Assembly (NCBI RefSeq): GCF_964213995.1
Contig: NC_135804.1
Location: 69,254,001-69,318,000, forward strand
Length of the DNA: 64,000 bases
Reading direction: 5' to 3'
Source: Mustelus asterias
Lineage: Eukaryota
The notes below the pieces were generated by a model. The model saw nothing but the letters and a program-made list of their open reading frames with translations, searched no databases and had not been told where the DNA came from. Made by a program: the position numbers and the translations under genes. This document shows positions 1 to 64,000 of the stretch, in pieces (the stretch's first letter is position 1; each line of letters begins with the position of its first letter).

Positions 1-60
1 CTGAAAAGCAGTAATGCTATCAGCAGTGGTCAGGAACAAGACAGATACCAATGCTAGCCT

Positions 61-1270
61 TATGAATTCTTTGAGGAGGTAACAAGGAAGGTATATAAAG
101 GAGAACCAGTGGACATGATTTATTTATATTTCCGGAAGGTGCTGCATAGGAGACTGTTAAAGATGTTAAGAGCCCATGGTGTTAAGGGTAAGATCGTGGC
201 ATGGATAGAGGATTGGCTGACTGGCAGCAGCAAAGAATGGGGATAAAGCGGTCTTTTTCAGGATGGCAGCCGGTGACTAGTGGTGTGCCTCAGGGTTCAG
301 TGCTGGGACCCCAACTTTTCACAATACACATTAACGATTTGGAGGAAGGAACTGAAGGCACCGTTGCTACGTTTTGCAGATGATACAAGATATGTTGAGG
401 GACAGGTAGTATTGAGGAAGCAGGGGGGCTGCAGAAGGACTTGGACAGGTTAGGAGAGTGGGCAAAGAAGTGGCAGATGGAATACAATGTGGAAAAATGT
501 GAGGTTATGCACTTTGGAAGGAGGAATGGAGGCATATACTATTTTCTAAATGGGAAAATGCTTAGGAAATCAGAAACACAAAGGGAATTGGGAGTCATTG
601 TGCAAGATTCTCTTCAGGTTAACGTGCAGGTTCAGTCAGTTAGGAAGGCAAATGCAATGTTAGCATTCATGTATAGAGGGCTAGAATACAAGAGCAGGGA
701 TGTACTTCTGAGCCTGCATAAGGCTCTGGTCAGACCCCATTTGGAGTATTGTGAGCAGTTTTGGGCCCCATATCTAAGGAAGAATGTGCTGGCCTTGGAA
801 AGGGTCCAGAGAATGTTCACAAGAATGATCCCTGGAATGAAGAGCTTGTCATATGAAGAACGGTTGAGGACTCTGGGTCTGTATTCGTTGGAGTTTAGAA
901 GGATGAGGGGGGATCTTATTGAGACCTGGATAGAGTGGACGTGGAGGGATGTTTCCACTAGTCGGAAAAACTAGAACCAGAGGGCACAACCTCAGGTTAA
1001 AGGGACGATCCTTTAAATCCAAGATGCGGAGGAATTTCTTCAGCCAGAGAGTGGTGAATTTGTGGAACTCTTTGCTGCAGAAGGCTGTGGAGGCCAGGTC
1101 ATTGAGTGTCTTTAAGACAGAGATAGATAGGTTCTTGATTAATAAGGGGATCAGGGGTTATGGGGAAAAGGCAAGAGAATCAGGATGAGAAAAATATCAG
1201 CCATGATCGAATGGCGGAGCAGACGCCATGGGCCGAGTGGCCTAATTCTGCTCCTATGTCTTATGGTCTA
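61..1270 (+). mobile_element. CR1-clade LINE (HER1-like), 5'-truncated RT and C-terminal fragment
   Basis: [35 protein letters not shown] and FFSQRVVNLWN motifs; frameshifted; simple-repeat tail. Confidence 0.93.
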
Positions 1271-2120
1271 ATAGGATCATACAATTCCGAGAGATAACGC
1301 AGGTGGTGAGCAGACATGAAGAATTTCTCAGGGTCGGACGAGAGTCACATGGGTTCAATTTGGTGGGAATCATTTCACGTCCAGCGTCTCATATTGCTGG
1401 GCAACAGAAGATAACGTCTGTAAATTAATTACAAATGAAATCCCATTAGGTCATGATGTGTATTGTTATTGGTTAGAGTTAATAACAGGATGACGATTGA
1501 CTGATTTGTATTAATGTTTGCTGGATAATGCCCACTGGAAAGGTAGGCAATATGATATTGGGAATGTATAATTGTCTTCACAGGGGCATTGTTCTTCAGA
1601 CTGATATCTGGCTGCCCGCATTCTATACCTTGAGTGCAGTGTTTCCTCATATCATTATCCCAATCGATCGTTTGGTTAAATAAAGTCACGTCTTCAATAT
1701 CAGTACACTGCATCTTAAGTCTCTGTCTTGAGAGTCTACAGTGGGGTTACGGGAATAGGCTCGAGTGGGATTGTGGTCAGTGCAGTCTCGATGGGACAAA
1801 TGGCCTCCTTCTGTACTGTAGGGTTTCTATGATATAAGTCTGCATGACCCTTTGATAGAACACATTGAGGAATGCACTTCAACCTGTCAGTAGCCGCTGA
1901 TATTCCATAAGGACCCTGCATTGATCCAGTGGTATCAAGAATGAACCAATTGTAGTAGTGAGGAAACAAAACTGTACTAAGTTCCAACCAAACAATATTT
2001 AAATCATAACATTGTTAACATCAAAACAGAAAATGCTGGAAATATTCCCCGCTTAAGGGGCAACAGTGAAGACAGAAATGGAGTAATGAGAAGGGAGAGC
2101 TAAATGGGTCTGTGATAGGG

Positions 2121-2430
2121 TGAAAGGCAGGGTGGCACAATGGTTAGCACGACTGCCTCACAGCGCTAGGGACTTGGGTTCAATTCCTGGCGTGGGTCAC
2201 TATCTGTGGGGAGTCTGCATGTTCTCCCCATGTCTGCGTGATTTTCCCCCGGATGCTCTGGTTTCGTCCTACAGTCCGAAAGACGTCCTGGTTAGGTGCA
2301 TTCACCATGTTAAATTCTCCCTCAGTGTACCTGAGCAGGCACTGGAGTGTGGCGAATAGGGGATTTTCACAGTAGCTTCATTGCAGTGTTAATGTAAGCC
2401 TACTTGTGGCATGAATAAATAAACTTAAAC
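2121..2430 (+). mobile_element. tRNA-derived SINE (HE1/V-SINE type)
   Basis: A-box TGGCACAATGG and B-box GGTTCAATTCC, conserved V-SINE-like core, tail aataaataaacttaaactt. Confidence 0.85.
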
Positions 2431-2771
2431 TTAGTTAAATTATCTCATCAATTGTTGTAAAAACCCATCTGGTTCACTCATGTCCTTTAGGGAAGGAAAT
2501 CTGCTGGCCTTGGTCTGGGCTACATGTAACTATGGACCCACAGCAATGTGACTGACTCTTAAATTTCCTCTGAAATGGCCAAACAAGCTATTCAATTGTA
2601 TGCAATTAATAAAAGAATGCCTAAAATGGAATGAAACCAGACAGACCTCCTGACATCGACTTAGGGCCCCGAAATGACAAAAGCAAACCCAGCCCTGTAA
2701 ACACTGCTCAGTCCTCCTTTACTAACATCTGGGGCTTGTGCAAAAATTGGAAGAGCTGCCCCACAGACTAG

Positions 2772-5448
2772 AACATAGAACAGTACAGCACAGAACAGGC
2801 CCTTCGGCCCATGAAGTTGTGCTGAGCTTTATCTGAAACCAAGATCAAGCTACCCCATTCCCTATCATCCTGGTGTGCTCCATGTGCCTATCCAATAACC
2901 GCTTAAATGTTCCTAAAGTGTCTGACTCCACTATCACTGCAGGCAGTCCATTCCACACCCCATCCACTCTCTGAGTAAAGAACCTACCTCGGACATCCTT
3001 CCTATATCTCCCACCATGAACCCTATAGTAATGCCCCCTTGTAATAGCTCCATCCAGCCGAGGAAATGGTCTTTGAACATTCACTCGATCTATCCCCTTC
3101 ATCATTTTATAAACCTCTATTAAGTCTCCCCTCAACCTCCTCCGCTCCAGAGAACAGCCCTAGCACCCTCAACCTTTCCTCATAAGACCTACCCTCCAAA
3201 CCAGGCAGCATCCTGGTAAATCTCCTCTGCACTCTTTCCAGCGCTTCCACATCCTTCTTCTAGTGAGGTGACCAGAACTGCACACAATGTTCCAAATGTG
3301 GTCTCACCAATGTCCTGTACAGTTGCAGCAGAACCCCATGGCTCTTAAACTCCAACCCCCTGTTAATAAAAGCTAACACACTATAGGCCTTCTTCACAGC
3401 TCTATCCACTTGAGTGGCAACCTTCAGAGATCTGTGGATATGGACCCCAAGATCTCTCTGTTCCTCCACAGTCTCCAGAACCCTACCTTTGACTCGGTAA
3501 TCCACATTTAAATTTGTCCTACCAAAATTAATCACCTCACATTTATCAGGGTTAAACTCCATCTGCCATTTTTCAGCCCAGCTTTGCATCCTATCTTTGT
3601 CTTTTTGCAGTCTACAACAGCCCTCCACCTCATCCACTACTCCACCAATCTTGGTGTCATCAGCAAATTTACTGATCCACCCTTCAGCCCCCTCCTCTAG
3701 GTCATTAATAAAAATCACAAATAGCAGAGGACCAAGCACTGATCCCTGTGGGACTCCGCTAGCAACCTGCCTACAGTCCGAAAATTTTCCATCCACCACC
3801 ACCCTCTATCTTCAATCAGATAGCCAGTTACCTATCCAATCGGCCAACTTTCCCTCTATCCCACACCTCCTTACTTTCATCATCAGCCGACCATGGGGGA
3901 CCTTATCAAACGCTTTACTAAAATCCATGTATATGACATCAACTGCACTACCTTCATCTACATACTTAGTTACCTCCTCAAAAAATTCTATCAAATTTGT
4001 GAGGCACGACTTGCCCTTCATGAATCCGTGCTGACTATCCCGGATTAATCCGCATTTTTCTAAATGGTCGTAAATCCCATCCCTAAGGACCTTTTCCATC
4101 AATTTACTGACCACCGAAGTAAGACTAACCGGCCTATAATTACCAGGGTCATTTCTATTCCCTTTCTTAAACAGAGGAACAACATTTGCCACTCTCCAGT
4201 CCTCTGGCACCATCCCCGTGGACAGTGAGGACCCAAAGATCAAAGCCAAAGGCTCTGCAATCTCATCCCTTGCCTCCCAAAGAATCCTAGGATATATTTC
4301 ATCAGGCTCAGGGGATTTATCGACCTTCAGTTTATTCAAAACCGCGAGTACATCCTCCCTCTGACCATCTACTTCCTCCAGCCTATTAGCCTGTAATACC
4401 TTCTCTTCCTCAAAAACATGGCCCCTTTCCTTGGTGAAAACTGAAGAAAAGTATTCATTCATCACCTCGCCTATCTCTACTGACTCCATACCCAAGTTCC
4501 CACTACTGTCCTTGACCGGCCCTAACCTCACCCTGGTCATTCTTTTATTCCTCACATAAGAGTAAAAAGCCTTGGGGTTTTCCTTGATCCGACCCGCCAA
4601 GGACTTCTCATGTCCCCTCCTAGCTCTCCAAAGGCCCTTTTTCAGCTTATTCCTTGCTAACTTGTAACCCTCAATCGAGCCATCTGAACCTTGTTTCCTC
4701 ATCCCTACATAAGCTTCCCTCTTCCTTTTCACAAGACATTCCACCTCTTTCGTGAACCATGGTTCCCTCAGTTGGCCATTTCCTCCCTGCCTGACAGGGA
4801 CATGCCTATCCAGGACACACAGTATTTGTTCCTCGAAAAAGTTCCACTTTTCATTCGTGCCTTTCCCTGACAATTTCTGTTCCCATCTTATGCCCCCTAA
4901 TTCTTGCCTAATCGCATCATAATTACCTCTCCCCCAATTATAAACCTTGCCCTGCCGTACGGCCCTATCCCTCTCCATTGCAATAACAAAAGACATCGAA
5001 TTGTGGTCACTATCTCCAAAGTGCTCTCCCACAACCAAATCTAACACTTGGCCCAGTTCATTTCCCAGTACCAAATCCAATGTGGCCCCACCTCTTGTCG
5101 GCCTATCCACATATTGTGTCAGGAAATCCTCCTGCACACACTGCACAAAAACTGTCCCACCCAAACTATTCGACCTACAAAGGTTCCAATCAATATTTGG
5201 AAAGTTAAAGTCCCCCATGACAACTACCCTGTGACCCCCACACCCATCCATAATCTGCTTAGCAATTTCTTCCTCCACATCGCTATTACTATTTGGGGGC
5301 CTGTAGTAAACTCCTAACAACGTGACCGCTCCTTTCCCATTTCTAACTTCAGCCCATATTACCTCAGTATGCAGATCCCCCTCGAAGTGTCCTTCCGCAG
5401 CCGTTAAACTATCCTTGATTAACAATGCTACTCCTCCACCTCTTTTAC
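2772..5448 (-). mobile_element. Young CR1 LINE, ORF2 (APE C-terminal part + RT), 5'-truncated
   Basis: 537-aa and 180-aa ORFs with GVYYRPP, MGDFNFP, NYRPVSLTS, DFSKAFDKVPH and KFADDTK; flanked by duplicated CAGACTAG (2764-2771 and 5449-5456). Confidence 0.96.
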
Positions 5449-6122
5449 CAGACTAGTTAAACAACACTTTGATGGTGATAAACACATCTTTCCCTTACTT
5501 CCCCTGTCAGCATTTTGCAGGCACCATTCCCTCCGGGATATCCTGGTGCACACCTCCATCACACCCAACACCTCACCCTCTGCCCATGGTACCTTCCCAA
5601 GCAATTGCAGAAAGTGCAACAACTGCCCCTTTGGTCTATTGCATTTGCTGTCCCAATGCCGTCTACTCTGCATCAGAGAGACCAAACACAGACTGGGTCA
5701 ACTGCTTTGGTCCGTCCACAAGCAGGACCCAGACTTTCCTGTAACTTGCCAATTTAATGCACCATTTTGCTCTCATGTCCATCCGTGGCCTGTTGCAATG
5801 TTCCAGTGAAGTCCATTACAAACTGGGGGAAACAGCATCTCATCTTCCAATTAGGTACTTTACAGCCTTCTAGACTTAACATTGAGTTCAACAACTTCAG
5901 AACATGAACTCTCTACCCCAGCTTCACCTCATTCCCAATTATTTCTTTATTTGATTTCTTTTTTCAAAATTTAAAAAAAAAATTCAATTCTTTCATGGAC
6001 TCATTTTCCAATTTCCTCCTTTTTATCTGGTTTTCTATCTTCTCTCCCTTACCACACTCAATTAGGGCCATATGTTACATACCTCAGTTATCCCCATTGA
6101 CACTCTGCTTACCTTTGTTCCG

Positions 6123-7928
6123 ATGTGGAGATGCCGGCGTTGGAGACGGCTACGTCGAGGGCATCCTGAAACCCATTGTACAAAGAACCCCCAGCTTTTG
6201 TCGCGACACTACGGACTTCCTACAGAAACTCAGCACACATGGAGCAGTTGAACCAGGAGCACTCCTCGTCACAATGGATGTCTCGGCACTCTACATCAGC
6301 ATCCCCCACGACGATGGCATTGCTGCAACTGCCTCAGTACTCAATGCCGACAACTGCCAGTTTCCAGATGCAATTTTACAACTCATCCGCTTCATCCTGA
6401 ACCACAATACCTTCAGCTTCAACAACCAGTTCTTCATCCAGACACATGGAACAGCCATAGGGACCAAATTCGCACCTCAATATGCCAACATCTTCAAGCA
6501 CAGGTTCGAACAAGACCTCTTCACCACACAGGACCTTCAACCAATGCTATACACTAGATACATCGATGACATTTTCTTCCTTTGGACTCATGGTGAACAA
6601 TCACTGAAACAACTATATGACGACATCAACATGTTCCATCCCACCATCAGACTCACCATGGACTACTCTCCGGAATCGGTTGCATTCTTGGACACACGCA
6701 TCTCCATCAAGGATGGTCACCTCAGCACTTCATTGTACTGCAAGCCCATGGATAACCTCACAATTCTCCATTTCTCCAACTTCCACCCTAAACACGTTAA
6801 AGAAACCATCCGTATACACAGGATCTGCTCAGATGAGGAGGATCGCAACAGACACCTCCAGATGCTGAAAGTTGCCCTCATAAGAACAGGATATGGCGCT
6901 CGACTCATCGATCGACAGTTCCGACGCGCCACAGCGAAAAACCGCACCGACCTCCTCAGAAGACAAACACGGGACACGGCGGACAGAGTACCCTTCGTCG
7001 TCCAGTACTTCCCCGGAGGAGAGAAGCCAAGACATCTTCTCCGGCGCCTTCAACATGTCATTGATGAAGACGAACATCTCGCCAAGGCCATCCCCACACC
7101 TCCACTTCTTGCCTTCAAACAACCGCACAACCTCAAACAGACCATTGTCCGCAGCAAACTACCCAGCCTTCAGGAGAACAGTGACCACAGCACCACACAA
7201 CCCTGCCACAGTAACCTCTGCAAGACGTGCCGGATCATTGACACGGATGCCACCATCTCACGTCAGAACATCATCCACCAGGTACACGGCACATACATTT
7301 GCAACTTGGCCAACATTGTCTACCTGATACGCTGCAGGAAAGGATGTCCCGAGGCATGGTACATTGGGGAGACCATGCAGATGCTACGACAACGGATGAA
7401 TGAACACCGCTCGACAATCACCAGGCATGAGTGTTCTCTTCCTGTTGGGGAACACTTCAGCGGTCATGGGCATTCGGCCTCTGATCTTCGGGTAAGCGTT
7501 CTCCAAGGCCGCCTTCACGACACACGACAACGCAGAGTCGCTGAGCAGAGACTGATAGCCAAGTTCCGCACACATGAGGACAGCCTCAACCGGGATCTTG
7601 GTTCATGTCACACGATCTGTAACCCCCACGACTTGCCTGGGCTTGCGAAATCTCACTAACTGTCCTGTCTGGAGACAATACACATCTCTTTAATCTGTGC
7701 TGAAGGCTCTCTCCACTCACATTGTCTGTACCTTTAAGAATTGATTACCTGTAAAGACTCGCATTCCAACCATTATTTTGTAAATTGAGTTTGTGTTTTT
7801 ATATGCCCTGTTTGTGAACAGAACTCCGTCTTACCTGACGAAGGAGCAGCGCTCCGAAGGCTAGTGGCTTTTGCTACCAAATAAACCTGTTGGACTTTAA
7901 CCTGGTGTTGTGAGACTACTTACTGTGT
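6123..7928 (+). mobile_element. Penelope-like retroelement, RT + GIY-YIG endonuclease, 5'-truncated
   Basis: MDVSALY, GTAIG, RYIDDIF, FLD and VYLIRC..C...YIGET motifs; 14-bp TSD TTACCTTTGTTCCG (6109-6122 and 7929-7942). Confidence 0.95.
7830..7867 (+). ncRNA. Minimal type I hammerhead ribozyme motif in Penelope 3' repeat (core variant GAAG)
   Basis: CTGACGA-a-GGAGC agc GCTCC-GAAG-gc-TA; the conserved GAAA is mutated. Confidence 0.6.
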
Positions 7929-8517
7929 TTACCTTTGTTCCGGCATTTACACATTCTGATCTCTTAATGGACTGCTATCAGCACCATTCTCAGAATTTAC
8001 TACCACCATTTGCATTCTCTTTGTCTTTTTATCTATGACATCTTTGTCAATCTGTCCTGTTTCCACCAACCACTGGCTCTCTATCCAGGTCCCACAACTC
8101 ACTCTTCCCTCCCACCCCCTCACCACAACTGTGTAAATCTCATCCTATTTTCAATTGTCTTCAGCTCAGACAAAGAGTCATCCAGACTTGCAACGTTAGC
8201 TCTGTTCTCTCGTCAAATATGCTTTCAGACCTGCTGAGAGTTCCCAGCAATTTCTGTTTCAGATTTCAGCAACCACATTAATTTGATTTTATTTCATTAT
8301 AGTCAATCAACAGCCTGACACAGTCATACTCAGAATCATACCTTACAGATAATGCCACAGACACCACCATTACCATGTCTGGGTATGTACTGTCCCACTG
8401 GCAAGACAGATCTAGCAGAGATGGCGGCACAATGGTACACGGTCAGAAGGGAGTTGCATTGGGAATCCTCAACATTGACTCTGGACCCCATGAAGTCTCA
8501 TGACTCCAGGTCAAACA

Positions 8518-9291
8518 TGTGTTATGAAGCAGAGGTTGATTGCCCCTCTGGGAACTAACACCGAAACACCTTGCCTCATGATCTGTAAAAAGTGTGTGTG
8601 AAGTGGTGTGACCTGCCTTTTAGCAACTTCTAGTGGTTAAATAAATCCCTGAGACTCACTCTAAAATTAACACATAACAATGTATTTATGTAACTAACAG
8701 TGAACAACTTTACTGAACCATTAACAAACTGAATAAAATAAGATTCTAATGGTATGCTGTTTCAATAAATACAATTCCCACTCATTAACAAAAAATAGAA
8801 TTTAGTTACTCTCTAAATTGTAACCAGGTTTTGTGTCTTCTGAAATATTCTGGGCCCTCTCTGTTGATTTTTCTGCCAGGAACTTCTTCCTTTTTTCTTC
8901 TTTCCTCTTTGGTATTTTTGCTATCTAGATGGTGCTTTGAGCTAAGAGCTGTGAGCTGTGGCAGTTGCTCTCTTCTCTTTGTTCCACTGCCCTCTTCTTT
9001 TATACCTGTGATGACAATCAATATTTCCCAAATAGGATTGACCCTAGGTTGTCAAAAACATCAGATTTAAATTTAATAGGTTCTTGGTATCTAAGTGCCT
9101 AATTCAAACTGATTGGCTAAATTCAGAAGCCTGTTATTTTTTTAAAAACTGCTGCCTGACTTTTCAATACAAATGTTTCAGTTTGGGGCTCTCTAAGTAC
9201 TTGAATTTTTAAAAACTCTCTAAACACAGAAAAAAAACACCTTTTTAAGGGACCATGAAATGTTTTCTCCCTCGCATTTTACAATTTTACA
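8518..9291 (-). mobile_element. Probable solo LTR
   Basis: Non-coding block interrupting the old LINE, TG...CA ends, possible AACA 4-bp TSD, minus-strand TATAAAA near 9004-8998. Confidence 0.45.
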
Positions 9292-10697
9292 AACACCAAT
9301 CTACAATTACTCTACTCAACTATCCCTCCTCAGCTGATGAATTAGTACTCCTCCATGTTGAACATCACTTGGAGGAAGCACTGAGAATGGCAAGGGAGCA
9401 GAATGTATTCTGGCTGGGGGAACCTCAATGTCCACCACCAAGAGTGGCTCAGTGGTACTACCACAGACCGAGCTGGCCAGGTCCTAAATGATATAGCTAC
9501 TAGGCTGGAATTGCGGCAGGTGGTGAGGGAATCAACAAGTGAGAAAAACATACTTAACCTTGTCTTCACCAATCTGCCTGTCACAGGAGCATCTGTCCTT
9601 GATATATTGGTGGGACTGACCGCCGCACAGTCCTTGTGGAGATAAAGTCCTGATTTCACGTTGAGGATGCATTCCCATCATGTTGCATGGCATTACCGCT
9701 GTGTTAAATGGCATTGATTTCAAATAGATATATTAACTCAAGACTGGGCATCCATGAGGTGCTGTAGGGCAGCAGCAGATTTGTACTCAACCACAATCTG
9801 TAACCTTATAACCCAGCATATACCCCATTCTAGCAGTACCACCAAGCCAGGGGATCAACCCTGGTTCAATTAAGAGTGCAGGAGGGAATGCCAGGAGCAG
9901 CACCAGGCACATCAAGAAATGAAGTCCCAATCTGGTGAAGCAACAACACAGGATTATTTGCATACCAAACAGCATAAGCTGCAAGTTACTCCACAGCTAA
10001 GGGATCAGATCTAAGCATTGCACTCCTGTAACATCCAGCTGTGAATAGTGGTGGATAATTAAAGGACTCACTTGAGGAGGAAGCTCCAAAAACATCCTCA
10101 TCATCACTGATGGAGGAGCTGGTAACATCAGTCCAGAAGGTAAGACGGAAGCATTTGCAATAACTTCAGCCAGAAGTGCTGAATGGATGATCCATTTCGT
10201 CCTCCTCCAAAGGTCCTGAGCATCACAGACATTGATCTTCAGCCAATTTAGTTCACTCCACGGGTTATCAAGAAACGGCTTGTTATCCAACTGGAATACT
10301 TAAACCTTTTCCCCCAGATATTTTCCCCTTATGTGACCAACAAGACAGAGTTGACTCAGATTTCACTTCAACAAAACTCTCTTTATTTAATGTTTCAAGT
10401 ACCAATACACAACATAAATCTACATTAGTTGCAACACTTACTTTGACTTACTCAACTTAATTAGAACAAAGAAAATTACAGCACAGGAACAGGCCCTTCG
10501 GCCCTCCAAGCCTGCACAGACAATGCTGCCCATCATTTAACTAAAGCCCCCTACCCTTCCAGGGACCATATCCCTCTATCCCCATCCTATGCATGTATTT
10601 GTCAAGATGCCCCTTAAGTCACTATCGTATCTGCTTCCACTACCTCCCCCAGCAGCAAGTTCCAGGCACCCACCACCCTCTGTTTAAAAAAACTTGC

Positions 10698-10960
10698 AGT
10701 AAGAAGTTTAACAACACCAGGTTAAAGTCTTTTGCTTTTGCTACCAAATAAACCTGTTGGACTTTAACCTGGTGTTGTTAAACTTCTTACTGTGTTTACC
10801 CCAGTCCAACGCCGGCATCTCCACATCATAAAAAAACTTGCCTCATACATCTCCTTTAAACCAGGTTAAAGTCTTTTGCTTTTGCTACCAAATAAACCTG
10901 TTGGACTTTAACCTGGTGTTGTTAAACTTCTTACTGTGTTTACCCCAGTCCAACGCCGGC
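10698..10960 (+). mobile_element. Penelope terminal-repeat-only insertion with inverted 5' piece, locally duplicated
   Basis: Matches the 3' repeats at 7868-7930 and 17950-18008; 13-bp TSD TAAAAAAACTTGC (10685-10697 and 10829-10841). Confidence 0.8.
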
Positions 10961-11295
10961 ACGGTAGCACAGTGGTTAGCACTGCTGCTTCACAGCTCCA
11001 GGGTCCTGGGTTCGATTCCCGGCTCGGGTCACTGTCTGTGTGGAGTTTGCACATTCTCCTCGTGTCTGCGTGGGTTTCCTCCGGGTGCTCCGGTTTCCTC
11101 CCACAGTCCAAAGATGTGCGGGTTAGGTTGATTGGCCAGGTTAAAAATTGCCCCTTAGAGTCCTGAGATGCGTAGGTTAGAGGGATTAGTGGGTAAAAAT
11201 ATGTGGGGGTAGGGCCTGGGTGGGATTGTGGTCGGTGCAGACTCGATGGGCCAAATGGCCTCCTTCTGCACTGTAGGGTTTCTATGATTCTATGA
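10957..11295 (+). mobile_element. HE1/V-SINE-type SINE, full length, young
   Basis: GGCACGGTAGCACAGTGGTTAGC head, B-box GGTTCGATTCCC, CR1-like tail ending in TTCTATGA repeats. Confidence 0.92.
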
Positions 11296-12084
11296 TCTCC
11301 ACATCATAAAAAAACTTGCCTCATACATCTCCTTTAAACCTTGCCCCTCGCACCTTAAACCTATGCCCCTAGTAATTGACTCTTCCACCCTGTGAAAAAG
11401 TTTCAGGCTATCCATTCATTTAACTTCAACCTTAACTCAACTCATTTAACTTTAACTCTAATTTAACTCATTTAACTGTAACTCCAGTTTTTGACTAAAA
11501 ACAAATACTACCCGCTTGAGTGAACTGGCCTTGGGTATGATCTTCGTCGTAGTTCATTGTTTTTCTCTGAAGCTATCTTCAGAGCATATATCGTTAATGT
11601 AATTCTCAAGTTCCCATTGAGGAAAAAGTTCAATGTTCCTCTTTCTATCCTGAACTATACACATCCTTCTAGAAAGTTTTCTGGTAATCAACCAATGATA
11701 CCACCGGAAACTGATCACAATGTTCGATTATAGTCAATGGAGTAACTGGTAAACAACTCCCAAACAAGTTGCATGTAAGCCACAAAGCCTCACCATGTAC
11801 AGAATAAGGCAGTAATCATCGGCCCCAGTTTGTATGGCACCTGTCCAAACAACCATCCTTGTTTGGTCAACACACAAAGTGTCAAGTCACATTTCACAGG
11901 ACAGATCATGACTTGCTTGAGCCTTCTCTGACCTAACTCAACTTGACCAAAATTCCCAGTCTGCTAGTGGCTCTTAATATTCTCACTACTGTTACACTGC
12001 CATTGGTATTTGGATCCTGCAAATATTATGGACCCTGACGATGGGCTATTGCGGAGGTGATGGCATAGTGCTATTGCCACTGTA

Positions 12085-12390
12085 ATTATAGAAATCATAA
12101 AATCCTACAGTGCAAAAGGAGGCCATTCGGCCCATCAAGTCTGCACAGACCTCAATCCCACCCTGAGCCTAGTTAGTTCCCCTGACACTAAGGGGCAATT
12201 TAGCTTGGCCAATCCACCTAACTTGCACATCTTTGGACTGTGAGAGGAAACCGAAGCACCTGGACGAAACCCACGCAGACACGGCAATAATGTGCAAACT
12301 CCACACAGACAGTAACCCAAGCCAGGAATTGAACTTGAGTCACTGGCGCTGTGAGGCAGCAGTGTTAGCCACTGTGTCACCCTGCCACCC
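12085..12390 (-). mobile_element. HE1/V-SINE-type SINE
   Basis: Reverse complement of the same head, core and tail. Confidence 0.88.
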
Positions 12391-12777
12391 TGTACTCGTA
12401 ATCCAGAGATTCATGTGTTAAGGGAATTTTCTGGGAGCTTCCCTTTGGGGTCCTGCATTCAGCTGGATTCAGCTCATACAAAACTTGCGACCGACAGTAT
12501 GTAGTCAAAGAAGTTCTTGATTTGACCAATACGCATTGGGAGAGAGATGTCAGATGGATTTCAACTTCTCCCTAAAATTATATCATATGAACGCATCTAC
12601 TATACTATATTTGAAGAGTCGAATTCCCCACCCAATCTGTCATTCAGAATGGATGGTCCAATTACATTAATACACATTACTTACCTTGGCCAATAGCATC
12701 CTACCCCCGGCATACTGTGGAATACATTGGCTATTTGGACCTGAAAGACTTTCCTTCATTACTTGGCAACCTGCTTG

Positions 12778-13885
12778 CTGTCTCCCCTCCCCCGCTCCCC
12801 GCCGCTGTCACCCCCTTCCCCTCTCCCAGCCGCTGTCTCCCTCTCTCCGCTGTCACCCCCCGCCACTGTCTACCTCTCCCTCTGTCCCCGCTGCTGTCTA
12901 CCTACCCTGCCGCTGTCTCCCCACCCCCTCTCCCTGCCGCAGTCTCCCTTCTCCCCCTCTCGCCGCTGTCTCCGCTCCCCCTCTCCCCACCGCTACCCCC
13001 TCCCCATCCCCTCTTCCCGCTATTGCCACCCTCCCCATCTCCTCGCTGCTGCCCCACTCTCCTTCCCATCTCTGCACCGCTGTCTCCCCTCCCCTTCTTC
13101 CCTCCCCCCTCCCTGCCGCTGTCTACCCCTCCCCATTTCCCAACCCTCTCTCCCCGCTGTTGTCTACCCACCCTGCCGCTGTCTTCCTGCCCCCTCTCCC
13201 TGCCGCTGTCTCTCTTCCCCCACTCCCGTTGCTGTCTCCTCTCCCCCACTCACTGCTGCTGTCTCCCCTCTCCCCGCCACTGCCCCCACCCCCTCTCCTC
13301 CCCTTCTCCCTGCCGCTGTCTCCCCTCCCCCGCCGCTGTCTCTCCTCCCCCTCTACCCGCCACTGCCTCCCCTCTTCCTCTCCCTGCCACTGCCTCCCCG
13401 TCTCTCCGCCGCTGCCTCCCCTTCCCCTCTCCCCGCTGTAGTCTCCCCTTCCCATCTGCCCGCCATTGTCTCCCCTCCCCCCACGACCCACCGCTGCCTC
13501 CCCTCCTCCTCTCCCTGCCACTGCCTCCCCTCCGCCTCTGCAGTCTCCTCTCCCCCTCTTCCTGCCGCTGTCTCCTCTCCCCGCCAGTTTCTCCTTTTCC
13601 TTTCTCCCCGCCAGTATCTCCCCTCCCCCTCTCCCCGCCGCTGAATCCCTTCTCCCCGCCACTGTATCCCCTCCCACTCTCTCTCTGTCTCCTTTTCCCA
13701 TATCCCCATCACTGTTTCCCTCTCCCAGCCACTGTCTCCCTCTCCCTGCCACTATTTCCCTCTCCCTGTCATTGTCTCCCTCTCTCCGCCATGTCTACCT
13801 CTCCCTCTCTCCTCTCCATGCCCTCCAACTGCATCTCTCCCCTTCTCCCCGGCCCTCTCTCCACCCCTCTGCCCCTCTCACTGCC
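12778..13885. repeat. C-rich degenerate minisatellite (unit about GCCGCTGTCTCCCCTCCCC)
   Basis: About 1.1 kb strongly pyrimidine-rich plus strand with recurrent CCGCTGTCTC. Confidence 0.9.
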
Positions 13886-15679
13886 TCATAAGAACATAAG
13901 AACTAGAATCAGGAATACACCATCTGGCCCCTTGAGCCTGCTCCGTCATTCAATGAGATCATGGCTGATCTTTTCGTGGACTCGGCTCCACTTACCCACC
14001 CACTCACCATAATCCTTAATTCCTTTACTGTTCAAACATTTATCTATCTTTGCCTTAAAAACATTCAATGAGGTAGCCTCAACTGCTTCACTGGGCAGGG
14101 AATTCCACAGATTCACAACGCTTTGTGTGAAGAAGTTCCTCCTCAACTCAGTCCTAAATCTGCTTCCCCTTATGTTGAGGCTTTGTCCCCTAGTTCTGGT
14201 TTGACCTGCCTGTGGAAACAACTTCCCTGCTTCTATCTTATCTATTCCCTTCATAATCTTATATGTTTCTATAAGATCTCCCCTTATTCTTCTGAATTCC
14301 AATGAGTATAGCCCCAGTCTATTCAGTCTCTACTCATCAGCCAACCATCTCAACTCCAGAATCAACCTAGTGAATCTTCTCTGCACCCCCTCCAGTACCA
14401 GTATATCCTTTCTCAAGTAAGGAGACCAAAACTGTACACAGTACTCCAGGTGTGGCCTCACCTGCACCTTATACAGCTGCAACATAACCTCGCTGTTTTT
14501 AAACTCCATCCCTCTGGCAATGAAGGACAAAATTCCATTTGCCTTCTTAATTACCTGCTGCACCTGCAAACCAACTCCTTGTGATTCTTGCACAAGGACA
14601 CCCAGGTCCCTCTGCACAGCAGCATGCTGCAATTTTTTACCATTTAAATAATAGTCCATTTTGTTGTTATTCCTACCAAAATAGATGACCTCACGTTTAC
14701 CAACATTGTACTCCATCTGCCAGACACTCACCCACTCACTTAGACTATCTATATCCCTTTGCAGACTTTCAGCGTCCTCTGCACACTTTGTTCTGCCACT
14801 CATCTTAGTGTCATCTGCAAATTTTGACACACTACACTTGGTCCCCAACTCCAAATCATCGATGTAAATCGTAAACAATTGCGGTCCCAGCACTGATTCC
14901 TGAGGTTTGCCACTAGTCACTGATCGCCAACCAGAAAAACACCCATTTACCCCCACTCTTTGCTTTCTGTTAGTTAACCAATCCCCTATCCATGCTAATA
15001 CATTACCTGTAACAATGTGCACCTTTATCTTATGTAACAGTCTTTGGTGCGGCACCTTGTCAAATGTCTTCTGGAAATCCAGATACACCACATCCACAGG
15101 GTTCCCCACTGTCCACTACACATGTAATGTTCTCAAAGAATTCCACCAAATTAGCCAAACATGACCTTCCCTTCATGAACCCATGCTGTGTCTTACCAAT
15201 GGGACAATTTATATCCAGATGTCTCGCTATTTCTTCCTTGATGATAGATTCAAGCATTTTCCCGACTACAGAAGTTAAGCTAACCGGCCTACAGTTACCT
15301 GCCTTTTGTCTACCTCCTTTTTTAAACAGTGGCGTCACATTTGCTGCTTTTCCAATCTGCGGGAACCACCCCAGATTTGGTAAATTACCACGAGTGCATT
15401 TCCTATTTCTCCCGCCATCTCTTTTAGTACCCTGGGATGCATTCCATCAGGATCAGGAGACTTGCCTACCTTAAGCTCCATTAGCTTGCCCAACCCTACC
15501 TCTTTCGTGATAATGATAATTTCCAGGACCTCACCTGCCATTGCCTTCCTGTCATCAATTTTTGGCATGTTATTTGTGTCTTTCACTGTGAAGACTGACA
15601 CAAAATACCTGTTCAATGCCTCAGCTATTATCTCATTTCCAGTTATTACATCCACCTTCTCTTCCTCTAAAGGACTAAT

Positions 15680-16440
15680 AGAGTTCAATGCAGAAGGAGT
15701 AACAGGAATACAGAGGGCTAATGGTATGATACTTGGTAGTGTGGATGAACAGAGAGATCTCGGTGTCCATGTGCATAGATCCCTGAAAGTTGGCACCCAG
15801 GTTGATAGGGTTGTTAAGAAGGCAGATGGAGTGTTAGCTTTTATTGATAGAAGGATTGAGTTTCGGAGCCAGGAGGTCATGTTGCAGCTGTACAAAACTC
15901 TGGTGCAGCCGCACTTGGAGTATTGCGTACAGTTCTGGTCACCGCATTATAGGAAGGATGTGGAAGCATTGGAAAGGGTGCAGAGGAGATTTACTAGGAT
16001 GTTGCCTGGTATGGTGGGAAAGTCTTATGAGGAAAGGCTGAGGGACTTGAGGTTGTTTTCGTTAGAGAGGAGAAGATTAAGAGGTGACTTAATAGAGGCA
16101 TACAAGATGATCAGAGGATTAGATAGGGTGGATAGTGAGAGCTTTTTTCCTCGGATGGTGATAGCTAGCACGAGGGGACATAGCTTTAAATTGAGGGGTG
16201 ATAGATTATAGGACAGATGTCAGAGGTAGGTTCTTTACTCAGAGAGTAGTAAAGGCGTGGAATGCCCTGCCTGCAGCAGTAGTGGACTCGCCAACATTAA
16301 GGGCATTTAAATGGTCATTGGATAAACATATGGATGATATTAGAATAGTGTAGGTTAGATGGGCTTTATATTGGTTTCACTGGCCGGCGCAACATCGAGG
16401 GCCGGAGGGCCTGCACTGCGCTGGAATGTTCTATGTTCAG
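15680..16440 (+). mobile_element. CR1 3' fragment nested in opposite orientation inside the full-length CR1
   Basis: QRDLGVHVHRSLK and PHLEYCVQFWSPH; tail tgttctatgttc; the host sequence resumes at tgtttactttagcc. Confidence 0.9.
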
Positions 16441-16988
16441 TGTTTACTTTAGCCATTCTTTTTCGTTTTATATATTTGTAGAAACTTTTGCTGCCTGTTT
16501 TTATATTCTGAACTAGTTTACTCTCATAATCCATCTTACTTTTCTTTATAGCTTTTTTCGTGGCTTTCTGTTGACCTTTAAAGATTTCCCAATCCTCGAG
16601 GCTCCAGCTAATCTTTGCCACTTTGTATGCATTTTCTTTCAATTTGATACCCTCCTTTATTTCCATAGATATCCATGGCTGATTATCTCTTTTCCTCCAG
16701 TCCTTCCTTATCACTGGTATATATGTTTACTGAGCACTGTGAAAGATCACTTTGAAAGTCCTCCACTGTTCCTCAATTCTCCCATCATAAAGTTTTTGCT
16801 CCCAGTCTACCTCAGCCAATGCCTCACTCATTCCTTTGTAGTCTCTTTTGTTTAAGCACAAGACACTGGTATTGGATTTTACCTTCTCACGCTCCATCTG
16901 TACTTTAATTTCAACCATACTATGATCGCTTCTTCCGAGAGGATCCCTATTTGCAAGATCATAATTATTCCTGTCTCATTACACAGGA

Positions 16989-18008
16989 TGTGGAGATTCC
17001 AACGCGCCACAGCGAAAAACCGCACCGACCTCCTCAGAAGACAAACACGGTACACAGTGGACAGAGTACCCTTCGTTGTCCAGTACTTCCCCGGAGCGGA
17101 GAAGCTACGGCATCTCCTCCGGAGCCTTCAACATGTCATTGATGAAGACGAACATCTCGCCAAGGCCATCCCCACACCCCCACTTCTTGCCTTCAAACAA
17201 CCGCACAACCTCAAACAGACCATTGTCCGCAGCAAACTACCCAGCCTTCAGGAGAACAGTGACCAAGACACCACACAACCCTGCCACAGCAACCTCTGCA
17301 AGACGTGCCGGATCATCGACACAGATGCCATCATCTCACGTGAGAACACCATCCACCAGGTACACGGTACATACTCTTGCAACTCGGCCAACGTTGTCTA
17401 CCTGATACGCTGCAAGAAAGGATGTCCCGAGGCATGGTACATTGGGGAAACTATGCAGACGCTGCGACAACGGATGAATGAACACCGCTCGACAATCACC
17501 AGGCAAGACTGTTCTCTTCCTGTTGGGGAACACTTCAGTGGTCACGGGCATTCGGCCTCTGATATTCGGGTAAGCGTTCTCCAAGGCGGCCTTCGCGACA
17601 CACGACAGCGCAGAGTCGCTGAGCAGAAACTGATAGCCAAGTTCCGCACACACAAGGACGGCCTCAACCGGGATATTGGGTTCATGTCACACTATCTGTA
17701 ACCCCCACAGTTGCGTGGACCTGCAGAGTTTCACTGGCTGTCTTGTCTGGAGACAATACACATCTTTTTAGCCTGTCTTGATGCTCTCTCCACTCCCATT
17801 GTTTTTTTTCTTAAAGACTGGATTAGTTGTAAGTATTCGCATTCCAACCATTATTCATGTAAATTGAGTCTGTGTCTTTATAAGCTCTGTTTGTGAACAG
17901 AATTCCCACTCACCTGAAGAAGGGGCTTAGAGCCTCGAAAGCTTGTGTGGCTTTTGCTACCAAATAAACCTGTTGGACTTTAACCTGGTGTTGTTAAACT
18001 TCTTACTG
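16989..18008 (+). mobile_element. Penelope-like element, GIY-YIG end plus terminal repeat, nested in CR1
   Basis: Closely similar to 6920-7930; VYLIRCKKGC..YIGET; 13-bp TSD TCATTACACAGGA (16976-16988 and 18009-18021). Confidence 0.95.
17906..17950 (+). ncRNA. Minimal type I hammerhead ribozyme (intact core)
   Basis: cac-CTGAAGA-a-GGGGCT tag AGCCTC-GAAA-gc-TT-gtg: CUGANGA/GAAA/UH core, 6-bp stem II, cac/gtg stem I, palindromic AAGCTT stem III. Confidence 0.75.
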
Positions 18009-20144
18009 TCATTACACAGGACCAGATCTAGGATAGCTTGCTCCCTCGTAGGTTCCATGACATACTGTTCAAGGAAGCTATCGCGGTTACATCCTATGAA
18101 CTCCTCTTCAAGGCTGTCTTGACCAACCTGGTTTGACCAATGATATGTAGATTAAAATCACCCATGATAATTGCTGTACCATTTTTACATGCACAGTTAT
18201 TTCTTTGTTTATTTCTCACCCCACCATGATGTCATTATTTGGTGGTCTACAGACTACGCCTATCAGTGATGTTTTCTTCTTACTATTTCTAATTTCCACC
18301 CAAATGGATTCAACCTTTTTTTCGATAGAACCTACATCACCTCTCACTACCGCCCTGATGTCATCCTGAAATATCAGAACTACACCACCAACCTTACCAT
18401 CCTGTCGGTCCCTCCGAACAGTCTGATATCCCTGGATATTTAACTCCCAGTCGTGACCATCCTGCAACCATGTCTCTGTAATGGCCACCAAATCATACTC
18501 GTTCGCAATGATTTGTGCCGTCAATTCATTTACCTTGTTTCGAATACTATGAGCATTCAGATAAAGTGCCCTTATGGTAGTTTTTGTACCTTCTTTTTCA
18601 ATTCTAACACTTCCAACAATAACATCTCCTGAGTTCTCCTTCCTTTTAACATTTTTCCTAACTTTTGATATAGTTGGAACATTCTCCCCATATTTCGTCC
18701 TTGCTCCCTCCTTCTCGGACTCCTTACATAGGTTCCCATCCCCCGGCATATTAGTTTAAATGGTACTAAATTAGATTAAGTTAAATTAGTTTGAATGATA
18801 TTAGTTTAAACCCTCCCCAACCACTCTAGCAAACATTCTCCCTGGGACATCAGTCCCAGTCCTGCCCAGGTATAACCCGTCCAATTTGTATAGGTCCCAC
18901 CTCCCCCAGAACTGGTCTCAATGCCCCTGGAATCTGAAACCCTTCCCCGACACCATCTCTTCAGCCACGTATTTATCCGATATATCCTGTCATTTCTACT
19001 TTGACTAGCATGTGGCACCGGTAGTAATCCTGAGATCACTATCTTTGAGGTCCAATTTCTTAACATTCTTCCTCGCTCCCTGTATTCTGCTTTTAGGACC
19101 CCATCTCTTTTTTTACCCATGTCGTTTGTACCAACGTGTACTACGACCACTGGCTGTTCGCCCTCCTCCTTCAGAATATCCTGCAGCCACTCTGAGACAT
19201 CCTTGACCTGAGCACTAGGGAGGCAACATAGCATCCTGGAGTCTCGTTTGCGGCCACAGAAATGCCTGTCTATTCCCTTTACAATCGAATCTCCTGTAAC
19301 TATTGCACTGGCAGACTTTTTACCCCTCCCCTCTGCAGCAGAACCAACCGTGGTGCAACGGGTTTGGCTGCTGCTGCTTTCCCTCGAGAGGTCATTCCCT
19401 CAATAGTATCCAAAGCGGTATATCTGTTCTGCAGGGGAATGACCACAGGAGGTTCCTGCACTAACTGCCTGTCTCTCTTGCTCTGTCTGGTGGTCACCCA
19501 TTCCCTTCTTGCCTGTGCAGTCTGAGCCTGCGGTGTGACCACCTCTCTATACCTGCTATCCTTGATACGCTCTGATTCGCGGATGCTCCACAGTGTCTCC
19601 AGCTCTGAAATTCGAGCTTCCAGGAGCTGTAGCTGGAGACACTTTGTGCACACATGCTGACCCAGGGGACTAGAACTGTCCCCAGCCTGCCACATGGAGG
19701 CAGGAGAAGCAAACCATGGCTTGGAGCTTTCCAGTCATGTCTTACCCCTTTAAACTTTTTAAAGTTGTTTTGTTTCAGATTTTATCCAATTTTCTAGTGC
19801 CCTTCTTTCCTGCTCCTTGTTACTACCGAATATAACGTTTATAAACTATAAACCACAGAAATTACACAGAAACACTATTGCAGTGTCCAACAACAACAAC
19901 TATAATGCCAAGAGCAAAAAGAAAAAAATAACACTTACTTACCAATCAGCACTCTCCCTTGTAGCCTCTGCTGCTTGTTTCACCGAACTCGCTCTGTTCA
20001 CCCAACTCCAAAAGCACTTCTCACAGTCTGGGAGCACTCACCGTGCAGTCAGGGCAGCACTCTGAGGCCACTATTCTTATAGGTACAACTATACACAAGG
20101 CCCTGGAACTGGTTTTAATTAGTTGTACAAACAACCAGCTAACA

Positions 20145-20966
20145 CCTCACCCCGCCCCCACCCCTCCTTGCCACCCCCCTCGCCCGGCCCTCTCCCTTAC
20201 CCCACTGGTATCCCATCTTGCCCCACCTGTCACCCCCTCCCTGCCCCTCTCCCCCTGCCCCTATTCCCCTCCCCTTCATCCCTCACCGCCTTGCCCCCAT
20301 CCCTCTCCCCCTCCCTCTCCCCCTCCCCCTCACACCACGCCTGCCCTTTCCCCTCCCTTCTCCCTCTTGCCATGCCCCCACCCCCTCACGCCACCCACCC
20401 TCCCCCTCGCCCCACCCCCTCTCTCACTCACCCTGCCCCCCTCTCCCTCGCCGCACCCTTCCTCCCCCCTCAACCCGCCCCCCATCCCCCTTGCCCCCTC
20501 TTCCTCACCCCACCCCCCTCCCCCTCCTCACCTCTCCCTTGCCCCGCCCCACCCTCCCCCTCCCCCCACCCCACCCTCGCCCTTGTCCCGTCACTCTCCC
20601 CCTTGCCGGGCCCCTCTCCCCATTTCACACTGCACCTCTCCCCCAATGCCCCACGCTTCTGCCCACCCCTCTCCACCTTACCCCGCCCCTCTCCTCCTCG
20701 CTGATCTCCCCCACCCCCTCTCCCCTCCTTGCCTTCCCTTGTACCTCAAACTCCCATTCCCCTCTCCCCTTGCCCCACCCCTCTCCCCTTGGCCTGCCCC
20801 TCTCCCCTTGCCCTGCCCCTCTCCCCTTGCCCTGCCCTGCCTCACAACCTCTTGCCCTGCCACACACTCCCGTGCCCCGCCCCACACTCCCTTGCCGCGC
20901 CCCACACCCTCTTGCCCTGCCCCACAACCTCTTGCCTCCCCCCACACCCCGTTCCCCGCCCCACAC
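20145..20966. repeat. C-rich low-complexity tract (G-rich on the minus strand)
   Basis: About 0.8 kb of runs such as CCCCTCTCCCC and TTGCCCC. Confidence 0.9.
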
Positions 20967-22393
20967 ATAGCTAATGTGGTCCCGTTATTTAAGAAGGGTA
21001 GGAAGGATAACCCGGGAAATTATAGGCCGGTGAGCTTGACGTCCGTGGTTGGGAAGTTGTTGGAGAGGATTCTTAGAGATAGGATGTCTGCGCATTAAGA
21101 AAGGAATGAACTCATTAACGATAATCAGCATGGTTTTGTGAGAAGGAGGTCTTGCCTCACTAACCTGGTGGAGTTTTTTGAAGAAGTGACGAGAATGGTT
21201 GATGAGGGAAGGGCCGTGGATGTCGTCTATATGGACTTTAGTAAAGCGTTTGACAAATTCCCTCATGGTAGGTTGGTGTAAAAGGTTGGATCTCATGGGA
21301 TAAAGGGGGAGGTGGCTAGATGGGTGGAGAGCTGGCTTGGTCACAGAAGACAGAGGTGGTAGTGGAAGGGTCTTTTTCTGTCTGGATGCCTGTGACTAGT
21401 GGTGTTCCGCAGGGCTCTGTATCGGGACCTCTGCTGTTTGTGATTTATACAAACGATCTGGAAGAAGGAGTAACTGGGGTGATCAGTAAGTTTGCGGATG
21501 ACACGAAAATGGCTGGACTTGCAGATAGTGAGGAACATTGTCAGAGATTACAGAAGGATATAGATAGGCTGGAAATTTAGGCAAAGAAATGGCAGATGGA
21601 GTTCAATCCAGATAAATGCGAAGTGATGCATTTTGGTAGAACTAACGTCGGGGGGAGCTATACGATAAATGGCAGAACCATAAAGGGTGTAGATACGCAG
21701 AGGGACCTGGGCGTGCAAGTCCACAGATCCTTGAAGGTGATGTCACAGGTGGAGAAGGTAGTGAATAAGGCATATGGCATGCTTGCCTTTATAGGACGGG
21801 GCATAGAGTATAAAAGTTGGGATGATGTTGCAGATGTATAGAACGTTGGTTCGGCCGCATTTGGAATACTGCACCCAGTTCTGGTTGCCACACTACCGGA
21901 AGGACGTGGAGGCTTTAGAGAGAGTGCAGAGGAGGTTTACCAGGATGTTGCCTGGTATGGAAGGGCTTAGTTGTGAGGAGAGATTGGGTAAACTGGGGTT
22001 GTTCTCACTGGAAAGATGGAGGATGAGGGGTGACCTAATAGAGGTGTATAAAATTATGAAAGACACAGATAGGGTGAACGGTGGGAAGCTTTTTCCCAGA
22101 TCGGTGGTGACGTTCACGAGGGGTCATAGGTTCAAGGTGAGGGGGGAGGGAGGTTTAACATGGATACCAGAAGGATGTATTTTACACAGAGGGTGGTGGG
22201 GGCCTGGAATGCGCTGCCGGGCAAGGTGGTGGAGGCGGACACACTGGGAACGTTTAAGACTTATCTAGATAGCCGCATGAACGGAGTGGGAATGGAGGGA
22301 TACAAAAGAATGGTCTAGTTTGGACCAGGGAGCGGCGTGGGCTTGAAGGGCCGAAGGGCCTGTTCCTGTGCTGTATTGTTCTTTGTTCTTTGT
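20967..22393 (+). mobile_element. CR1 LINE RT to 3' end
   Basis: ANVVPLFKKG, NYRPVSLTS and SKFADDTK; tail tgttctttgttctttgt. Confidence 0.95.
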
Positions 22394-23661
22394 AGAGACC
22401 AGGAATGTAGGAGGGGCTGACAGCAACACTGGGCCAACAACGAGGCTGTTGGGAGGAGTCCCAAATCTTTCAGGTCCAGCTGCTATTGCTGATCTTATGT
22501 GGTTCCCAGGTCCAAAATGAAAGTGGGGTGTCAGCGGTGGAAAGCCTGGGGCAGGAAATGATCACTTGAGTGGCAGGGTCCAAGCGATGGCTAAGTCACA
22601 GCTGTCCACAGACGATTCCCAGAGGGCCACAGCTGAGTCACAGCAGGCCACAGCTAAGTCGGAGTGGGCCATACCTGAGGGCCTCAACAAGCTTATTGAG
22701 ATTCTGCAGCTGGTGGCTGAGAGGCTCGAGAGCTTGCAGGAGACCAGTGGGACAGCACCGAGCCACAGCGGGCTATGGCAGCAGCCCTTGGGAATGTGGC
22801 CCAATCTTAGAAGGTCATGACTGAGGGACTGCAGAGCATGGTCCAGTTTCAGAGGGCAGGTGCTGCTTCCATTGTCATGTGCCCTCAGAGTCAGAGCACC
22901 ATCGCTGAGCACTGTGCAGGAGGCCGAATGCAGGTGGGCCTCCAGATCTGGCAGGGCCCGGTGATGGTGGAGCTTCTGCAGTTCAGTGCAGAAGCACCAG
23001 CATCCCTTTGAGTGACCCAGGGGCCCATAGGAACCCTGAAGGAGGAGGAAGGTCTGGGGCCCATGTCGGGGCATTGCACCCCAGAGATGCAGCTGTGACT
23101 ATAGCTTCTGACTCCCTCCTTCCTGACACCTTCCTGACTATCTCAGGGGCATTGTGATGAACAAGATGACATGGATACGTTTGTGACATCTGAAAGCCAG
23201 ACGGGGTCCTCAATGTCCAGGCCCTCCAGAGGACGATTGCCAAAGGGCATCACAGAGCACAGGGCAAGGTAGGCAGCTGCCCACTTCCACCTCTGGCGTA
23301 CATCCTGGGGAGACACCAAGACACAGTGCTAGACCATGTAGAGTTAAGAAGCTATAACGTCACAAAATGGCATGGGTAAAGGACCACAACTGTTAGATTG
23401 AGGAATTAGGCACTGTAAAGTTTCACTTCCACTTATTATATATGAGCACTTAGATTGAGGGCCCAGTTATTGACAGCAATAAATGATGCTGCCCCCACAG
23501 CTGTTTCTAAATTGTCTGTGATTAGCCTCCAATAGGGATGACCATACCCCGATCTTCACCAGAGGGACTATGCACGTTGATGTTCATGGAGGAGGGCCTT
23601 CAGTGCACCACATTTTGAAAATCAACGCATTCCAATCATCCACTGGTGACAGCATGTGGCA

Positions 23662-23915
23662 GAAAGAAGTCTCACCACACCAGGTTAAAGTCCAACATGT
23701 TTATTTGGGAGCAAACACCACTAGCTTTCGGAGAGCTGCTCCTTCATCAGGTGAGAGGGAGTTCTGTTTACAAACAGGGGAAATAACGACACAAACTCAA
23801 TTTGCAGAATAATGATTGGAATGCGAGTCTTTACAGCTAATCAAGTCTTAAAGGTACAGACAATGTGAGTGGAGAGAGCATTAAGCACAGGTTAAAGAGA
23901 TGTGCATTGTCTCCA
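23662..23915 (-). mobile_element. Penelope terminal-repeat fragment
   Basis: Reverse complement of the 7665-7925 3' region; 14-bp TSD GACAGCATGTGGCA (23648-23661 and 23916-23929). Confidence 0.9.
23717..23756 (-). ncRNA. Minimal type I hammerhead ribozyme (intact core)
   Basis: Minus strand cac-CTGATGA-a-GGAG c agc t CTCC-GAAA-gc-TA-gtg. Confidence 0.7.
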
Positions 23916-24289
23916 GACAGCATGTGGCAAGCAGGGCACCGACTTACAACATCTCCAGTGACGTCCCCAGAATCAAAGAAACATACTCCCATGCCACCCT
24001 TGCATGCCACAAGGTCCTGCATTGGTGTTTATTCTCCCTTACCCCCACCCTGTTCTGGACCCAGGTGCGAGCGGGCATGCAGAGCTCAGATAAGAGTCAC
24101 ACCTGTTTGCACAATGGCAGCGTCACATAGTGTCACATAATGAGTCTTCATCACCCTCCTGTCTGCCACAGAAACATGCCAACAGAGCTGACAGAGGCCC
24201 ACCACACTGGTGTAAATTTGGTGCAGGGGTGACTCAGGGTACACAATGGGGGGGCAGTTGGAATCCAGCAGCAGCAACACAGGCCCCCT

Positions 24290-25560
24290 AGTTGGCAAAG
24301 CTCGTGTTGCTGAGGGCCTCCCTAGCTGCCCTTACATGTCAGATTCTTGCTGCTGCCAACCATCCAGCACCTGGGTGGTTGTGGTTGTGGTGGTGGTGGT
24401 CATCGTCACCTTCCACTTCCTCCACATCCTCCTGGGTAGCCTCCTCCCCAGCATTGTCCATCTGGTTGTGCTTGACATCCTCGTCCTCAAGGGAGTTTCC
24501 CCGTTCATGTGAAAGTTGTGCAGGGCACAGCAGACCACCAAAATATTGAACACTGTCAGGGATCTAAACTTTCAGGGCACTGCCAGAGTAGATACCTGAT
24601 CAGCATTTTCAGGAGCCCTATGTGCTGCTCCATGATAGACGACATGGCAGCATGGCCATTATTGCATTGTGTGTCCGCCTAGGTCCCAGGCCTCCACACA
24701 GGCATCACCAGCGAAGTCTGAATTGGGTACCCCATGTCTCCCACCAGCCATCCCTGCACGCTGGGTTCCTCCCCAAAGCCCCTGGCATATCAGGGCTTCC
24801 CAAAGTGAAACTACCATGCATGCTTTCAGGATGTCTGGCACACATGTGCATGATGCATAGCTGATGGTCGCACACCAACTGCACATTGATGGATTTTCCT
24901 GTTGGTGAAGTGGGCTGAGTTCTTCGGGGACCTCATGGTGACATGTAAGCACTCGAAAGCCCCCTGCAGGTTCTATATCCCCACAATGGCAGCAAATCCT
25001 ACAGCCTGGGCTTCTTGCTGATCCTGTCCCACACCAAATTTAATGTACTGGGCTGCCAGAAATACATGGCATCTGTGACTTTGTGTACACATTTGTGGAC
25101 AGAGGACTGGGAGATGCCACAAAATTTCCCACCGGCTGTCTGGAAGGATACGGTTGCATAGACATTTATGTCTTCACCTTTATAACCACCGGTAGTAGGT
25201 GCTCCCCTGTGCTCAGAGGTAACAAATCCTTCAGTAAATGTCACAGGTGGCACACTGTCACTTCTGTTGGCAAAGATGTCACAGGAGGCGATATCCGAGA
25301 GTTGTGAAAAAGGCACTCGCATCCTGAACTGCCAGGGTCTCAGTTCCCTTATTCTGCTGCCCTTCTCCTCCTGGATTGTCGGCCAACCTCCTGCCTCCAA
25401 TGGGCATCTCCGTCTCCTGCAGCAGCCAGTGGCATTGGCTGGCCATGTTATACCTGCAGTTCATGCTATTTCTCCTCCACTGCTCCAGCAACCACTAAAA
25501 TGCGTACAGCGTCTGTAAGTTGCATCTCTAATGCAATCAATAATCTGGTGGGCTGGTGCG
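24290..25560 (-). mobile_element. Harbinger (PIF) DNA transposon, degraded HARBI1-like DDE transposase
   Basis: Fragments CGISQSSVHKCVHKVTDAM, GWLVGDMGYP..LVMP and ILVVCCALHN on the minus strand. Confidence 0.8.
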
Positions 25561-25564
25561 GTGG

Positions 25565-26325
25565 CTTGTGGAAGGTCTAATACAGATATGACATATACAG
25601 TAAATGGCAGAACCCTTAAGAGTATTGATAGGCAGAGGGATCTGGGTGTACAGGTACACAGATCACTGAAAGTGGCAACACAGGTGGAGAAGGTCGTCAA
25701 GAAGGCATATGGCATGCTTGCCTTCACCGGCCAGTGCATTGAGTTTAAAAATTGGCAAGTCATGTTGCAGCTTTATAGAACCCTAGTTAGGCCGCACTTG
25801 GAATATAGTGTTCAATTCTGGTCAGTACACTACCAGAAAGATGTGGAGACTTTGGAGAGGTACAGAAAAGATTTACCAGCATGTTGCCTGGTATGGAGGC
25901 ATTAGCTATGAGGAGAGATTGGAGAAATGTGGTTTGTTGCCACTGGAACCACGGACGTTGAAGGGCGACCTGATAGAAGTCTACAAGATTATGAGGGGCA
26001 TGGACAGAGTGGATTGTCAGAAGCTTTTTCCCAGGGTGGAAGAGTCAATTACTAGGGGGCATAGGTTTACGGTGCGAGGGGCAAGGTTTAAAGGAGATGT
26101 ACCAGGCAAGTTTTTTCCACAAAGGGTGATGGGTGCCTGGAACTCGTTGCCAGGGGAGGTAGTGGAAGCAGATACGATAGTGAGTTTTCAAGTGAGGCTG
26201 GACAAATACATGAATAGGATGGAAATAAAGGGATATGGTCCCTGGAAGGGTAGGAGGTTTTAGTTCAGTCGGGCAGGTTTGGAGGGCCAGCGGGCCTGTT
26301 CCTGTACTGTAATTTTCTTTTCTTT
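25565..26325 (+). mobile_element. CR1 3' fragment
   Basis: QRDLGVQVHRSLK, VRPHLEYSVQFW and FFPQRV..AWNSLP. Confidence 0.9.
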
Positions 26326-27129
26326 TTGTTCTTTCTTTAGGGGAACGGGAGAGAGCGATGGATATGCAATAGACCTCTGGCCTCCCCAAACAAGTCACAC
26401 AAACCCTCCACTGACCACCCCACATCACAGACCACCCACACACATTTCACACTGGTCCTCAACACCCAAACAAGACGCACACAATCTCCACCGTCAACCC
26501 ACCTCCGAGGCAAGCCACACGCACACACACACACATAGAACCCCTGGAGTCGTGACCCGAGTCATGACTGTTATACAAGACCCGAGGATGCAGCGAAGCC
26601 ATTTCGGATGCTTTCCCCCATCTCCACATCAACTTGCTTGTTGCCGCAAGTGCTAGGACCAAGAGTCGCACTGTGATACGAGTTCAGCGCTTACATCTGA
26701 GTCAGCTGTGAGACCCCGCGGTACGATCCCAGAGCCAACAATACACATGCAGTACCACCCCCCTCCCCCCCCACCCGAAAAATAACGTGGCCGCCACTAA
26801 TCAACCCCCACTTTGCAACACGGAGCCCTGTGGACTGAATGACCTACTGCCTGACCGCACTTCGATACTGCTGCAAACTTTTTTTTAACAGGCCAAATGT
26901 TTTATTCCTCGATTGCAGTTGCCACGAATGGGGTCGTTAAGGCAAGTAAATCCGGTTAATGACATTGAGATGAATGCAAAATAATAAAAAAATGACGTCT
27001 TACCCGTTTTGTGCGAGCTCCCGATTGTGGTCACTTTTTCGCTGGAATGTTGGGAACGGCGCGAAAACGGGCGCCATTCGCATCGTCGATTCAGTCCCGA
27101 TGTTACGAAATCAACTCGCAGAAACTCGG

Positions 27130-28395
27130 GCCGGATGAAATCGGTAATGCCGCGGTCTCTATGTCTGAGACAGGTGCAGCAGTAGCGAACCGTCGCGTGG
27201 AGGTAAGACTCATGGGCCACGCCCGCTTTCTCAACTCTCGTGATGTTACCTATAAAAGATTCTCGGCGTGATCAACCTCCCGCCCATTTCCGGCAATTGG
27301 CTCAATATTTTATTAAGATGCTTAATTCCATATGATTAGTGAGCCGGGAGAGGTTCTCTGCGGCAGGGAAAACACCTGCTGCCCATGAACGAGGAACACT
27401 GATGTTCCCCACGCCGGTATAAGCGGAGGCCACTGAGGTCCACCGGGAAGTCGAGGGCAAGTTCCAGCCTCTCAGTGTTAGCCTGGCACCTTGGCATTTC
27501 CCAGGGGCACGGGGGGAGGGGGGGGCTGCCACAGACAGCCAGGTGGCATTGGCTGCCAGGCGGCTGGGTCGTCGCCAGTCTCGGATGCAATAATTGTCCA
27601 GCTCTGCTCTACAGAATCCAGCAGACTGGTTAGCTCGGCATCAGTAAGACACAGAACAGTCCTCCTTGGTGTCATCTTCGGGACGTGACTGCCTGTCTGT
27701 CCATCCTTGGCGCTCATATAGAGCTGTCCCTTCTTAAAGTAGTTTTGACGAGCCACGCGCTCGTTCAGTCTATTTCAGCGATAATCATGTCAAGGCTGTT
27801 TGTTTTCAACAGGGGGTGAGGCAAGAGCTACTCTGCAGCGGAGCTGATGAGGTTTACACTGCAGAGGGGACGATCAGGTTGAGGGGGGAGGGGTTGGGGG
27901 GGGGCGGGTGCTGATGGGATGAACTCTACATGATATCCGGCGAGCAGGTTGATTCTGATGGGGTGAACTCTGCAAGCAGGGCTGACCAGTGAGGGGGGTA
28001 ATACTGATGGGGTGACCTCTGCAATGGCCTAGGTCCGGGGTGGCTGAGGCTGTCGATGTGAGAGGCAGAAGTTGGGGGGGGGGGGGAGGGGGAGGCGTGC
28101 CGCCATTCCCATGGTGGGGAGGCCATGTCCGTGGGGCATAGGGCGTGTTGGATACATAAACAGGAGATCTCCTGGCATGTTGGGAGATCATACACATTCG
28201 CACTGATGTCCTGTGCAGTGTTTCGCCGGCCTCTGTGGCGGGATTAGGCTGCGACCATCCACTACTAGCATGAATCTCCTCGCGGCCTTTGTATTGCACG
28301 GAGCAGTAAATTATCAAAACTCAGATTGCTCAAAAAACCGACGAGGAAACCTGCCGTTTTCATTCCATTTCATTTAATAGTCATTGCAAAATTCT
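27130..28395 (-). mobile_element. Harbinger remnant with Myb/SANT-like ORF N-terminus
   Basis: PRRTVLCLTDAELTSLLDSVEQ (about 27680-27600) resembles the Myb/SANT N-terminus of the Harbinger second ORF; followed by a C-rich intron-like tract. Confidence 0.5.
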
Positions 28396-28399
28396 AACT

Positions 28400-30250
28400 G
28401 TATTAGATAATTGATCAGGCATTTTCCCAAACAATTCTAAGCGCTAAATGGAAACATAAAAACTGATTGTAAAGTTTAGATAGGTGTGTAGAGAGAAGAA
28501 TTGTGACACAAACATATGTAGGCCCCTTACACTCAGAAAGGGGAGAATTTATAACGGAAACAAAGAAATGGCTGATGAACTACATTTCTCGTTTGTTTCT
28601 GTCTTCACAAAGGAATACATGAATAATGTACGAGACGCTCCGAGAGAAAAACGTTTTAGATAGGAGCTGAAGGAAATCAGTATGAATAGAAAAATAATTG
28701 TGGGGAAATTGACGGGATTAAACGTGGATACATCTTCAGTTCCTGATAAACGTAATCTCAGAGTAGTTAAGGAAGTGGTCCTGGAAATAGGCATTCGCTG
28801 GAGGTTATTTCCCAAGATATTTTGAATTCTGGCCGAGGTCGTACACATTGGAGGGGAGCTAATGTAAGCCCACTATTCAAAAAGGGAGGTAGGCAGCAAA
28901 CAGGGAACTAGAGACCAATGAACCTATTGTCAGTTCTGGGGAAGTTGATAGATTCAATTATGTAAGATTTCACAGCTCAGCATTTAAAAAGCAGTAGCAT
29001 AATCAAACAAAACAACATGGAATTATGAAGGGAACCATACTTAATGAACCGATTGGAATTCTTTGAGGATGTATCGAGTGGATTTGATGATGGAGAAACG
29101 GTGCATCTGGATATTGTCACGTTAAAACGGGTGGCATTGTGCTTGCGTCCTGAGGTGGATAGAAAGCTGGTTAGCAGGTGTGAAGAATGTATTTGGCATA
29201 AATGTATCTTTTTCCGACTGACAGGAGTGACTATTAGGTATTGAAGATATATGTGCTGTTCATGTTATATATTAATGATTTACAAGAGGATACTAAATGT
29301 ATTCTCTCCGCGTTATCCAATAATACAATGTTGGGTTGGAGGGTGAGCTGCGAGGAGGATGCAGAGATGCTTCTGCATGATTTGGAAAGGCTCAGTGAGT
29401 AGGCATATGCATGGCAGATGCAATATAATGTGAATGAACGTGAGGTTATCCACTTCGGCAGCGATAACAGGAAGACAAATTATAATTTGAATGGGTGTAA
29501 AGTGAGAGATGTGGATAATTATTGAGGCCTTGCTGCCCTTGTGCATCAGTCACTGAAAGTAAGCATACAGTTACAACATCCAGCTTGCAGTAAAGAAGGC
29601 AGACGTTGTGTAGACTTCCATAGCGAGAGGATTTAAAGTTAGGAATAGAGATATATTCCTGCAATTTTACAGGGCGCTGGTAAGTCCATGTCTGGAATAT
29701 CGTGTGCAGTTTTGGTGTCCTCATCTGAGGAAGAATGCCCTTGCTATAGGGGAGTGCATCCAAGATTTATCAGGCTGATTCCTGGGATGGAAAGACTGTC
29801 AAATGAGGAGACGCTAAATCGGTTAAGATTATATCCATTGGAGTATAGAAGAATGAGAGCGAATCTCATAGAAACGTATCAAATTCTAATGGAATTTCTG
29901 AATGGTAGATTCAGAAAGAATGTTTTCGATAGGAAGGAGGTTCAGTACTAGGGGTGATAGTTTTAGGTTAAGAGCTAAACCTTTTAGAATTGAGGACATG
30001 AGACCGTTTGCCATACAAAGATTAGTGAATCTGTGGAATTCACTGCCAAAGGTAGTAGAGACCAAAACATTGAGTGATTTCAAAAATAAATTCGAAATAG
30101 CTCTTGGGGTTAAATGGATCAAGGGATTTTGGGGAAGTTGGGATCAGGATATTGAATTCGATGATGAGCTATGATGAAAATAATTGGCAGGGCAGGTTGG
30201 AAAGGCCGACTGGCCCACTCCGCTTTCACATTTCTAAACTTCTAGGTTTT
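28400..30250 (+). mobile_element. Old, heavily decayed CR1 ORF2
   Basis: Remnants of F.SVFTKE, NVSPLFKKG, LEFFE and LVNLWNSLP with many stops. Confidence 0.85.
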
Positions 30251-30479
30251 TATGTTAACATGGCAAGATGGCGCACGGCACTGGTCAAGTGCAGGTCAGT
30301 AGGACTAGGCATAAAATGGTTCGGCACAGACAAGAAGGGCCAAAAGGCCTGTTTCTGAGCTGTAATTTTCTATGGTTCTATGGTTCTATGGTCATGGTGT
30401 CGGTTTTCTACCGTCCAGACGCATATGGACCTTTGTTGCTGCGTTTGCCCCTTGCCCTCCCCCACCCAGAGCAAATATA

Positions 30480-31260
30480 TTTTTTTGCTTGGAGCCAATA
30501 GGCCTGCCATTCATTCTTGCATTTGCTGCTGTGGAGGAGGAAGAGTAGTAGTGAATCGTCCACGCATTTCAAGGCACGCGGGGGTCAGAGGCTGCAGCAG
30601 GAGGTCAGGGTTCCGTCGGTCTGGGTCCGGAGGCGGCCACTCATCTGTCGATTCGGGCGCCAGAGGATGGAGGAGATGGAGACCCTGGCAATTCAGGACA
30701 CATATGTCCTTCAACGAGCTGTTGGATGCCACGTGGAGGTTCCGGCTCGGCTCCCTGAGGAGATGATTACGGCTCCTGTTTTAGGTGCGCGCAGAATGGT
30801 CACCTTGAGGGACAGGGGGACATATGCTCCCAGTTGCGGCGAAGGTTGAGGTGTGCCTGAGGTGACAAAGGTCTTGTTCGTCTGGGCAGGCCCTTACATC
30901 TAATTCGACGGAGCCAGGCCCAGCCAGAAGCCGGGGCCACAGGCTTTGCCGCTATCGCCAGGATACTGAATGTGCACCTGGAGTATTGATTGCACACACA
31001 GCAACCTGTGATTCCCCAAAACGACAGGCACCGCAGTTCATGCACAGCAAGGAGTTCCAGATGAAAATCATGCATGTGTGCACGCCACCCGGGGAGCATA
31101 CATGATTGCTACATCTTCATGCAATTCTGCTGGCGTTTTATCATAGAATCTCTAACTTGCGGAGCTCCATCATCCCTGGCGAATTTGAGGAGCAGCCAAG
31201 GCTACCGGGATGGCTCGTGGGGGACAAGGTCTACCCGTTAATAACGTGACTGTGGCACGA
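30480..31260 (+). mobile_element. Degraded Harbinger transposase fragment
   Basis: RRWRPWQFRTHMSFNEL (also seen at about 25340, minus strand) and GWLVGDKVYPL near 31208-31245. Confidence 0.7.
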
Positions 31261-33369
31261 GTGTGGAGGTCAGAGACCGATACAGAGACCCCTTTCATTG
31301 CACTAAGTGCATAAGATGCATTTTCAAACTCGCCCATAAAACAGATCTGAGTCTGTCCCGTTTCCTCAATGGTTCGGCACTTTATTTTCGCTCAGTCGTG
31401 TCCTTAAAATTGTTTCCATCAGATCGCCCCTTTAGGCTGAACGGCCTGTACCTGCCCCAATTACTTTGCTCATGACTTCAACAGTTTGTAACGAGGAGAA
31501 GTCCCAGTTGTAAGTTAGTTGAACAAGGATAATAGCCAGGTAATCAACTAATAATGTATGCGGGAGCGTTGTTTGGAGACGGGGAAGGAGGGACGAACAA
31601 ACGATTTATTATGAGGCTAAAATCACGAACATTTTCATCTGTTGCTGAAGATTAAAGCTTCGATTAAGATTACCTGGAGAAATACTAAACAAGTAAAGAA
31701 GAAATCGAAACATGGATGTTGTTGTGTAGTTGGTTGGTTATCAATTGATCTTGGTCGGGGACGCAAGGGTTACCCATGGTAGCGTGGGAACCACCTTTTA
31801 TTGGTGACTTCTATACTGGCTGTTAGTCGCAGTCACACACAACACAGACAGTAAATAAAAGGGCCATGGAGGAAGTTAGTGCTGTGCAATATTCCAAAAA
31901 TCAATAATGAAAAATATGAAATTAAAGCAGGGTTGTGATGGCGCTGGCAACATGCATTTGACACATCCTCACGAACGCCTTAACCTTCATTTAGTTCAAA
32001 ACTATTTCCAAGTTACAAGGCACGTGATGTTGATAATAGATTATAATGCCAGAGATCATGTCTAACCATTGAGATGGAAAATGTTACCTTACCTTCCTTA
32101 TTCCGTATGCCATATATCTGTTCATAAAGCAAATAGTTGACAGATTTATTTGTAATGACTCTCAATTTGACCTCCACTTACAAATTTCCACCAATACTAT
32201 CACATGCAGGTTTCCTCACGAAATCTACCTGTACGCACGCATCTGTCTTCCTGAAAGTGAACGTTTTCATCTCAGTTCTTTATATAAATCTAAGGAGGAG
32301 GTATCGCAAACTCGCTGTCAACAAAACGGTCCCACTTCTCAAATATGGCACTATGTAAGTTCCAGGTATAGCCCGACCAGCGCTACCTGCCGTAATGGAG
32401 AATTTGCTGCTTAGCCAAATCTCTGGCTGGCATTCTCTGACCTCATGTGCGGTTCGGAGTCTCCTTCTGCAAGTGAATGAAGGATTGGCTGAGCTCCATT
32501 CACAACATCAGCACCTGAAAGTCCCAACCGCCGATGCCGTTGGGGACTCCCGGCCGAAGTGTCTGTTCTCTCTCCGTAACTCCTGCTGCACAAATTGATC
32601 AGCGAGAGCTTCTACTTATTAACGTATTCGAAACCACCATTTCGGAATATCCAGAATGAGTGAACCGCTTTGGAGGAAATCAATGGGCTCAGTCGTGAAA
32701 TGATGTGGCACCTGCCCCAGACGTGCTAAATCGTTTCGCAACGATATCACAAGCTGACCACGAGAAGGATCAAGGATGGAAAACCAATTTTAAAAACCTG
32801 TGAGGTCAGAAGGCGACTAATTATTGAAAATGTTGCAATTTGAAAAATGAAAGATACATGGATATTTTCACGTCACATATCAAAGGAGGAGGTGGGAGAG
32901 GCGGGTGGTGGTGACAATGAAGTCACAAATAGAGATTCCTGGAATGACAATCGAGTGAAATCCTAATTCATGTGAGAAAATAAGATGAAACATTAGCAAA
33001 TTAAGGAGCGAATCAAGCGTATCACGTCTGGATATTGGGTAGAGCAAAGATTAGCCAATCTATTAAAATCAAAAGTAAATTAGAGTAGAAAATGACGCAG
33101 AGTTGTCTTTCTTTCGTGTTATCCATATATGTGGAATGGCTGGAACTCGAAAATCCGATGACGGAGGAGCATGGTCAAAAGCGATGGAGAGCCATGCGTG
33201 GAGTGAGTTTCAAGGCAAACAGAAAAATTAATATTTGTAGAAAAAATCCATCAGCGATTTTCGAAAATGTCAAAGGCCTGATGTAAAGGCAGTTACCGAG
33301 GAAAAGAAATACGCAAGGTGAATACATCGATTATGCAGTCATCGCGCAACACTTCCTTGTATGCTTAAT

Positions 33370-33498
33370 TTAGCTTTTCGTTTTCACGGCTGCGTATGTT
33401 AACCTTGTTTTTCGGAATGTCGTTTTCGACGATGACCTGGAACCTGCCAGATTCAGAGCAACGTAAGTCAATTTGCTCTCAGCGGTGCTCTGTATGGT
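33370..33498 (-). CDS. Exon 7, terminal coding exon with two ITIMs (TIQSTAESKLTYVALNLAGSRSSSKTTFRKTRLTYAAVKTKS*)
   Basis: Acceptor gatttacAG, phase 0; motifs LTYVAL and LTYAAV; stop TAA at 33372-33370. Confidence 0.8.
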   Translation of the reverse strand, partial: TIQSTAESKLTYVALNLAGSRSSSKTTFRKTRLTYAAVKTKS

Positions 33499-36400
33499 CT
33501 GTAAATCAACGACAGGGAGTATTTTACTATTTATTAAATTAAATTTATCGAAATTGCATCAAGTTGATTTTCAATATAATCTCAAAAGCAAATTATAGCA
33601 GACAAGATTAAAGTTTCCACGTGGGAACTGAGATTTACCTCTGTATATACCGCGTGTTATCTGTGTTGTGTCGGCATTTCGCCACGCTTGGAACCGGTCA
33701 GATAAAGAGCAGCGTACATCAGTTTGCCTTCGGCTGAATTTAGTTCCTTCTAGGAATTCAATGTTTAGTATTCAGTAAGTTTCATCTTTCGGACACAAGA
33801 TCTTGCATACATACATACAAATTAGAAACAGAAGCAGGCCGCTCAACCTCTAAAACCATTTTGCTATTCCTTAAGACATGTTTGATCCCCGTGTGGCCTC
33901 AATTTCACTGTCCTTTCTACGCCCTGAATCTTCAAGCCATACAAACTGCCCTAATCCAATAAGCTCCACAAGCATCTACGAATTACCGTATCTATCTAAC
34001 CTTCTACAGTTCCTTGGCATTTCCCAGCCATTATTCACAGTAGTTCTTTACTTTGAAAAAATAGCAAATCAAATTAGTGTTTTTTCAGTTTTCTCTCTTG
34101 TCAATCAAAAAGTTATCGAAGTCAACCTTGAAGTAATTGAATGAATATGCCTTCACCGCTCTCTGATTACATCAGTTCTACAGATGCGTGGCCCGCTGAG
34201 AGAGAAACAAATCAAATCTCCTCATCCTTGTCTTAAATGGTAAATCATGTTTTTTTTCAAACGGCATCACGTATTTTTAGTCTTTGCTACAAAGTATCAC
34301 ATTCTTGCAACGTCCATCCTGTCAAGGCGACTCAGCATTTTCTACTTTTCAAAAGATCACTTAGTCTTCTAAAGTGAAGAGGGTACAGGCCCAATCTGTT
34401 AAAAATGTCCTCATTAAATAACACGCTCATCCCAGCAATCAATCTGGTGAAACTTCTCTTAATTATTTGAACTGAAATTATTTTATTTCTTAATGAAGGG
34501 CCAAAGCTGCGTACAATACGTTTGGGCCGGAATTTTGCTGGCACGCCCACCCCGATTCCGGGGGCGGTCGCGACACGGAGGACGGCTTCCTCCGAAGACC
34601 TCTGGCGGGATAGTACAGACCTCGGGCGGAGGTGTCGGTCAGATTGTTCCTTCGGCACCGATGCTCAGCTGCAGCACTACACTTTATAATCCATTCTTCT
34701 TGCAATGAACGATAACATTCCATTGGGCATCCCAGCCACTTATGCGCCTTCTCAACCATATATTTCGGTTCATATTATTGTGTTCTGATTCAGGTACCAG
34801 GACATCCGTATGTCTCTGTACATCAGAGTCTAAAATATCTCCGCATAAAAAAACAATGTATGTTTTTTATTCTGACTGCTAAAATGGACAAATTCGCGAT
34901 CTCTCACGTTATATTCTATCTGTCATTTTTTGCACACTCTTTACCTATCCGTGACACTCTGCAGACTCCATATTTCCTCCTTGCCACTTACTCATCCATC
35001 TACTTTCTTTCATCAACATCTTTAGCAACCATGCATATAGTGTCATCATCCAAGTCGTTGATATCAATTGTAAATAATTGAGGACCCAAGACTGATACAC
35101 ATGACACTACAATTGATACATATTTTTCCAACCAGATAAAAGGCCAAAATGTGCCTACTCTATGTTTCCTGACAGCTAGATAGTCCTCGATAGATGCTAT
35201 CACCTGTGTCATGTGATCTTGCTATGTGTGGTAACCTTTGATGTCGAACATGATGGAATGTTTTTTCGAAATCCGCAGTATCCACAGTAACTCCACAGGT
35301 TCGGTTTTATTCACTTCGCTTGTTACTTTCTCAAATAACTCATACATTATGTCATAATAATTTCCAGGTTACAACCCCATGTTTACTCTGCTAACCTCCA
35401 TCAGATTTTCCAAGTGCCCTGTTACAACTCCTTTATTAATAGATTCCAGCATTTTCCCAATGGCAGATGTTAAGCTAATTGCCCTGTAGTTTCTGGAATA
35501 CTGTTTCCCTCCTTTCTTGAGCAAAGGAGCTACATTCGCTGTTTTATTCAAATCTAATTTGTCGCTGCCAGAATCTAGGAAATTTTGAAAATTTAAATCC
35601 AAGTCATCCATTATCTCAGCAGTTACTTATTGTAAGACCCTCGCAACAGTTGCATCATGTTTGGGAATTTTCAGATTTTTCGTTATATTATTTTTTCAGC
35701 AGCATCATCCTGCTGAAAGTAATCGTTTTATGTTCTTGCTTCCGTTTCGCATCGCGATCTCCAATTATTTCTGGTATGTGCTTTGTATCCTCTACAGCGA
35801 TATATGTTCCAATGATTCTGCTTTCGCTTGATTGGCAATCCTAATTCGTCAGACTCGCTCTTTGGAGGAGCAACACATTATAAGTAGTTGCTTTTACAAC
35901 ACCTGTGGAAACTCTTCCGATGTGTGCTGCATATTCATAGCGAACGATCGGTCCTGCTCTGATGTTTCACTTCATGTTTAGCCATTATTCGCTGTAATTT
36001 ATGCAACTTGTTCGTCTAACCTGCCAGTAATCTTCAGGGAATTGATTTTGTTTATTTCAATTTGATCCTGTTGATATCTTCCTTAGTCAGCCGCGGATAA
36101 TATGTCCGTCCCCTCGAGATTTTTTGTTCTTTCTGACTCAAATGGCTGAGAATTAGAAAACATCTCCTTAAATGTCCAAAGATGTGCGGGTTAGGTTGAT
36201 TGGCCAGGTTAAAATTGTCCCTGAGATGCGTAGTTAGAGGGATTAGCGGATAAATATGTGAGGGTAGGGCCTGGGTGGGATTGTGGTCGGTGCAGACTCG
36301 ATGGGCCGAATGGCCTCCTTCTGCACTGTAGGGTTTCTATGATTCTATGAAATGTCTGATAAAAGAAAGACAGCTGTGGATGCTGGAATAACAACAGAAA

Positions 36401-39400
36401 ATACTTGAAAATCTTAGCAGGTTGACAGCATCTGTAGAGAGAAAATAGAACGAAGTCCAGATCACCCTTCGTCAGAGCTTCGTCAGACCCCTTGTCAGCA
36501 TTTTGCAATAACAAAGGATCGAGTATGGAAGTAGCAAAGATCAAAGACCATTACAGCACAGAAACAGGTCCTTCGGCCTTCCAAGCTGAAATGTCAGCTT
36601 GTGAAAGAGAAAGACGGGCTGCCTGAACAGTATAAATAGATTTTTTAAATTCTGAATCGCCTGGTGGATAACTTTTTTTATTCTTAAGCAAAGAATAACG
36701 GGTGATCTCATTTCAAACCGCGTAAGAAGGATAGGCAACAGTGTTGCTCTCTGTTCTCGTTACCGATTCTACACTGAGATTAGAAATTTGAACTTTATTT
36801 GTAATATAAATGCCGTGGCACGTTTTCACCATGCTGCAGCTTGGTTTGCACAACAAGAAATGCAAATCTGCGAACCTTATTCTCACTATCTTTAGTAGCC
36901 GAAAAAGGCATGCCATTTTAGCTAATACAGATGGAAAGTTAAAACTGTATGAACTATTCAAATAGCTGGCAGAGTTTGCAAACGCTTCGACCATTTTTCT
37001 AATTTTACTTGTTTATACATAAAGTTGCGCTTTTACAGAAAAGGGGAAAAGTCAAGTCCAAATCCCCCACATGTTTAAAAGAGATTTATTTAATGTGATG
37101 TATCAATCATTCACCTGAACTTGAGAACACAAGTTCAGGATTGTTAACAAAATGTTCTTACCTCATCTGTACGCTGTGTAGTATTCATTGATTTTTTCCT
37201 TGCACCTGGTGAAATTCAAAAAGGATAACGTAAAAATAGGGGGCATATTTGCATTTGACCCGATGTCAATTAAGTAAAACGCAATTCATGCCAGCAAGCT
37301 ATCGTGATACGCTGATTTCGTAATATATCTCAAAATGTTCAAACCAAACGAATTTGTTTTGCTATCGCTTCTGTATTAAAGCTACGCAGGCAACATTGCA
37401 CTATTTAATCTACATTTTTATGGTTAGATCTTTATAATGCAGTTCGGAAAATGAAGCTGTGAGCATTATAATGACAGATACTCATGTAATACTTGAGTTT
37501 AAGCAACATGTAAGTGTGAAGGTATTTTTCCGTCAGTTAATTATGCGAATTATACCAATAAGCAGCTTTGCTCCCGCTTATAGTTACTCGAATCGGATAC
37601 TTTAAGATTTCGTCTGCGAGTAAATTATTTCCTGCAGTGTGAAAATTCTCATTCATACCTTTGCACTTCATGACTCCAATCGCTATCATTAGGGTCAAAA
37701 ATAGAATTGCAAGTACACCACGGAACCATCCACCGAGCATAAGAACGTTGATTTTAGAGGGATTAGCTATCAAAATTAGAAAATGTCATGTCAGCCATAT
37801 GTACACAGCTATCAATATCAAATGCATAATTTTCAATTACACTGTGAATTGAACATCATGATACAAAATATAAAACTTCGGTACATCATTTTAATTATCG
37901 ATATTTATGCAGCTGTTTTACGAATCGTTCGAAAAAACGTGGTTGAAAAATATAGATCATAGAATCCTAGAGTCGTAGAATCCCTACAGGGCCGAAGGAG
38001 GCCATTCATCCCATCGAGCCTGCACCGACAAAATTCCCACGCAGGCTCTATCCCCGCAACTCCACGTATTTACGCTTCTAAGGCCCCTGACACCAAGGCA
38101 CAATTCAGCATGGCCCACCTAACACACACATCTTTGGAGTATGGGAGGGAACCGGAGCAGCCGGAGGAAACCCGCGCTTTCGCAGGCAGAATGTGCAAAC
38201 TCCACACAGTCATCCGAAGCCCGAATTGAACCCGGGTCCCTCGCACTGTGAGACAGCAGTGCTTACCTCTGTGCAAGCCTGTTGGAGAAATAGCAGCAAT
38301 GTTGAATAAGGTGCCCATTGAATGGGCACATTCCCCTTCACGACTATACGAAATGCAATCGTTTTCAACTGATTGTGCCAACCAAAAAACAATTAAAATG
38401 TCGTTCCAAGTTTAATTGCACCACACGCAGAAAGGTTCCAAACAAATCGCTTGAGATCATCTTTCAAGGAAAGATTCATGACCGTGTATTTATTCATCTT
38501 ATCACAATTACCTGTGATCCTATTTTTAGTAGCATTACGAGTGAGTAACAACTTTATAAATGAGGAATCAAGTTGGCCTAGTTCGTATCTGCAGCATTAT
38601 GAAAAGATTCAATTGTTCGATTCCATAGCTCAGCGATCCATTATTTTTCAGTGCCCCGATTGAAAATCGATGCTGTATCGTTTTCTGAGTTGCAATGTTA
38701 TGCGGTTAATCTGATTTATGGGAGCAATACTGAAGACTCAAACTCATTATTGGTTAGGTTGCATGATGCAGTCGACAACATATCCTATTTTAAAACCAAA
38801 AGATTGGAAACCTTCGCCCAAAGAATACAATAAGATTCATCAATATATGAGCATCAAGCTACTCTAGTAATCACTTCCTATGCATCATCGTTTTTCATGC
38901 ATTTTTGTGAAGGGCGAAATACTAAACTATCATATTTCATATAAGATTACCTTCATCAAAAAACGAATAGCTGGCATTTGCTGGCATTGAGCTCGAAACG
39001 TGATATACTTGGCAGATGTAAACTGTGCCTTGTTCGATCGCCTGCTGTTTCAAGTTGCTGACAACTTCAAAAAGCCCCTCGGAATTTGCTTGTTGTTCAT
39101 TTTGAAATCCGCTGAGAATTTGAGCACCGTTTTTATGCCAGGTTAGGTTAAATCCTTTCGGATAAAAAGCCGCAGTTTTGCACTGGAGTCTAATAGTAGC
39201 AGATGAGATCTCTTCGGATGATATGGACATAATTTTCAGGGGAGCCGCTGGAGCTAAATTCAAGATAACAATACAGATAAATTGAAAAAGTGAGCTTCTG
39301 TTCTAAAAATTCGTAATTTTATTAATTACGTACAGCTTGTTCTTGGCAAGCAAGTTTCTTTAATAATCAGTATTTTTATATTGCTGCGTGGTGTTTTTAA

Positions 39401-41037
39401 TAGGTTTTCTCGGTCCCTCCACCCGTACGCTATTAAAGTACTACCAGCATGTTTAGCAAAATTGACTTGCATAACTTGTCCCTATTTATTTAAACCTATG
39501 TGTTACAGTCGGTATACTGCATTTAAGGATTTAGCGATTGGGAGAAGGGGGAGGGCCAGGGGGAGAGGAAAGGTGATAGCGGAGCGATATTATCGCTTGA
39601 CTACTAATCCAGAAAATCAACTAATATTCCGGGAACTGGCAAATGGTGGAATTTGAATTCCATTAACAATATCTGGAATTAAGAACCTACTGATCACCAT
39701 GAAACCATTGTCGATTGTCTGGGGAAAAACACGCATCTGGTTCAGTAATGTATTTTAAGGAACGAAATCTGCCGTCTTCTCGGTCTGGTCTACACGTGAC
39801 TCCAGATTCACAGCAATGTTGTTTACTCTGAACAAGGAAAACTAAGGATGGACGTTAAATGCTCGCCAGCCAGCGAAGCCCAAGTCCCACGAATAACTAA
39901 AAAATAAACAATTGTTGACACCAGCCATTCAGGAATAAACGTGGATGATAGAAGCTTGAAAGGCGCCTCCAAACGTTTGGATTGCGAGCCCCACTCTCTT
40001 ATAATTAGCGAAAGGGCATTGAAAATGCAAATATTGCGAGCGACTATAAAATTATTCATCCAGTTAGAACGTTCCCACATTGAAAACTAGTTTTACTTAT
40101 TAGTTTTGCTTGCGCTTTGCTTGGCAAACTTCAAGTCAAGTAGCATTTTTTTAAGATAGGGAGTTGATAAACTTTGCAGTGTCGTTGCTACTGCAGGTTT
40201 TCCACTTTGTTGAACATCTGTCCTTCTAATCAAGTGAATGTGCTTTCAGCGCTCTGCATTTATTTATTTTAATGGTCTATTAACCTTCGTTGATTGACTC
40301 CATCTACTAAGCATGACATATTTTCAACTTACCATATATGAGTACTTGCACCGCAATATCGTTCACAATCACCCGACGCTGAATTTTGACTGCACAGTGA
40401 TATGTTCCGGCATCCGGTATGTTGACATTCAGGAGTTGAAGGTACGCTCCACCTTTCATTATCTGGAAGCGTTTTCCGCTGTCCTCCTGCAGCAACCTCT
40501 TATTACCATCTTTCCACCAGAAAGCGGTTGCGTTTATAAAGTCGGTATGGAAAGGGAAAGGACATCGCAAGGTTACGTTTGTGCATCTGAGCGCCTTTAT
40601 TGGTTCAATTTCCGATGTGCCCATAGCAACTATAAACAAAAATGAACACACACATACTAAATCATACATATGCAATAAAAGTTGATGTATACTACGAAAA
40701 TAACATCACCCGTTCAGTCCACATATACCGTAACAATTTAATGTGCCTCACTGCTAGAATTATTCTCGAGTTCCAGCATTTGTATTTCGACTTGAGATTT
40801 CTAAATATGTTTTACTCACCCAGACCCTTCCGACCACTCGGAACACGCGGCATGGCAATAAACACAATTTTAACAAAAATAAAGACATTCACTTTTCCGC
40901 CAACTATGAGATCAACTTACTGTTGCGTCTGGTTCGCGAATAGTCATAGAAAACAAAATGAAAACATAAAATAGAAATCTACCTGGAAGGAAAATCGACA
41001 AAAAAACTTTGCCCCAAAGCGAACAACCCATGACCAT
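33370..41037 (-). CDS. Ig-superfamily type I membrane receptor, leader-V-C1-TM-ITIM tail (SIRP-like / V-C1 receptor), 7 coding exons; premature TAA in exon 6
   Basis: Exons 41037-40983, 40629-40333, 39253-38951, 37766-37659, 37205-37162, 33749-33639 and 33498-33370 are all bounded by GT-AG with matching phases (1,1,1,1,0,0). Products: 299 aa if stopping at the exon 6 TAA, 311 aa if exon 6 is skipped, 348 codons if the stop is repaired. Confidence 0.85.
33639..33749 (-). CDS. Exon 6, ITIM exon with internal stop (KELNSAEGKLMYAALYLTGSKRGEMPTQHR*HAVYTE)
   Basis: Acceptor attcctAG, donor GAG|GTAAAT, 111 nt, phase 0-0; ITIM LMYAAL; TAA at 33659-33657. Confidence 0.75.
34140..36170 (-). mobile_element. 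Old CR1 ORF2 in intron 5 of the receptor gene, with a GC-rich MITE-like insert at about 34524-34665
   Basis: ANVAPLLKKG, NYRAISLTS and [10 protein letters not shown]; the insert starts GGGCCGGAATTTT (Harbinger-like terminus). Confidence 0.8.
36172..36350 (+). mobile_element. SINE 3' half (same subfamily as 10957-11295)
   Basis: Near-identical to 11105-11295. Confidence 0.9.
37162..37205 (-). CDS. Exon 5, short juxtamembrane cytoplasmic exon (GARKKSMNTTQRTDE)
   Basis: Acceptor tttcaccAG, donor GAG|GTAAGA; 44 nt converts phase 1 to phase 0. Confidence 0.75.
37659..37766 (-). CDS. Exon 4, stalk plus transmembrane helix (NPSKINVLMLGGWFRGVLAILFLTLMIAIGVMKCK)
   Basis: Hydrophobic run followed by basic KCK; acceptor ttttgatAG, donor AAAG|GTATGA; 108 nt, phase 1-1. 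Confidence 0.85.
37950..38280 (-). mobile_element. HE1/V-SINE-type SINE in intron 3
   Basis: Reverse-complement SINE core and tail. Confidence 0.85.
38951..39253 (-). CDS. Exon 3, Ig C1-set domain
   Basis: LQCKTAAFYPKGFNLTWHKNG ... GLFEVVSNL ... YICQVYH, matching the C1-set CxxxxFYP / W / YxCxVxH pattern; acceptor aatttAG, donor GAAG|GTAATC; 303 nt. Confidence 0.92.
39570..39905 (+). mobile_element. Interspersed SINE-like repeat (Deu-type domain suspected)
   Basis: catgaaaccattgtcgattg...catctggttca.taatg...ggaa..aaatctgcc, shared with 2445-2580, 52520-52670 and 62560-62750. Confidence 0.6.
40333..40629 (-). CDS. Exon 2, Ig V-set domain
   Basis: NVTLRC ... FWWK ... LQLLNV..DAGTYHC motifs; acceptor tttgtttatAG, donor TATG|GTAAGT; 297 nt, phase 1-1. 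Confidence 0.92.
40983..41037 (-). CDS. Exon 1, leader peptide MVMGCSLWGKVFLSIFLP
   Basis: ATG at 41037; 55 nt ending CCAG|GTAGAT (phase 1), joining the V exon in frame to give ...FLPVAMG. Confidence 0.75.
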
Positions 41038-41039
41038 AT

Positions 41040-41510
41040 GGACGCAGAGACAATGATAGATAATACGCTGAGATTATATACCGAACACACGGATATCCGT
41101 CGGATGGGCGGCTCCGATTTGATTATAAACGACTACTGATCAGTGAGCAAATGACAAGATAATGCTGAGTGAAACAAATGCATATCTTTTCGAACAAGAT
41201 ATTCCGGCGTGAGCTGAAGTAGTAATGGGAAACAGAAGGCAACGATATCAAAACAGACTGGTGAGGGAGGGGCGTGGTGAATGGGACTGGTCCCGGGCGG
41301 TATCGATGAACAAATGGTAAATGACACGTCAAGTCCATGAATCGCCATTTTGTCAGCCACCATGGGGGAATAATATTGCAAGTCTTCACAATATCGGTTC
41401 CCCAAATATTTGTGTTGGGTTCACTGTGGGCCTACGTTGATCGTTTAAAGTGCCATTGGTCCGAACCGTCTGGTTGATTCAGGCAGCAAACAGGTGAGAA
41501 GTGAGTAGAG
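41040..41510. promoter_or_regulatory. Putative (possibly bidirectional) promoter upstream of the Ig receptor gene
   Basis: CpG-rich non-repeat DNA with minus-strand TATATAAT (41080-41073), GC boxes GGGCGG (41106) and GGGGCGTGG (about 41270), YY1-type CGCCATTTT (41343), and a plus-strand donor CAG|GTGAGA at 41493. Confidence 0.4.
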
Positions 41511-41959
41511 CCTGTCGGATAAATATTAATTATATTGCTTGATGCACAATCAGATTGTGGGAGATGAGGCAATTTCCCGGTAATGGAATATCTGTGGAAA
41601 TTTCCGAATGTGACTTCTAGTGGTTTTTGCTATTTTTCTGCGCGGAGTGTAGACTCGGGGTTTATTCAATTATGCGCGCAGTTGGAGGTGGGGCCGAGCT
41701 GGTGCTAGACCTCGCCAGTTAGCTTTTAAGCTGTCTTCATTTCCAACTGTAGGCCTGCAGCGTCAGTTTAAGACACTCTTCTCCAAGTATCCTACGAATG
41801 AGAATAAACCCGGGACAATATACAAATTGCTGGGTTAAAAATGAGATGTACACTTCTCACAAATCAATCAATTTAATACATTTTGCTGATACATTGTATT
41901 TTCCTCTGGAGAAATTCGAACACTATCACTAACAAGAAACTGATCTTAACATGGACTAT

Positions 41960-44900
41960 AGATATGAAAATCAGGTATCAGGTGAAAGTCACAGCCAACG
42001 ACACCAAAGTAGCATTTGACCGAGTGTCAAGGAGCTCTAACTTAACTGGCGTCAATGGGAATAAGAGGGAAAACGCTCCGCTGACTGGAAGCATACCGCA
42101 TACCTGGGACAACAAAGGATGTTTTTGGTGAATTTAGGTCAATTATCTCAGTTCCACGACAACACTGCAGGAGTTACTCAGTGTGATGTCCTGGACCCAA
42201 ACATCTTTAGCTGCTTCTTCGATGACCTTCCTTCCATCATAAGGCCGGAAGTGTGGATTTGTTTTCAGGTGACTGCTGAATATTGACAAGAATTTGCGAC
42301 TCATCAGATACTGAAGCAGTCTATAGAAAAAAATACAGCAAGGCCTGTACAATATTCAGGCATTAGCTGAAAACAACAGAAAAAGAACATTCACGCCACA
42401 CAAGTGCCGAGCATCTCCAAAAAGGGATTATCTAGCCTGTCAACGGTGCATGACGTTAACATCGCTGAGTCTTCCACTGTCAACATCCTGGGGGTTACTA
42501 TAGAATAGATTTTGAACTGGTCTAGCCACATACAAGAGTGCTTTGCATGGCAATTCAAAGGCTAGGTATCCTGCTGCGAGAAACTCTCTTCCTGGTTCCC
42601 CAATGCTTGCCCTTCATTTATAAGGCGCAGGTCTGGAGTGTGATGGAAGACACACCGCTTGTCTGAATGAGTGCATCCGCAACAACATTCAGTAAGTTCC
42701 ACATATTCAGGACAAAGCAGCTCGCTGGATTGCTGCACCCTCCGCATCATTTAATCCGTCTACCAGCGACGAATACTTGCAGCCTTGTGCAGCAACTGTA
42801 AAATGCACTGCACTACAAAATGAACGAATGTTCCTGAGGTTGTAGTGTCATCGAGAAGGCAAGAGCTGCAGATATATGCTGGAGCAGAAAAGTTCCAAGT
42901 GACTTTGGGAAAACACAAGAACTAAACAATGATCATCTGCAATGCAAAATAATCCAACCATTGATTCTTGACATTCAATGTTATTCCCCTCAGTGAAAAC
43001 CACACGAACAACATCCAAAGGGTTATCATTTGCCAGAAACTTAAGTAAACCATCCATATAAATAGTTGGCATGCACATGAAATCTGTAAAATAAAGGCGT
43101 TCATAATTTGAAGTCGTACCCAGCACAAAGTAATATGGTTGCGGTTGCAGGAGGTAAATAATCTAATCTCCTGGATATCACTGCAGAAATTCCGCAGGGC
43201 AATGCCCTCCGATGAACTGCTTCATCAATAAGCTGTCTTCCATCATCAAATAAGAAGTGGGATAGTTCTTTGATGTTTGCAAAAGATTCAAAATTATTCG
43301 AGGTGCTTCAGACTGTGAAGCAGCTAATGTCAAAACGGAACAGGTCCTGCACAATATCCAGGTTTGAGCAGACATCTGCCATTGGCAATACACAAGTACT
43401 AACCAATACCCAGCTACAATAAGCGATAATCTAACCATTGTGTATTGATATTCAATGTCATTTACTTCACCGAATTCCACAGAATCAACATCCTAGGGGT
43501 TACCATTTACGAAAAATTTAAGTAGACTTTCGTTTCAAATATTTTGGCTACAGAAACATTTAAGAGGCTAGGGATGCTGCAGCGAGTTACTCACATGCTG
43601 ACTTCCCAACGCCTGCCCACTATCAACAAGGCATAGTTTAGGAGTGTGATGGAATATCATTTATGACCTGGATGAATGAAGCTCAAATATTACTAAAGAA
43701 GCTCAGCACATTCAGAACCACATCCTGGAAGTTCCCCTCATCAGTCACTTTGCAGACTTGGAAATCTATTGCCATTCGGTCAAAATCCTGGATCTTTCAT
43801 CTCCCACAGACCCAACGGCGCTGTTGGTGCACCTGTAATTTAGGGACTGCAGCCTTGCAAGAGGCAGTTCACCACCACCTTTTGAAAGGCAACTAGGGAT
43901 GGTCAATAAATTTTGGCCTATCGATGTCCGCAAAGCATAAGTTAAGTTACAAACTGACCTATGGTCTTCAATGCGAGCACGAAATGTTGATGGATGCATG
44001 CTTCTCGACAACGCACTCCCAACCTCGGTCGTTGTGTACTTGAAACAACATTGATTGAAAATGCCCCAAATTGCATTGCTTATTGTTTTACCAGTTCCAT
44101 CAGCTCACCGTAATTTTGACACCAGTTAGTTCAGACACTCTTTGTACAAGGCTCAATTATGTGTTATAACGTAGGCAGTTGCATGAAATCTGGAAACTAA
44201 AAGTGTTCATTATTTGTAGTAATACCCAACACAAAGTAATATGGTTGCGGTTGCAAGAGGTCAGTCATCTAATTTCCAGAACATCACTGCAGGAATTCCG
44301 CAGGGCCGCGTTCACAGGTGAACTGCTTCATCAGTGACCTGTCTTCCGTCATAGGATAAGAAATGAGGAAGCTTTTTGATGTTTGCAAAAGGTTCAAAAT
44401 TATTCGTACTTGACTTTGAAGCACCTAATATCTAAACAGAACAGGCCCTGGACAATATCCAAGCTTGGGCAGCGAAGTGCCAGCTGACGTTGGCAATACC
44501 CAAGTGCGAAACAATGACTGGCTACACTAAGAAGTAATCTAACAATTGCGACTTCACGTTCAGAGTAATTTCCATCAGTGAATCTCACACTATCAAAATC
44601 CGAGAGGGTTACGATTTAATGGAAACTTAAGTAGACAATCCATATAATATTTTGGCTACAAGAACAGTTCAGAGGCTAGGGATGCTGCGGCGAGTTAATC
44701 GTCCGCTGAGTCCAGAACACCTGTCCGCCTCAAAAAGCCATACGTCATGTGATGGAGTATCTTCTATGGTCTGGATGAATGTAGCTCAAATATGGCTAAA
44801 TAAGCTCATCGGATTCAAAAACGAACTGCCGCTTAAATTGCATCGCGTCCACAAATATTCCATCCTTCTAACATGGACGACAGTGCAGCAATCTGTACCA

Positions 44901-45250
44901 TGCAAAAGATGCACTGCTGTAAATTCCCAGAGTCTCTGAGGCAGCACGTTCCAAGCTAATCACTGCTCCGATCTGGAAGGAAAAGGGAAGCAGGAATATG
45001 GAAACATCACCATCTGACAGTTTTCCTTCAAGTCACTCACCATCCTGACGTGGGACTACATCACCGTTCCTTCACTGTCGCTGGGTCAAAATCCAAAATC
45101 TCCCTCCATAACCGTACCGTGCCTGTAAATGCACCACATGGACTACAACAGTTCAATAAAGTCATTCAATCCCATATTCTGAAGGACAATAAAGATGGGC
45201 AATAAATCCTGGACTTGCCAATTACTCCCACATCGTGTGAACTTATTAAA
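41960..45250 (+). mobile_element. Three decayed RT/3' segments of an old non-CR1 LINE
   Basis: Recurring gcatttgaccgagtg, aactgcttcatca.tgacct, caacatcct.ggggttacca and gaggctagg.at.ctgc blocks. Confidence 0.7.
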
Positions 45251-45609
45251 AAGATTTATGAAGTTCAAAGAGCTCTTGAATAACTGGTAGATATAGCAAA
45301 TTTAAACTTCACAATACTTGTCCTGAATTTTGGATTAATGGCCTGGAGGCTAAAATAAAATAGTGTTTGTATTGATCGTAACTGGTGACGTTGTTTGTTG
45401 AAGTAATGTCGGAGAAAATCTGGTTATTGAGCGGTTTTGGTAGTCAATTGCTCAGGTGTTTTGGTAGCGTTCCTTCCGCCCTTCCGCCTTAATCCTGAAT
45501 ATTTCATGCACACATGAATATATCAATATGGCAGCATCACGCAGTCATATAAAATGTTAAAAAAAGTTATTGTTAATTAGCAATAATCTTGAGTCTGATT
45601 CAGCACTTT

Positions 45610-46420
45610 ATTTGATTTGGTTTGATTTGATTTGTTATTGGCATATGAACTGGGGTATAGTGAAGAGTTTTGTTTCTTGTGCCCTGTACAGGCAGAACAT
45701 ACCGTTCATAAAATACATAGCATAAAAAAGGAATAATAGGGGGCAGAATATATTGTTGCAGTTACAGGTAGGGTGAAGAGAAAGATCACCTTAATAAATG
45801 ATGGGCCATTCAAAAGTCTGATGATTCTGTTAATATGTGCTTTCAGACAGTTGTATCCATTTTACCGACGGAGTAGGTGAAAAAGTGATTATCTTTTGTG
45901 TGCGGCTTCTTTCCCGAGGCAGAGCGAAGTACGCAGGGAATCAATGGACAGGAAAATTGTTTGCGTTGTTGGCTAGGCTAGGGTCACAATCCTTTGTAGT
46001 TTCTTGCGGTCTTGGGCAGAGCAGAAGCCATAACAAGCAATGAAACAACCGGAAAGGATACTTTCTATGGTGCATCTGTAAAAATTGGTAAACGTCGTAG
46101 TGGAGCTACCAAATTTCCTTAAGCATATGAGAAAGTTGCTGAGCTTTCTTAAATATAACGTCGGCTGGAGGGACCAGGACATGTTGTTGATGAGCAGACC
46201 ACCTCGAAACCTGAAGCTCTCGACTATCACCGCTTCACCATCGCTGATGTCGGCATGGTATATCTTCCACTACTTTCCAGACGTCGATGACTAGCTCCTT
46301 CGTTTTTCTGACAGTGAGGGAAAGCGGAGAACAGCAAAGAGATATAGAATTTGGTGAAATGGTGCAACGACCATAACCTCGCCCTTAATGTCATTAAAAC
46401 GGTGGTAATCGACTTCAGAA
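45610..46420 (-). mobile_element. Rex1/Babar-type LINE 3' fragment (with an inverted piece at about 46250-46420)
   Basis: FYRCTIESILSGCFIACYG..SAQDRKKLQRIV; tail (atttg)n on the plus strand. Confidence 0.75.
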
Positions 46421-46689
46421 AAAGATAATAGCTAAGAAATCGACCTAAAGGAGTGACTTGAGGACAGTATTCAACTAAAATATCCAAGCTAAGTGAATGT
46501 CAGAGGTATATCGTGTTCGCAAAATAAGTTTACTTGGTTTAAATACTGCGTGTTGTAATTATCTGGACCATTTTGTTGTCTTCTTGAAGTTTCATGATTA
46601 GCGTGGTAATGCGATTTGTTTTTGCTGTGATGTCTGTCAAATTCACTACTTTCATGCATTTGCTTCATTATTTCACGTTATTTGGGGGA

Positions 46690-47760
46690 CACTTGCTAGT
46701 CTAAGTGAGGTTATCAATCCCTGATTGTCTTTTCAAACATGGTAGTGACACATTTTCTTATAATGCCGCAGTACATGTCCTGCAGTTGCACCTACAGCGC
46801 TGGCAGGAAGAGAGTTCCAGATTTATGACGGTACAACAGCTAGGGAATGGCAATGTTCCATGGTAGCATGGTGTGTGGTTTAGCGGGAAACGTTCAAGTA
46901 GAAGTTGTTGGAACTGGACTCATTCAGGCATGTTAAGGGTATTCCATCGCATTACCCTCCTGCATTGTTTGGTGCTGGTGTTGGACTACATTTGCAGAAT
47001 GACAAGGTGAGTTACTGGCGAAGTATCCGCAGCGTCTGACTTGCAACTGTAGCCAAGTAATTATATGGCTTGTTTCGTCAGTTTTCGGTAAATGGTATCT
47101 CTTAGGATGTTGGTAGTGGGGCGCAGTAAGTAAAGGTGAGATTGTTGGGTTATTTTTTGTCGGAGATGGACATTGCTTGGCACTGCTATGGTGCTCGAGT
47201 TCCTTGCAAGTAATCAGACTTAATCTAAAAGTTACCCGATAAATTTTGCACATGGACACGAATAGCTTCAGTATCCGAATAGTTGATGGTGCGGGAATCG
47301 TGCTGAGCTGCCGCAATCAGCGGAGAATGTTTGAACAACTGACTTAAATTGGAGGAAACATCATTGATGAAACGTCTGAAGATGGTTGGGCCCAGAACGG
47401 AACACTGCCACCTCCCGCAACTCCAGCCAGCTAACGTTCTGTTGGATGTGAGCGTGACAATCAACCCCACCCTCCAATTCCCAACCCCCAATTCCTCTTA
47501 ACTCAGTTTAGGTGGGGCTATTGATAATACATTCGCAGAAATGATGCCCTGGTGTCAAAGGCATTCACTTTCACCGCGTGTCTCGAATGTATCTATTATA
47601 TCCATACGCATAGCAAGTCTGTAATGAGGTAAGGATCTGAATGTTTCTGGTGGGAAACAAAATGGACACCAGCGATCTGGTTATTGCCATCAAAGTGCTG
47701 CTCGATCGCATTGTCGAGCAAATCTCCCATTTCTTTGTTGATGATCTGGACTAGAAAATA
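46690..47760 (-). mobile_element. Old non-CR1 LINE fragment
   Basis: Reverse complement of the motifs in 41960-45250 (SVLGPTIFRRFIND). Confidence 0.6.
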
Positions 47761-49512
47761 GACGAATAATTAATTTCTGAGAAACGACGTGAATCGCATG
47801 CCTTAGAATAACAAGAATCCGATCTGCTTTGAAAAGAACGCTCGTGATTCTGCAGTGTAACCATAATATATGCAGATAGACCAGAGCGAAATGTTTCCAA
47901 CACCGGCTTGGAAAATGAAAAATATGTGCATAGCAGTAAAAGTTTACATAGCAGTAAAAGTATAAAAGTTACAAACAAAAATGAACGTCATGACCATATG
48001 TCAGCTCGAGACTCTGTCCATTTGCCGAAATGTGCGGCTGAAAGGACATGTTTCGCAATAAACTGACATTCTGATGTTCCTGTGGTTACCTTATGTCAGT
48101 AGAACCAGAAGCTCATCCGGTGGATAGCTTTTTTGCGAGAAAAATGCAAAGGGGCAGTTACATTTGAAAAAAGATCATAAATTTATTGAATTTAATCATG
48201 TTACTGATGTAAGAATTTAATGATTGTTTTTGTTTCAGCTTGCTTACAGTTTATCTCTCAAAATCAACTTTGAATACAGAGATGCATTCATGGTTACGAG
48301 GTGGCGCTTCTTGATCCGGAGCATATTTCCTCGATATCGGGTGAGTACACAACTTGAAACCCAAGAAATAAATTATGCCGTTCAAGTAAACAGACGGGTA
48401 TTGTGTGTTATTCATTGACAAACTAAATATGCACATTAGCCCGGTGAAAATCCTGGAATTTCCTCCCTTACGGCATTGTGGGTCAACCCACATCACATGG
48501 AATGCAGCGATTCAAGAAGGCAACTTTCCACCACCTTCTCAAGGGCAATTCGAGATGGGCAATTAATACTGGCCAGTCAGCGACGCCCATGTCCCACGAA
48601 TAAATAACAATAAGCGACTGTGTTGAATTTGCAGGAGATGTGAATTGAGTCATATTTGGTGCTTTGCAGGCTACTCCGGCTAACCAATTACGCACCATAT
48701 ATTCATCCCATTACGGAATGCATTGGAGTAATGTGGGGAATAAAAATGGTGATCCATTCAGCTGGACTGTTCCTCTTGTGAAACATAAAATATTTGTGAG
48801 GAACCAGTGAAGTCTTTAAGCTTCCAAAACCTCTTTGGCAATGACATTAAGAGGGTCTTTCATTTGATACGGCGGAGAAATGTTTTGTAATTGTCTTTAA
48901 AAGAGCACGGATGCCGGATTCGGACGGCTATTTTAAGGCCTGATTCGTACCGACTGTCGAATACTTTACGGAAAGCGGTTAATAATTTGAGCCGACTACT
49001 AAAATGGAGACGCCTGCGGGGAAATACATATTTTGAAAATAAAAGATTCGCAATTGATAAATCGGAAACTGAATTTGCATTAATCCCCAGGGTGCACACA
49101 TGCGTGGTGACGACAGATTCTCTGCGCCGAACTGAGCACGTTATATAAATATGGGCATGATAAGTGGCGAGTTTTAAAACAGATGACCGAAGCACGGAAC
49201 TGGTTTTATCAGTGCTCAAATTCTTTGTTGCATCGAGTGTGTTCTGTCGTTAGTTGATATCTCATTGATTCAATCGAACTGCATGAATATTGACATCTAC
49301 CATGCGGAGTCACCATTATGGGCGGACGTCCATCTCTTGTCATTTCCAGATGAACGCTGTTGCCAACTTTTAAACCTTGTCATTTGCACTCAGCTTTGCC
49401 GAATCCGTTGATAACGGTACTCTCTCTTCACTCTGTTCGTTGTGTAATCGTCCACAGCAAAGCAGGACTGAAAAAGAATGGCACTCCCAGCGTGCGGCAT
49501 ACAGTTGCATAA

Positions 49513-51304
49513 ACATAGAGCATAGAACAGTACAGCACAGAACAGGCCCTTCGGCCCACAATGCTGTGCCGAGCTTTATCTGAAACCAAGATCAAGCTAT
49601 CCCATTCCCTACCATCCTCGTGTGCTCCATGTGCCTATCCAATAACCGCTTAAATGTTCCTAAAGTGTCTGACTCCACTATCACTACACGCAGTCCATTC
49701 CACACCGCAACCACTCTCTGAGTAAAGAACCTAGGTCGGACATTCTTCCTATATCTCCCACCATGAACCCTATAGTTATGCCCCCTTGTAATAGGTCCAA
49801 CCACCCGAGGAAATAGTCTTTGAACGTTCACTCTATCTATCCCCTTCAGCATTTTATAAACCTCTATTAAGTCTCCGCTCAACCTCCTCCGCTCCAGAGA
49901 GAACAGCCCTAGCTCCCTCAACCTTTCCTCATAAGACCTACCCTCCAAACCAGGCAGCATCCTGGTAAATCTCCTTTGCACTCTTTCCAGTGCTTCCACA
50001 TCCTTCTTATAGTGAGGTGACCAGAACTGCACACAATATTCCAAATGTGGTCTCGCCAAGGTTCTGTACAGTTGCAGCATAACCCCACGGCTCTTAAACT
50101 CCAACCCCCTGTTAATAAAAGCTAACACACTATAGGCCTTCTTCACAGCTCTATCTGCTTGAGTGGCAACCTTCAGAGATCTGTGGATATGGACCCCAAG
50201 ATCTCTCTGTTCCTCCACAGTCTTCAGAACCCTATCTTTGACCCTCTAATCCACATTTAAATTAGTCCTACCAAAATGAATCACCTCAAATTTATCAGGG
50301 TTAAACTCCATCTGCCATTTTTCAGCCCAGCTTTGCATCCTATCTATGTCTCTTTGCAGTCTACAACAGCCCTCCACCTCATCCACTACTCCACCAATCT
50401 TGGTGTCATCAGCAAATTTACTGATCCACCCTTCAGCCCCCTCCTCTAAGTCATTAACAAAAATCACAAATAGCAGAGGACCACGCACTGATCCTTGTGG
50501 CACTCTGCGAGCAACTTGCCTCCAGTCCGAAAAATTTCCATCCACCACCACCCTCTGTCTTTGATCAGATAGCCAGTTACCTATCCAATCGGCCAACTTT
50601 CCCTCTATCCCACACCTTACTTTTATCATAAGCTGACCATGGGGGACCTTATCAAACGCCTTACTAAAATCCATGTATATGACATCAACTGTCCTACCTT
50701 CATCAACACACTTAGTTACCTCCTCAAAAAATTCAATCAAATTTGTGAGGCACAACTTGCCCTTCACGAATCCGTGCTGACTATCCCGGATTAATCCGTA
50801 TCTTTCTAATTGGTCATAAATCCCATCTCTAAGGACCTTTTCCATCAACTTACCAACCACCGAAGTAAGGCTAACCGGCCTATAATTACCAGGGTAATTT
50901 CTATTCCCTTTCTTATACAGAGAGACAACATTCACCACTCTCCAGTCCTCTGGCACCATCCCCGTGGACAGTGAGGACCAAAAGACCAAAGCCAAAGGTT
51001 CTGCAACCTCATCCCTTGCCTCCTAAAGAATCCTAGGATATATTTCATCAGGCCCAGGGGACTTACCGACCTTCAGTTTATTCAAAACTACTCGTACATC
51101 CTCCCTTGGAACATCTCCTTCCTCCAACCTATTAGCCTGTAACACCTTCTCATCCTCAAAAACATGGCCCCTCTTCTTGGTGCACACTGAAGAAAAGTAT
51201 TCATTCATCACCTCCTATCTCTACTGACTCCATACCCAAGTTCCCACTACTGTCCTTGACCGGCCCTAACCTCACCCTGGTCATTCTTTTATTTCTCACA
51301 TAAG
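49513..51304 (-). mobile_element. Young CR1 LINE (same subfamily as 2772-5448)
   Basis: Near-identical sequence; RT motifs in ORFs 50246-50995 and 49592-50218. Confidence 0.96.
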
Positions 51305-51395
51305 AATCATGTAAAATACACCGCCAAAATGTCTGTATGGTGGTAGTAAGTCTCAGATACGCAAACAAACCTCTATAATTGATGTGCCTCATGCA

Positions 51396-52076
51396 GATAT
51401 TATGGTTCAGGTTAGAAACTCCAAAGTGTTTTATGAGGCCCTCCTGAGCCAGACGTTTTGCATGTTGAACATAGCTTGGATGAGCACGAGATGTTTCATT
51501 CTAGGTCTTACTCAAGTGAGCCCACAAGGGAGCTTTTATGAAACAAAATTTAGTTAATTATTTAATCAAAATGTATAGCAAGAAAATTGCCAAGAACGTT
51601 TATCAATTAGAAACAAGATCAAAACAGCCACACCAGTGTTTAACCCTTAATGCATCTATGTAATGATGTTCCAATCAAAACCAAAATCCAATAAACAAAA
51701 TCCCTCAGACAGATTTACCACTGCACAGGCTAAAGCTCACATGATACTAGAATCCAGTTCCCTATGTTGAATTCTGCTGTCAAATGATCTTGAAAACTCA
51801 GAGCACCCTGCAGTCGCATGAGCTCCGCAACGCACCAAACCACAGATTGATTACTGCAGCATGGCTACAAGCCTTTCTTTCATTAAACTGGTAAAATCTT
51901 CAAAGCAGAACTGGGAGAGAAACTTATTTTCTAGCTTGCTGCTGAGACTGCTTCGAAGACTGCAGCCAGACCTACCCATAGCTTTTGTCTCCACCCAACA
52001 ATGACATCACCTCAGGCTGTGAGCATGAAATCATTTTTTAAAAAAACATCTCTTAAAGGGACACTAACCTCACACA
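51396..52076. mobile_element. Probable degraded solo LTR
   Basis: About 680-bp non-coding block, (T)ATTATGG..CAGG.TTAGAAACTCC...TTAAAGGGACAC...CACA, resembling the organisation of 8518-9291. Confidence 0.4.
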
Positions 52077-53618
52077 GTAAAACTATAAATGTTCCTGCCA
52101 TTACAAAAACAGGACAATATTCGCTAAGCAATTCTGCAATAGCAACTGCTGATCGAATATCCCGTCATCAATCTTCTGTTATGGCTGATCATCAGAACCT
52201 TCGGCAGTAAAGTTACAATGTAATGAAAAAAAACCGATTGTTCGAGCAGTTTAATTGCTGAACACGTTATACACGTTGGCTATGTTTCACATTACTTTAT
52301 TTTTTCATAATTTGCTGCATTGTTTCTTCTAAATTGATTACATAGTTCACTTTCCTAGTTGGAGAGCTGATGGTGCAGTGGGAATCCAACTTCTGCCAAT
52401 AATTCAGGGACTCAGGATAATGGTTTGGGAACATTTGTTAAATGTCATCGTGGTAACCACTGGAAATTTAATTAACTCAATATAATTTGCAATTGAAAGC
52501 TAGTCTTATTAAAGTTGATCATAATTTGAAAAAAAAATGATTGTTTTGCACACAGTCCATGCATCACCAAAGGTTTCCAGGAAGTAATTCTGCCGTCTTT
52601 GCATTGTCTAACATACAAGTGATTGCACACGGACAGAAATAGTATTAGTTACTAATTGTCTTCTGAAGTTACCGAAGAAAGGCACTTGTGGCATGCGGCG
52701 TGCAGTTTTATAATGTGCAATACACGGCCAAAATATCTCTGTGGTGGTAGTAAGTCTCAGTAATGCGAATTCAGTTCAAGAAGAATTATGAAGGGTATCA
52801 GATTCAGACTATGCAAACCACACCACCATCCCATAAATTAACTGAGACAAACGAGAAACTGCTGGGGTTCTGATCTTACAAGGGTACAACTCCCCGAAAT
52901 TAAAAATTCTTTTTCGATCAGGTCTATCATCTCATCGTTCGGCTACAGGTGTCATCCACATTAAGTGTTCCATTGGTGATTGAATACATTCACACTGAAG
53001 CGAAGTACGTAAAGTAGGCGGATTTTAACTTCTGGTTGTAAATGCGGAGGTAAATGAATCGCATTTCAAAACTACATGCAAATTAAACAAAAACAAACAC
53101 GTAATCCATTTTATGAACAGGTATTCCTGAGTAGCATCACAGCAAAGCAAAAATCTTTGCAAAACGTTTCTCGTGGAATATGGGAGAGGCTGCCAAAACA
53201 TCACTGTTGCCCATACATATTTCCTTTTGAAAAGTTCGTCGTGGTCGCTTTCTTGAATGCTATAATAATTCTGCTGCGGGTAAGCCCGTTTTGTTAGAGG
53301 GAAAGGAATGTCAAGATGTTCATCATGTTCGGCGGAAACCTTCTTTCGTTTCTTCTGCAAATGTGTCAGCGTCGGTAAACGATTCTTTCAAAGTTCATAC
53401 AGACAAAGGATTAACAAGCCATTGCAAACCGTAAGCCACTGCCGCAAAAATGGACAGCAGTACTGTTTTATGTGTCAAAGATTAATATTGCCATGGATGG
53501 ATATCCAGTTCTTTGGCAGCTGGTGGGCACCTGCACTTTCATTGACGCCTATCTAGTCAACACAGCGTCAGGATGTTACATCAATCTCCAAGTGTTACGC
53601 CAGCAGGATTCGACTCAT

Positions 53619-54720
53619 GGGGCCCGATTTTACCATTGCGTGGCGCCCAGTTTCGGACGCAAAAACATGGTAAAGTCGGGTGTGAGGCCATTAACTCGGT
53701 CCGGTCCGCGCAGATGCCCACTTTACCAAGGCCGGAAAATGGCCACGATCCAATTCGCCCCGAAACGGGCGCAACGGCGATTTAAATGAATTTGCACGCA
53801 TTTAAATTGAATTAATAGGCTGCCCACCCACGTTTATCAGCATTTTCCCCTTTACCATCACGTTCGTAAGTCCAGATATGGTGTGAAACAGACATGCTTG
53901 GCCAAGGTCTGTTGCGGGAGCTCCAGCTTCTGAAGAGGTGAGTTCAGAGCTTCCAACGGCTGCCTGACTCAGATCGGTGCTGGGAAGGGTGTGGGGTGGG
54001 GGGGGGGGTGGGGGGGGGGGCGGTGGAGAGAGGCGGGCCAGATCATTCTCTGGTGAGGGGGGTAGGGAGGACAGATCGTTTTCTGGTGGATGGGGAGAGG
54101 GAGGAATGCCCGATCGTGTCTGGTTGGGGGGGGGGGGCGGGGACGGGAGGGGGGAGAGGCAGAGGGAGGCCAGATTGTTGTACGGTGGGGAGGGGGTGGA
54201 AAGGCAGAGGGAGGCCAGGTTGTTATCTGGTGGTGGGGGGCGGGGTGGGGGGGAGGCAGAGGGAGGTCAGATTGTTGTCTGGTGGGGGGGAGGAGTGTGA
54301 CCCAATCATTCTCTGGTGAGGGGAGTTGGAGAGAGCAGGGGGGGTGGGGCGTTGGCGGGGGGGGGGTCCACTGCCACTCTGCGGGCAGTCAGTGGGGGGG
54401 GAAGTGGGGCAGGGGGTCGCCATTGGCCTGTTTGGGAGGGTGGGTTGATAAGGGGGACAGTTATGTTGTGGGGATGGGGTGATGTCTGTGGGGACCATCG
54501 CTCCCGCTTTCCACTCCCGGGCCGCAAAAAGCGGACAAAGCGGTCTGGGAGCGATGTGACAGGGGCAAGTTTTTAATTTTTTTTCTCACTGCGCATGCGC
54601 AATTCAAAGCCCCGATCCTTGCAACAGCACTTCCGGTATGCTAAGCCCCGCCCACATTGCAATTCAAGCTTTTTTGTCAGGCTAAGTACATATGGGGGCG
54701 CCTCGGAACAGATTTCCCAA
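53619..54720 (+). mobile_element. Non-autonomous Harbinger-like element, copy 1 (one terminus missing)
   Basis: Begins with TIR GGGGCCCGATTTTACCATT; internal G-rich repeats. Confidence 0.75.
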
Positions 54721-56009
54721 GGGGCCCGATTTTACCATTTTGATTCGACATGCTGAATTTGGGCGCAATTCAGATCTGTACTGTAAAAGTGTTCTCCGGC
54801 GCCCCCATACGCACTTAGCCTGAAAAATAAGTCGTCAGTCTGAATTGTGCTGTGGGCGGGACTTATCGCTCCAAAACGCTGCTGCTCCGATCGGAACTTT
54901 GAACTGCACATGCACAGTGAGAAAACAATTTGCAAAATGTGCCCCTGTCACATCTCTCCCAGGCTGCAAAAAGTGGATAAAGCAGCCGGGAAGTGAAAAG
55001 CGAGAACGATGGCCCCCACAGATCACCCCAACCCCACAACATGACTGTCCCCCTTATCCACCCAATCCCCTCCACTACCCAAATCGATTGTGACCCTCTG
55101 CCCCTTTCCCCCCACCGATTGCCCGCAGAGTGGCAGCAGACCCCTCCCCTACCTGTCACTCCCCCCCCACCCCACCAGAGATCCATCTGGCCTCCTTCCC
55201 ACCCCACCAGTGAGCGATTGGGCCTCCCCCCACCAGAGAAAGATCGGGCATCCCCCCCACCAGAGGATGATTATGCCTCCCACCACCAGATAATGATTTG
55301 ACCTCCCCTCCCGCAACGAATGATCGGGCCTCCCCTCCACCAGATAATGATCGGGCCTGCCCCCCAGAGAATGATCAGGCCTCCCACTTCCCTCCCCCCT
55401 CCAGTAAATGATCTGGCCTCCCTCCTTCCCCTACCGGACGATGATCTGGCCTCTCCCCACCCCACCGGAGAATGATCGGGCCTCCATCCTCCCTCCTCCC
55501 TCCACTGTCCACCCCCCCACCGCCCCCCCCTCACCAGAGATGCATTTGACCCTCCTTCCTCACCCTCACCAGAGGACGATTCGGCCTCCCTCCTCCCCTC
55601 CTCCCCCCCCCCCAACCAGAGAATGATCTGACCCACCTCCCTTCCCCCCCAACCCAACGATCTGAGTCACAGAGTCACTGGAAGCTCTGAACATACCTCT
55701 TCAGAAGCTGAAGCGCCCGAAACAGACCTTTGCTGAACATGTCTGTTTCACGCTGAATCTGGATGGGCGAACACAATGGTAAACGGAGAAATGCTGGTAA
55801 AGGTGGGCGGACAGGCCATTAATTCAATTTAAATGCATGTGAATGCATTTAAATCCCATTGCGCCTGTTTCGGGCGCGATTTGGATTGTGGCCATTTTCG
55901 GGCCTTGGTAAAGTGGGCATCTGCGTGGACGCGGGTGTGGATCGTGTTGATAGCCTCACGTCAGACTTTACCAAATTTTCGCGTCCGTACAATGGTAGAA
56001 TCGGGCCTA
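54721..56009 (-). mobile_element. Non-autonomous Harbinger-like element, copy 2 (both TIRs)
   Basis: TIRs GGGGCCCGATTTTACCATT (54721) and AATGGTAGAATCGGGCCT (55991-56008); inverted homolog of copy 1. Confidence 0.8.
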
Positions 56010-56240
56010 TAGAATCAAAGAATCCATACAGTCCCAAAGGATGCCATTTCGGCCTGTCCAGTCGGCACTGGCAGCGATCCCACCCAGGCTCTACCCCTGT
56101 AGCCCCACGTAGTCACCCTGCTCGTCCAGCTGACACTAAGGGACAATTTAGTATGGCCAATCAACGTAACTCACACACGTTTGGAGTGTGGGATGGAGCA
56201 ACCGGAGGAAACTAACGCAGACACGTGCAAACTCCACAGA
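56010..56240 (-). mobile_element. SINE 3' portion
   Basis: Reverse-complement HE1-type core and tail. Confidence 0.8.
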
Positions 56241-57564
56241 GGCACAGATCGGCATTTAACTCTCCACAGAAAAATAACTGGATGTTACGTTTAGCCTCGT
56301 ATCGTGGAGCGAAAGTAACGGCTCGTGACCAGAGATGTATCTGTGGTATTGGGTGAAGACGCGTCGCTTTGCGTTTAATGCATTTCCACTTTCCCAGTAA
56401 ATTCGCATGAGCTTTTGTAGTGGAAATAGGGATTACCAGAAGAGTTAAACATATTTATCTCCATTTGCAAGAAATGTAAACAGCAAAATTGAAGAATAAT
56501 TTCTCAAAGGATCAAACCTCAAAATCCTTATTGAGACAGCAGCGACCGAATAAAATCTTGTTCGTTCGAAAAGTTATTACAGTGGCCCGGATTTTGTTAC
56601 CTGAATAGAAGTGTTATTTAAGGTTATTCATTGTTTTTTGGGGAGGGAACTGTACAGCAAGATATGCCGAAAGACAGAATTTCCTATGTTTCCGAATGGT
56701 CATCAAAACAATCTTCAAGAATTGTCGCAAGTGGTCGATCTATAAAGCGGCAGTGCCCAGAGCTGCGCCAATTTGTGAAGATTGCTAACAAGCTGCAGAT
56801 GTTTTAGCGATCCTTGGTTTGAAGCTGTTATGAGGAGGTGTCATACACAACGTACAGGGCCGTTGGTAGTCGACACCATCTGTACTTTGTAATCCAAGGC
56901 ACAAAACATTCTGATTTGGAAATGTGTCCTTTTCTTCCATCATTCTTGCGTAAAATTCTTGGAAAGCACTCTCGCCGAGTGGTCCAGATGCTATATGCAG
57001 TGCCGCAGCTCAAAGACGCTTTTTGCACCGTATTAAGCTCAGTTGAGGATGGTCATCAAAGTTTGCTCTTGTCAGCGACATTCTCATGCCATTAATGTCA
57101 CGCACAGGTAACTATGCCCTTGGATACAAACATAAGTAATCACGCAGGACCACACATACAAAGCAACTTCTGAAAGAGAGGGGGACGCAGGTAGACATAT
57201 AGACTACAGATATGCTCTTTGATAGATGCAAAGGCAAGTAAAGCAAAATGCTGCAAATGCTGAAAATATAAAGCAAAAATACAAAATTATGTATATGTTC
57301 ACCACGTCTGGAACCATCTGCGGAGAATGAAACAGAACTAGCGTTTCGAATCGGACGTTTTCCTGTCCTGAGTTTAAAAACAAAATCCAGGCCTTTGAAT
57401 TAAAAAATTCGAACGCACGACATGTTATTCAGTCTCTGTTGTCTCACTAAGGATTCTAAGGTCTGAAACTTAGATTCTCTCCAAATATAAGTCAAGATCT
57501 GCTGAGTATTCCTAACATTTCATGCATTGATTAAAGGGAGGGGCGAACGTTAAATCAAAACATA

Positions 57565-59050
57565 CAAATAGCTTTATAGAAAGATAGAAGCAGGAGTTGG
57601 CCATTCGGCCTTTCGAGCATGTTCAGCTGTTCATTGTGATCAAGGCTGATCATCAATCCAACGCCTTAATCTCGCCTTCCCTCATGCCTGCTGATCCGTC
57701 TAGCCCTAAGAGCATTATCTAATTCCTTCTTGAAATCACACAACGTATTGACCTCAACTACTTTCTGTGGTGGTGATTTCCGAAGATTTACCACTCCCTG
57801 CGTGAAGAAATGTTGCTTTACTCACTCTTAACAGGTTTACCCATTATTCTCACATTATGCTCTCTAGTTCTGAACACCTCCACCATCGAGAACAATATTT
57901 CTTTATCAACCTTATCTAATCCTGCAAGAATTGTATAGGTTTCTACGAGATCCTTTGTCATTCTTCTAAGGTTCAATGGATGTAATCATATATTTAAGAA
58001 AACTTTGGACGGGTTCATGGATGAGAGGGGTGTGGAGGGATATGGTCCAAGTGCAGGTCAGTGGGACTAGGCATAAAATGGTTCGACACAGACAAGAAGG
58101 GCCAAAAGGCCTGTTTCTGAGCTGTAATTTTCTATGGTTCTATGGTTCTATGGTTCTATATCCGATTGAACCTTTCCATACTAGCCTTCATTAATCGAGG
58201 GATTGAGTTTAGGAGTCGGGAGATAATGCTGCAGCTTTATAGGACCCTGGTTAGACCCCACTTGGAGTACTGCGCGCAGTTCTGGTCACCTCATTACAGG
58301 AAAGATGTTGAAGCCATTGAAAGGGTGCAGAGGAGATTTACAAGGATGTTGCCTGGATTGGGGGGCATGCCTTATGAGGATAGGTTGAGGGAGCTTGGTC
58401 TCTTCTCCCTGGAGAGACGAAGGATGAGAGGTGACCTGATAGAGGTTTACAAGATGTTGAGGGGTCTGGATAGGGTGGACTCTCAGAGGCTATTTCCAAG
58501 GGCTGAAATGGTTGCTACGAGAGGACACAGGTTTAAGGTGCTGGGGGGTAGGTACAGGGGGGATGTCAGGGGTAAGTTTTTCACTCAGAGGGTGGTGGGT
58601 GAGTGGAATCGGCTGACGTCGGTGGTGGTGGAGGCAAACTCGTTGGGGTCTTTTAAGAGACTTCTGGATGAGTACATGGGATTTAATGGGATTGAGGGCT
58701 ATAGATAGGCCTAGAGGTGGGGATGTGATCGGCGCAACTTGTGGGCCGAAGGGCCTGTTTGTGCTGTGACTTTCTATGTTCTATGTTCTATGTTCTATAT
58801 ATGGCAGTCCCGCATTCCAGGAAACAGCTTCGAAAAACTTCTCTGCCCTCTTCCACAGCAAAAATATCCTTCCTCTGATAAGGAGGCCAGAACTGCACAA
58901 AATACTCCAGATGTGGCCTCAGCAACGTCATATACAATTGCAGCAACACATTCCTCCTTACTTCTATACCAAAATCCTTTTGCTGTGAAGTCCAGCATAC
59001 ATTTTGTCTTCTGCACTGCCTGCTGCAGCAATACGTTTACTTTGATTGAT
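57565..59050. mobile_element. Old minus-strand CR1 3' end interrupted by two plus-strand CR1 3' fragments (57975-58157 and 58180-58798)
   Basis: 188-aa ORF 58142-58708 with LVRPHLEYCAQFWSPH; tails (ttctatgg)n and (ttctatg)n. Confidence 0.88.
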
Positions 59051-59051
59051 G

Positions 59052-60640
59052 CACAATTTGATTTGATTATTATTGTCACATGCATTTGTATTCAGTGAAA
59101 AATATTGTTTCTTCTGCACTATAAAGACAAAGCATACCGTACATAGAGAAGGAAAGAAGAGAGTGCAAAATGTAATGTTACAGTCATAGCCAAGGTGCAG
59201 AGAAAGATTAACTTTATGCGATGTAGGTCCATTCAAAAGTCTGATGGCAGCAGGGAAGAAGCTATTCTTGAGTTGGTTGGTACGTGCCCACAGATGTTTG
59301 TATCTTTTTCCCGAAGAGAGCCTGTCCGGTGTGCGTGGGGTACTTAATTATGCGGGCTGCTTTTTCGGGAAGGCTGCCCTGACGTCTGCAATGGTGACCT
59401 CGCATACAAGTTCGTTTCAAGGCATCTGGGGTGGAGAGTGTGGCATATACTGCATTGAGCTCATCGGGGAGGGGTGCGTTGGTAATGGCAATTTTACATG
59501 CCTTCATGGGTCGTGGGGGCCTGGAATATGTTGCCGGGCAAGGTGGTGGAGGCGGACACACTGGGAACGTTTAAGACTTATCTAGACAGCTATATGAACG
59601 GAGTGGGAATGGAGGGATACAAAAGAGTGGTCTAGTTTGGACCAGGGAGTGGCGCGGGCTAATTGTTCCTTGTTTCTCGTTTCAAGGCTTCATTCTATGA
59701 TCATCTTGCTGGTGCCAGTACAGAGCGAGACTGCGGATAGTTGGGAACCTGTCTCGGGGGCAGGGAATTCATATGGTGTTCGTGGAAGTGGAAATGACTA
59801 GGGTTGGGAAGCATTTTCCGATCAGGGCCAGTGTGATCTCCTGGACTCCTTTCGATCGCCTCAGGTGGTCGGAGAGGAATTTCCCAATTTTTTTTTCCCC
59901 ATATTGGCCCTGGGGTTTTCACTCTGGGTTTTCGCCTCTCCCTGGAGATCACATGGTCTGGAATGGGGGGGGGGGGGGTGGGGGTGAGTTAATAGGTTGT
60001 GATGAACAAAGCATCGTAGCTGTGAGGGACAGCTCGGTGGATAGGATATTGGTATGTAGATAGGCTGGAAAATTGGGTGGGGATCCTGGATTCAGGATTC
60101 AATCCTGGACCGGGGAGCAGCGCGGGCTTGGAGGGCCGAAGGGCCTGTTCCTGTGCTGTATTGTTCTTTGTTCTTTGTTCTTTGTTCATCTTGTATGCCT
60201 TGCAGAGCTTGCCATAGTCGGGCGGAGTCCGTGTTGCAAGCCTCGGACTTACTTTCGTCATGTACTGGCTTTTGGCATCATTGCTTGATCTCTTCGTTCA
60301 TATTTGACTTTGTTGTATAGGTCAAGGTCACCTGACTTGAATGCTTCAGACCTGGACTTCAGCAAGCCGTGGATATCGCTGTTCACCCATAGGTTCCGGT
60401 TGGGAAACACGCGATTGGTTTCTTTGGCACACAGTCTTCCAGACATTTAGGAACAAAGTCAGTTACCGTAGTGGCGTAATCGATGAGGCAGGTCGCAGAG
60501 TTTTTAAATACTGACCAGTCTTCTGACTGTACCCTGTCCCGGAGGAGATCATCCAATTCCTCAGAGCAACATTGCATGGCTTTCGTTGACGGATTCTCCC
60601 ATTTCAGTAAGCCAGGAGCAGGAGCACAGCCTTGTGGTCT
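59052..60640 (-). mobile_element. Rex1/Babar-type LINE fragments interrupted by a plus-strand CR1 3' end (59508-60188)
   Basis: LPDELNAVYA, DCVPKK...FPN...WVNSDI..LLKSR..AFKSGD remnants. Confidence 0.75.
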
Positions 60641-60889
60641 GAAAGGGTCTCGGTTATTATCCACCTCTCTCAATTGACCCCCTGACAAATAATAACATGC
60701 CTTCCTCTTATTTCGACTGAAGGGATAAATTCATATTTATCCACATTATATTGCACTTGCCATGCATCTCCTCACTCACTCAGTCTGTTCAAATCACACT
60801 GAAGTATCTCTACTTTCCATCTGATACATCACTCGCCATCCAACATTGCATTACCTACAAATTTTGAGATAATGCATTTAGAATCGCCA

Positions 60890-62517
60890 ATAAAAATGCA
60901 CCCCTCCCCGAATAGCTCAATGCATTTTATGCCCGCATTGAGCAAGAGATCAGCGAGAGCGTGCCTCCTACTCCAGAAGTCTCGGCCAAACTGATATCCT
61001 AGTTCACCATCACACACGTCAGATCAACTTTCTCGAAAGTCTACCCTCGGAAAGCAAATCGTCCGGATGGGCACTCAGATCCTGTGCAGACCAGTTGGCG
61101 GATTATTCCCAGACATATTTAACCTCTCTTTCTGCCAATCTGACGTCCAAATCTGCTTCAAGAAGACGACCCTCATCGCTGTACCAAAGAAAAGCCAGGC
61201 AGCTTGCCTTAATGACTGTCATCCGGTGCCTCTGACATCCATCATTATTAAGAGCTTCGAAAGTTAGTCATGGCACAAATCAATTCCAGCCTCCCAGATT
61301 ACCCAGATCCATTACAGTTCACCTATAGCTGCAACACTTTCACAGCAGAGGCCATCACGTTGGTGCTACACTCAACATGGGAACACCTGCATAAGAAATG
61401 CACCTATGTCAGACTCCTATTTACTGACGACAGCTCAGTCTTCAACGCCATTATTCCTACAATATTCATCTCCAAACTCCATAGCCTGGGGCTCGTCTCC
61501 TCCTTCTGTGACTGGATCCTAGCCTTTCTAACTCACAGATTGCAATCAGTGAGGATAGGCACCTCCTCCATGATCATCCTCAACATTGGTGTCCTCAGCC
61601 GCTTCGCTTACTATGCTTCTTATAAACCTATTACTGTGTGACCAAATTCCCCTCCGACTCGACTTTCAAGTTTACTGATGATACCACCGTAGTGGGTCGG
61701 ATACCACCGTAGTGGGTCGGATCTCAAAAAATTGATGTGATGGATAATAGGAAAGAGATAGAGATACTGATGAATTGATGTGAAGGCAATAATCTCTCCC
61801 TCAATGTCAAAAAATTGAAGGAGATAGTCATCGACTATATCAAGGGGGTGAAGCAGAAATGGTCGGAAGGTTCAAATTGCTAGGTGCCCAGATAACCAAA
61901 AAACCGTCCTCGTCCCTCCACTTCTATGCTGTAGCTAAGAAAGCACAACAACGCCTCTACTCTCTCAGGAGGCTAAATAAATTTGACATATCTGCTAAGA
62001 CTCTCACCAACTTTTAAAATTCGCCATAGGAAACATTTTTTTCTGGTTGCTTCACAGCTTGGTATGGCTTCTGCTCTATCCAAGACCACAAGAAACTACA
62101 AATGGCCGTCAACGACGCCCAGCCAATGTTGCAAAGTAACCTCCCATCCATTGACTCCGTCTACACTTCCTGCTGCCTTTGAAAAGCGGCCAGCATAATC
62201 AGGGAGCCCACGCACTCCCGACATACACTCTTCCACCTTTTTCCATCGGGAAGAAAGATATAAAAGTCTGTGGTCATCGACCAACCGACTGAAGAACAGC
62301 TGCTTTCCCTCTACCATCAGACTTTTGAATAGACCTACCTCGTATTTAGTTGATCTTTCTCTGCACCTTACCGACGAGTGTAACATTACATCCTGCGCCA
62401 CCTCCTTTCCTTCTCTATGTACGGTATGCTTTGTCTGTATAGCGCACAAGAAACAATAGTTTTCACTGTATAATAATACATGAGACAATAATAAATCAAT
62501 TCAAATCAAATCAAACC
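60890..62517 (+). mobile_element. Rex1/Babar-type LINE RT to 3' end, decayed
   Basis: DIFNLS...CFKKT...VPKK..CLND..PVPLTS, DPLQFTY, YVRLLFTDDSSVFN and KFTDDTTVVG; tail (aaatc)n. Confidence 0.85.
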
Positions 62518-62759
62518 AAATTAATTCCAACTTCCAAATCATTAACAGTATAATGATGACCATGAAACCATTGTCAATTGTTGTAAGAAATCATCTGATT
62601 CACTAATGTTCATTAGGGAAGAAAATCTGCCATCCTTAACTGGACTGGCCGACATGTGACGCCAAATCCACAGCAATGTGGTTGACTCTTAAATGGCCTT
62701 AAGGTTGGCAATAATCGCTGGCCCAGCGAGCAATGCCCACATCCTGTGAATGAATGAAA

Positions 62760-63865
62760 GGAATGTATCCACATTAAACTGCATGTGTATGTATATGCCA
62801 ACTCTATCAGTCTGTCCAAATCACACTGAAGCATCATTGTATCCTCCACAAAGCTCACCCTCTCACCTGGAAATCATCATCTGTAAATTTCAAGATATTG
62901 CATTTAGTTCCCAAATCCAGATCATTCATACGCAATGTGTACAGTTGAGGTCCTCGCATTGATCGCTGCATTGCCCTACCAGTCACTGCCTGCCAACTGA
63001 TAAGAGACCCATTTATTCCAAACTTTGATTTCTTCCTGCCAAACAGCTTTCCCTCCATGTCAAGACACTATCCGCAATCTTAAGCATCTCAACTTTATAT
63101 TGTAGTCTGCTATTTGTGACCTTGTCACAAGATCTCTGAAAATGTAAATAAGCCACTCCCACGTGTTCTCCTTCTTCAATTCTACTCGTCCCATCTTTGA
63201 AGAATTCCAGTAGATTTGGCAAGCATGATTTACTTTCATCGATTCAAGTAAGGTTTATTTATTTGTCAAAAGTAGGCTTACATTCACACTGCAATAAAGT
63301 TAGTGTGAAAATCCCCGAGTCGCCACATGCTGGCTCCTGGACACTGAGGGAGAATTTAGCATGGCCAGTTCACATAACCTGCACATCTTTGGACTGTGGC
63401 AGAAAAGCAGAGCACCCAGAGGAAACCCACACAGGGAGAATCCACACAGACAGTGCCCTAGGCCGGAATCGAACTCCGATCCCTGGCGCTGTGAGGCAGC
63501 AGTGCTAACCACAGTACCACCGTGTTTGCTTGGCAACATCACTGTTTTCCAAGTGCTGTGCTATGAAATCCCTGATAATGAATTCTAGTAACTTCCCTCC
63601 TACCAACGTTATCCTCACTTATCTATAATTCCCTGTTTTTTTTCTCGAACTCTCTTCTTGAATAGATTGATTAAACGTTATCTAGCCTCCGACCTGTAGG
63701 AACCATGCCAGAGTCCAAATAATTTTGTAAAACGACGAAAGTGGATTTCTATTTAGAGTCCCACTTCCTTAAGTATTCTGAGCTGACGAGTATCCAGCGC
63801 TGGAGATGTTTCCGCCTTCAGTCCCATAAATTTCCACAAAACTATTTCTCTATTAATACTGATCG
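62760..63865 (-). mobile_element. Old CR1 RT fragment with a minus-strand SINE at about 63250-63525
   Basis: NLLEFF and ILKFTDD remnants; SINE head GGCACGGTGG..CTGTGGTTAGCACTGCTGCC on the minus strand. Confidence 0.8.
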
Positions 63866-64000
63866 GTGCAGACTGGAACAATAATTTTCACTGTATTCAA
63901 ATACATGTGGCAAGAATTAATACTGGTCGGTGCAGACTCGATGGGCCGAATGGCCTCCTTCTGCACTGTAGGGTTTCTATGATTTCTTTCTATGATTGTC

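What the first reader, a model, noticed from the sequence alone, without database searches (positions are those of the whole stretch)
33370..41037. Hidden V-C1-TM-multi-ITIM immune receptor gene; only three of its seven exons appear in the ORF track
Seen: seven phase-compatible GT-AG exons encode leader, V-set, C1-set, TM and a tail with LMYAAL, LTYVAL and LTYAAV (ITIM consensus S/I/V/LxYxxI/V/L) plus a VYTE tyrosine. Known: C1-set domains are largely limited to antigen receptors, MHC/B2M, tapasins, SIRPs and some B7-family members such as B7-H6. Non-rearranging V-C1 receptors with ITIMs resemble proposed antigen-receptor precursors and SIRP-alpha (which has V-C1-C1). Inference: a lineage-specific inhibitory receptor of a cartilaginous fish, probably one member of a poorly characterised family.
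Basis: partly seen in the sequence, partly recalled or inferred. Interest (0 to 1): 0.85.

Follow-up and report, generated by a model that had tools for sequence, protein, structure and literature searches.

The report
Shark SIRP-like inhibitory receptor gene
This is a real seven-exon shark gene for a surface immune receptor whose signalling tail is laid out like that of mammalian SIRP-alpha; it is one of a large family that genome pipelines have predicted but I found no paper on, and this copy has a premature stop in its tail.

Summary
The gene is real. Seven minus-strand GT-AG exons (41037 to 33370) with compatible phases encode a leader, a short V-like Ig domain, a C1-set domain (Pfam 44.7 bits, cut-off 21), a TM segment and three tail exons. 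A horn-shark RefSeq protein (P0012) maps colinearly onto all seven exons.

One correction: exon 6 carries an in-frame TAA (33659-33657). As written, the window encodes only LMYAAL. VYTE, LTYVAL and LTYAAV lie after the stop. DNA contigs from 2 of 3 other samples read GAA (Glu) there, as do relatives, so the stop is a segregating, derived allele.

The gene belongs to a chondrichthyan-wide multigene family. RefSeq names its members inconsistently: SIRP-alpha-like in 18 of 46, also tapasin-related, Ig lambda-like, CD276 and B7-H6-like. The only non-chondrichthyan hit in the two full-length word-index searches was rodent SIRP-alpha. Tail tyrosines are spaced 23-14-23 (SIRP-alpha 24-17-24). The C1 tree does not join the family to SIRP C1 domains, and there is one C1 domain, not two.

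Expression is untested: no RNA run was found. Other first-stage notes on this genome describe many similar genes. I found no paper on the family. Verdict: a new member of a known kind, of moderate interest.

The parts
40983..41037 (-). Exon 1: start codon and signal peptide (55 nt, ends in phase 1; donor GT at 40982-40981)
   Evidence: Sequence read. ORF 40912..41037. The leader of P0014 aligns here, including the first three residues (weak, E 3.2).
40333..40629 (-). Exon 2: short V-like Ig domain (297 nt, phase 1 to 1). It has two N-glycosylation sequons, an extra Cys where 20 of 21 relatives have Gly, and a J-like strand without G-x-G.
   Evidence: Pfam Ig_3 E 6.2e-5 and V-set E 2.3e-4, both under their cut-offs. 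P0012 residues 10-123 align at 46% identity, E 4.8e-31. Conserved columns; Cys spacing of 55.
38951..39253 (-). Exon 3: C1-set Ig domain (303 nt, phase 1 to 1) with the Y-x-C-x-V-x-H hallmark
   Evidence: Pfam C1-set E 1.7e-11, 44.7 bits against a cut-off of 21. PDB best hits are Ig constant domains, with UrIg2 at 8.7e-10. 67% identical to the whale-shark protein P0003. Tree placement.
37659..37766 (-). Exon 4: stalk and transmembrane segment (108 nt, phase 1 to 1), with an Arg in the outer part of the hydrophobic run
   Evidence: Kyte-Doolittle 19-mer maximum 2.34. Aligns to the TM of P0003, P0012 and P0014 (E 0.023 to 0.5).
37162..37205 (-). Exon 5: first cytoplasmic exon (44 nt, phase 1 to 0), basic juxtamembrane stretch
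   Evidence: Second-ranked of 221 open phase-1-to-0 candidates by upstream pyrimidine content (0.75), with a GTAAGA donor. Aligns to P0012 residues 259-277 (47% identity, E 0.71, weak alone) and lines up in A1.
33639..33749 (-). Exon 6: tail module 1 (111 nt, phase 0 to 0), with LMYAAL and, 23 residues on, the VYTE tyrosine. It is interrupted by an in-frame TAA at 33659-33657.
   Evidence: P0012 residues 279-320 align with Glu opposite the stop. Contigs of X1, X2 and X4 read C for A at 33659, which turns TAA into GAA; X3 keeps A.
33370..33498 (-). Exon 7: tail module 2 (LTYVAL, and 23 residues on LTYAAV) plus the stop codon at 33372-33370
   Evidence: P0012 residues 318-354 align at 57% identity, E 6e-7. 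Local alignment to the first tyrosine pair of rodent SIRP-alpha scores 33, reached by 28 of 2000 shuffles.
33657..33659 (-). Polymorphic nonsense codon (TAA in the window and in X3; GAA in X1/X2 and X4)
   Evidence: Glu sits at this place in P0012, P0156, P0157 and P0158, and Tyr in P0161.

Best explanation
This is one gene of a large family of type I membrane receptors found across cartilaginous fish. The layout is leader, short non-rearranging V-like domain, one C1-set domain, TM segment, and a tail built from exon-sized modules. Each module carries an ITIM-type tyrosine followed 23 residues later by a second tyrosine. The window gene is a long-tailed (inhibitory-type) member with two such modules.

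By analogy with SIRP-alpha, the inferred mechanism is this: the N-terminal domain binds a ligand, a Src-family kinase phosphorylates the paired tyrosines, and each doubly phosphorylated module docks the tandem SH2 domains of SHP-1 or SHP-2, which damp activation. None of these steps is shown here.

The allele in this window carries a derived nonsense codon in module 1. It would give a roughly 299-aa receptor with a single ITIM and no complete module. The stop lies 21 nt before the last exon junction, so nonsense-mediated decay is not expected (general knowledge). The Glu allele seen in other individuals gives about 348 aa with both modules.

Shown: exon structure, domain identities, family membership, tyrosine spacing, the polymorphism. 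Inferred: expression, ligand binding, phosphatase recruitment, inhibitory effect.
For: - Exon borders and phases.
- C1-set above the Pfam cut-off.
- Colinear mapping of Heterodontus P0012 on all seven exons, with Glu opposite the stop.
- The exhaustive HMMER search with the C1 exon gave 537 proteins at E up to 0.001. Single-C1 hits of 200-500 aa were 36-68% identical. The 10 of these that I looked up are all chondrichthyan.
- 17 of 18 hits to P0012 are chondrichthyan. Of the 46 hits to P0074, 45 name a chondrichthyan and one row shows no organism.
- Pfam V-set and C1-set each match 21 of 21 aligned members.
- The window keeps 23 of 27 columns conserved at 90% or more, including both Cys-Trp-Cys cores.
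- Tyrosine spacing in the window is 23-14-23. Among 90 stored relatives the commonest spacings are 23 (51 times) and 14 (25 times). Rodent SIRP-alpha has 24-17-24.
- BLASTP of P0012 against SIRP-alpha P0169 gives E 8e-12 over V-end plus C1. A second colinear alignment places the four tail sites opposite each other; in P0012 the first of them is Asn, not Tyr.
- The C1 tree puts the window inside a 14-row subfamily (SH-aLRT 92). That subfamily holds both long-tailed ITIM forms and short-tailed forms, the pattern of paired receptors.
Against: - No RNA run holds the stretch. The four runs found are DNA contigs that cover the introns, so no splice junction or expression is shown.
- The window allele has a stop before three of the four tyrosines.
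- The window's own tail pieces resemble the SIRP-alpha tail only weakly: module 1 scores 22, reached by 647 of 2000 shuffles.
- Rodent SIRP-alpha C1 domains fall outside the family in the C1 tree, on long branches, next to lungfish SIRP-like proteins.
- Pairs of an ITIM with a second tyrosine at about this spacing occur in several unrelated receptor families (recalled), so the tail layout could be convergent.
- Six of the seven differences from other individuals that fall in the tail exons change the amino acid, which fits weak constraint as well as it fits immune diversification.
- No fold could be predicted.
Confidence: 0.75

Rival explanations
1. It is a decaying pseudogene. The stop in exon 6, the lost G-x-G of the J-like strand, the extra cysteine and the mostly non-synonymous tail differences would all mark a copy drifting out of use in a large, fast-turnover family.
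For: - TAA at 33659-33657 in the window, and the same base in the X3 contig.
- G39 to C, T204 to I and P125 to A at columns conserved in 90% or more of relatives.
- No G-x-G in the V-like domain.
- Six of seven tail-exon differences change the residue.
- No expression data.
Against: - All twelve splice dinucleotides, the ATG and the four ectodomain and TM exons are open.
- 23 of 27 conserved columns are kept, including all core Cys, Trp and D-x-G-x-Y-x-C residues.
- The stop is a single base away from the Glu of relatives, and contigs of 2 of 3 other samples carry Glu.
- The stop is late and leaves a membrane receptor with one ITIM.
- Loss of G-x-G is shared with intact relatives of the same subfamily, such as P0012, P0158 and P0161.
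Confidence: 0.13
2. It is a B7/butyrophilin-type ligand (like CD276 or B7-H6) rather than a SIRP-like receptor: an IgV-IgC surface protein that is recognised by receptors on other cells.
For: - After titin, CEA, DCC and NCAM, the best solved-structure matches to the V-like exon are CD276 (3.3e-7) and PD-L1 (1.4e-5).
- Pfam's butyrophilin Ig-C model scores 27.2 bits against a cut-off of 27 on the C1 exon.
- RefSeq names 3 of 46 relatives 'CD276 antigen homolog' and 3 'NCR3 ligand 1-like'.
- All-phase-1 Ig exons are also the B7 pattern (recalled).
Against: - C1-set scores far higher than the butyrophilin model (44.7 against 27.2 bits).
- 12 of 21 aligned relatives, all outside the window's own subfamily, keep a J-like N-G-T-G-x-x-L-x-V strand; some subfamily members also keep a G-T-G.
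- With the family profile, SIRP-alpha 2wng (8e-25) ranks above CD276 (6.4e-21).
- The modular two-tyrosine tail with 23-residue spacing is not a B7 feature (recalled).
- The family includes short-tailed partners, as paired receptors do.
Confidence: 0.07
3. It is a relic of the antigen-receptor precursor in the sense proposed for UrIg and UrIg2, closer to Ig/TCR than to any innate receptor family.
For: - UrIg2 (9dmx) is the third-best solved structure for the family profile, at 1.5e-29, and is in the top 60 for the C1 exon alone.
- The V(J)-C1 layout without rearrangement is the layout discussed for such precursors (PMC10751288, passages read).
- RefSeq names 4 of 46 relatives 'immunoglobulin lambda-1 light chain-like'.
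Against: - UrIg and UrIg2 have a VJ domain plus several to nine C1 domains, and the paper has no occurrence of the word ITIM (PMC12227049, passages read). This gene has one C1 domain and an ITIM tail.
- Whole-chain scores grow with the number of Ig domains in the target.
- In the C1 tree, multi-C1 shark proteins (P0001, P0005) sit outside the family.
- The V-like domain is 10 residues shorter between its cysteines than the SIRP-alpha V domain.
Confidence: 0.05

Closest known systems
SIRP-alpha (SHPS-1 / PTPNS1) and the SIRP paired-receptor family
   Same: - A non-rearranging N-terminal V-type domain followed by C1-set domain(s), a TM segment and a tail with four tyrosines in two pairs.
- Spacing of 23-14-23 here against 24-17-24 in rodent SIRP-alpha.
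- Colinear BLASTP of the close relative P0012 with SIRP-alpha through ectodomain, TM and the four tail sites.
- It was the only non-chondrichthyan hit to P0012.
- It is the commonest automatic name for relatives, 18 of 46 plus 2 'SIRP beta-1-like'.
- Long-tailed and short-tailed members sit in one subfamily.
   Different: - One C1 domain instead of two.
- A V-like domain 10 residues shorter between its cysteines, with no G-x-G in this gene.
- SIRP-alpha C1 domains do not group with the family in the tree. They sit with lungfish SIRP-like proteins.
- The window's tail exons are only weakly similar in sequence.
- Ligand unknown. Synteny not tested.
UrIg / UrIg2 (non-rearranging shark Ig-like genes)
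   Same: Cartilaginous-fish genes with an unsplit V-type exon followed by C1-set exons. UrIg2 is among the best solved-structure matches.
   Different: [quoted passage not shown] Here there is one C1 domain, a TM segment and an ITIM tail.
B7 family (CD276/B7-H3, PD-L1, B7-H6)
   Same: An IgV-like plus IgC ectodomain on phase-1 exons. CD276 and PD-L1 are among the best V-exon matches. Some relatives are auto-named CD276 or NCR3LG1-like.
   Different: The second domain is a C1-set domain by a wide margin. Relatives keep a J-like strand. The tail carries modular tyrosine pairs.
[quoted passage not shown] 2019)
   Same: Described as non-rearranging IgSF genes of VJ-C1 type. I saw only the reference-list title and one mention in PMC10751288; the rest is recalled.
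   Different: Could not be compared. The paper is not held and no PRARP sequence was available from any tool.

Membership tests
C1-set immunoglobulin domain proteins | Match to the Pfam C1-set model above its curated cut-off | tested here: met
   PF07654: E 1.7e-11, 44.7 bits against a cut-off of 21, residues 7-86 of the 100-aa exon. 21 of 21 aligned relatives also match.
C1-set immunoglobulin domain proteins | Core Cys-Trp-Cys and the Y-x-C-x-V-x-H motif on strand F (the motif is recalled) | tested here: met
   C147, W161, C205, V207 and H209 (P0012 numbering) are all kept in the window exon.
SIRP family | N-terminal V-set domain encoded by one unsplit exon that includes a J-like G strand | tested here: inconclusive
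   A single exon runs from leader junction to C1 junction. V-set scores only 21.8 bits against a cut-off of 26 in the window, but 21 of 21 relatives match V-set. G-x-G is absent here and present in relatives. Cys spacing is 55 against 65 in SIRP-alpha.
SIRP family | Two membrane-proximal C1-set domains (V-C1-C1) | tested here: not met
   One C1 exon lies between the V and TM exons. tblastn of the C1 exon against the whole window finds nothing else better than E 0.076. Most relatives also have one C1 domain.
SIRP family | Cytoplasmic tail with four tyrosines in two ITIM-type pairs | tested here: met
   LMYAAL, the VYTE tyrosine, LTYVAL and LTYAAV are spaced 23-14-23, against 24-17-24 in P0169. 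In this allele a stop follows the first of them.
SIRP family | Phylogenetic grouping of its domains with SIRP domains | tested here: not met
   In the quick ML tree of 60 C1 domains, the 48 chondrichthyan rows form one group (SH-aLRT 93). Both rodent SIRP-alpha C1 domains lie outside it on long branches. Resolution is poor (101 columns), and no V tree was made.
SIRP family | Binding of SHP-1/SHP-2 to the phosphorylated tail; CD47 as ligand | not testable with these tools
   Requires biochemistry.
SIRP family | Conserved synteny with the SIRP locus | not tested
The 64-kb window holds no other recognisable cellular gene among ORFs of 85 aa or more, only retroelement ORFs and low-complexity ORFs.
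   There are three matches. One (LMYAAL) precedes the stop, and all three are in frame in the Glu allele.
Rearranging antigen receptors (Ig/TCR) | V and J encoded by separate segments | tested here: not met
   The V-like exon runs uninterrupted into its last strand and ends at a GTAAGT donor that splices to C1. Recombination signal sequences were not searched for.
UrIg/UrIg2 | VJ domain followed by several C1-type domains | tested here: not met
   There is one C1 exon only. The definition is taken from PMC12227049 passages.
B7/butyrophilin family | IgV plus IgC ectodomain that matches B7 or butyrophilin models best | tested here: inconclusive
   Butyrophilin Ig-C model 27.2 bits (cut-off 27) and CD80-like C2-set 19.3 bits (cut-off 21), against C1-set 44.7 bits. 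CD276 and PD-L1 are among the V matches. The family profile ranks SIRP-alpha above CD276.

The most novel reading that the evidence does not exclude
The family is the cartilaginous-fish counterpart of the SIRPs. If so, non-rearranging V(J)-C1 paired receptors with exon-modular, two-tyrosine SHP-docking tails go back to the jawed-vertebrate ancestor, and sharks expanded them into large clusters. On this reading the stop/Glu polymorphism at 33659 is not decay. It is a maintained allele that sets how many docking modules, and so how much inhibition, this receptor delivers.
Probability: 0.2. Interest if true: 0.7.

Novelty: new member of a known kind. Interest (0 to 1): 0.45.

Why it matters
C1-set domains are rare outside antigen receptors, MHC molecules and a few relatives, so every non-rearranging V-C1 gene in sharks bears on how antigen receptors arose.

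This gene shows that sharks, rays and chimaeras carry a large, clustered family of such genes with SIRP-alpha-like tails and with short-tailed partners. Pipelines predict these genes but name them inconsistently, and I found no paper on them.

Giving the family one name would tidy the annotation of more than a dozen genomes. It would also offer a shark model of paired inhibitory and activating receptors. It makes one question testable: do the SIRPs and their two-tyrosine docking modules predate the split between bony and cartilaginous fish?

The segregating stop that removes three of the four tail tyrosines is a natural experiment on tail length.

Tried and rejected
- **Six-exon alternative.** I first could not reproduce the phases. 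The TM exon ends in phase 1 and the LMYAAL exon starts in phase 0. I considered a model in which the TM exon reads on to a GTAACT donor. I rejected it once one search found the 44-nt exon 5, which P0012 also supports.
- **Short intron inside exon 6.** A 34-nt intron was considered and rejected as too short and frame-breaking.
- **The search for homologous proteins with the C1 exon** found nothing. Its length window excludes full-length relatives.
- **Sequencing runs.** The four runs found are DNA, so read laying gave no splice evidence. It did give the polymorphism.
- **Rfam** found nothing in the window.
- **Paralogue in the window.** A search for a second copy found none.
- **Literature.** Searches found no description of the family. 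One search (PRARP) returned unrelated acronyms. One search added nothing new. One search was badly posed (min_terms 1) and is worthless.
- **Arg in the TM segment.** I considered it a sign of an activating receptor and set that aside. The Arg lies at the outer edge of the hydrophobic run, and P0161, a long-tailed relative, has one nearby.
- **Not attempted.** I made no V-domain tree and no tree with curated NKp30, B7, tapasin or TCR references, because no tool supplied those sequences.
- **Supplements.** Supplementary files of PMC12227049 and PMC10751288 were not asked for. They may list other V-C1 genes of sharks.

Full report
**What is in the sequence**

On the minus strand between 41037 and 33370 there are seven exons. 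Each is bounded by AG and GT, and their phases fit:
- Exon 1: 41037-40983. ATG and hydrophobic leader; ends in phase 1.
- Exon 2: 40629-40333. 297 nt, phase 1 to 1.
- Exon 3: 39253-38951. 303 nt, phase 1 to 1.
- Exon 4: 37766-37659. 108 nt, phase 1 to 1.
- Exon 5: 37205-37162. 44 nt, phase 1 to 0.
- Exon 6: 33749-33639. 111 nt, phase 0 to 0.
- Exon 7: 33498-33370, including the stop codon.

Exon 5 is not obvious by eye. A script listed 221 open phase-1-to-0 candidates between exons 4 and 6. This one ranked second by upstream pyrimidine content (0.75) and has a GTAAGA donor.

LMYAAL and VYTE lie in exon 6, and LTYVAL and LTYAAV in exon 7. The window has no N.

Lengths given below are sums of exon lengths.

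**One thing the finding's text left out**

Exon 6 contains an in-frame TAA at 33659-33657, between LMYAAL and VYTE. As written, the window encodes about 299 residues and ends after a single ITIM.

**Domains**

The exon-3 peptide matches Pfam C1-set at E 1.7e-11 (44.7 bits, cut-off 21). The butyrophilin Ig-C model just reaches its cut-off (27.2 against 27).

The best solved-structure matches to exon 3 are Ig constant domains. The top row scores 1.4e-16 for the whole chain. Shark UrIg2 is at 8.7e-10.

The exon-2 peptide is an Ig domain, but alone it is below every Pfam cut-off (Ig_3 23.9 against 30; V-set 21.8 against 26). Its best solved matches are titin I-set domains, CEA, DCC, NCAM, CD276 and PD-L1.

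The exon-2 domain has 55 residues between its cysteines, against 65 in the V domain of rodent SIRP-alpha. So it is a short V-like domain.

Exon 4 holds a hydrophobic run (best 19-mer hydropathy 2.34) with an Arg near its outer end.

**Relatives**

- The word-index search with the C1 exon found nothing. Its length filter shuts out full-length proteins.
- The exhaustive HMMER search with the same exon found 537 proteins at E up to 0.001 and 153 at 1e-10.
- Among these hits is a set of 200-500-aa proteins with a single C1 match at 36-68% identity. The ones I fetched have the same layout: leader, V-like domain, C1 domain, TM segment, and often a tail with repeated L-T-Y-A-x-L and x-V/E-Y-A-x-x motifs.
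- The 10 that I looked up by name are all chondrichthyan. They come from Heterodontus, Chiloscyllium, Rhincodon, Heptranchias, Callorhinchus, Mobula, Amblyraja and Mustelus. I looked up names for only 20 of the 150 listed.
- Searching with the full-length horn-shark relative P0012 (E cut at 1e-10) gave 18 proteins. Seventeen are chondrichthyan and one is rodent SIRP-alpha, P0169, at E 1.5e-11.
- Searching with the sevengill-shark member P0074 (E up to 0.001) gave 46 proteins. 45 rows name a chondrichthyan and one row shows no organism.
- The automatic names of those 46 disagree: 18 SIRP-alpha-like, 2 SIRP-beta-1-like, 9 tapasin-related, 4 Ig lambda-like, 3 NCR3-ligand-1-like, 3 CD276 homolog, 1 MHC class II beta-like and 6 unnamed.
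- Within a species the hits sit on one chromosome-sized record, for example 99,651,266 bases in Heterodontus.

**Support for the exon model**

In a tblastn of 13 relatives against the window, P0012 aligned in order to six exons:
- V exon: 46% identity, E 4.8e-31.
- C1 exon: 58%, E 7e-32.
- TM exon: E 0.5.
- Exon 5: 47%, E 0.71.
- Exon 6: 40%, E 2e-4.
- Exon 7: 57%, E 6e-7.

The leader of P0014 aligned to exon 1 (E 3.2). The weak pieces would mean little alone. Their order and their borders are what count.

The window keeps 23 of the 27 alignment columns that are conserved in 90% or more of 21 relatives, including the Cys-Trp-Cys cores and D-x-G-x-Y-x-C. It departs at G39 (Cys here), V121 (Ile), P125 (Ala) and T204 (Ile).

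Twelve of the 21 aligned relatives, all outside the window's own subfamily, carry a J-like N-G-T-G-x-x-L-x-V strand at the end of the V-like domain. In the window's subfamily this strand is degenerate, though some members still keep a G-T-G, and the window has neither glycine. No second copy of any exon lies in the window.

**The stop is polymorphic**

No RNA run was found. The four runs that hold the stretch are DNA contigs that cover introns and exons alike. They come from one study, three samples and a coded organism. They differ from the window by about 1.5-3% here, for example 14 of 604 letters in X1.
- At 33659 the contigs of X1 and X2 (one sample) and of X4 read C for A. That turns TAA into GAA, Glu.
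- The X3 contig keeps A. So 2 of 3 other samples show Glu and 1 of 3 shows the stop.
- Contigs drop minor variants, so heterozygosity cannot be judged.
- Relatives have Glu at that place (P0012, P0156, P0157, P0158; P0161 has Tyr). The stop is therefore the derived state.
- Of the seven listed differences that fall in tail exons, one is synonymous, five change a residue and one is the stop/Glu site.
- The table of differences was cut off before the TM, C1 and V exons, so nothing can be said about them.

**Resemblance to SIRP-alpha**

The window's tail tyrosines are spaced 23, 14 and 23 residues. Among 90 stored relatives the commonest tyrosine-to-tyrosine spacings are 23 (51 times) and 14 (25 times). 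Rodent SIRP-alpha has 24, 17 and 24.

Each pair is one exon here, and exons 6 and 7 align to each other (score 50). Relatives carry 0, 1, 2 or 4 such modules: 51, 28, 10 and 1 of the 90.

BLASTP of P0012 against SIRP-alpha gives E 8e-12 over the end of V plus the first C1 domain. A second colinear alignment (E 8e-9) runs through TM and tail and sets the four tail sites opposite each other; in P0012 the first of them is Asn, not Tyr.

With the family profile, SIRP-alpha 2wng ranks sixth of 11,099 matched solved chains (8e-25). It follows titin, an IgA1 chain, UrIg2 (1.5e-29), a chain named CT3 and CEA, and it stands above CD276 (6.4e-21). Whole-chain scores favour targets with many Ig domains.

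**Evidence against calling it a SIRP**

- There is one C1 domain, not two.
- The window's own tail exons are only weakly like the SIRP-alpha tail. Exon 7 scores 33, reached by 28 of 2000 shuffles. The first piece of exon 6 scores 22, reached by 647 of 2000.
- In a quick ML tree of 60 C1 domains (101 columns; 26 of 56 forks unresolved) the 48 chondrichthyan rows form one group (SH-aLRT 93).
- Both SIRP-alpha C1 domains lie outside that group on long branches. The first sits with lungfish proteins that RefSeq calls SIRP-like.

So the family works like a SIRP on paper, but membership is not shown.

Within the family, the window's C1 domain sits in a 14-row subfamily (SH-aLRT 92). Its nearest rows are Rhincodon P0003, Stegostoma P0157, P0161 and P0158, and Heterodontus P0012 and P0014. 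The subfamily also holds ray proteins and short-tailed forms such as P0160, P0162 and P0015. That is the pattern of paired receptors.

**Literature**

In the held library I found no description of this family. I ran searches for UrIg plus shark; cartilaginous fish plus ITIM plus C1-type; SIRP plus cartilaginous fish; signal regulatory protein plus shark; and elasmobranch plus ITIM plus multigene family plus IgSF.
- PMC12227049 (abstract and passages read): UrIg2 has a VJ domain and nine C1-type domains. The words ITIM, SIRP and PRARP do not occur.
- PMC10751288 (passages read): it discusses VJ-C1 genes as antigen-receptor precursors and cites the chicken PRARP paper. I could not read that paper, nor the 2023 UrIg paper.
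- PMC12975943 (passages read): it gives the SIRP-alpha layout and its SHP-1/2 signalling.

Subscription journals and supplements may hold a description that I could not see.

**Earlier notes of this scan**

Fifty-nine first-reader notes on this genome mention ITIM. Several describe leader-VJ-C1-TM genes with ITIM tails or Arg-TM short tails, singly and in tandem clusters. Some lie on the same sequence record 1.2-1.4 Mb and 10.3-10.5 Mb before this window. These notes are unchecked. They fit the picture of a large family but are not independent evidence.

**Verdict**

The family is already predicted by pipelines in at least 14 chondrichthyan species and resembles a well-known kind of receptor. 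I therefore rate it a new member of a known kind, with interest 0.45. The extras are the segregating stop that removes three of four tail tyrosines and the clear modular tail.

Noticed in passing
window 36172-36354: A 183-base stretch inside intron 5 is missing from the contigs of X1, X2 and X4. These join 36171 to 36355 with three other letters between. It lies in a repeat whose summed depth is in the millions. It looks like a polymorphic SINE-type insertion in the window's haplotype.
   Followed up: partly
window 36257-36350 and 37965-38058: Two copies of a high-copy repeat lie in inverted orientation (94 nt, 82% complementary). They flank exons 4 and 5, the TM and first cytoplasmic exons. 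Such pairs can favour exon skipping or back-splicing. Skipping both exons (152 nt) would shift the frame. Untested.
   Followed up: no
window 37659-37766 (exon 4): An Arg sits in the outer part of the TM hydrophobic run of a long-tailed ITIM receptor. Most long-tailed relatives have Gly or Ala there; P0161 has an Arg one place away. Short-tailed relatives have a Y-R-S motif at the start of their TM segment.
   Followed up: partly
window 40333-40629 (exon 2): There is an extra, presumably unpaired Cys where 20 of 21 relatives have Gly (G39 in P0012 numbering). It could allow disulfide-linked dimers or could simply be a substitution.
   Followed up: no
window 441-31100 and 49592-62488: Most long ORFs of the window are reverse-transcriptase or endonuclease fragments of non-LTR retroelements in both orientations, for example 3812-5425, 5995-7659, 14330-15109 and 50246-50995. 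This is judged by eye from the translations. No other cellular gene was recognised.
   Followed up: no
window 12686-14012, 20043-21098, 53977-55657: Long low-complexity stretches are open in several frames at once (Pro/Ser/Leu-rich on one strand, Gly/Arg/Glu-rich on the other). They look like simple-sequence or satellite-like DNA rather than genes.
   Followed up: no
protein P0001 and others: The best whole-protein hits to the C1 exon are shark and ray proteins with 6-12 C1-type domains that RefSeq calls 'titin-like' or uncharacterised (Carcharodon P0001, Mobula P0002, Heptranchias P0005). Their many-C1 layout recalls UrIg2 as described in PMC12227049. Not compared.
   Followed up: no

What the first reader, a model, noticed from the sequence alone, without database searches (positions are those of the whole stretch)
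33639..33749. In-frame TAA in a symmetric ITIM exon: decay, or a switch controlling ITIM number
Seen: exon 6 (111 nt, phase 0-0) has TAA at 33659-33657, just after the first ITIM, while the frame and donor continue normally (HAVYTE|GTAAAT). Inclusion gives a 299-aa protein with one ITIM, skipping gives a 311-aa protein with two ITIMs, and a repaired allele gives 348 codons with three ITIMs. The stop is only 18 nt upstream of the last predicted junction, so by the 50-55 nt rule it should escape NMD. Tandem ITIMs are generally needed for efficient SHP-1/2 engagement, so the isoforms could differ in signalling (inference).
Basis: partly seen in the sequence, partly recalled or inferred. Interest (0 to 1): 0.7.

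Follow-up and report, generated by a model that had tools for sequence, protein, structure and literature searches.

The report
Shark brake receptor turning accelerator
One of four recent copies of a shark immune-receptor gene has a real stop codon that removes three of its four conserved signalling tyrosines and a new arginine in its membrane anchor; predicted proteins of two other sharks show the same pair of changes, so it is likely an inhibitory receptor turning into an activating one rather than a splicing switch, though plain decay of a spare copy remains possible.

Summary
The TAA (33659-33657), the exon phases and the 299/311/348 counts are confirmed. The stop is a derived GAA>TAA change: three near-identical paralogs and four of four outgroup runs have GAA, and an independent contig repeats the TAA haplotype. 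The gene is a V-C1-TM receptor of a large SIRP-alpha-like shark family. Its tail has four conserved tyrosines in two 23-residue pairs; the stop leaves one. Predicted horn-shark and zebra-shark proteins show Arg at the same place plus tail loss, from separate origins (p-AU 9e-6). Best reading (0.5): recurrent inhibitory-to-activating or dual conversion, as in KIR and Ly49. Rival (0.33): decay of a spare copy; TM and tail changes do not clearly exceed the intron rate, and the poly(A) hexamer is altered. Exon-6 skipping is annotated in one family gene but nothing ties it to this stop (0.1). Expression and adaptor binding are untested. This scan noted a similar switch earlier at another locus of this genome (e1-9582984).

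The parts
40983..41037 (-). Exon 1, predicted leader (18 codons + 1 nt)
   Evidence: ATG-initiated hydrophobic 55-nt exon with CAG|GTAGAT donor; aligns by eye with the N-terminus of horn-shark XP_067905931.1
40333..40629 (-). Exon 2, Ig V-type domain; 1.0% different from all three paralogs
   Evidence: Pfam V-set/Ig_3 below cut-off, E 2e-4/6e-5; 56% to Heptranchias protein; divergence
38951..39253 (-). Exon 3, Ig C1-set domain; 1 amino-acid-changing and 10 silent differences to all paralogs
   Evidence: Pfam C1-set E 1.7e-11
37659..37766 (-). Exon 4, transmembrane segment; 6 amino-acid-changing and 1 silent difference to all paralogs
37720..37722 (-). Arg234 codon (CGT; GGT Gly in all three paralogs), next to Phe233 (Ser in paralogs)
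   Evidence: small residue in 6 of 6 outgroup proteins; no other copy of this exon in the genome search
37162..37205 (-). Exon 5, 44 nt, juxtamembrane, phase 1-0
   Evidence: its 3' end matches (29 of 30) the loose end joined to exon 6 in run X20
33639..33749 (-). Exon 6, 111 nt, phase 0-0: ITIM1 and second tyrosine
33705..33722 (-). ITIM1 LMYAAL (Tyr281), the only conserved tyrosine motif left before the stop
33657..33659 (-). Premature TAA, codon 300 (GAA Glu in paralogs and outgroups)
33645..33647 (-). Tyr304, partner tyrosine of ITIM1, now behind the stop; itself TAA in run X17
33370..33498 (-). Exon 7 coding part with ITIM2 LTYVAL (33471-33454) and ITIM3 LTYAAV (33402-33385), both intact
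32820..32825 (-). AATAAT where all three paralogs have AATAAA (candidate poly(A) signal)
24574..61768 (.). Duplicated segment of at least 37 kb shared with paralogs at G000:C4 67.78 and 67.85 Mb (third paralog at 67.94 Mb compared over 17 kb only)

Best explanation
The TAA is a derived stop in one of four recent gene copies, and with the arginine that the same copy gained in its membrane anchor it likely marks an inhibitory receptor being converted into an activating or dual one. Shown: the copy encodes leader-V-C1-TM and a 48-residue tail with one ITIM; the paralogs encode four-tyrosine tails and an uncharged anchor; the V exon is nearly the same in all four. Inferred: the mRNA escapes NMD (stop 18 nt from the last junction); loss of both tyrosine pairs weakens bivalent SHP-1/2 binding; Arg234 pairs with the acidic residue of an ITAM adaptor of the FcR-gamma type; the receptor binds the same ligand as its inhibitory twins, forming a paired-receptor set. 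The end state resembles KIR2DL4 (arginine plus a single ITIM). Exon-6 skipping may occur, as a general property of the family, not as the reason for the stop.
For: (1) G234R and S233F are derived: Gly/Ser in 3 of 3 paralogs, small residues in 6 of 6 outgroup proteins. (2) Parallel sister pairs in RefSeq models: horn shark XP_067905013.1 has Arg at column 234 and ends with exon 5, its twin XP_067905931.1 has Gly and keeps exon 7; zebra shark XP_048402851.2 has Arg at 235, keeps ITIM1 and departs from the alignment before ITIM2, its twin XP_059507783.1 has no Arg and a full tail. Exon-7 tyrosines kept in 0 of 3 Arg rows and 6 of 7 non-Arg rows (Fisher p 0.033; one Arg row, a read-through model, left out). 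(3) One origin of the four Arg234/235 anchors is rejected on a 52-column TM+exon-5 tree (p-AU 8.8e-6); the Arg copy has the longer branch in the window pair (0.18 vs 0.009) and the horn-shark pair (0.35 vs 0.07). (4) Only 2 of 20 single-base routes to Arg/Lys in the paralog anchor fall on 234-235. (5) V-domain homogenisation: 63 of 4951 sites differ in 5' flank, leader and V against 258 of 7238 from intron 2 on (p 6e-16); V vs TM differences are 0/87 vs 11/38 and 3/88 vs 7/38 in the other two pairs; this is the pattern of PMC3210942 (abstract and PIR section read). (6) C1 conserved: 1 changing vs 10 silent differences (p 2e-6 against neutrality). (7) The family has established Arg-anchor, short-tail members: Arg 17 residues from the cytoplasmic end in 7 of 10 (window 18); long tails in 1 of 10 Arg rows vs 23 of 32 others (post hoc, p 0.0008); one lies at C4:69.72 Mb. 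(8) FcR-gamma/zeta-family TM exons exist in the genome (2 matches over cut-off). (9) Precedent: activating KIR arose by a TM charge plus a stop in the tail (PMC2213150, passages read).
Against: Amino-acid changes in TM (6 seen, 2.8 expected at the intron rate, p 0.064) and tail (7 seen, 7.2 expected) fit relaxed constraint; TM ratio not above neutral (p 0.48). Seven random changes put Arg/Lys somewhere in this anchor 37% of the time. The planned test of Arg against strict ITIM presence failed (p 0.47; 42 of 47 hand-picked rows, 5 dropped). By alignment the established activating lineage has its Arg three columns further out (231) and the NxxR motif of FcR-gamma-coupled LRC receptors (PMC6557307, passages) is absent. 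One ITIM remains. AATAAA of the paralogs is AATAAT here. C1 conservation may predate the stop. The horn- and zebra-shark rows are predicted models whose DNA I did not see, and models often lack tail exons (the non-Arg whale-shark model also ends at exon 5). Contigs of runs X2 and X4 show only GAA letters, so the copy may be polymorphic. In the carpet-shark group the TM tree is unresolved.
Confidence: 0.5

Rival explanations
1. Birth-and-death decay: a spare copy under relaxed constraint gathered a stop, an arginine and a weakened poly(A) signal by drift; it is a young pseudogene or a weak one-ITIM receptor.
For: Three intact paralogs give redundancy. TM and tail change at about the intron rate. 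20 of 333 single-base changes in exon 6 give a stop. Poly(A) hexamer altered. Other tail lesions in relatives: Tyr304>TAA in 4 of 4 X17 contigs; 4-nt losses in both X20 exon-7 contigs, one with Tyr318>TAA; Tyr281>Asn in XP_067905931.1.
Against: No lesion in leader, V, C1, TM or any splice site; C1 1:10 changing to silent; Arg at the same one or two columns in separate lineages, each time in the copy with the shortened tail; V exon homogenised.
Confidence: 0.33
2. One reading: exon-6 inclusion gives a one-ITIM form and skipping a two-ITIM form, and the stop is kept to set this ratio.
For: Symmetric exon, intact exon 7, stop in the NMD-escape zone; weakest acceptor by pyrimidine count; the 37-residue skip is annotated in XP_067905924.1; skipping leaves one whole tyrosine pair. 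A G>T change in a purine-rich stretch could weaken a splice enhancer (recalled mechanism, not tested).
Against: Exon-6 splice signals are identical in the three stop-free paralogs; skip annotated in only 1 of 5 multi-isoform long-tailed genes, and that gene has no stop; X20 contigs join exon 5-6 and exon 6-7, and their exon 7 is broken, so a two-ITIM skip product is not preserved there.
Confidence: 0.1
3. Assembly or consensus error.
For: Contigs of runs X2 and X4 show GAA only.
Against: The X1 contig carries TAA linked to six other window-specific letters; the copy differs from the paralogs by about 3.4% and by its own insertions; collapsed contigs drop minority copies.
Confidence: 0.03

Closest known systems
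SIRP-alpha / SIRP-beta (PMC12975943, passages read)
   Same: V plus C1-set ectodomain; all four tail tyrosines align with those of rodent SIRP-alpha (P0180); relatives are named SIRP-alpha-like or SIRP-beta-1-like by RefSeq; inhibitory and charged-anchor members side by side.
   Different: One C1 domain, not two; Arg near the outer end of the anchor; conversion happens repeatedly in young copies; ligand unknown; orthology not shown.
Activating KIR and Ly49 formed from inhibitory homologues (PMC2213150, passages read)
   Same: A positive charge in the anchor and a stop in the tail arise on the same branch; repeated in separate lineages; rat Ly49s3 relatives carry both charge and ITIM.
   Different: Unrelated ectodomain; hominoid KIR used Lys/DAP12 and a stop inside the first ITIM, here Arg and a stop after the first ITIM.
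KIR2DL4 (PMC12394279, passages read)
   Same: Transmembrane arginine with a single ITIM; dual potential; truncating alleles exist.
   Different: Different Ig domains and family; function there is shown, here predicted.
PIR-A / PIR-B (PMC3210942, abstract and section 15 read)
   Same: Arg-anchor member beside a three-ITIM member, ligand-binding exons homogenised.
   Different: PIR signalling parts are old and conserved between species; here the signalling part of the Arg copy is still 94% identical in DNA to its inhibitory twins.

Membership tests
SIRP family | Ectodomain of one V-set and two C1-set domains | tested here: not met
   One V and one C1 exon only; no further family exon in the window; definition from PMC12975943
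SIRP family | Inhibitory member with four tail tyrosines | tested here: met
   Paralogs keep Tyr281/304/318/341, which align with the four tyrosines of rodent SIRP-alpha; the window copy keeps one
SIRP family | Descent from the SIRP lineage (tree, synteny) | tested here: inconclusive
   Rodent SIRP-alpha found at E 1.5e-11 with the horn-shark relative but is a long branch in the ectodomain tree; synteny not tested
SIRP family | CD47 binding | not testable with these tools
   Needs a binding assay
FcR-gamma-coupled activating receptors (LILRA, NCR1, GPVI, OSCAR, PIR-A type) | Arginine in the outer part of the transmembrane helix | tested here: met
   Arg234, 18 residues before the first cytoplasmic Lys; 17 in 7 of 10 Arg-bearing family rows
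FcR-gamma-coupled activating receptors (LILRA, NCR1, GPVI, OSCAR, PIR-A type) | NxxR motif | tested here: not met
   The window reads G-W-F-R; motif from PMC6557307
FcR-gamma-coupled activating receptors (LILRA, NCR1, GPVI, OSCAR, PIR-A type) | Short tail without ITIM | tested here: not met
   48-residue tail with one ITIM
FcR-gamma-coupled activating receptors (LILRA, NCR1, GPVI, OSCAR, PIR-A type) | Association with the ITAM adaptor | not testable with these tools
   Needs co-precipitation or a reporter assay
Paired opposing receptors | Near-identical ligand-binding domain with divergent signalling part | tested here: met
   1.0% in V against 6.5% in TM exon; same pattern in two other species' pairs
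Paired opposing receptors | Opposite signals on a shared ligand | not testable with these tools
   No ligand known
Pseudogene | Further disabling lesions or no transcription | tested here: inconclusive
   No second coding or splice lesion; one candidate poly(A) hexamer altered; transcription not testable

The most novel reading that the evidence does not exclude
In this shark V-C1 receptor subfamily there is a repeatable two-step route from brake to accelerator: a Gly-to-Arg change at one anchor position plus cutting of the tail at or before the end of the first-ITIM exon, taken separately in at least three shark lineages while the V exon is kept identical to the inhibitory twin; the window copy is a very young, functional example, and skipping of exon 6 would let one gene make both an Arg/one-ITIM and an Arg/two-ITIM receptor.
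Probability: 0.3. Interest if true: 0.72.

Novelty: new variant of a known kind. Interest (0 to 1): 0.5.

Why it matters
Recurrent birth of activating receptors from inhibitory ones is established for mammalian KIR and Ly49, where the order of steps is mostly lost. Here the converted copy is only about 3% away from three intact inhibitory twins, so two codons (234 and 300) can be tested one by one. If functional, it extends this rule to cartilaginous fish and to an adaptor-arginine route, in a large receptor family for which my five family-aimed paper searches (also 55) found no description.

Tried and rejected
The look-up of sequencing runs: no RNA holder listed; this says nothing on expression. 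No exon 5-7 joint was listed in any of the eight runs laid, but only exons 6-7 were laid, all runs were contigs and contigs drop rare forms: not used as evidence. Complex prediction of the window TM exon with two copies of the genome's FcR-gamma-like TM exon: no verdict (score 0.12, controls not folded). PDB sequence searches gave only generic Ig constant and V-type hits. Single-exon protein searches gave one hit each. A donor for the Arg anchor by gene conversion was sought and not found: only the four copies match. Arg against strict ITIM presence was not significant. An in-frame ATG at 40669 was considered as start and set aside for the 55-nt leader, which fits the horn-shark N-terminus. 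Look-ups of earlier findings by place and by sequence were empty. No supplements were read; papers outside the held library (for example subscription immunology journals) may describe this family.

Full report
Observation. The exon, the stop and the counts are as described. Exon 6 (33749-33639, minus strand, 111 nt, phase 0-0) has TAA at codon 300, 18 nt before its donor. A seven-exon model (leader 41037-40983, V, C1, TM, exon 5, 6, 7) gives 299, 311 and 348 residues. Pfam places exon 3 in C1-set and exon 2 weakly in V-set. Named relatives are all from cartilaginous fish and are labelled SIRP-alpha-like, tapasin-related-like or uncharacterised. The family is large in this genome: 57 of 132 C1 matches lie on contig C4, nearly all at 58.8-60.0 and 67.6-70.0 Mb (150 of 343 candidates scored).

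Origin of the stop. The gene lies in a duplicated segment of at least 37 kb with three other copies 1.3-1.5 Mb away. All three have GAA at codon 300 and all four tail tyrosines. Runs of four other organism labels (X5, X10, X17, X20) also read GAA. So TAA is a derived G>T. One contig of run X1 repeats TAA with six linked window-specific letters, while X2 and X4 give paralog-like contigs; X1 may be the assembly's own sample, and its depth is 4.3, but a lone consensus error is unlikely.

What the stop removes. The tail is two homologous modules. Exon 6 holds Tyr281 and Tyr304, exon 7 holds Tyr318 and Tyr341, each pair 23 residues apart and conserved in 12 of 16, 10 of 13, 14 of 15 and 10 of 10 family rows; all four align with rodent SIRP-alpha. 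PMC8631942 (passages) reports that SHP-1/2 bind best bivalently to tyrosines about 25 residues apart. The three products thus have two, one (skip) or no (stop) intact pairs; the effect on signalling is inference. [quoted passage not shown]

The splice-switch idea. Skipping of the homologous 37 residues is annotated for one horn-shark family gene (XP_067905924.1 against XP_067905922.1), 1 of 5 long-tailed genes with several annotated isoforms that I compared (a Callorhinchus cluster of five models was not compared). That gene has no stop. Exon-6 splice signals are identical in the four copies. In run X20 (RNA status a guess) contigs join exon 5 to 6 and exon 6 to 7 (loose ends match 29 of 30 and 25 of 30 letters). 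Both exon-7 contigs there have lost 4 nt, one also has Tyr318>TAA, and the exon-6 consensus of the two reads TAA at codon 304; the agreement value suggests that only one of the two carries it. Run X17 has the same Tyr304>TAA in 4 of 4 contigs (34 table rows were not shown). So tails are cut after ITIM1 repeatedly, and a two-ITIM skip product is not preserved in those relatives. I looked only at exons 6-7 in these runs, so lesions elsewhere would be unseen.

Against all three paralogs the window copy differs by 1 changing and 10 silent codons in C1 but 6 and 1 in TM (Fisher p 0.0025). Two adjacent changes give Phe233-Arg234 where paralogs have Ser-Gly and six outgroup proteins have small residues. 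No other copy of this exon was found as a donor. Divergence is 1.3% over 5' flank, leader and V but 3.6% from intron 2 on, the homogenisation pattern described for paired receptors in PMC3210942 (abstract, section 15). The family has established Arg-anchor members with short tails, one at C4:69.72 Mb; of 47 hand-picked rows 5 were dropped, the planned ITIM test gave p 0.47 and a post hoc tail-length test p 0.0008. The genome has FcR-gamma/zeta-family TM exons (the assignment of each to FcR-gamma or zeta is recalled).

Parallel cases. In the same subfamily two RefSeq sister pairs repeat the pattern: horn shark XP_067905013.1 (Arg234, model ends with exon 5) against XP_067905931.1, and zebra shark XP_048402851.2 (Arg235, ITIM1 kept, then an unrelated C-terminus that looks like a frameshift) against XP_059507783.1. 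V domains differ at 3 of 88 and 0 of 87 positions, TM at 7 of 38 and 11 of 38. A fourth Arg235 row (Hemiscyllium) is a read-through model and was left out of the count; exon-7 tyrosines are kept in 0 of 3 Arg rows and 6 of 7 others (p 0.033). One origin of the four Arg anchors is rejected (p-AU 8.8e-6, 52 columns). These are predicted models; I did not see their DNA.

Against. TM and tail changes are near the intron rate (6 vs 2.8, p 0.064; 7 vs 7.2). A basic residue somewhere in the anchor is not rare by chance (37% for seven changes), though at 234-235 it is (4%). The established activating lineage has its Arg at column 231 by alignment, and the NxxR motif (PMC6557307, passages) is absent. 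The paralogs' AATAAA is AATAAT here; whether it is the site used is unknown. One ITIM remains. Expression and adaptor binding are untested.

Comparison. It works like the KIR/Ly49 switch of PMC2213150 (passages: TM charge plus stop on one branch; rat Ly49s3 relatives with charge and ITIM) and ends like KIR2DL4 (PMC12394279, passages). It is SIRP-like but fails the two-C1 criterion (PMC12975943, passages), so I do not file it as a SIRP. Paper searches aimed at the shark family found no description; the library lacks most subscription journals. An unreviewed note of this scan reports the same kind of switch at another locus of this genome (e1-9582984); I reached the reading before seeing it and do not count it as support.

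Verdict. Real, derived stop. Conversion to an activating or dual receptor 0.5, decay 0.33, splice switch 0.1, error 0.03. New variant of a known kind; interest 0.5.

Noticed in passing
G000:C4:67784575-67784697 (L002, L005): The paralog at 67.78 Mb lacks one A near the end of exon 7, after ITIM3, and reads on for nine more residues; may be a homopolymer error.
   Followed up: partly
window 38951-39253: C1 exon has 10 silent differences to the paralogs where the intron rate predicts 2.2 (p 1e-4); unexplained, no more distant donor found in the genome.
   Followed up: partly
window 33645 (runs X17, X20): Independent stop replacing Tyr304 in relatives, with decayed exon 7 in exon-joined contigs of X20.
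   Followed up: partly
L045-L046 (G000:C4 69.709-69.719 Mb): V, C1 and Arg-bearing TM exons of an activating-type family member, about 60% identical in V and C1 to this subfamily.
   Followed up: partly
L052:1507-1599 and L051 (G000:C275, C17): Two TM exons of the TCR zeta/FcR-gamma family over the Pfam cut-off.
   Followed up: partly
window 40669-40630: An in-frame ATG and 13 hydrophobic codons in the end of intron 1 could give a second leader directly on the V exon.
   Followed up: no
P0012, P0177 (horn shark models): XP_067905931.1 has lost ITIM1 by Tyr>Asn; isoform XP_067906074.1 of another member lacks the whole C1 exon.
   Followed up: no
window 36172-36354, 39815-39820, 32637-32668: A 180-nt insert only in the window copy; inserts of about 2.9 kb and 1.9 kb only in the paralogs. 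The V-homogenised zone begins near the 2.9-kb insert.
   Followed up: no
window 3260-7659, 14330-17701, 49592-51022: Long ORFs that look like reverse-transcriptase retroelements, including a 583-aa frame at 5908-7659; labels recalled, not searched.
   Followed up: no
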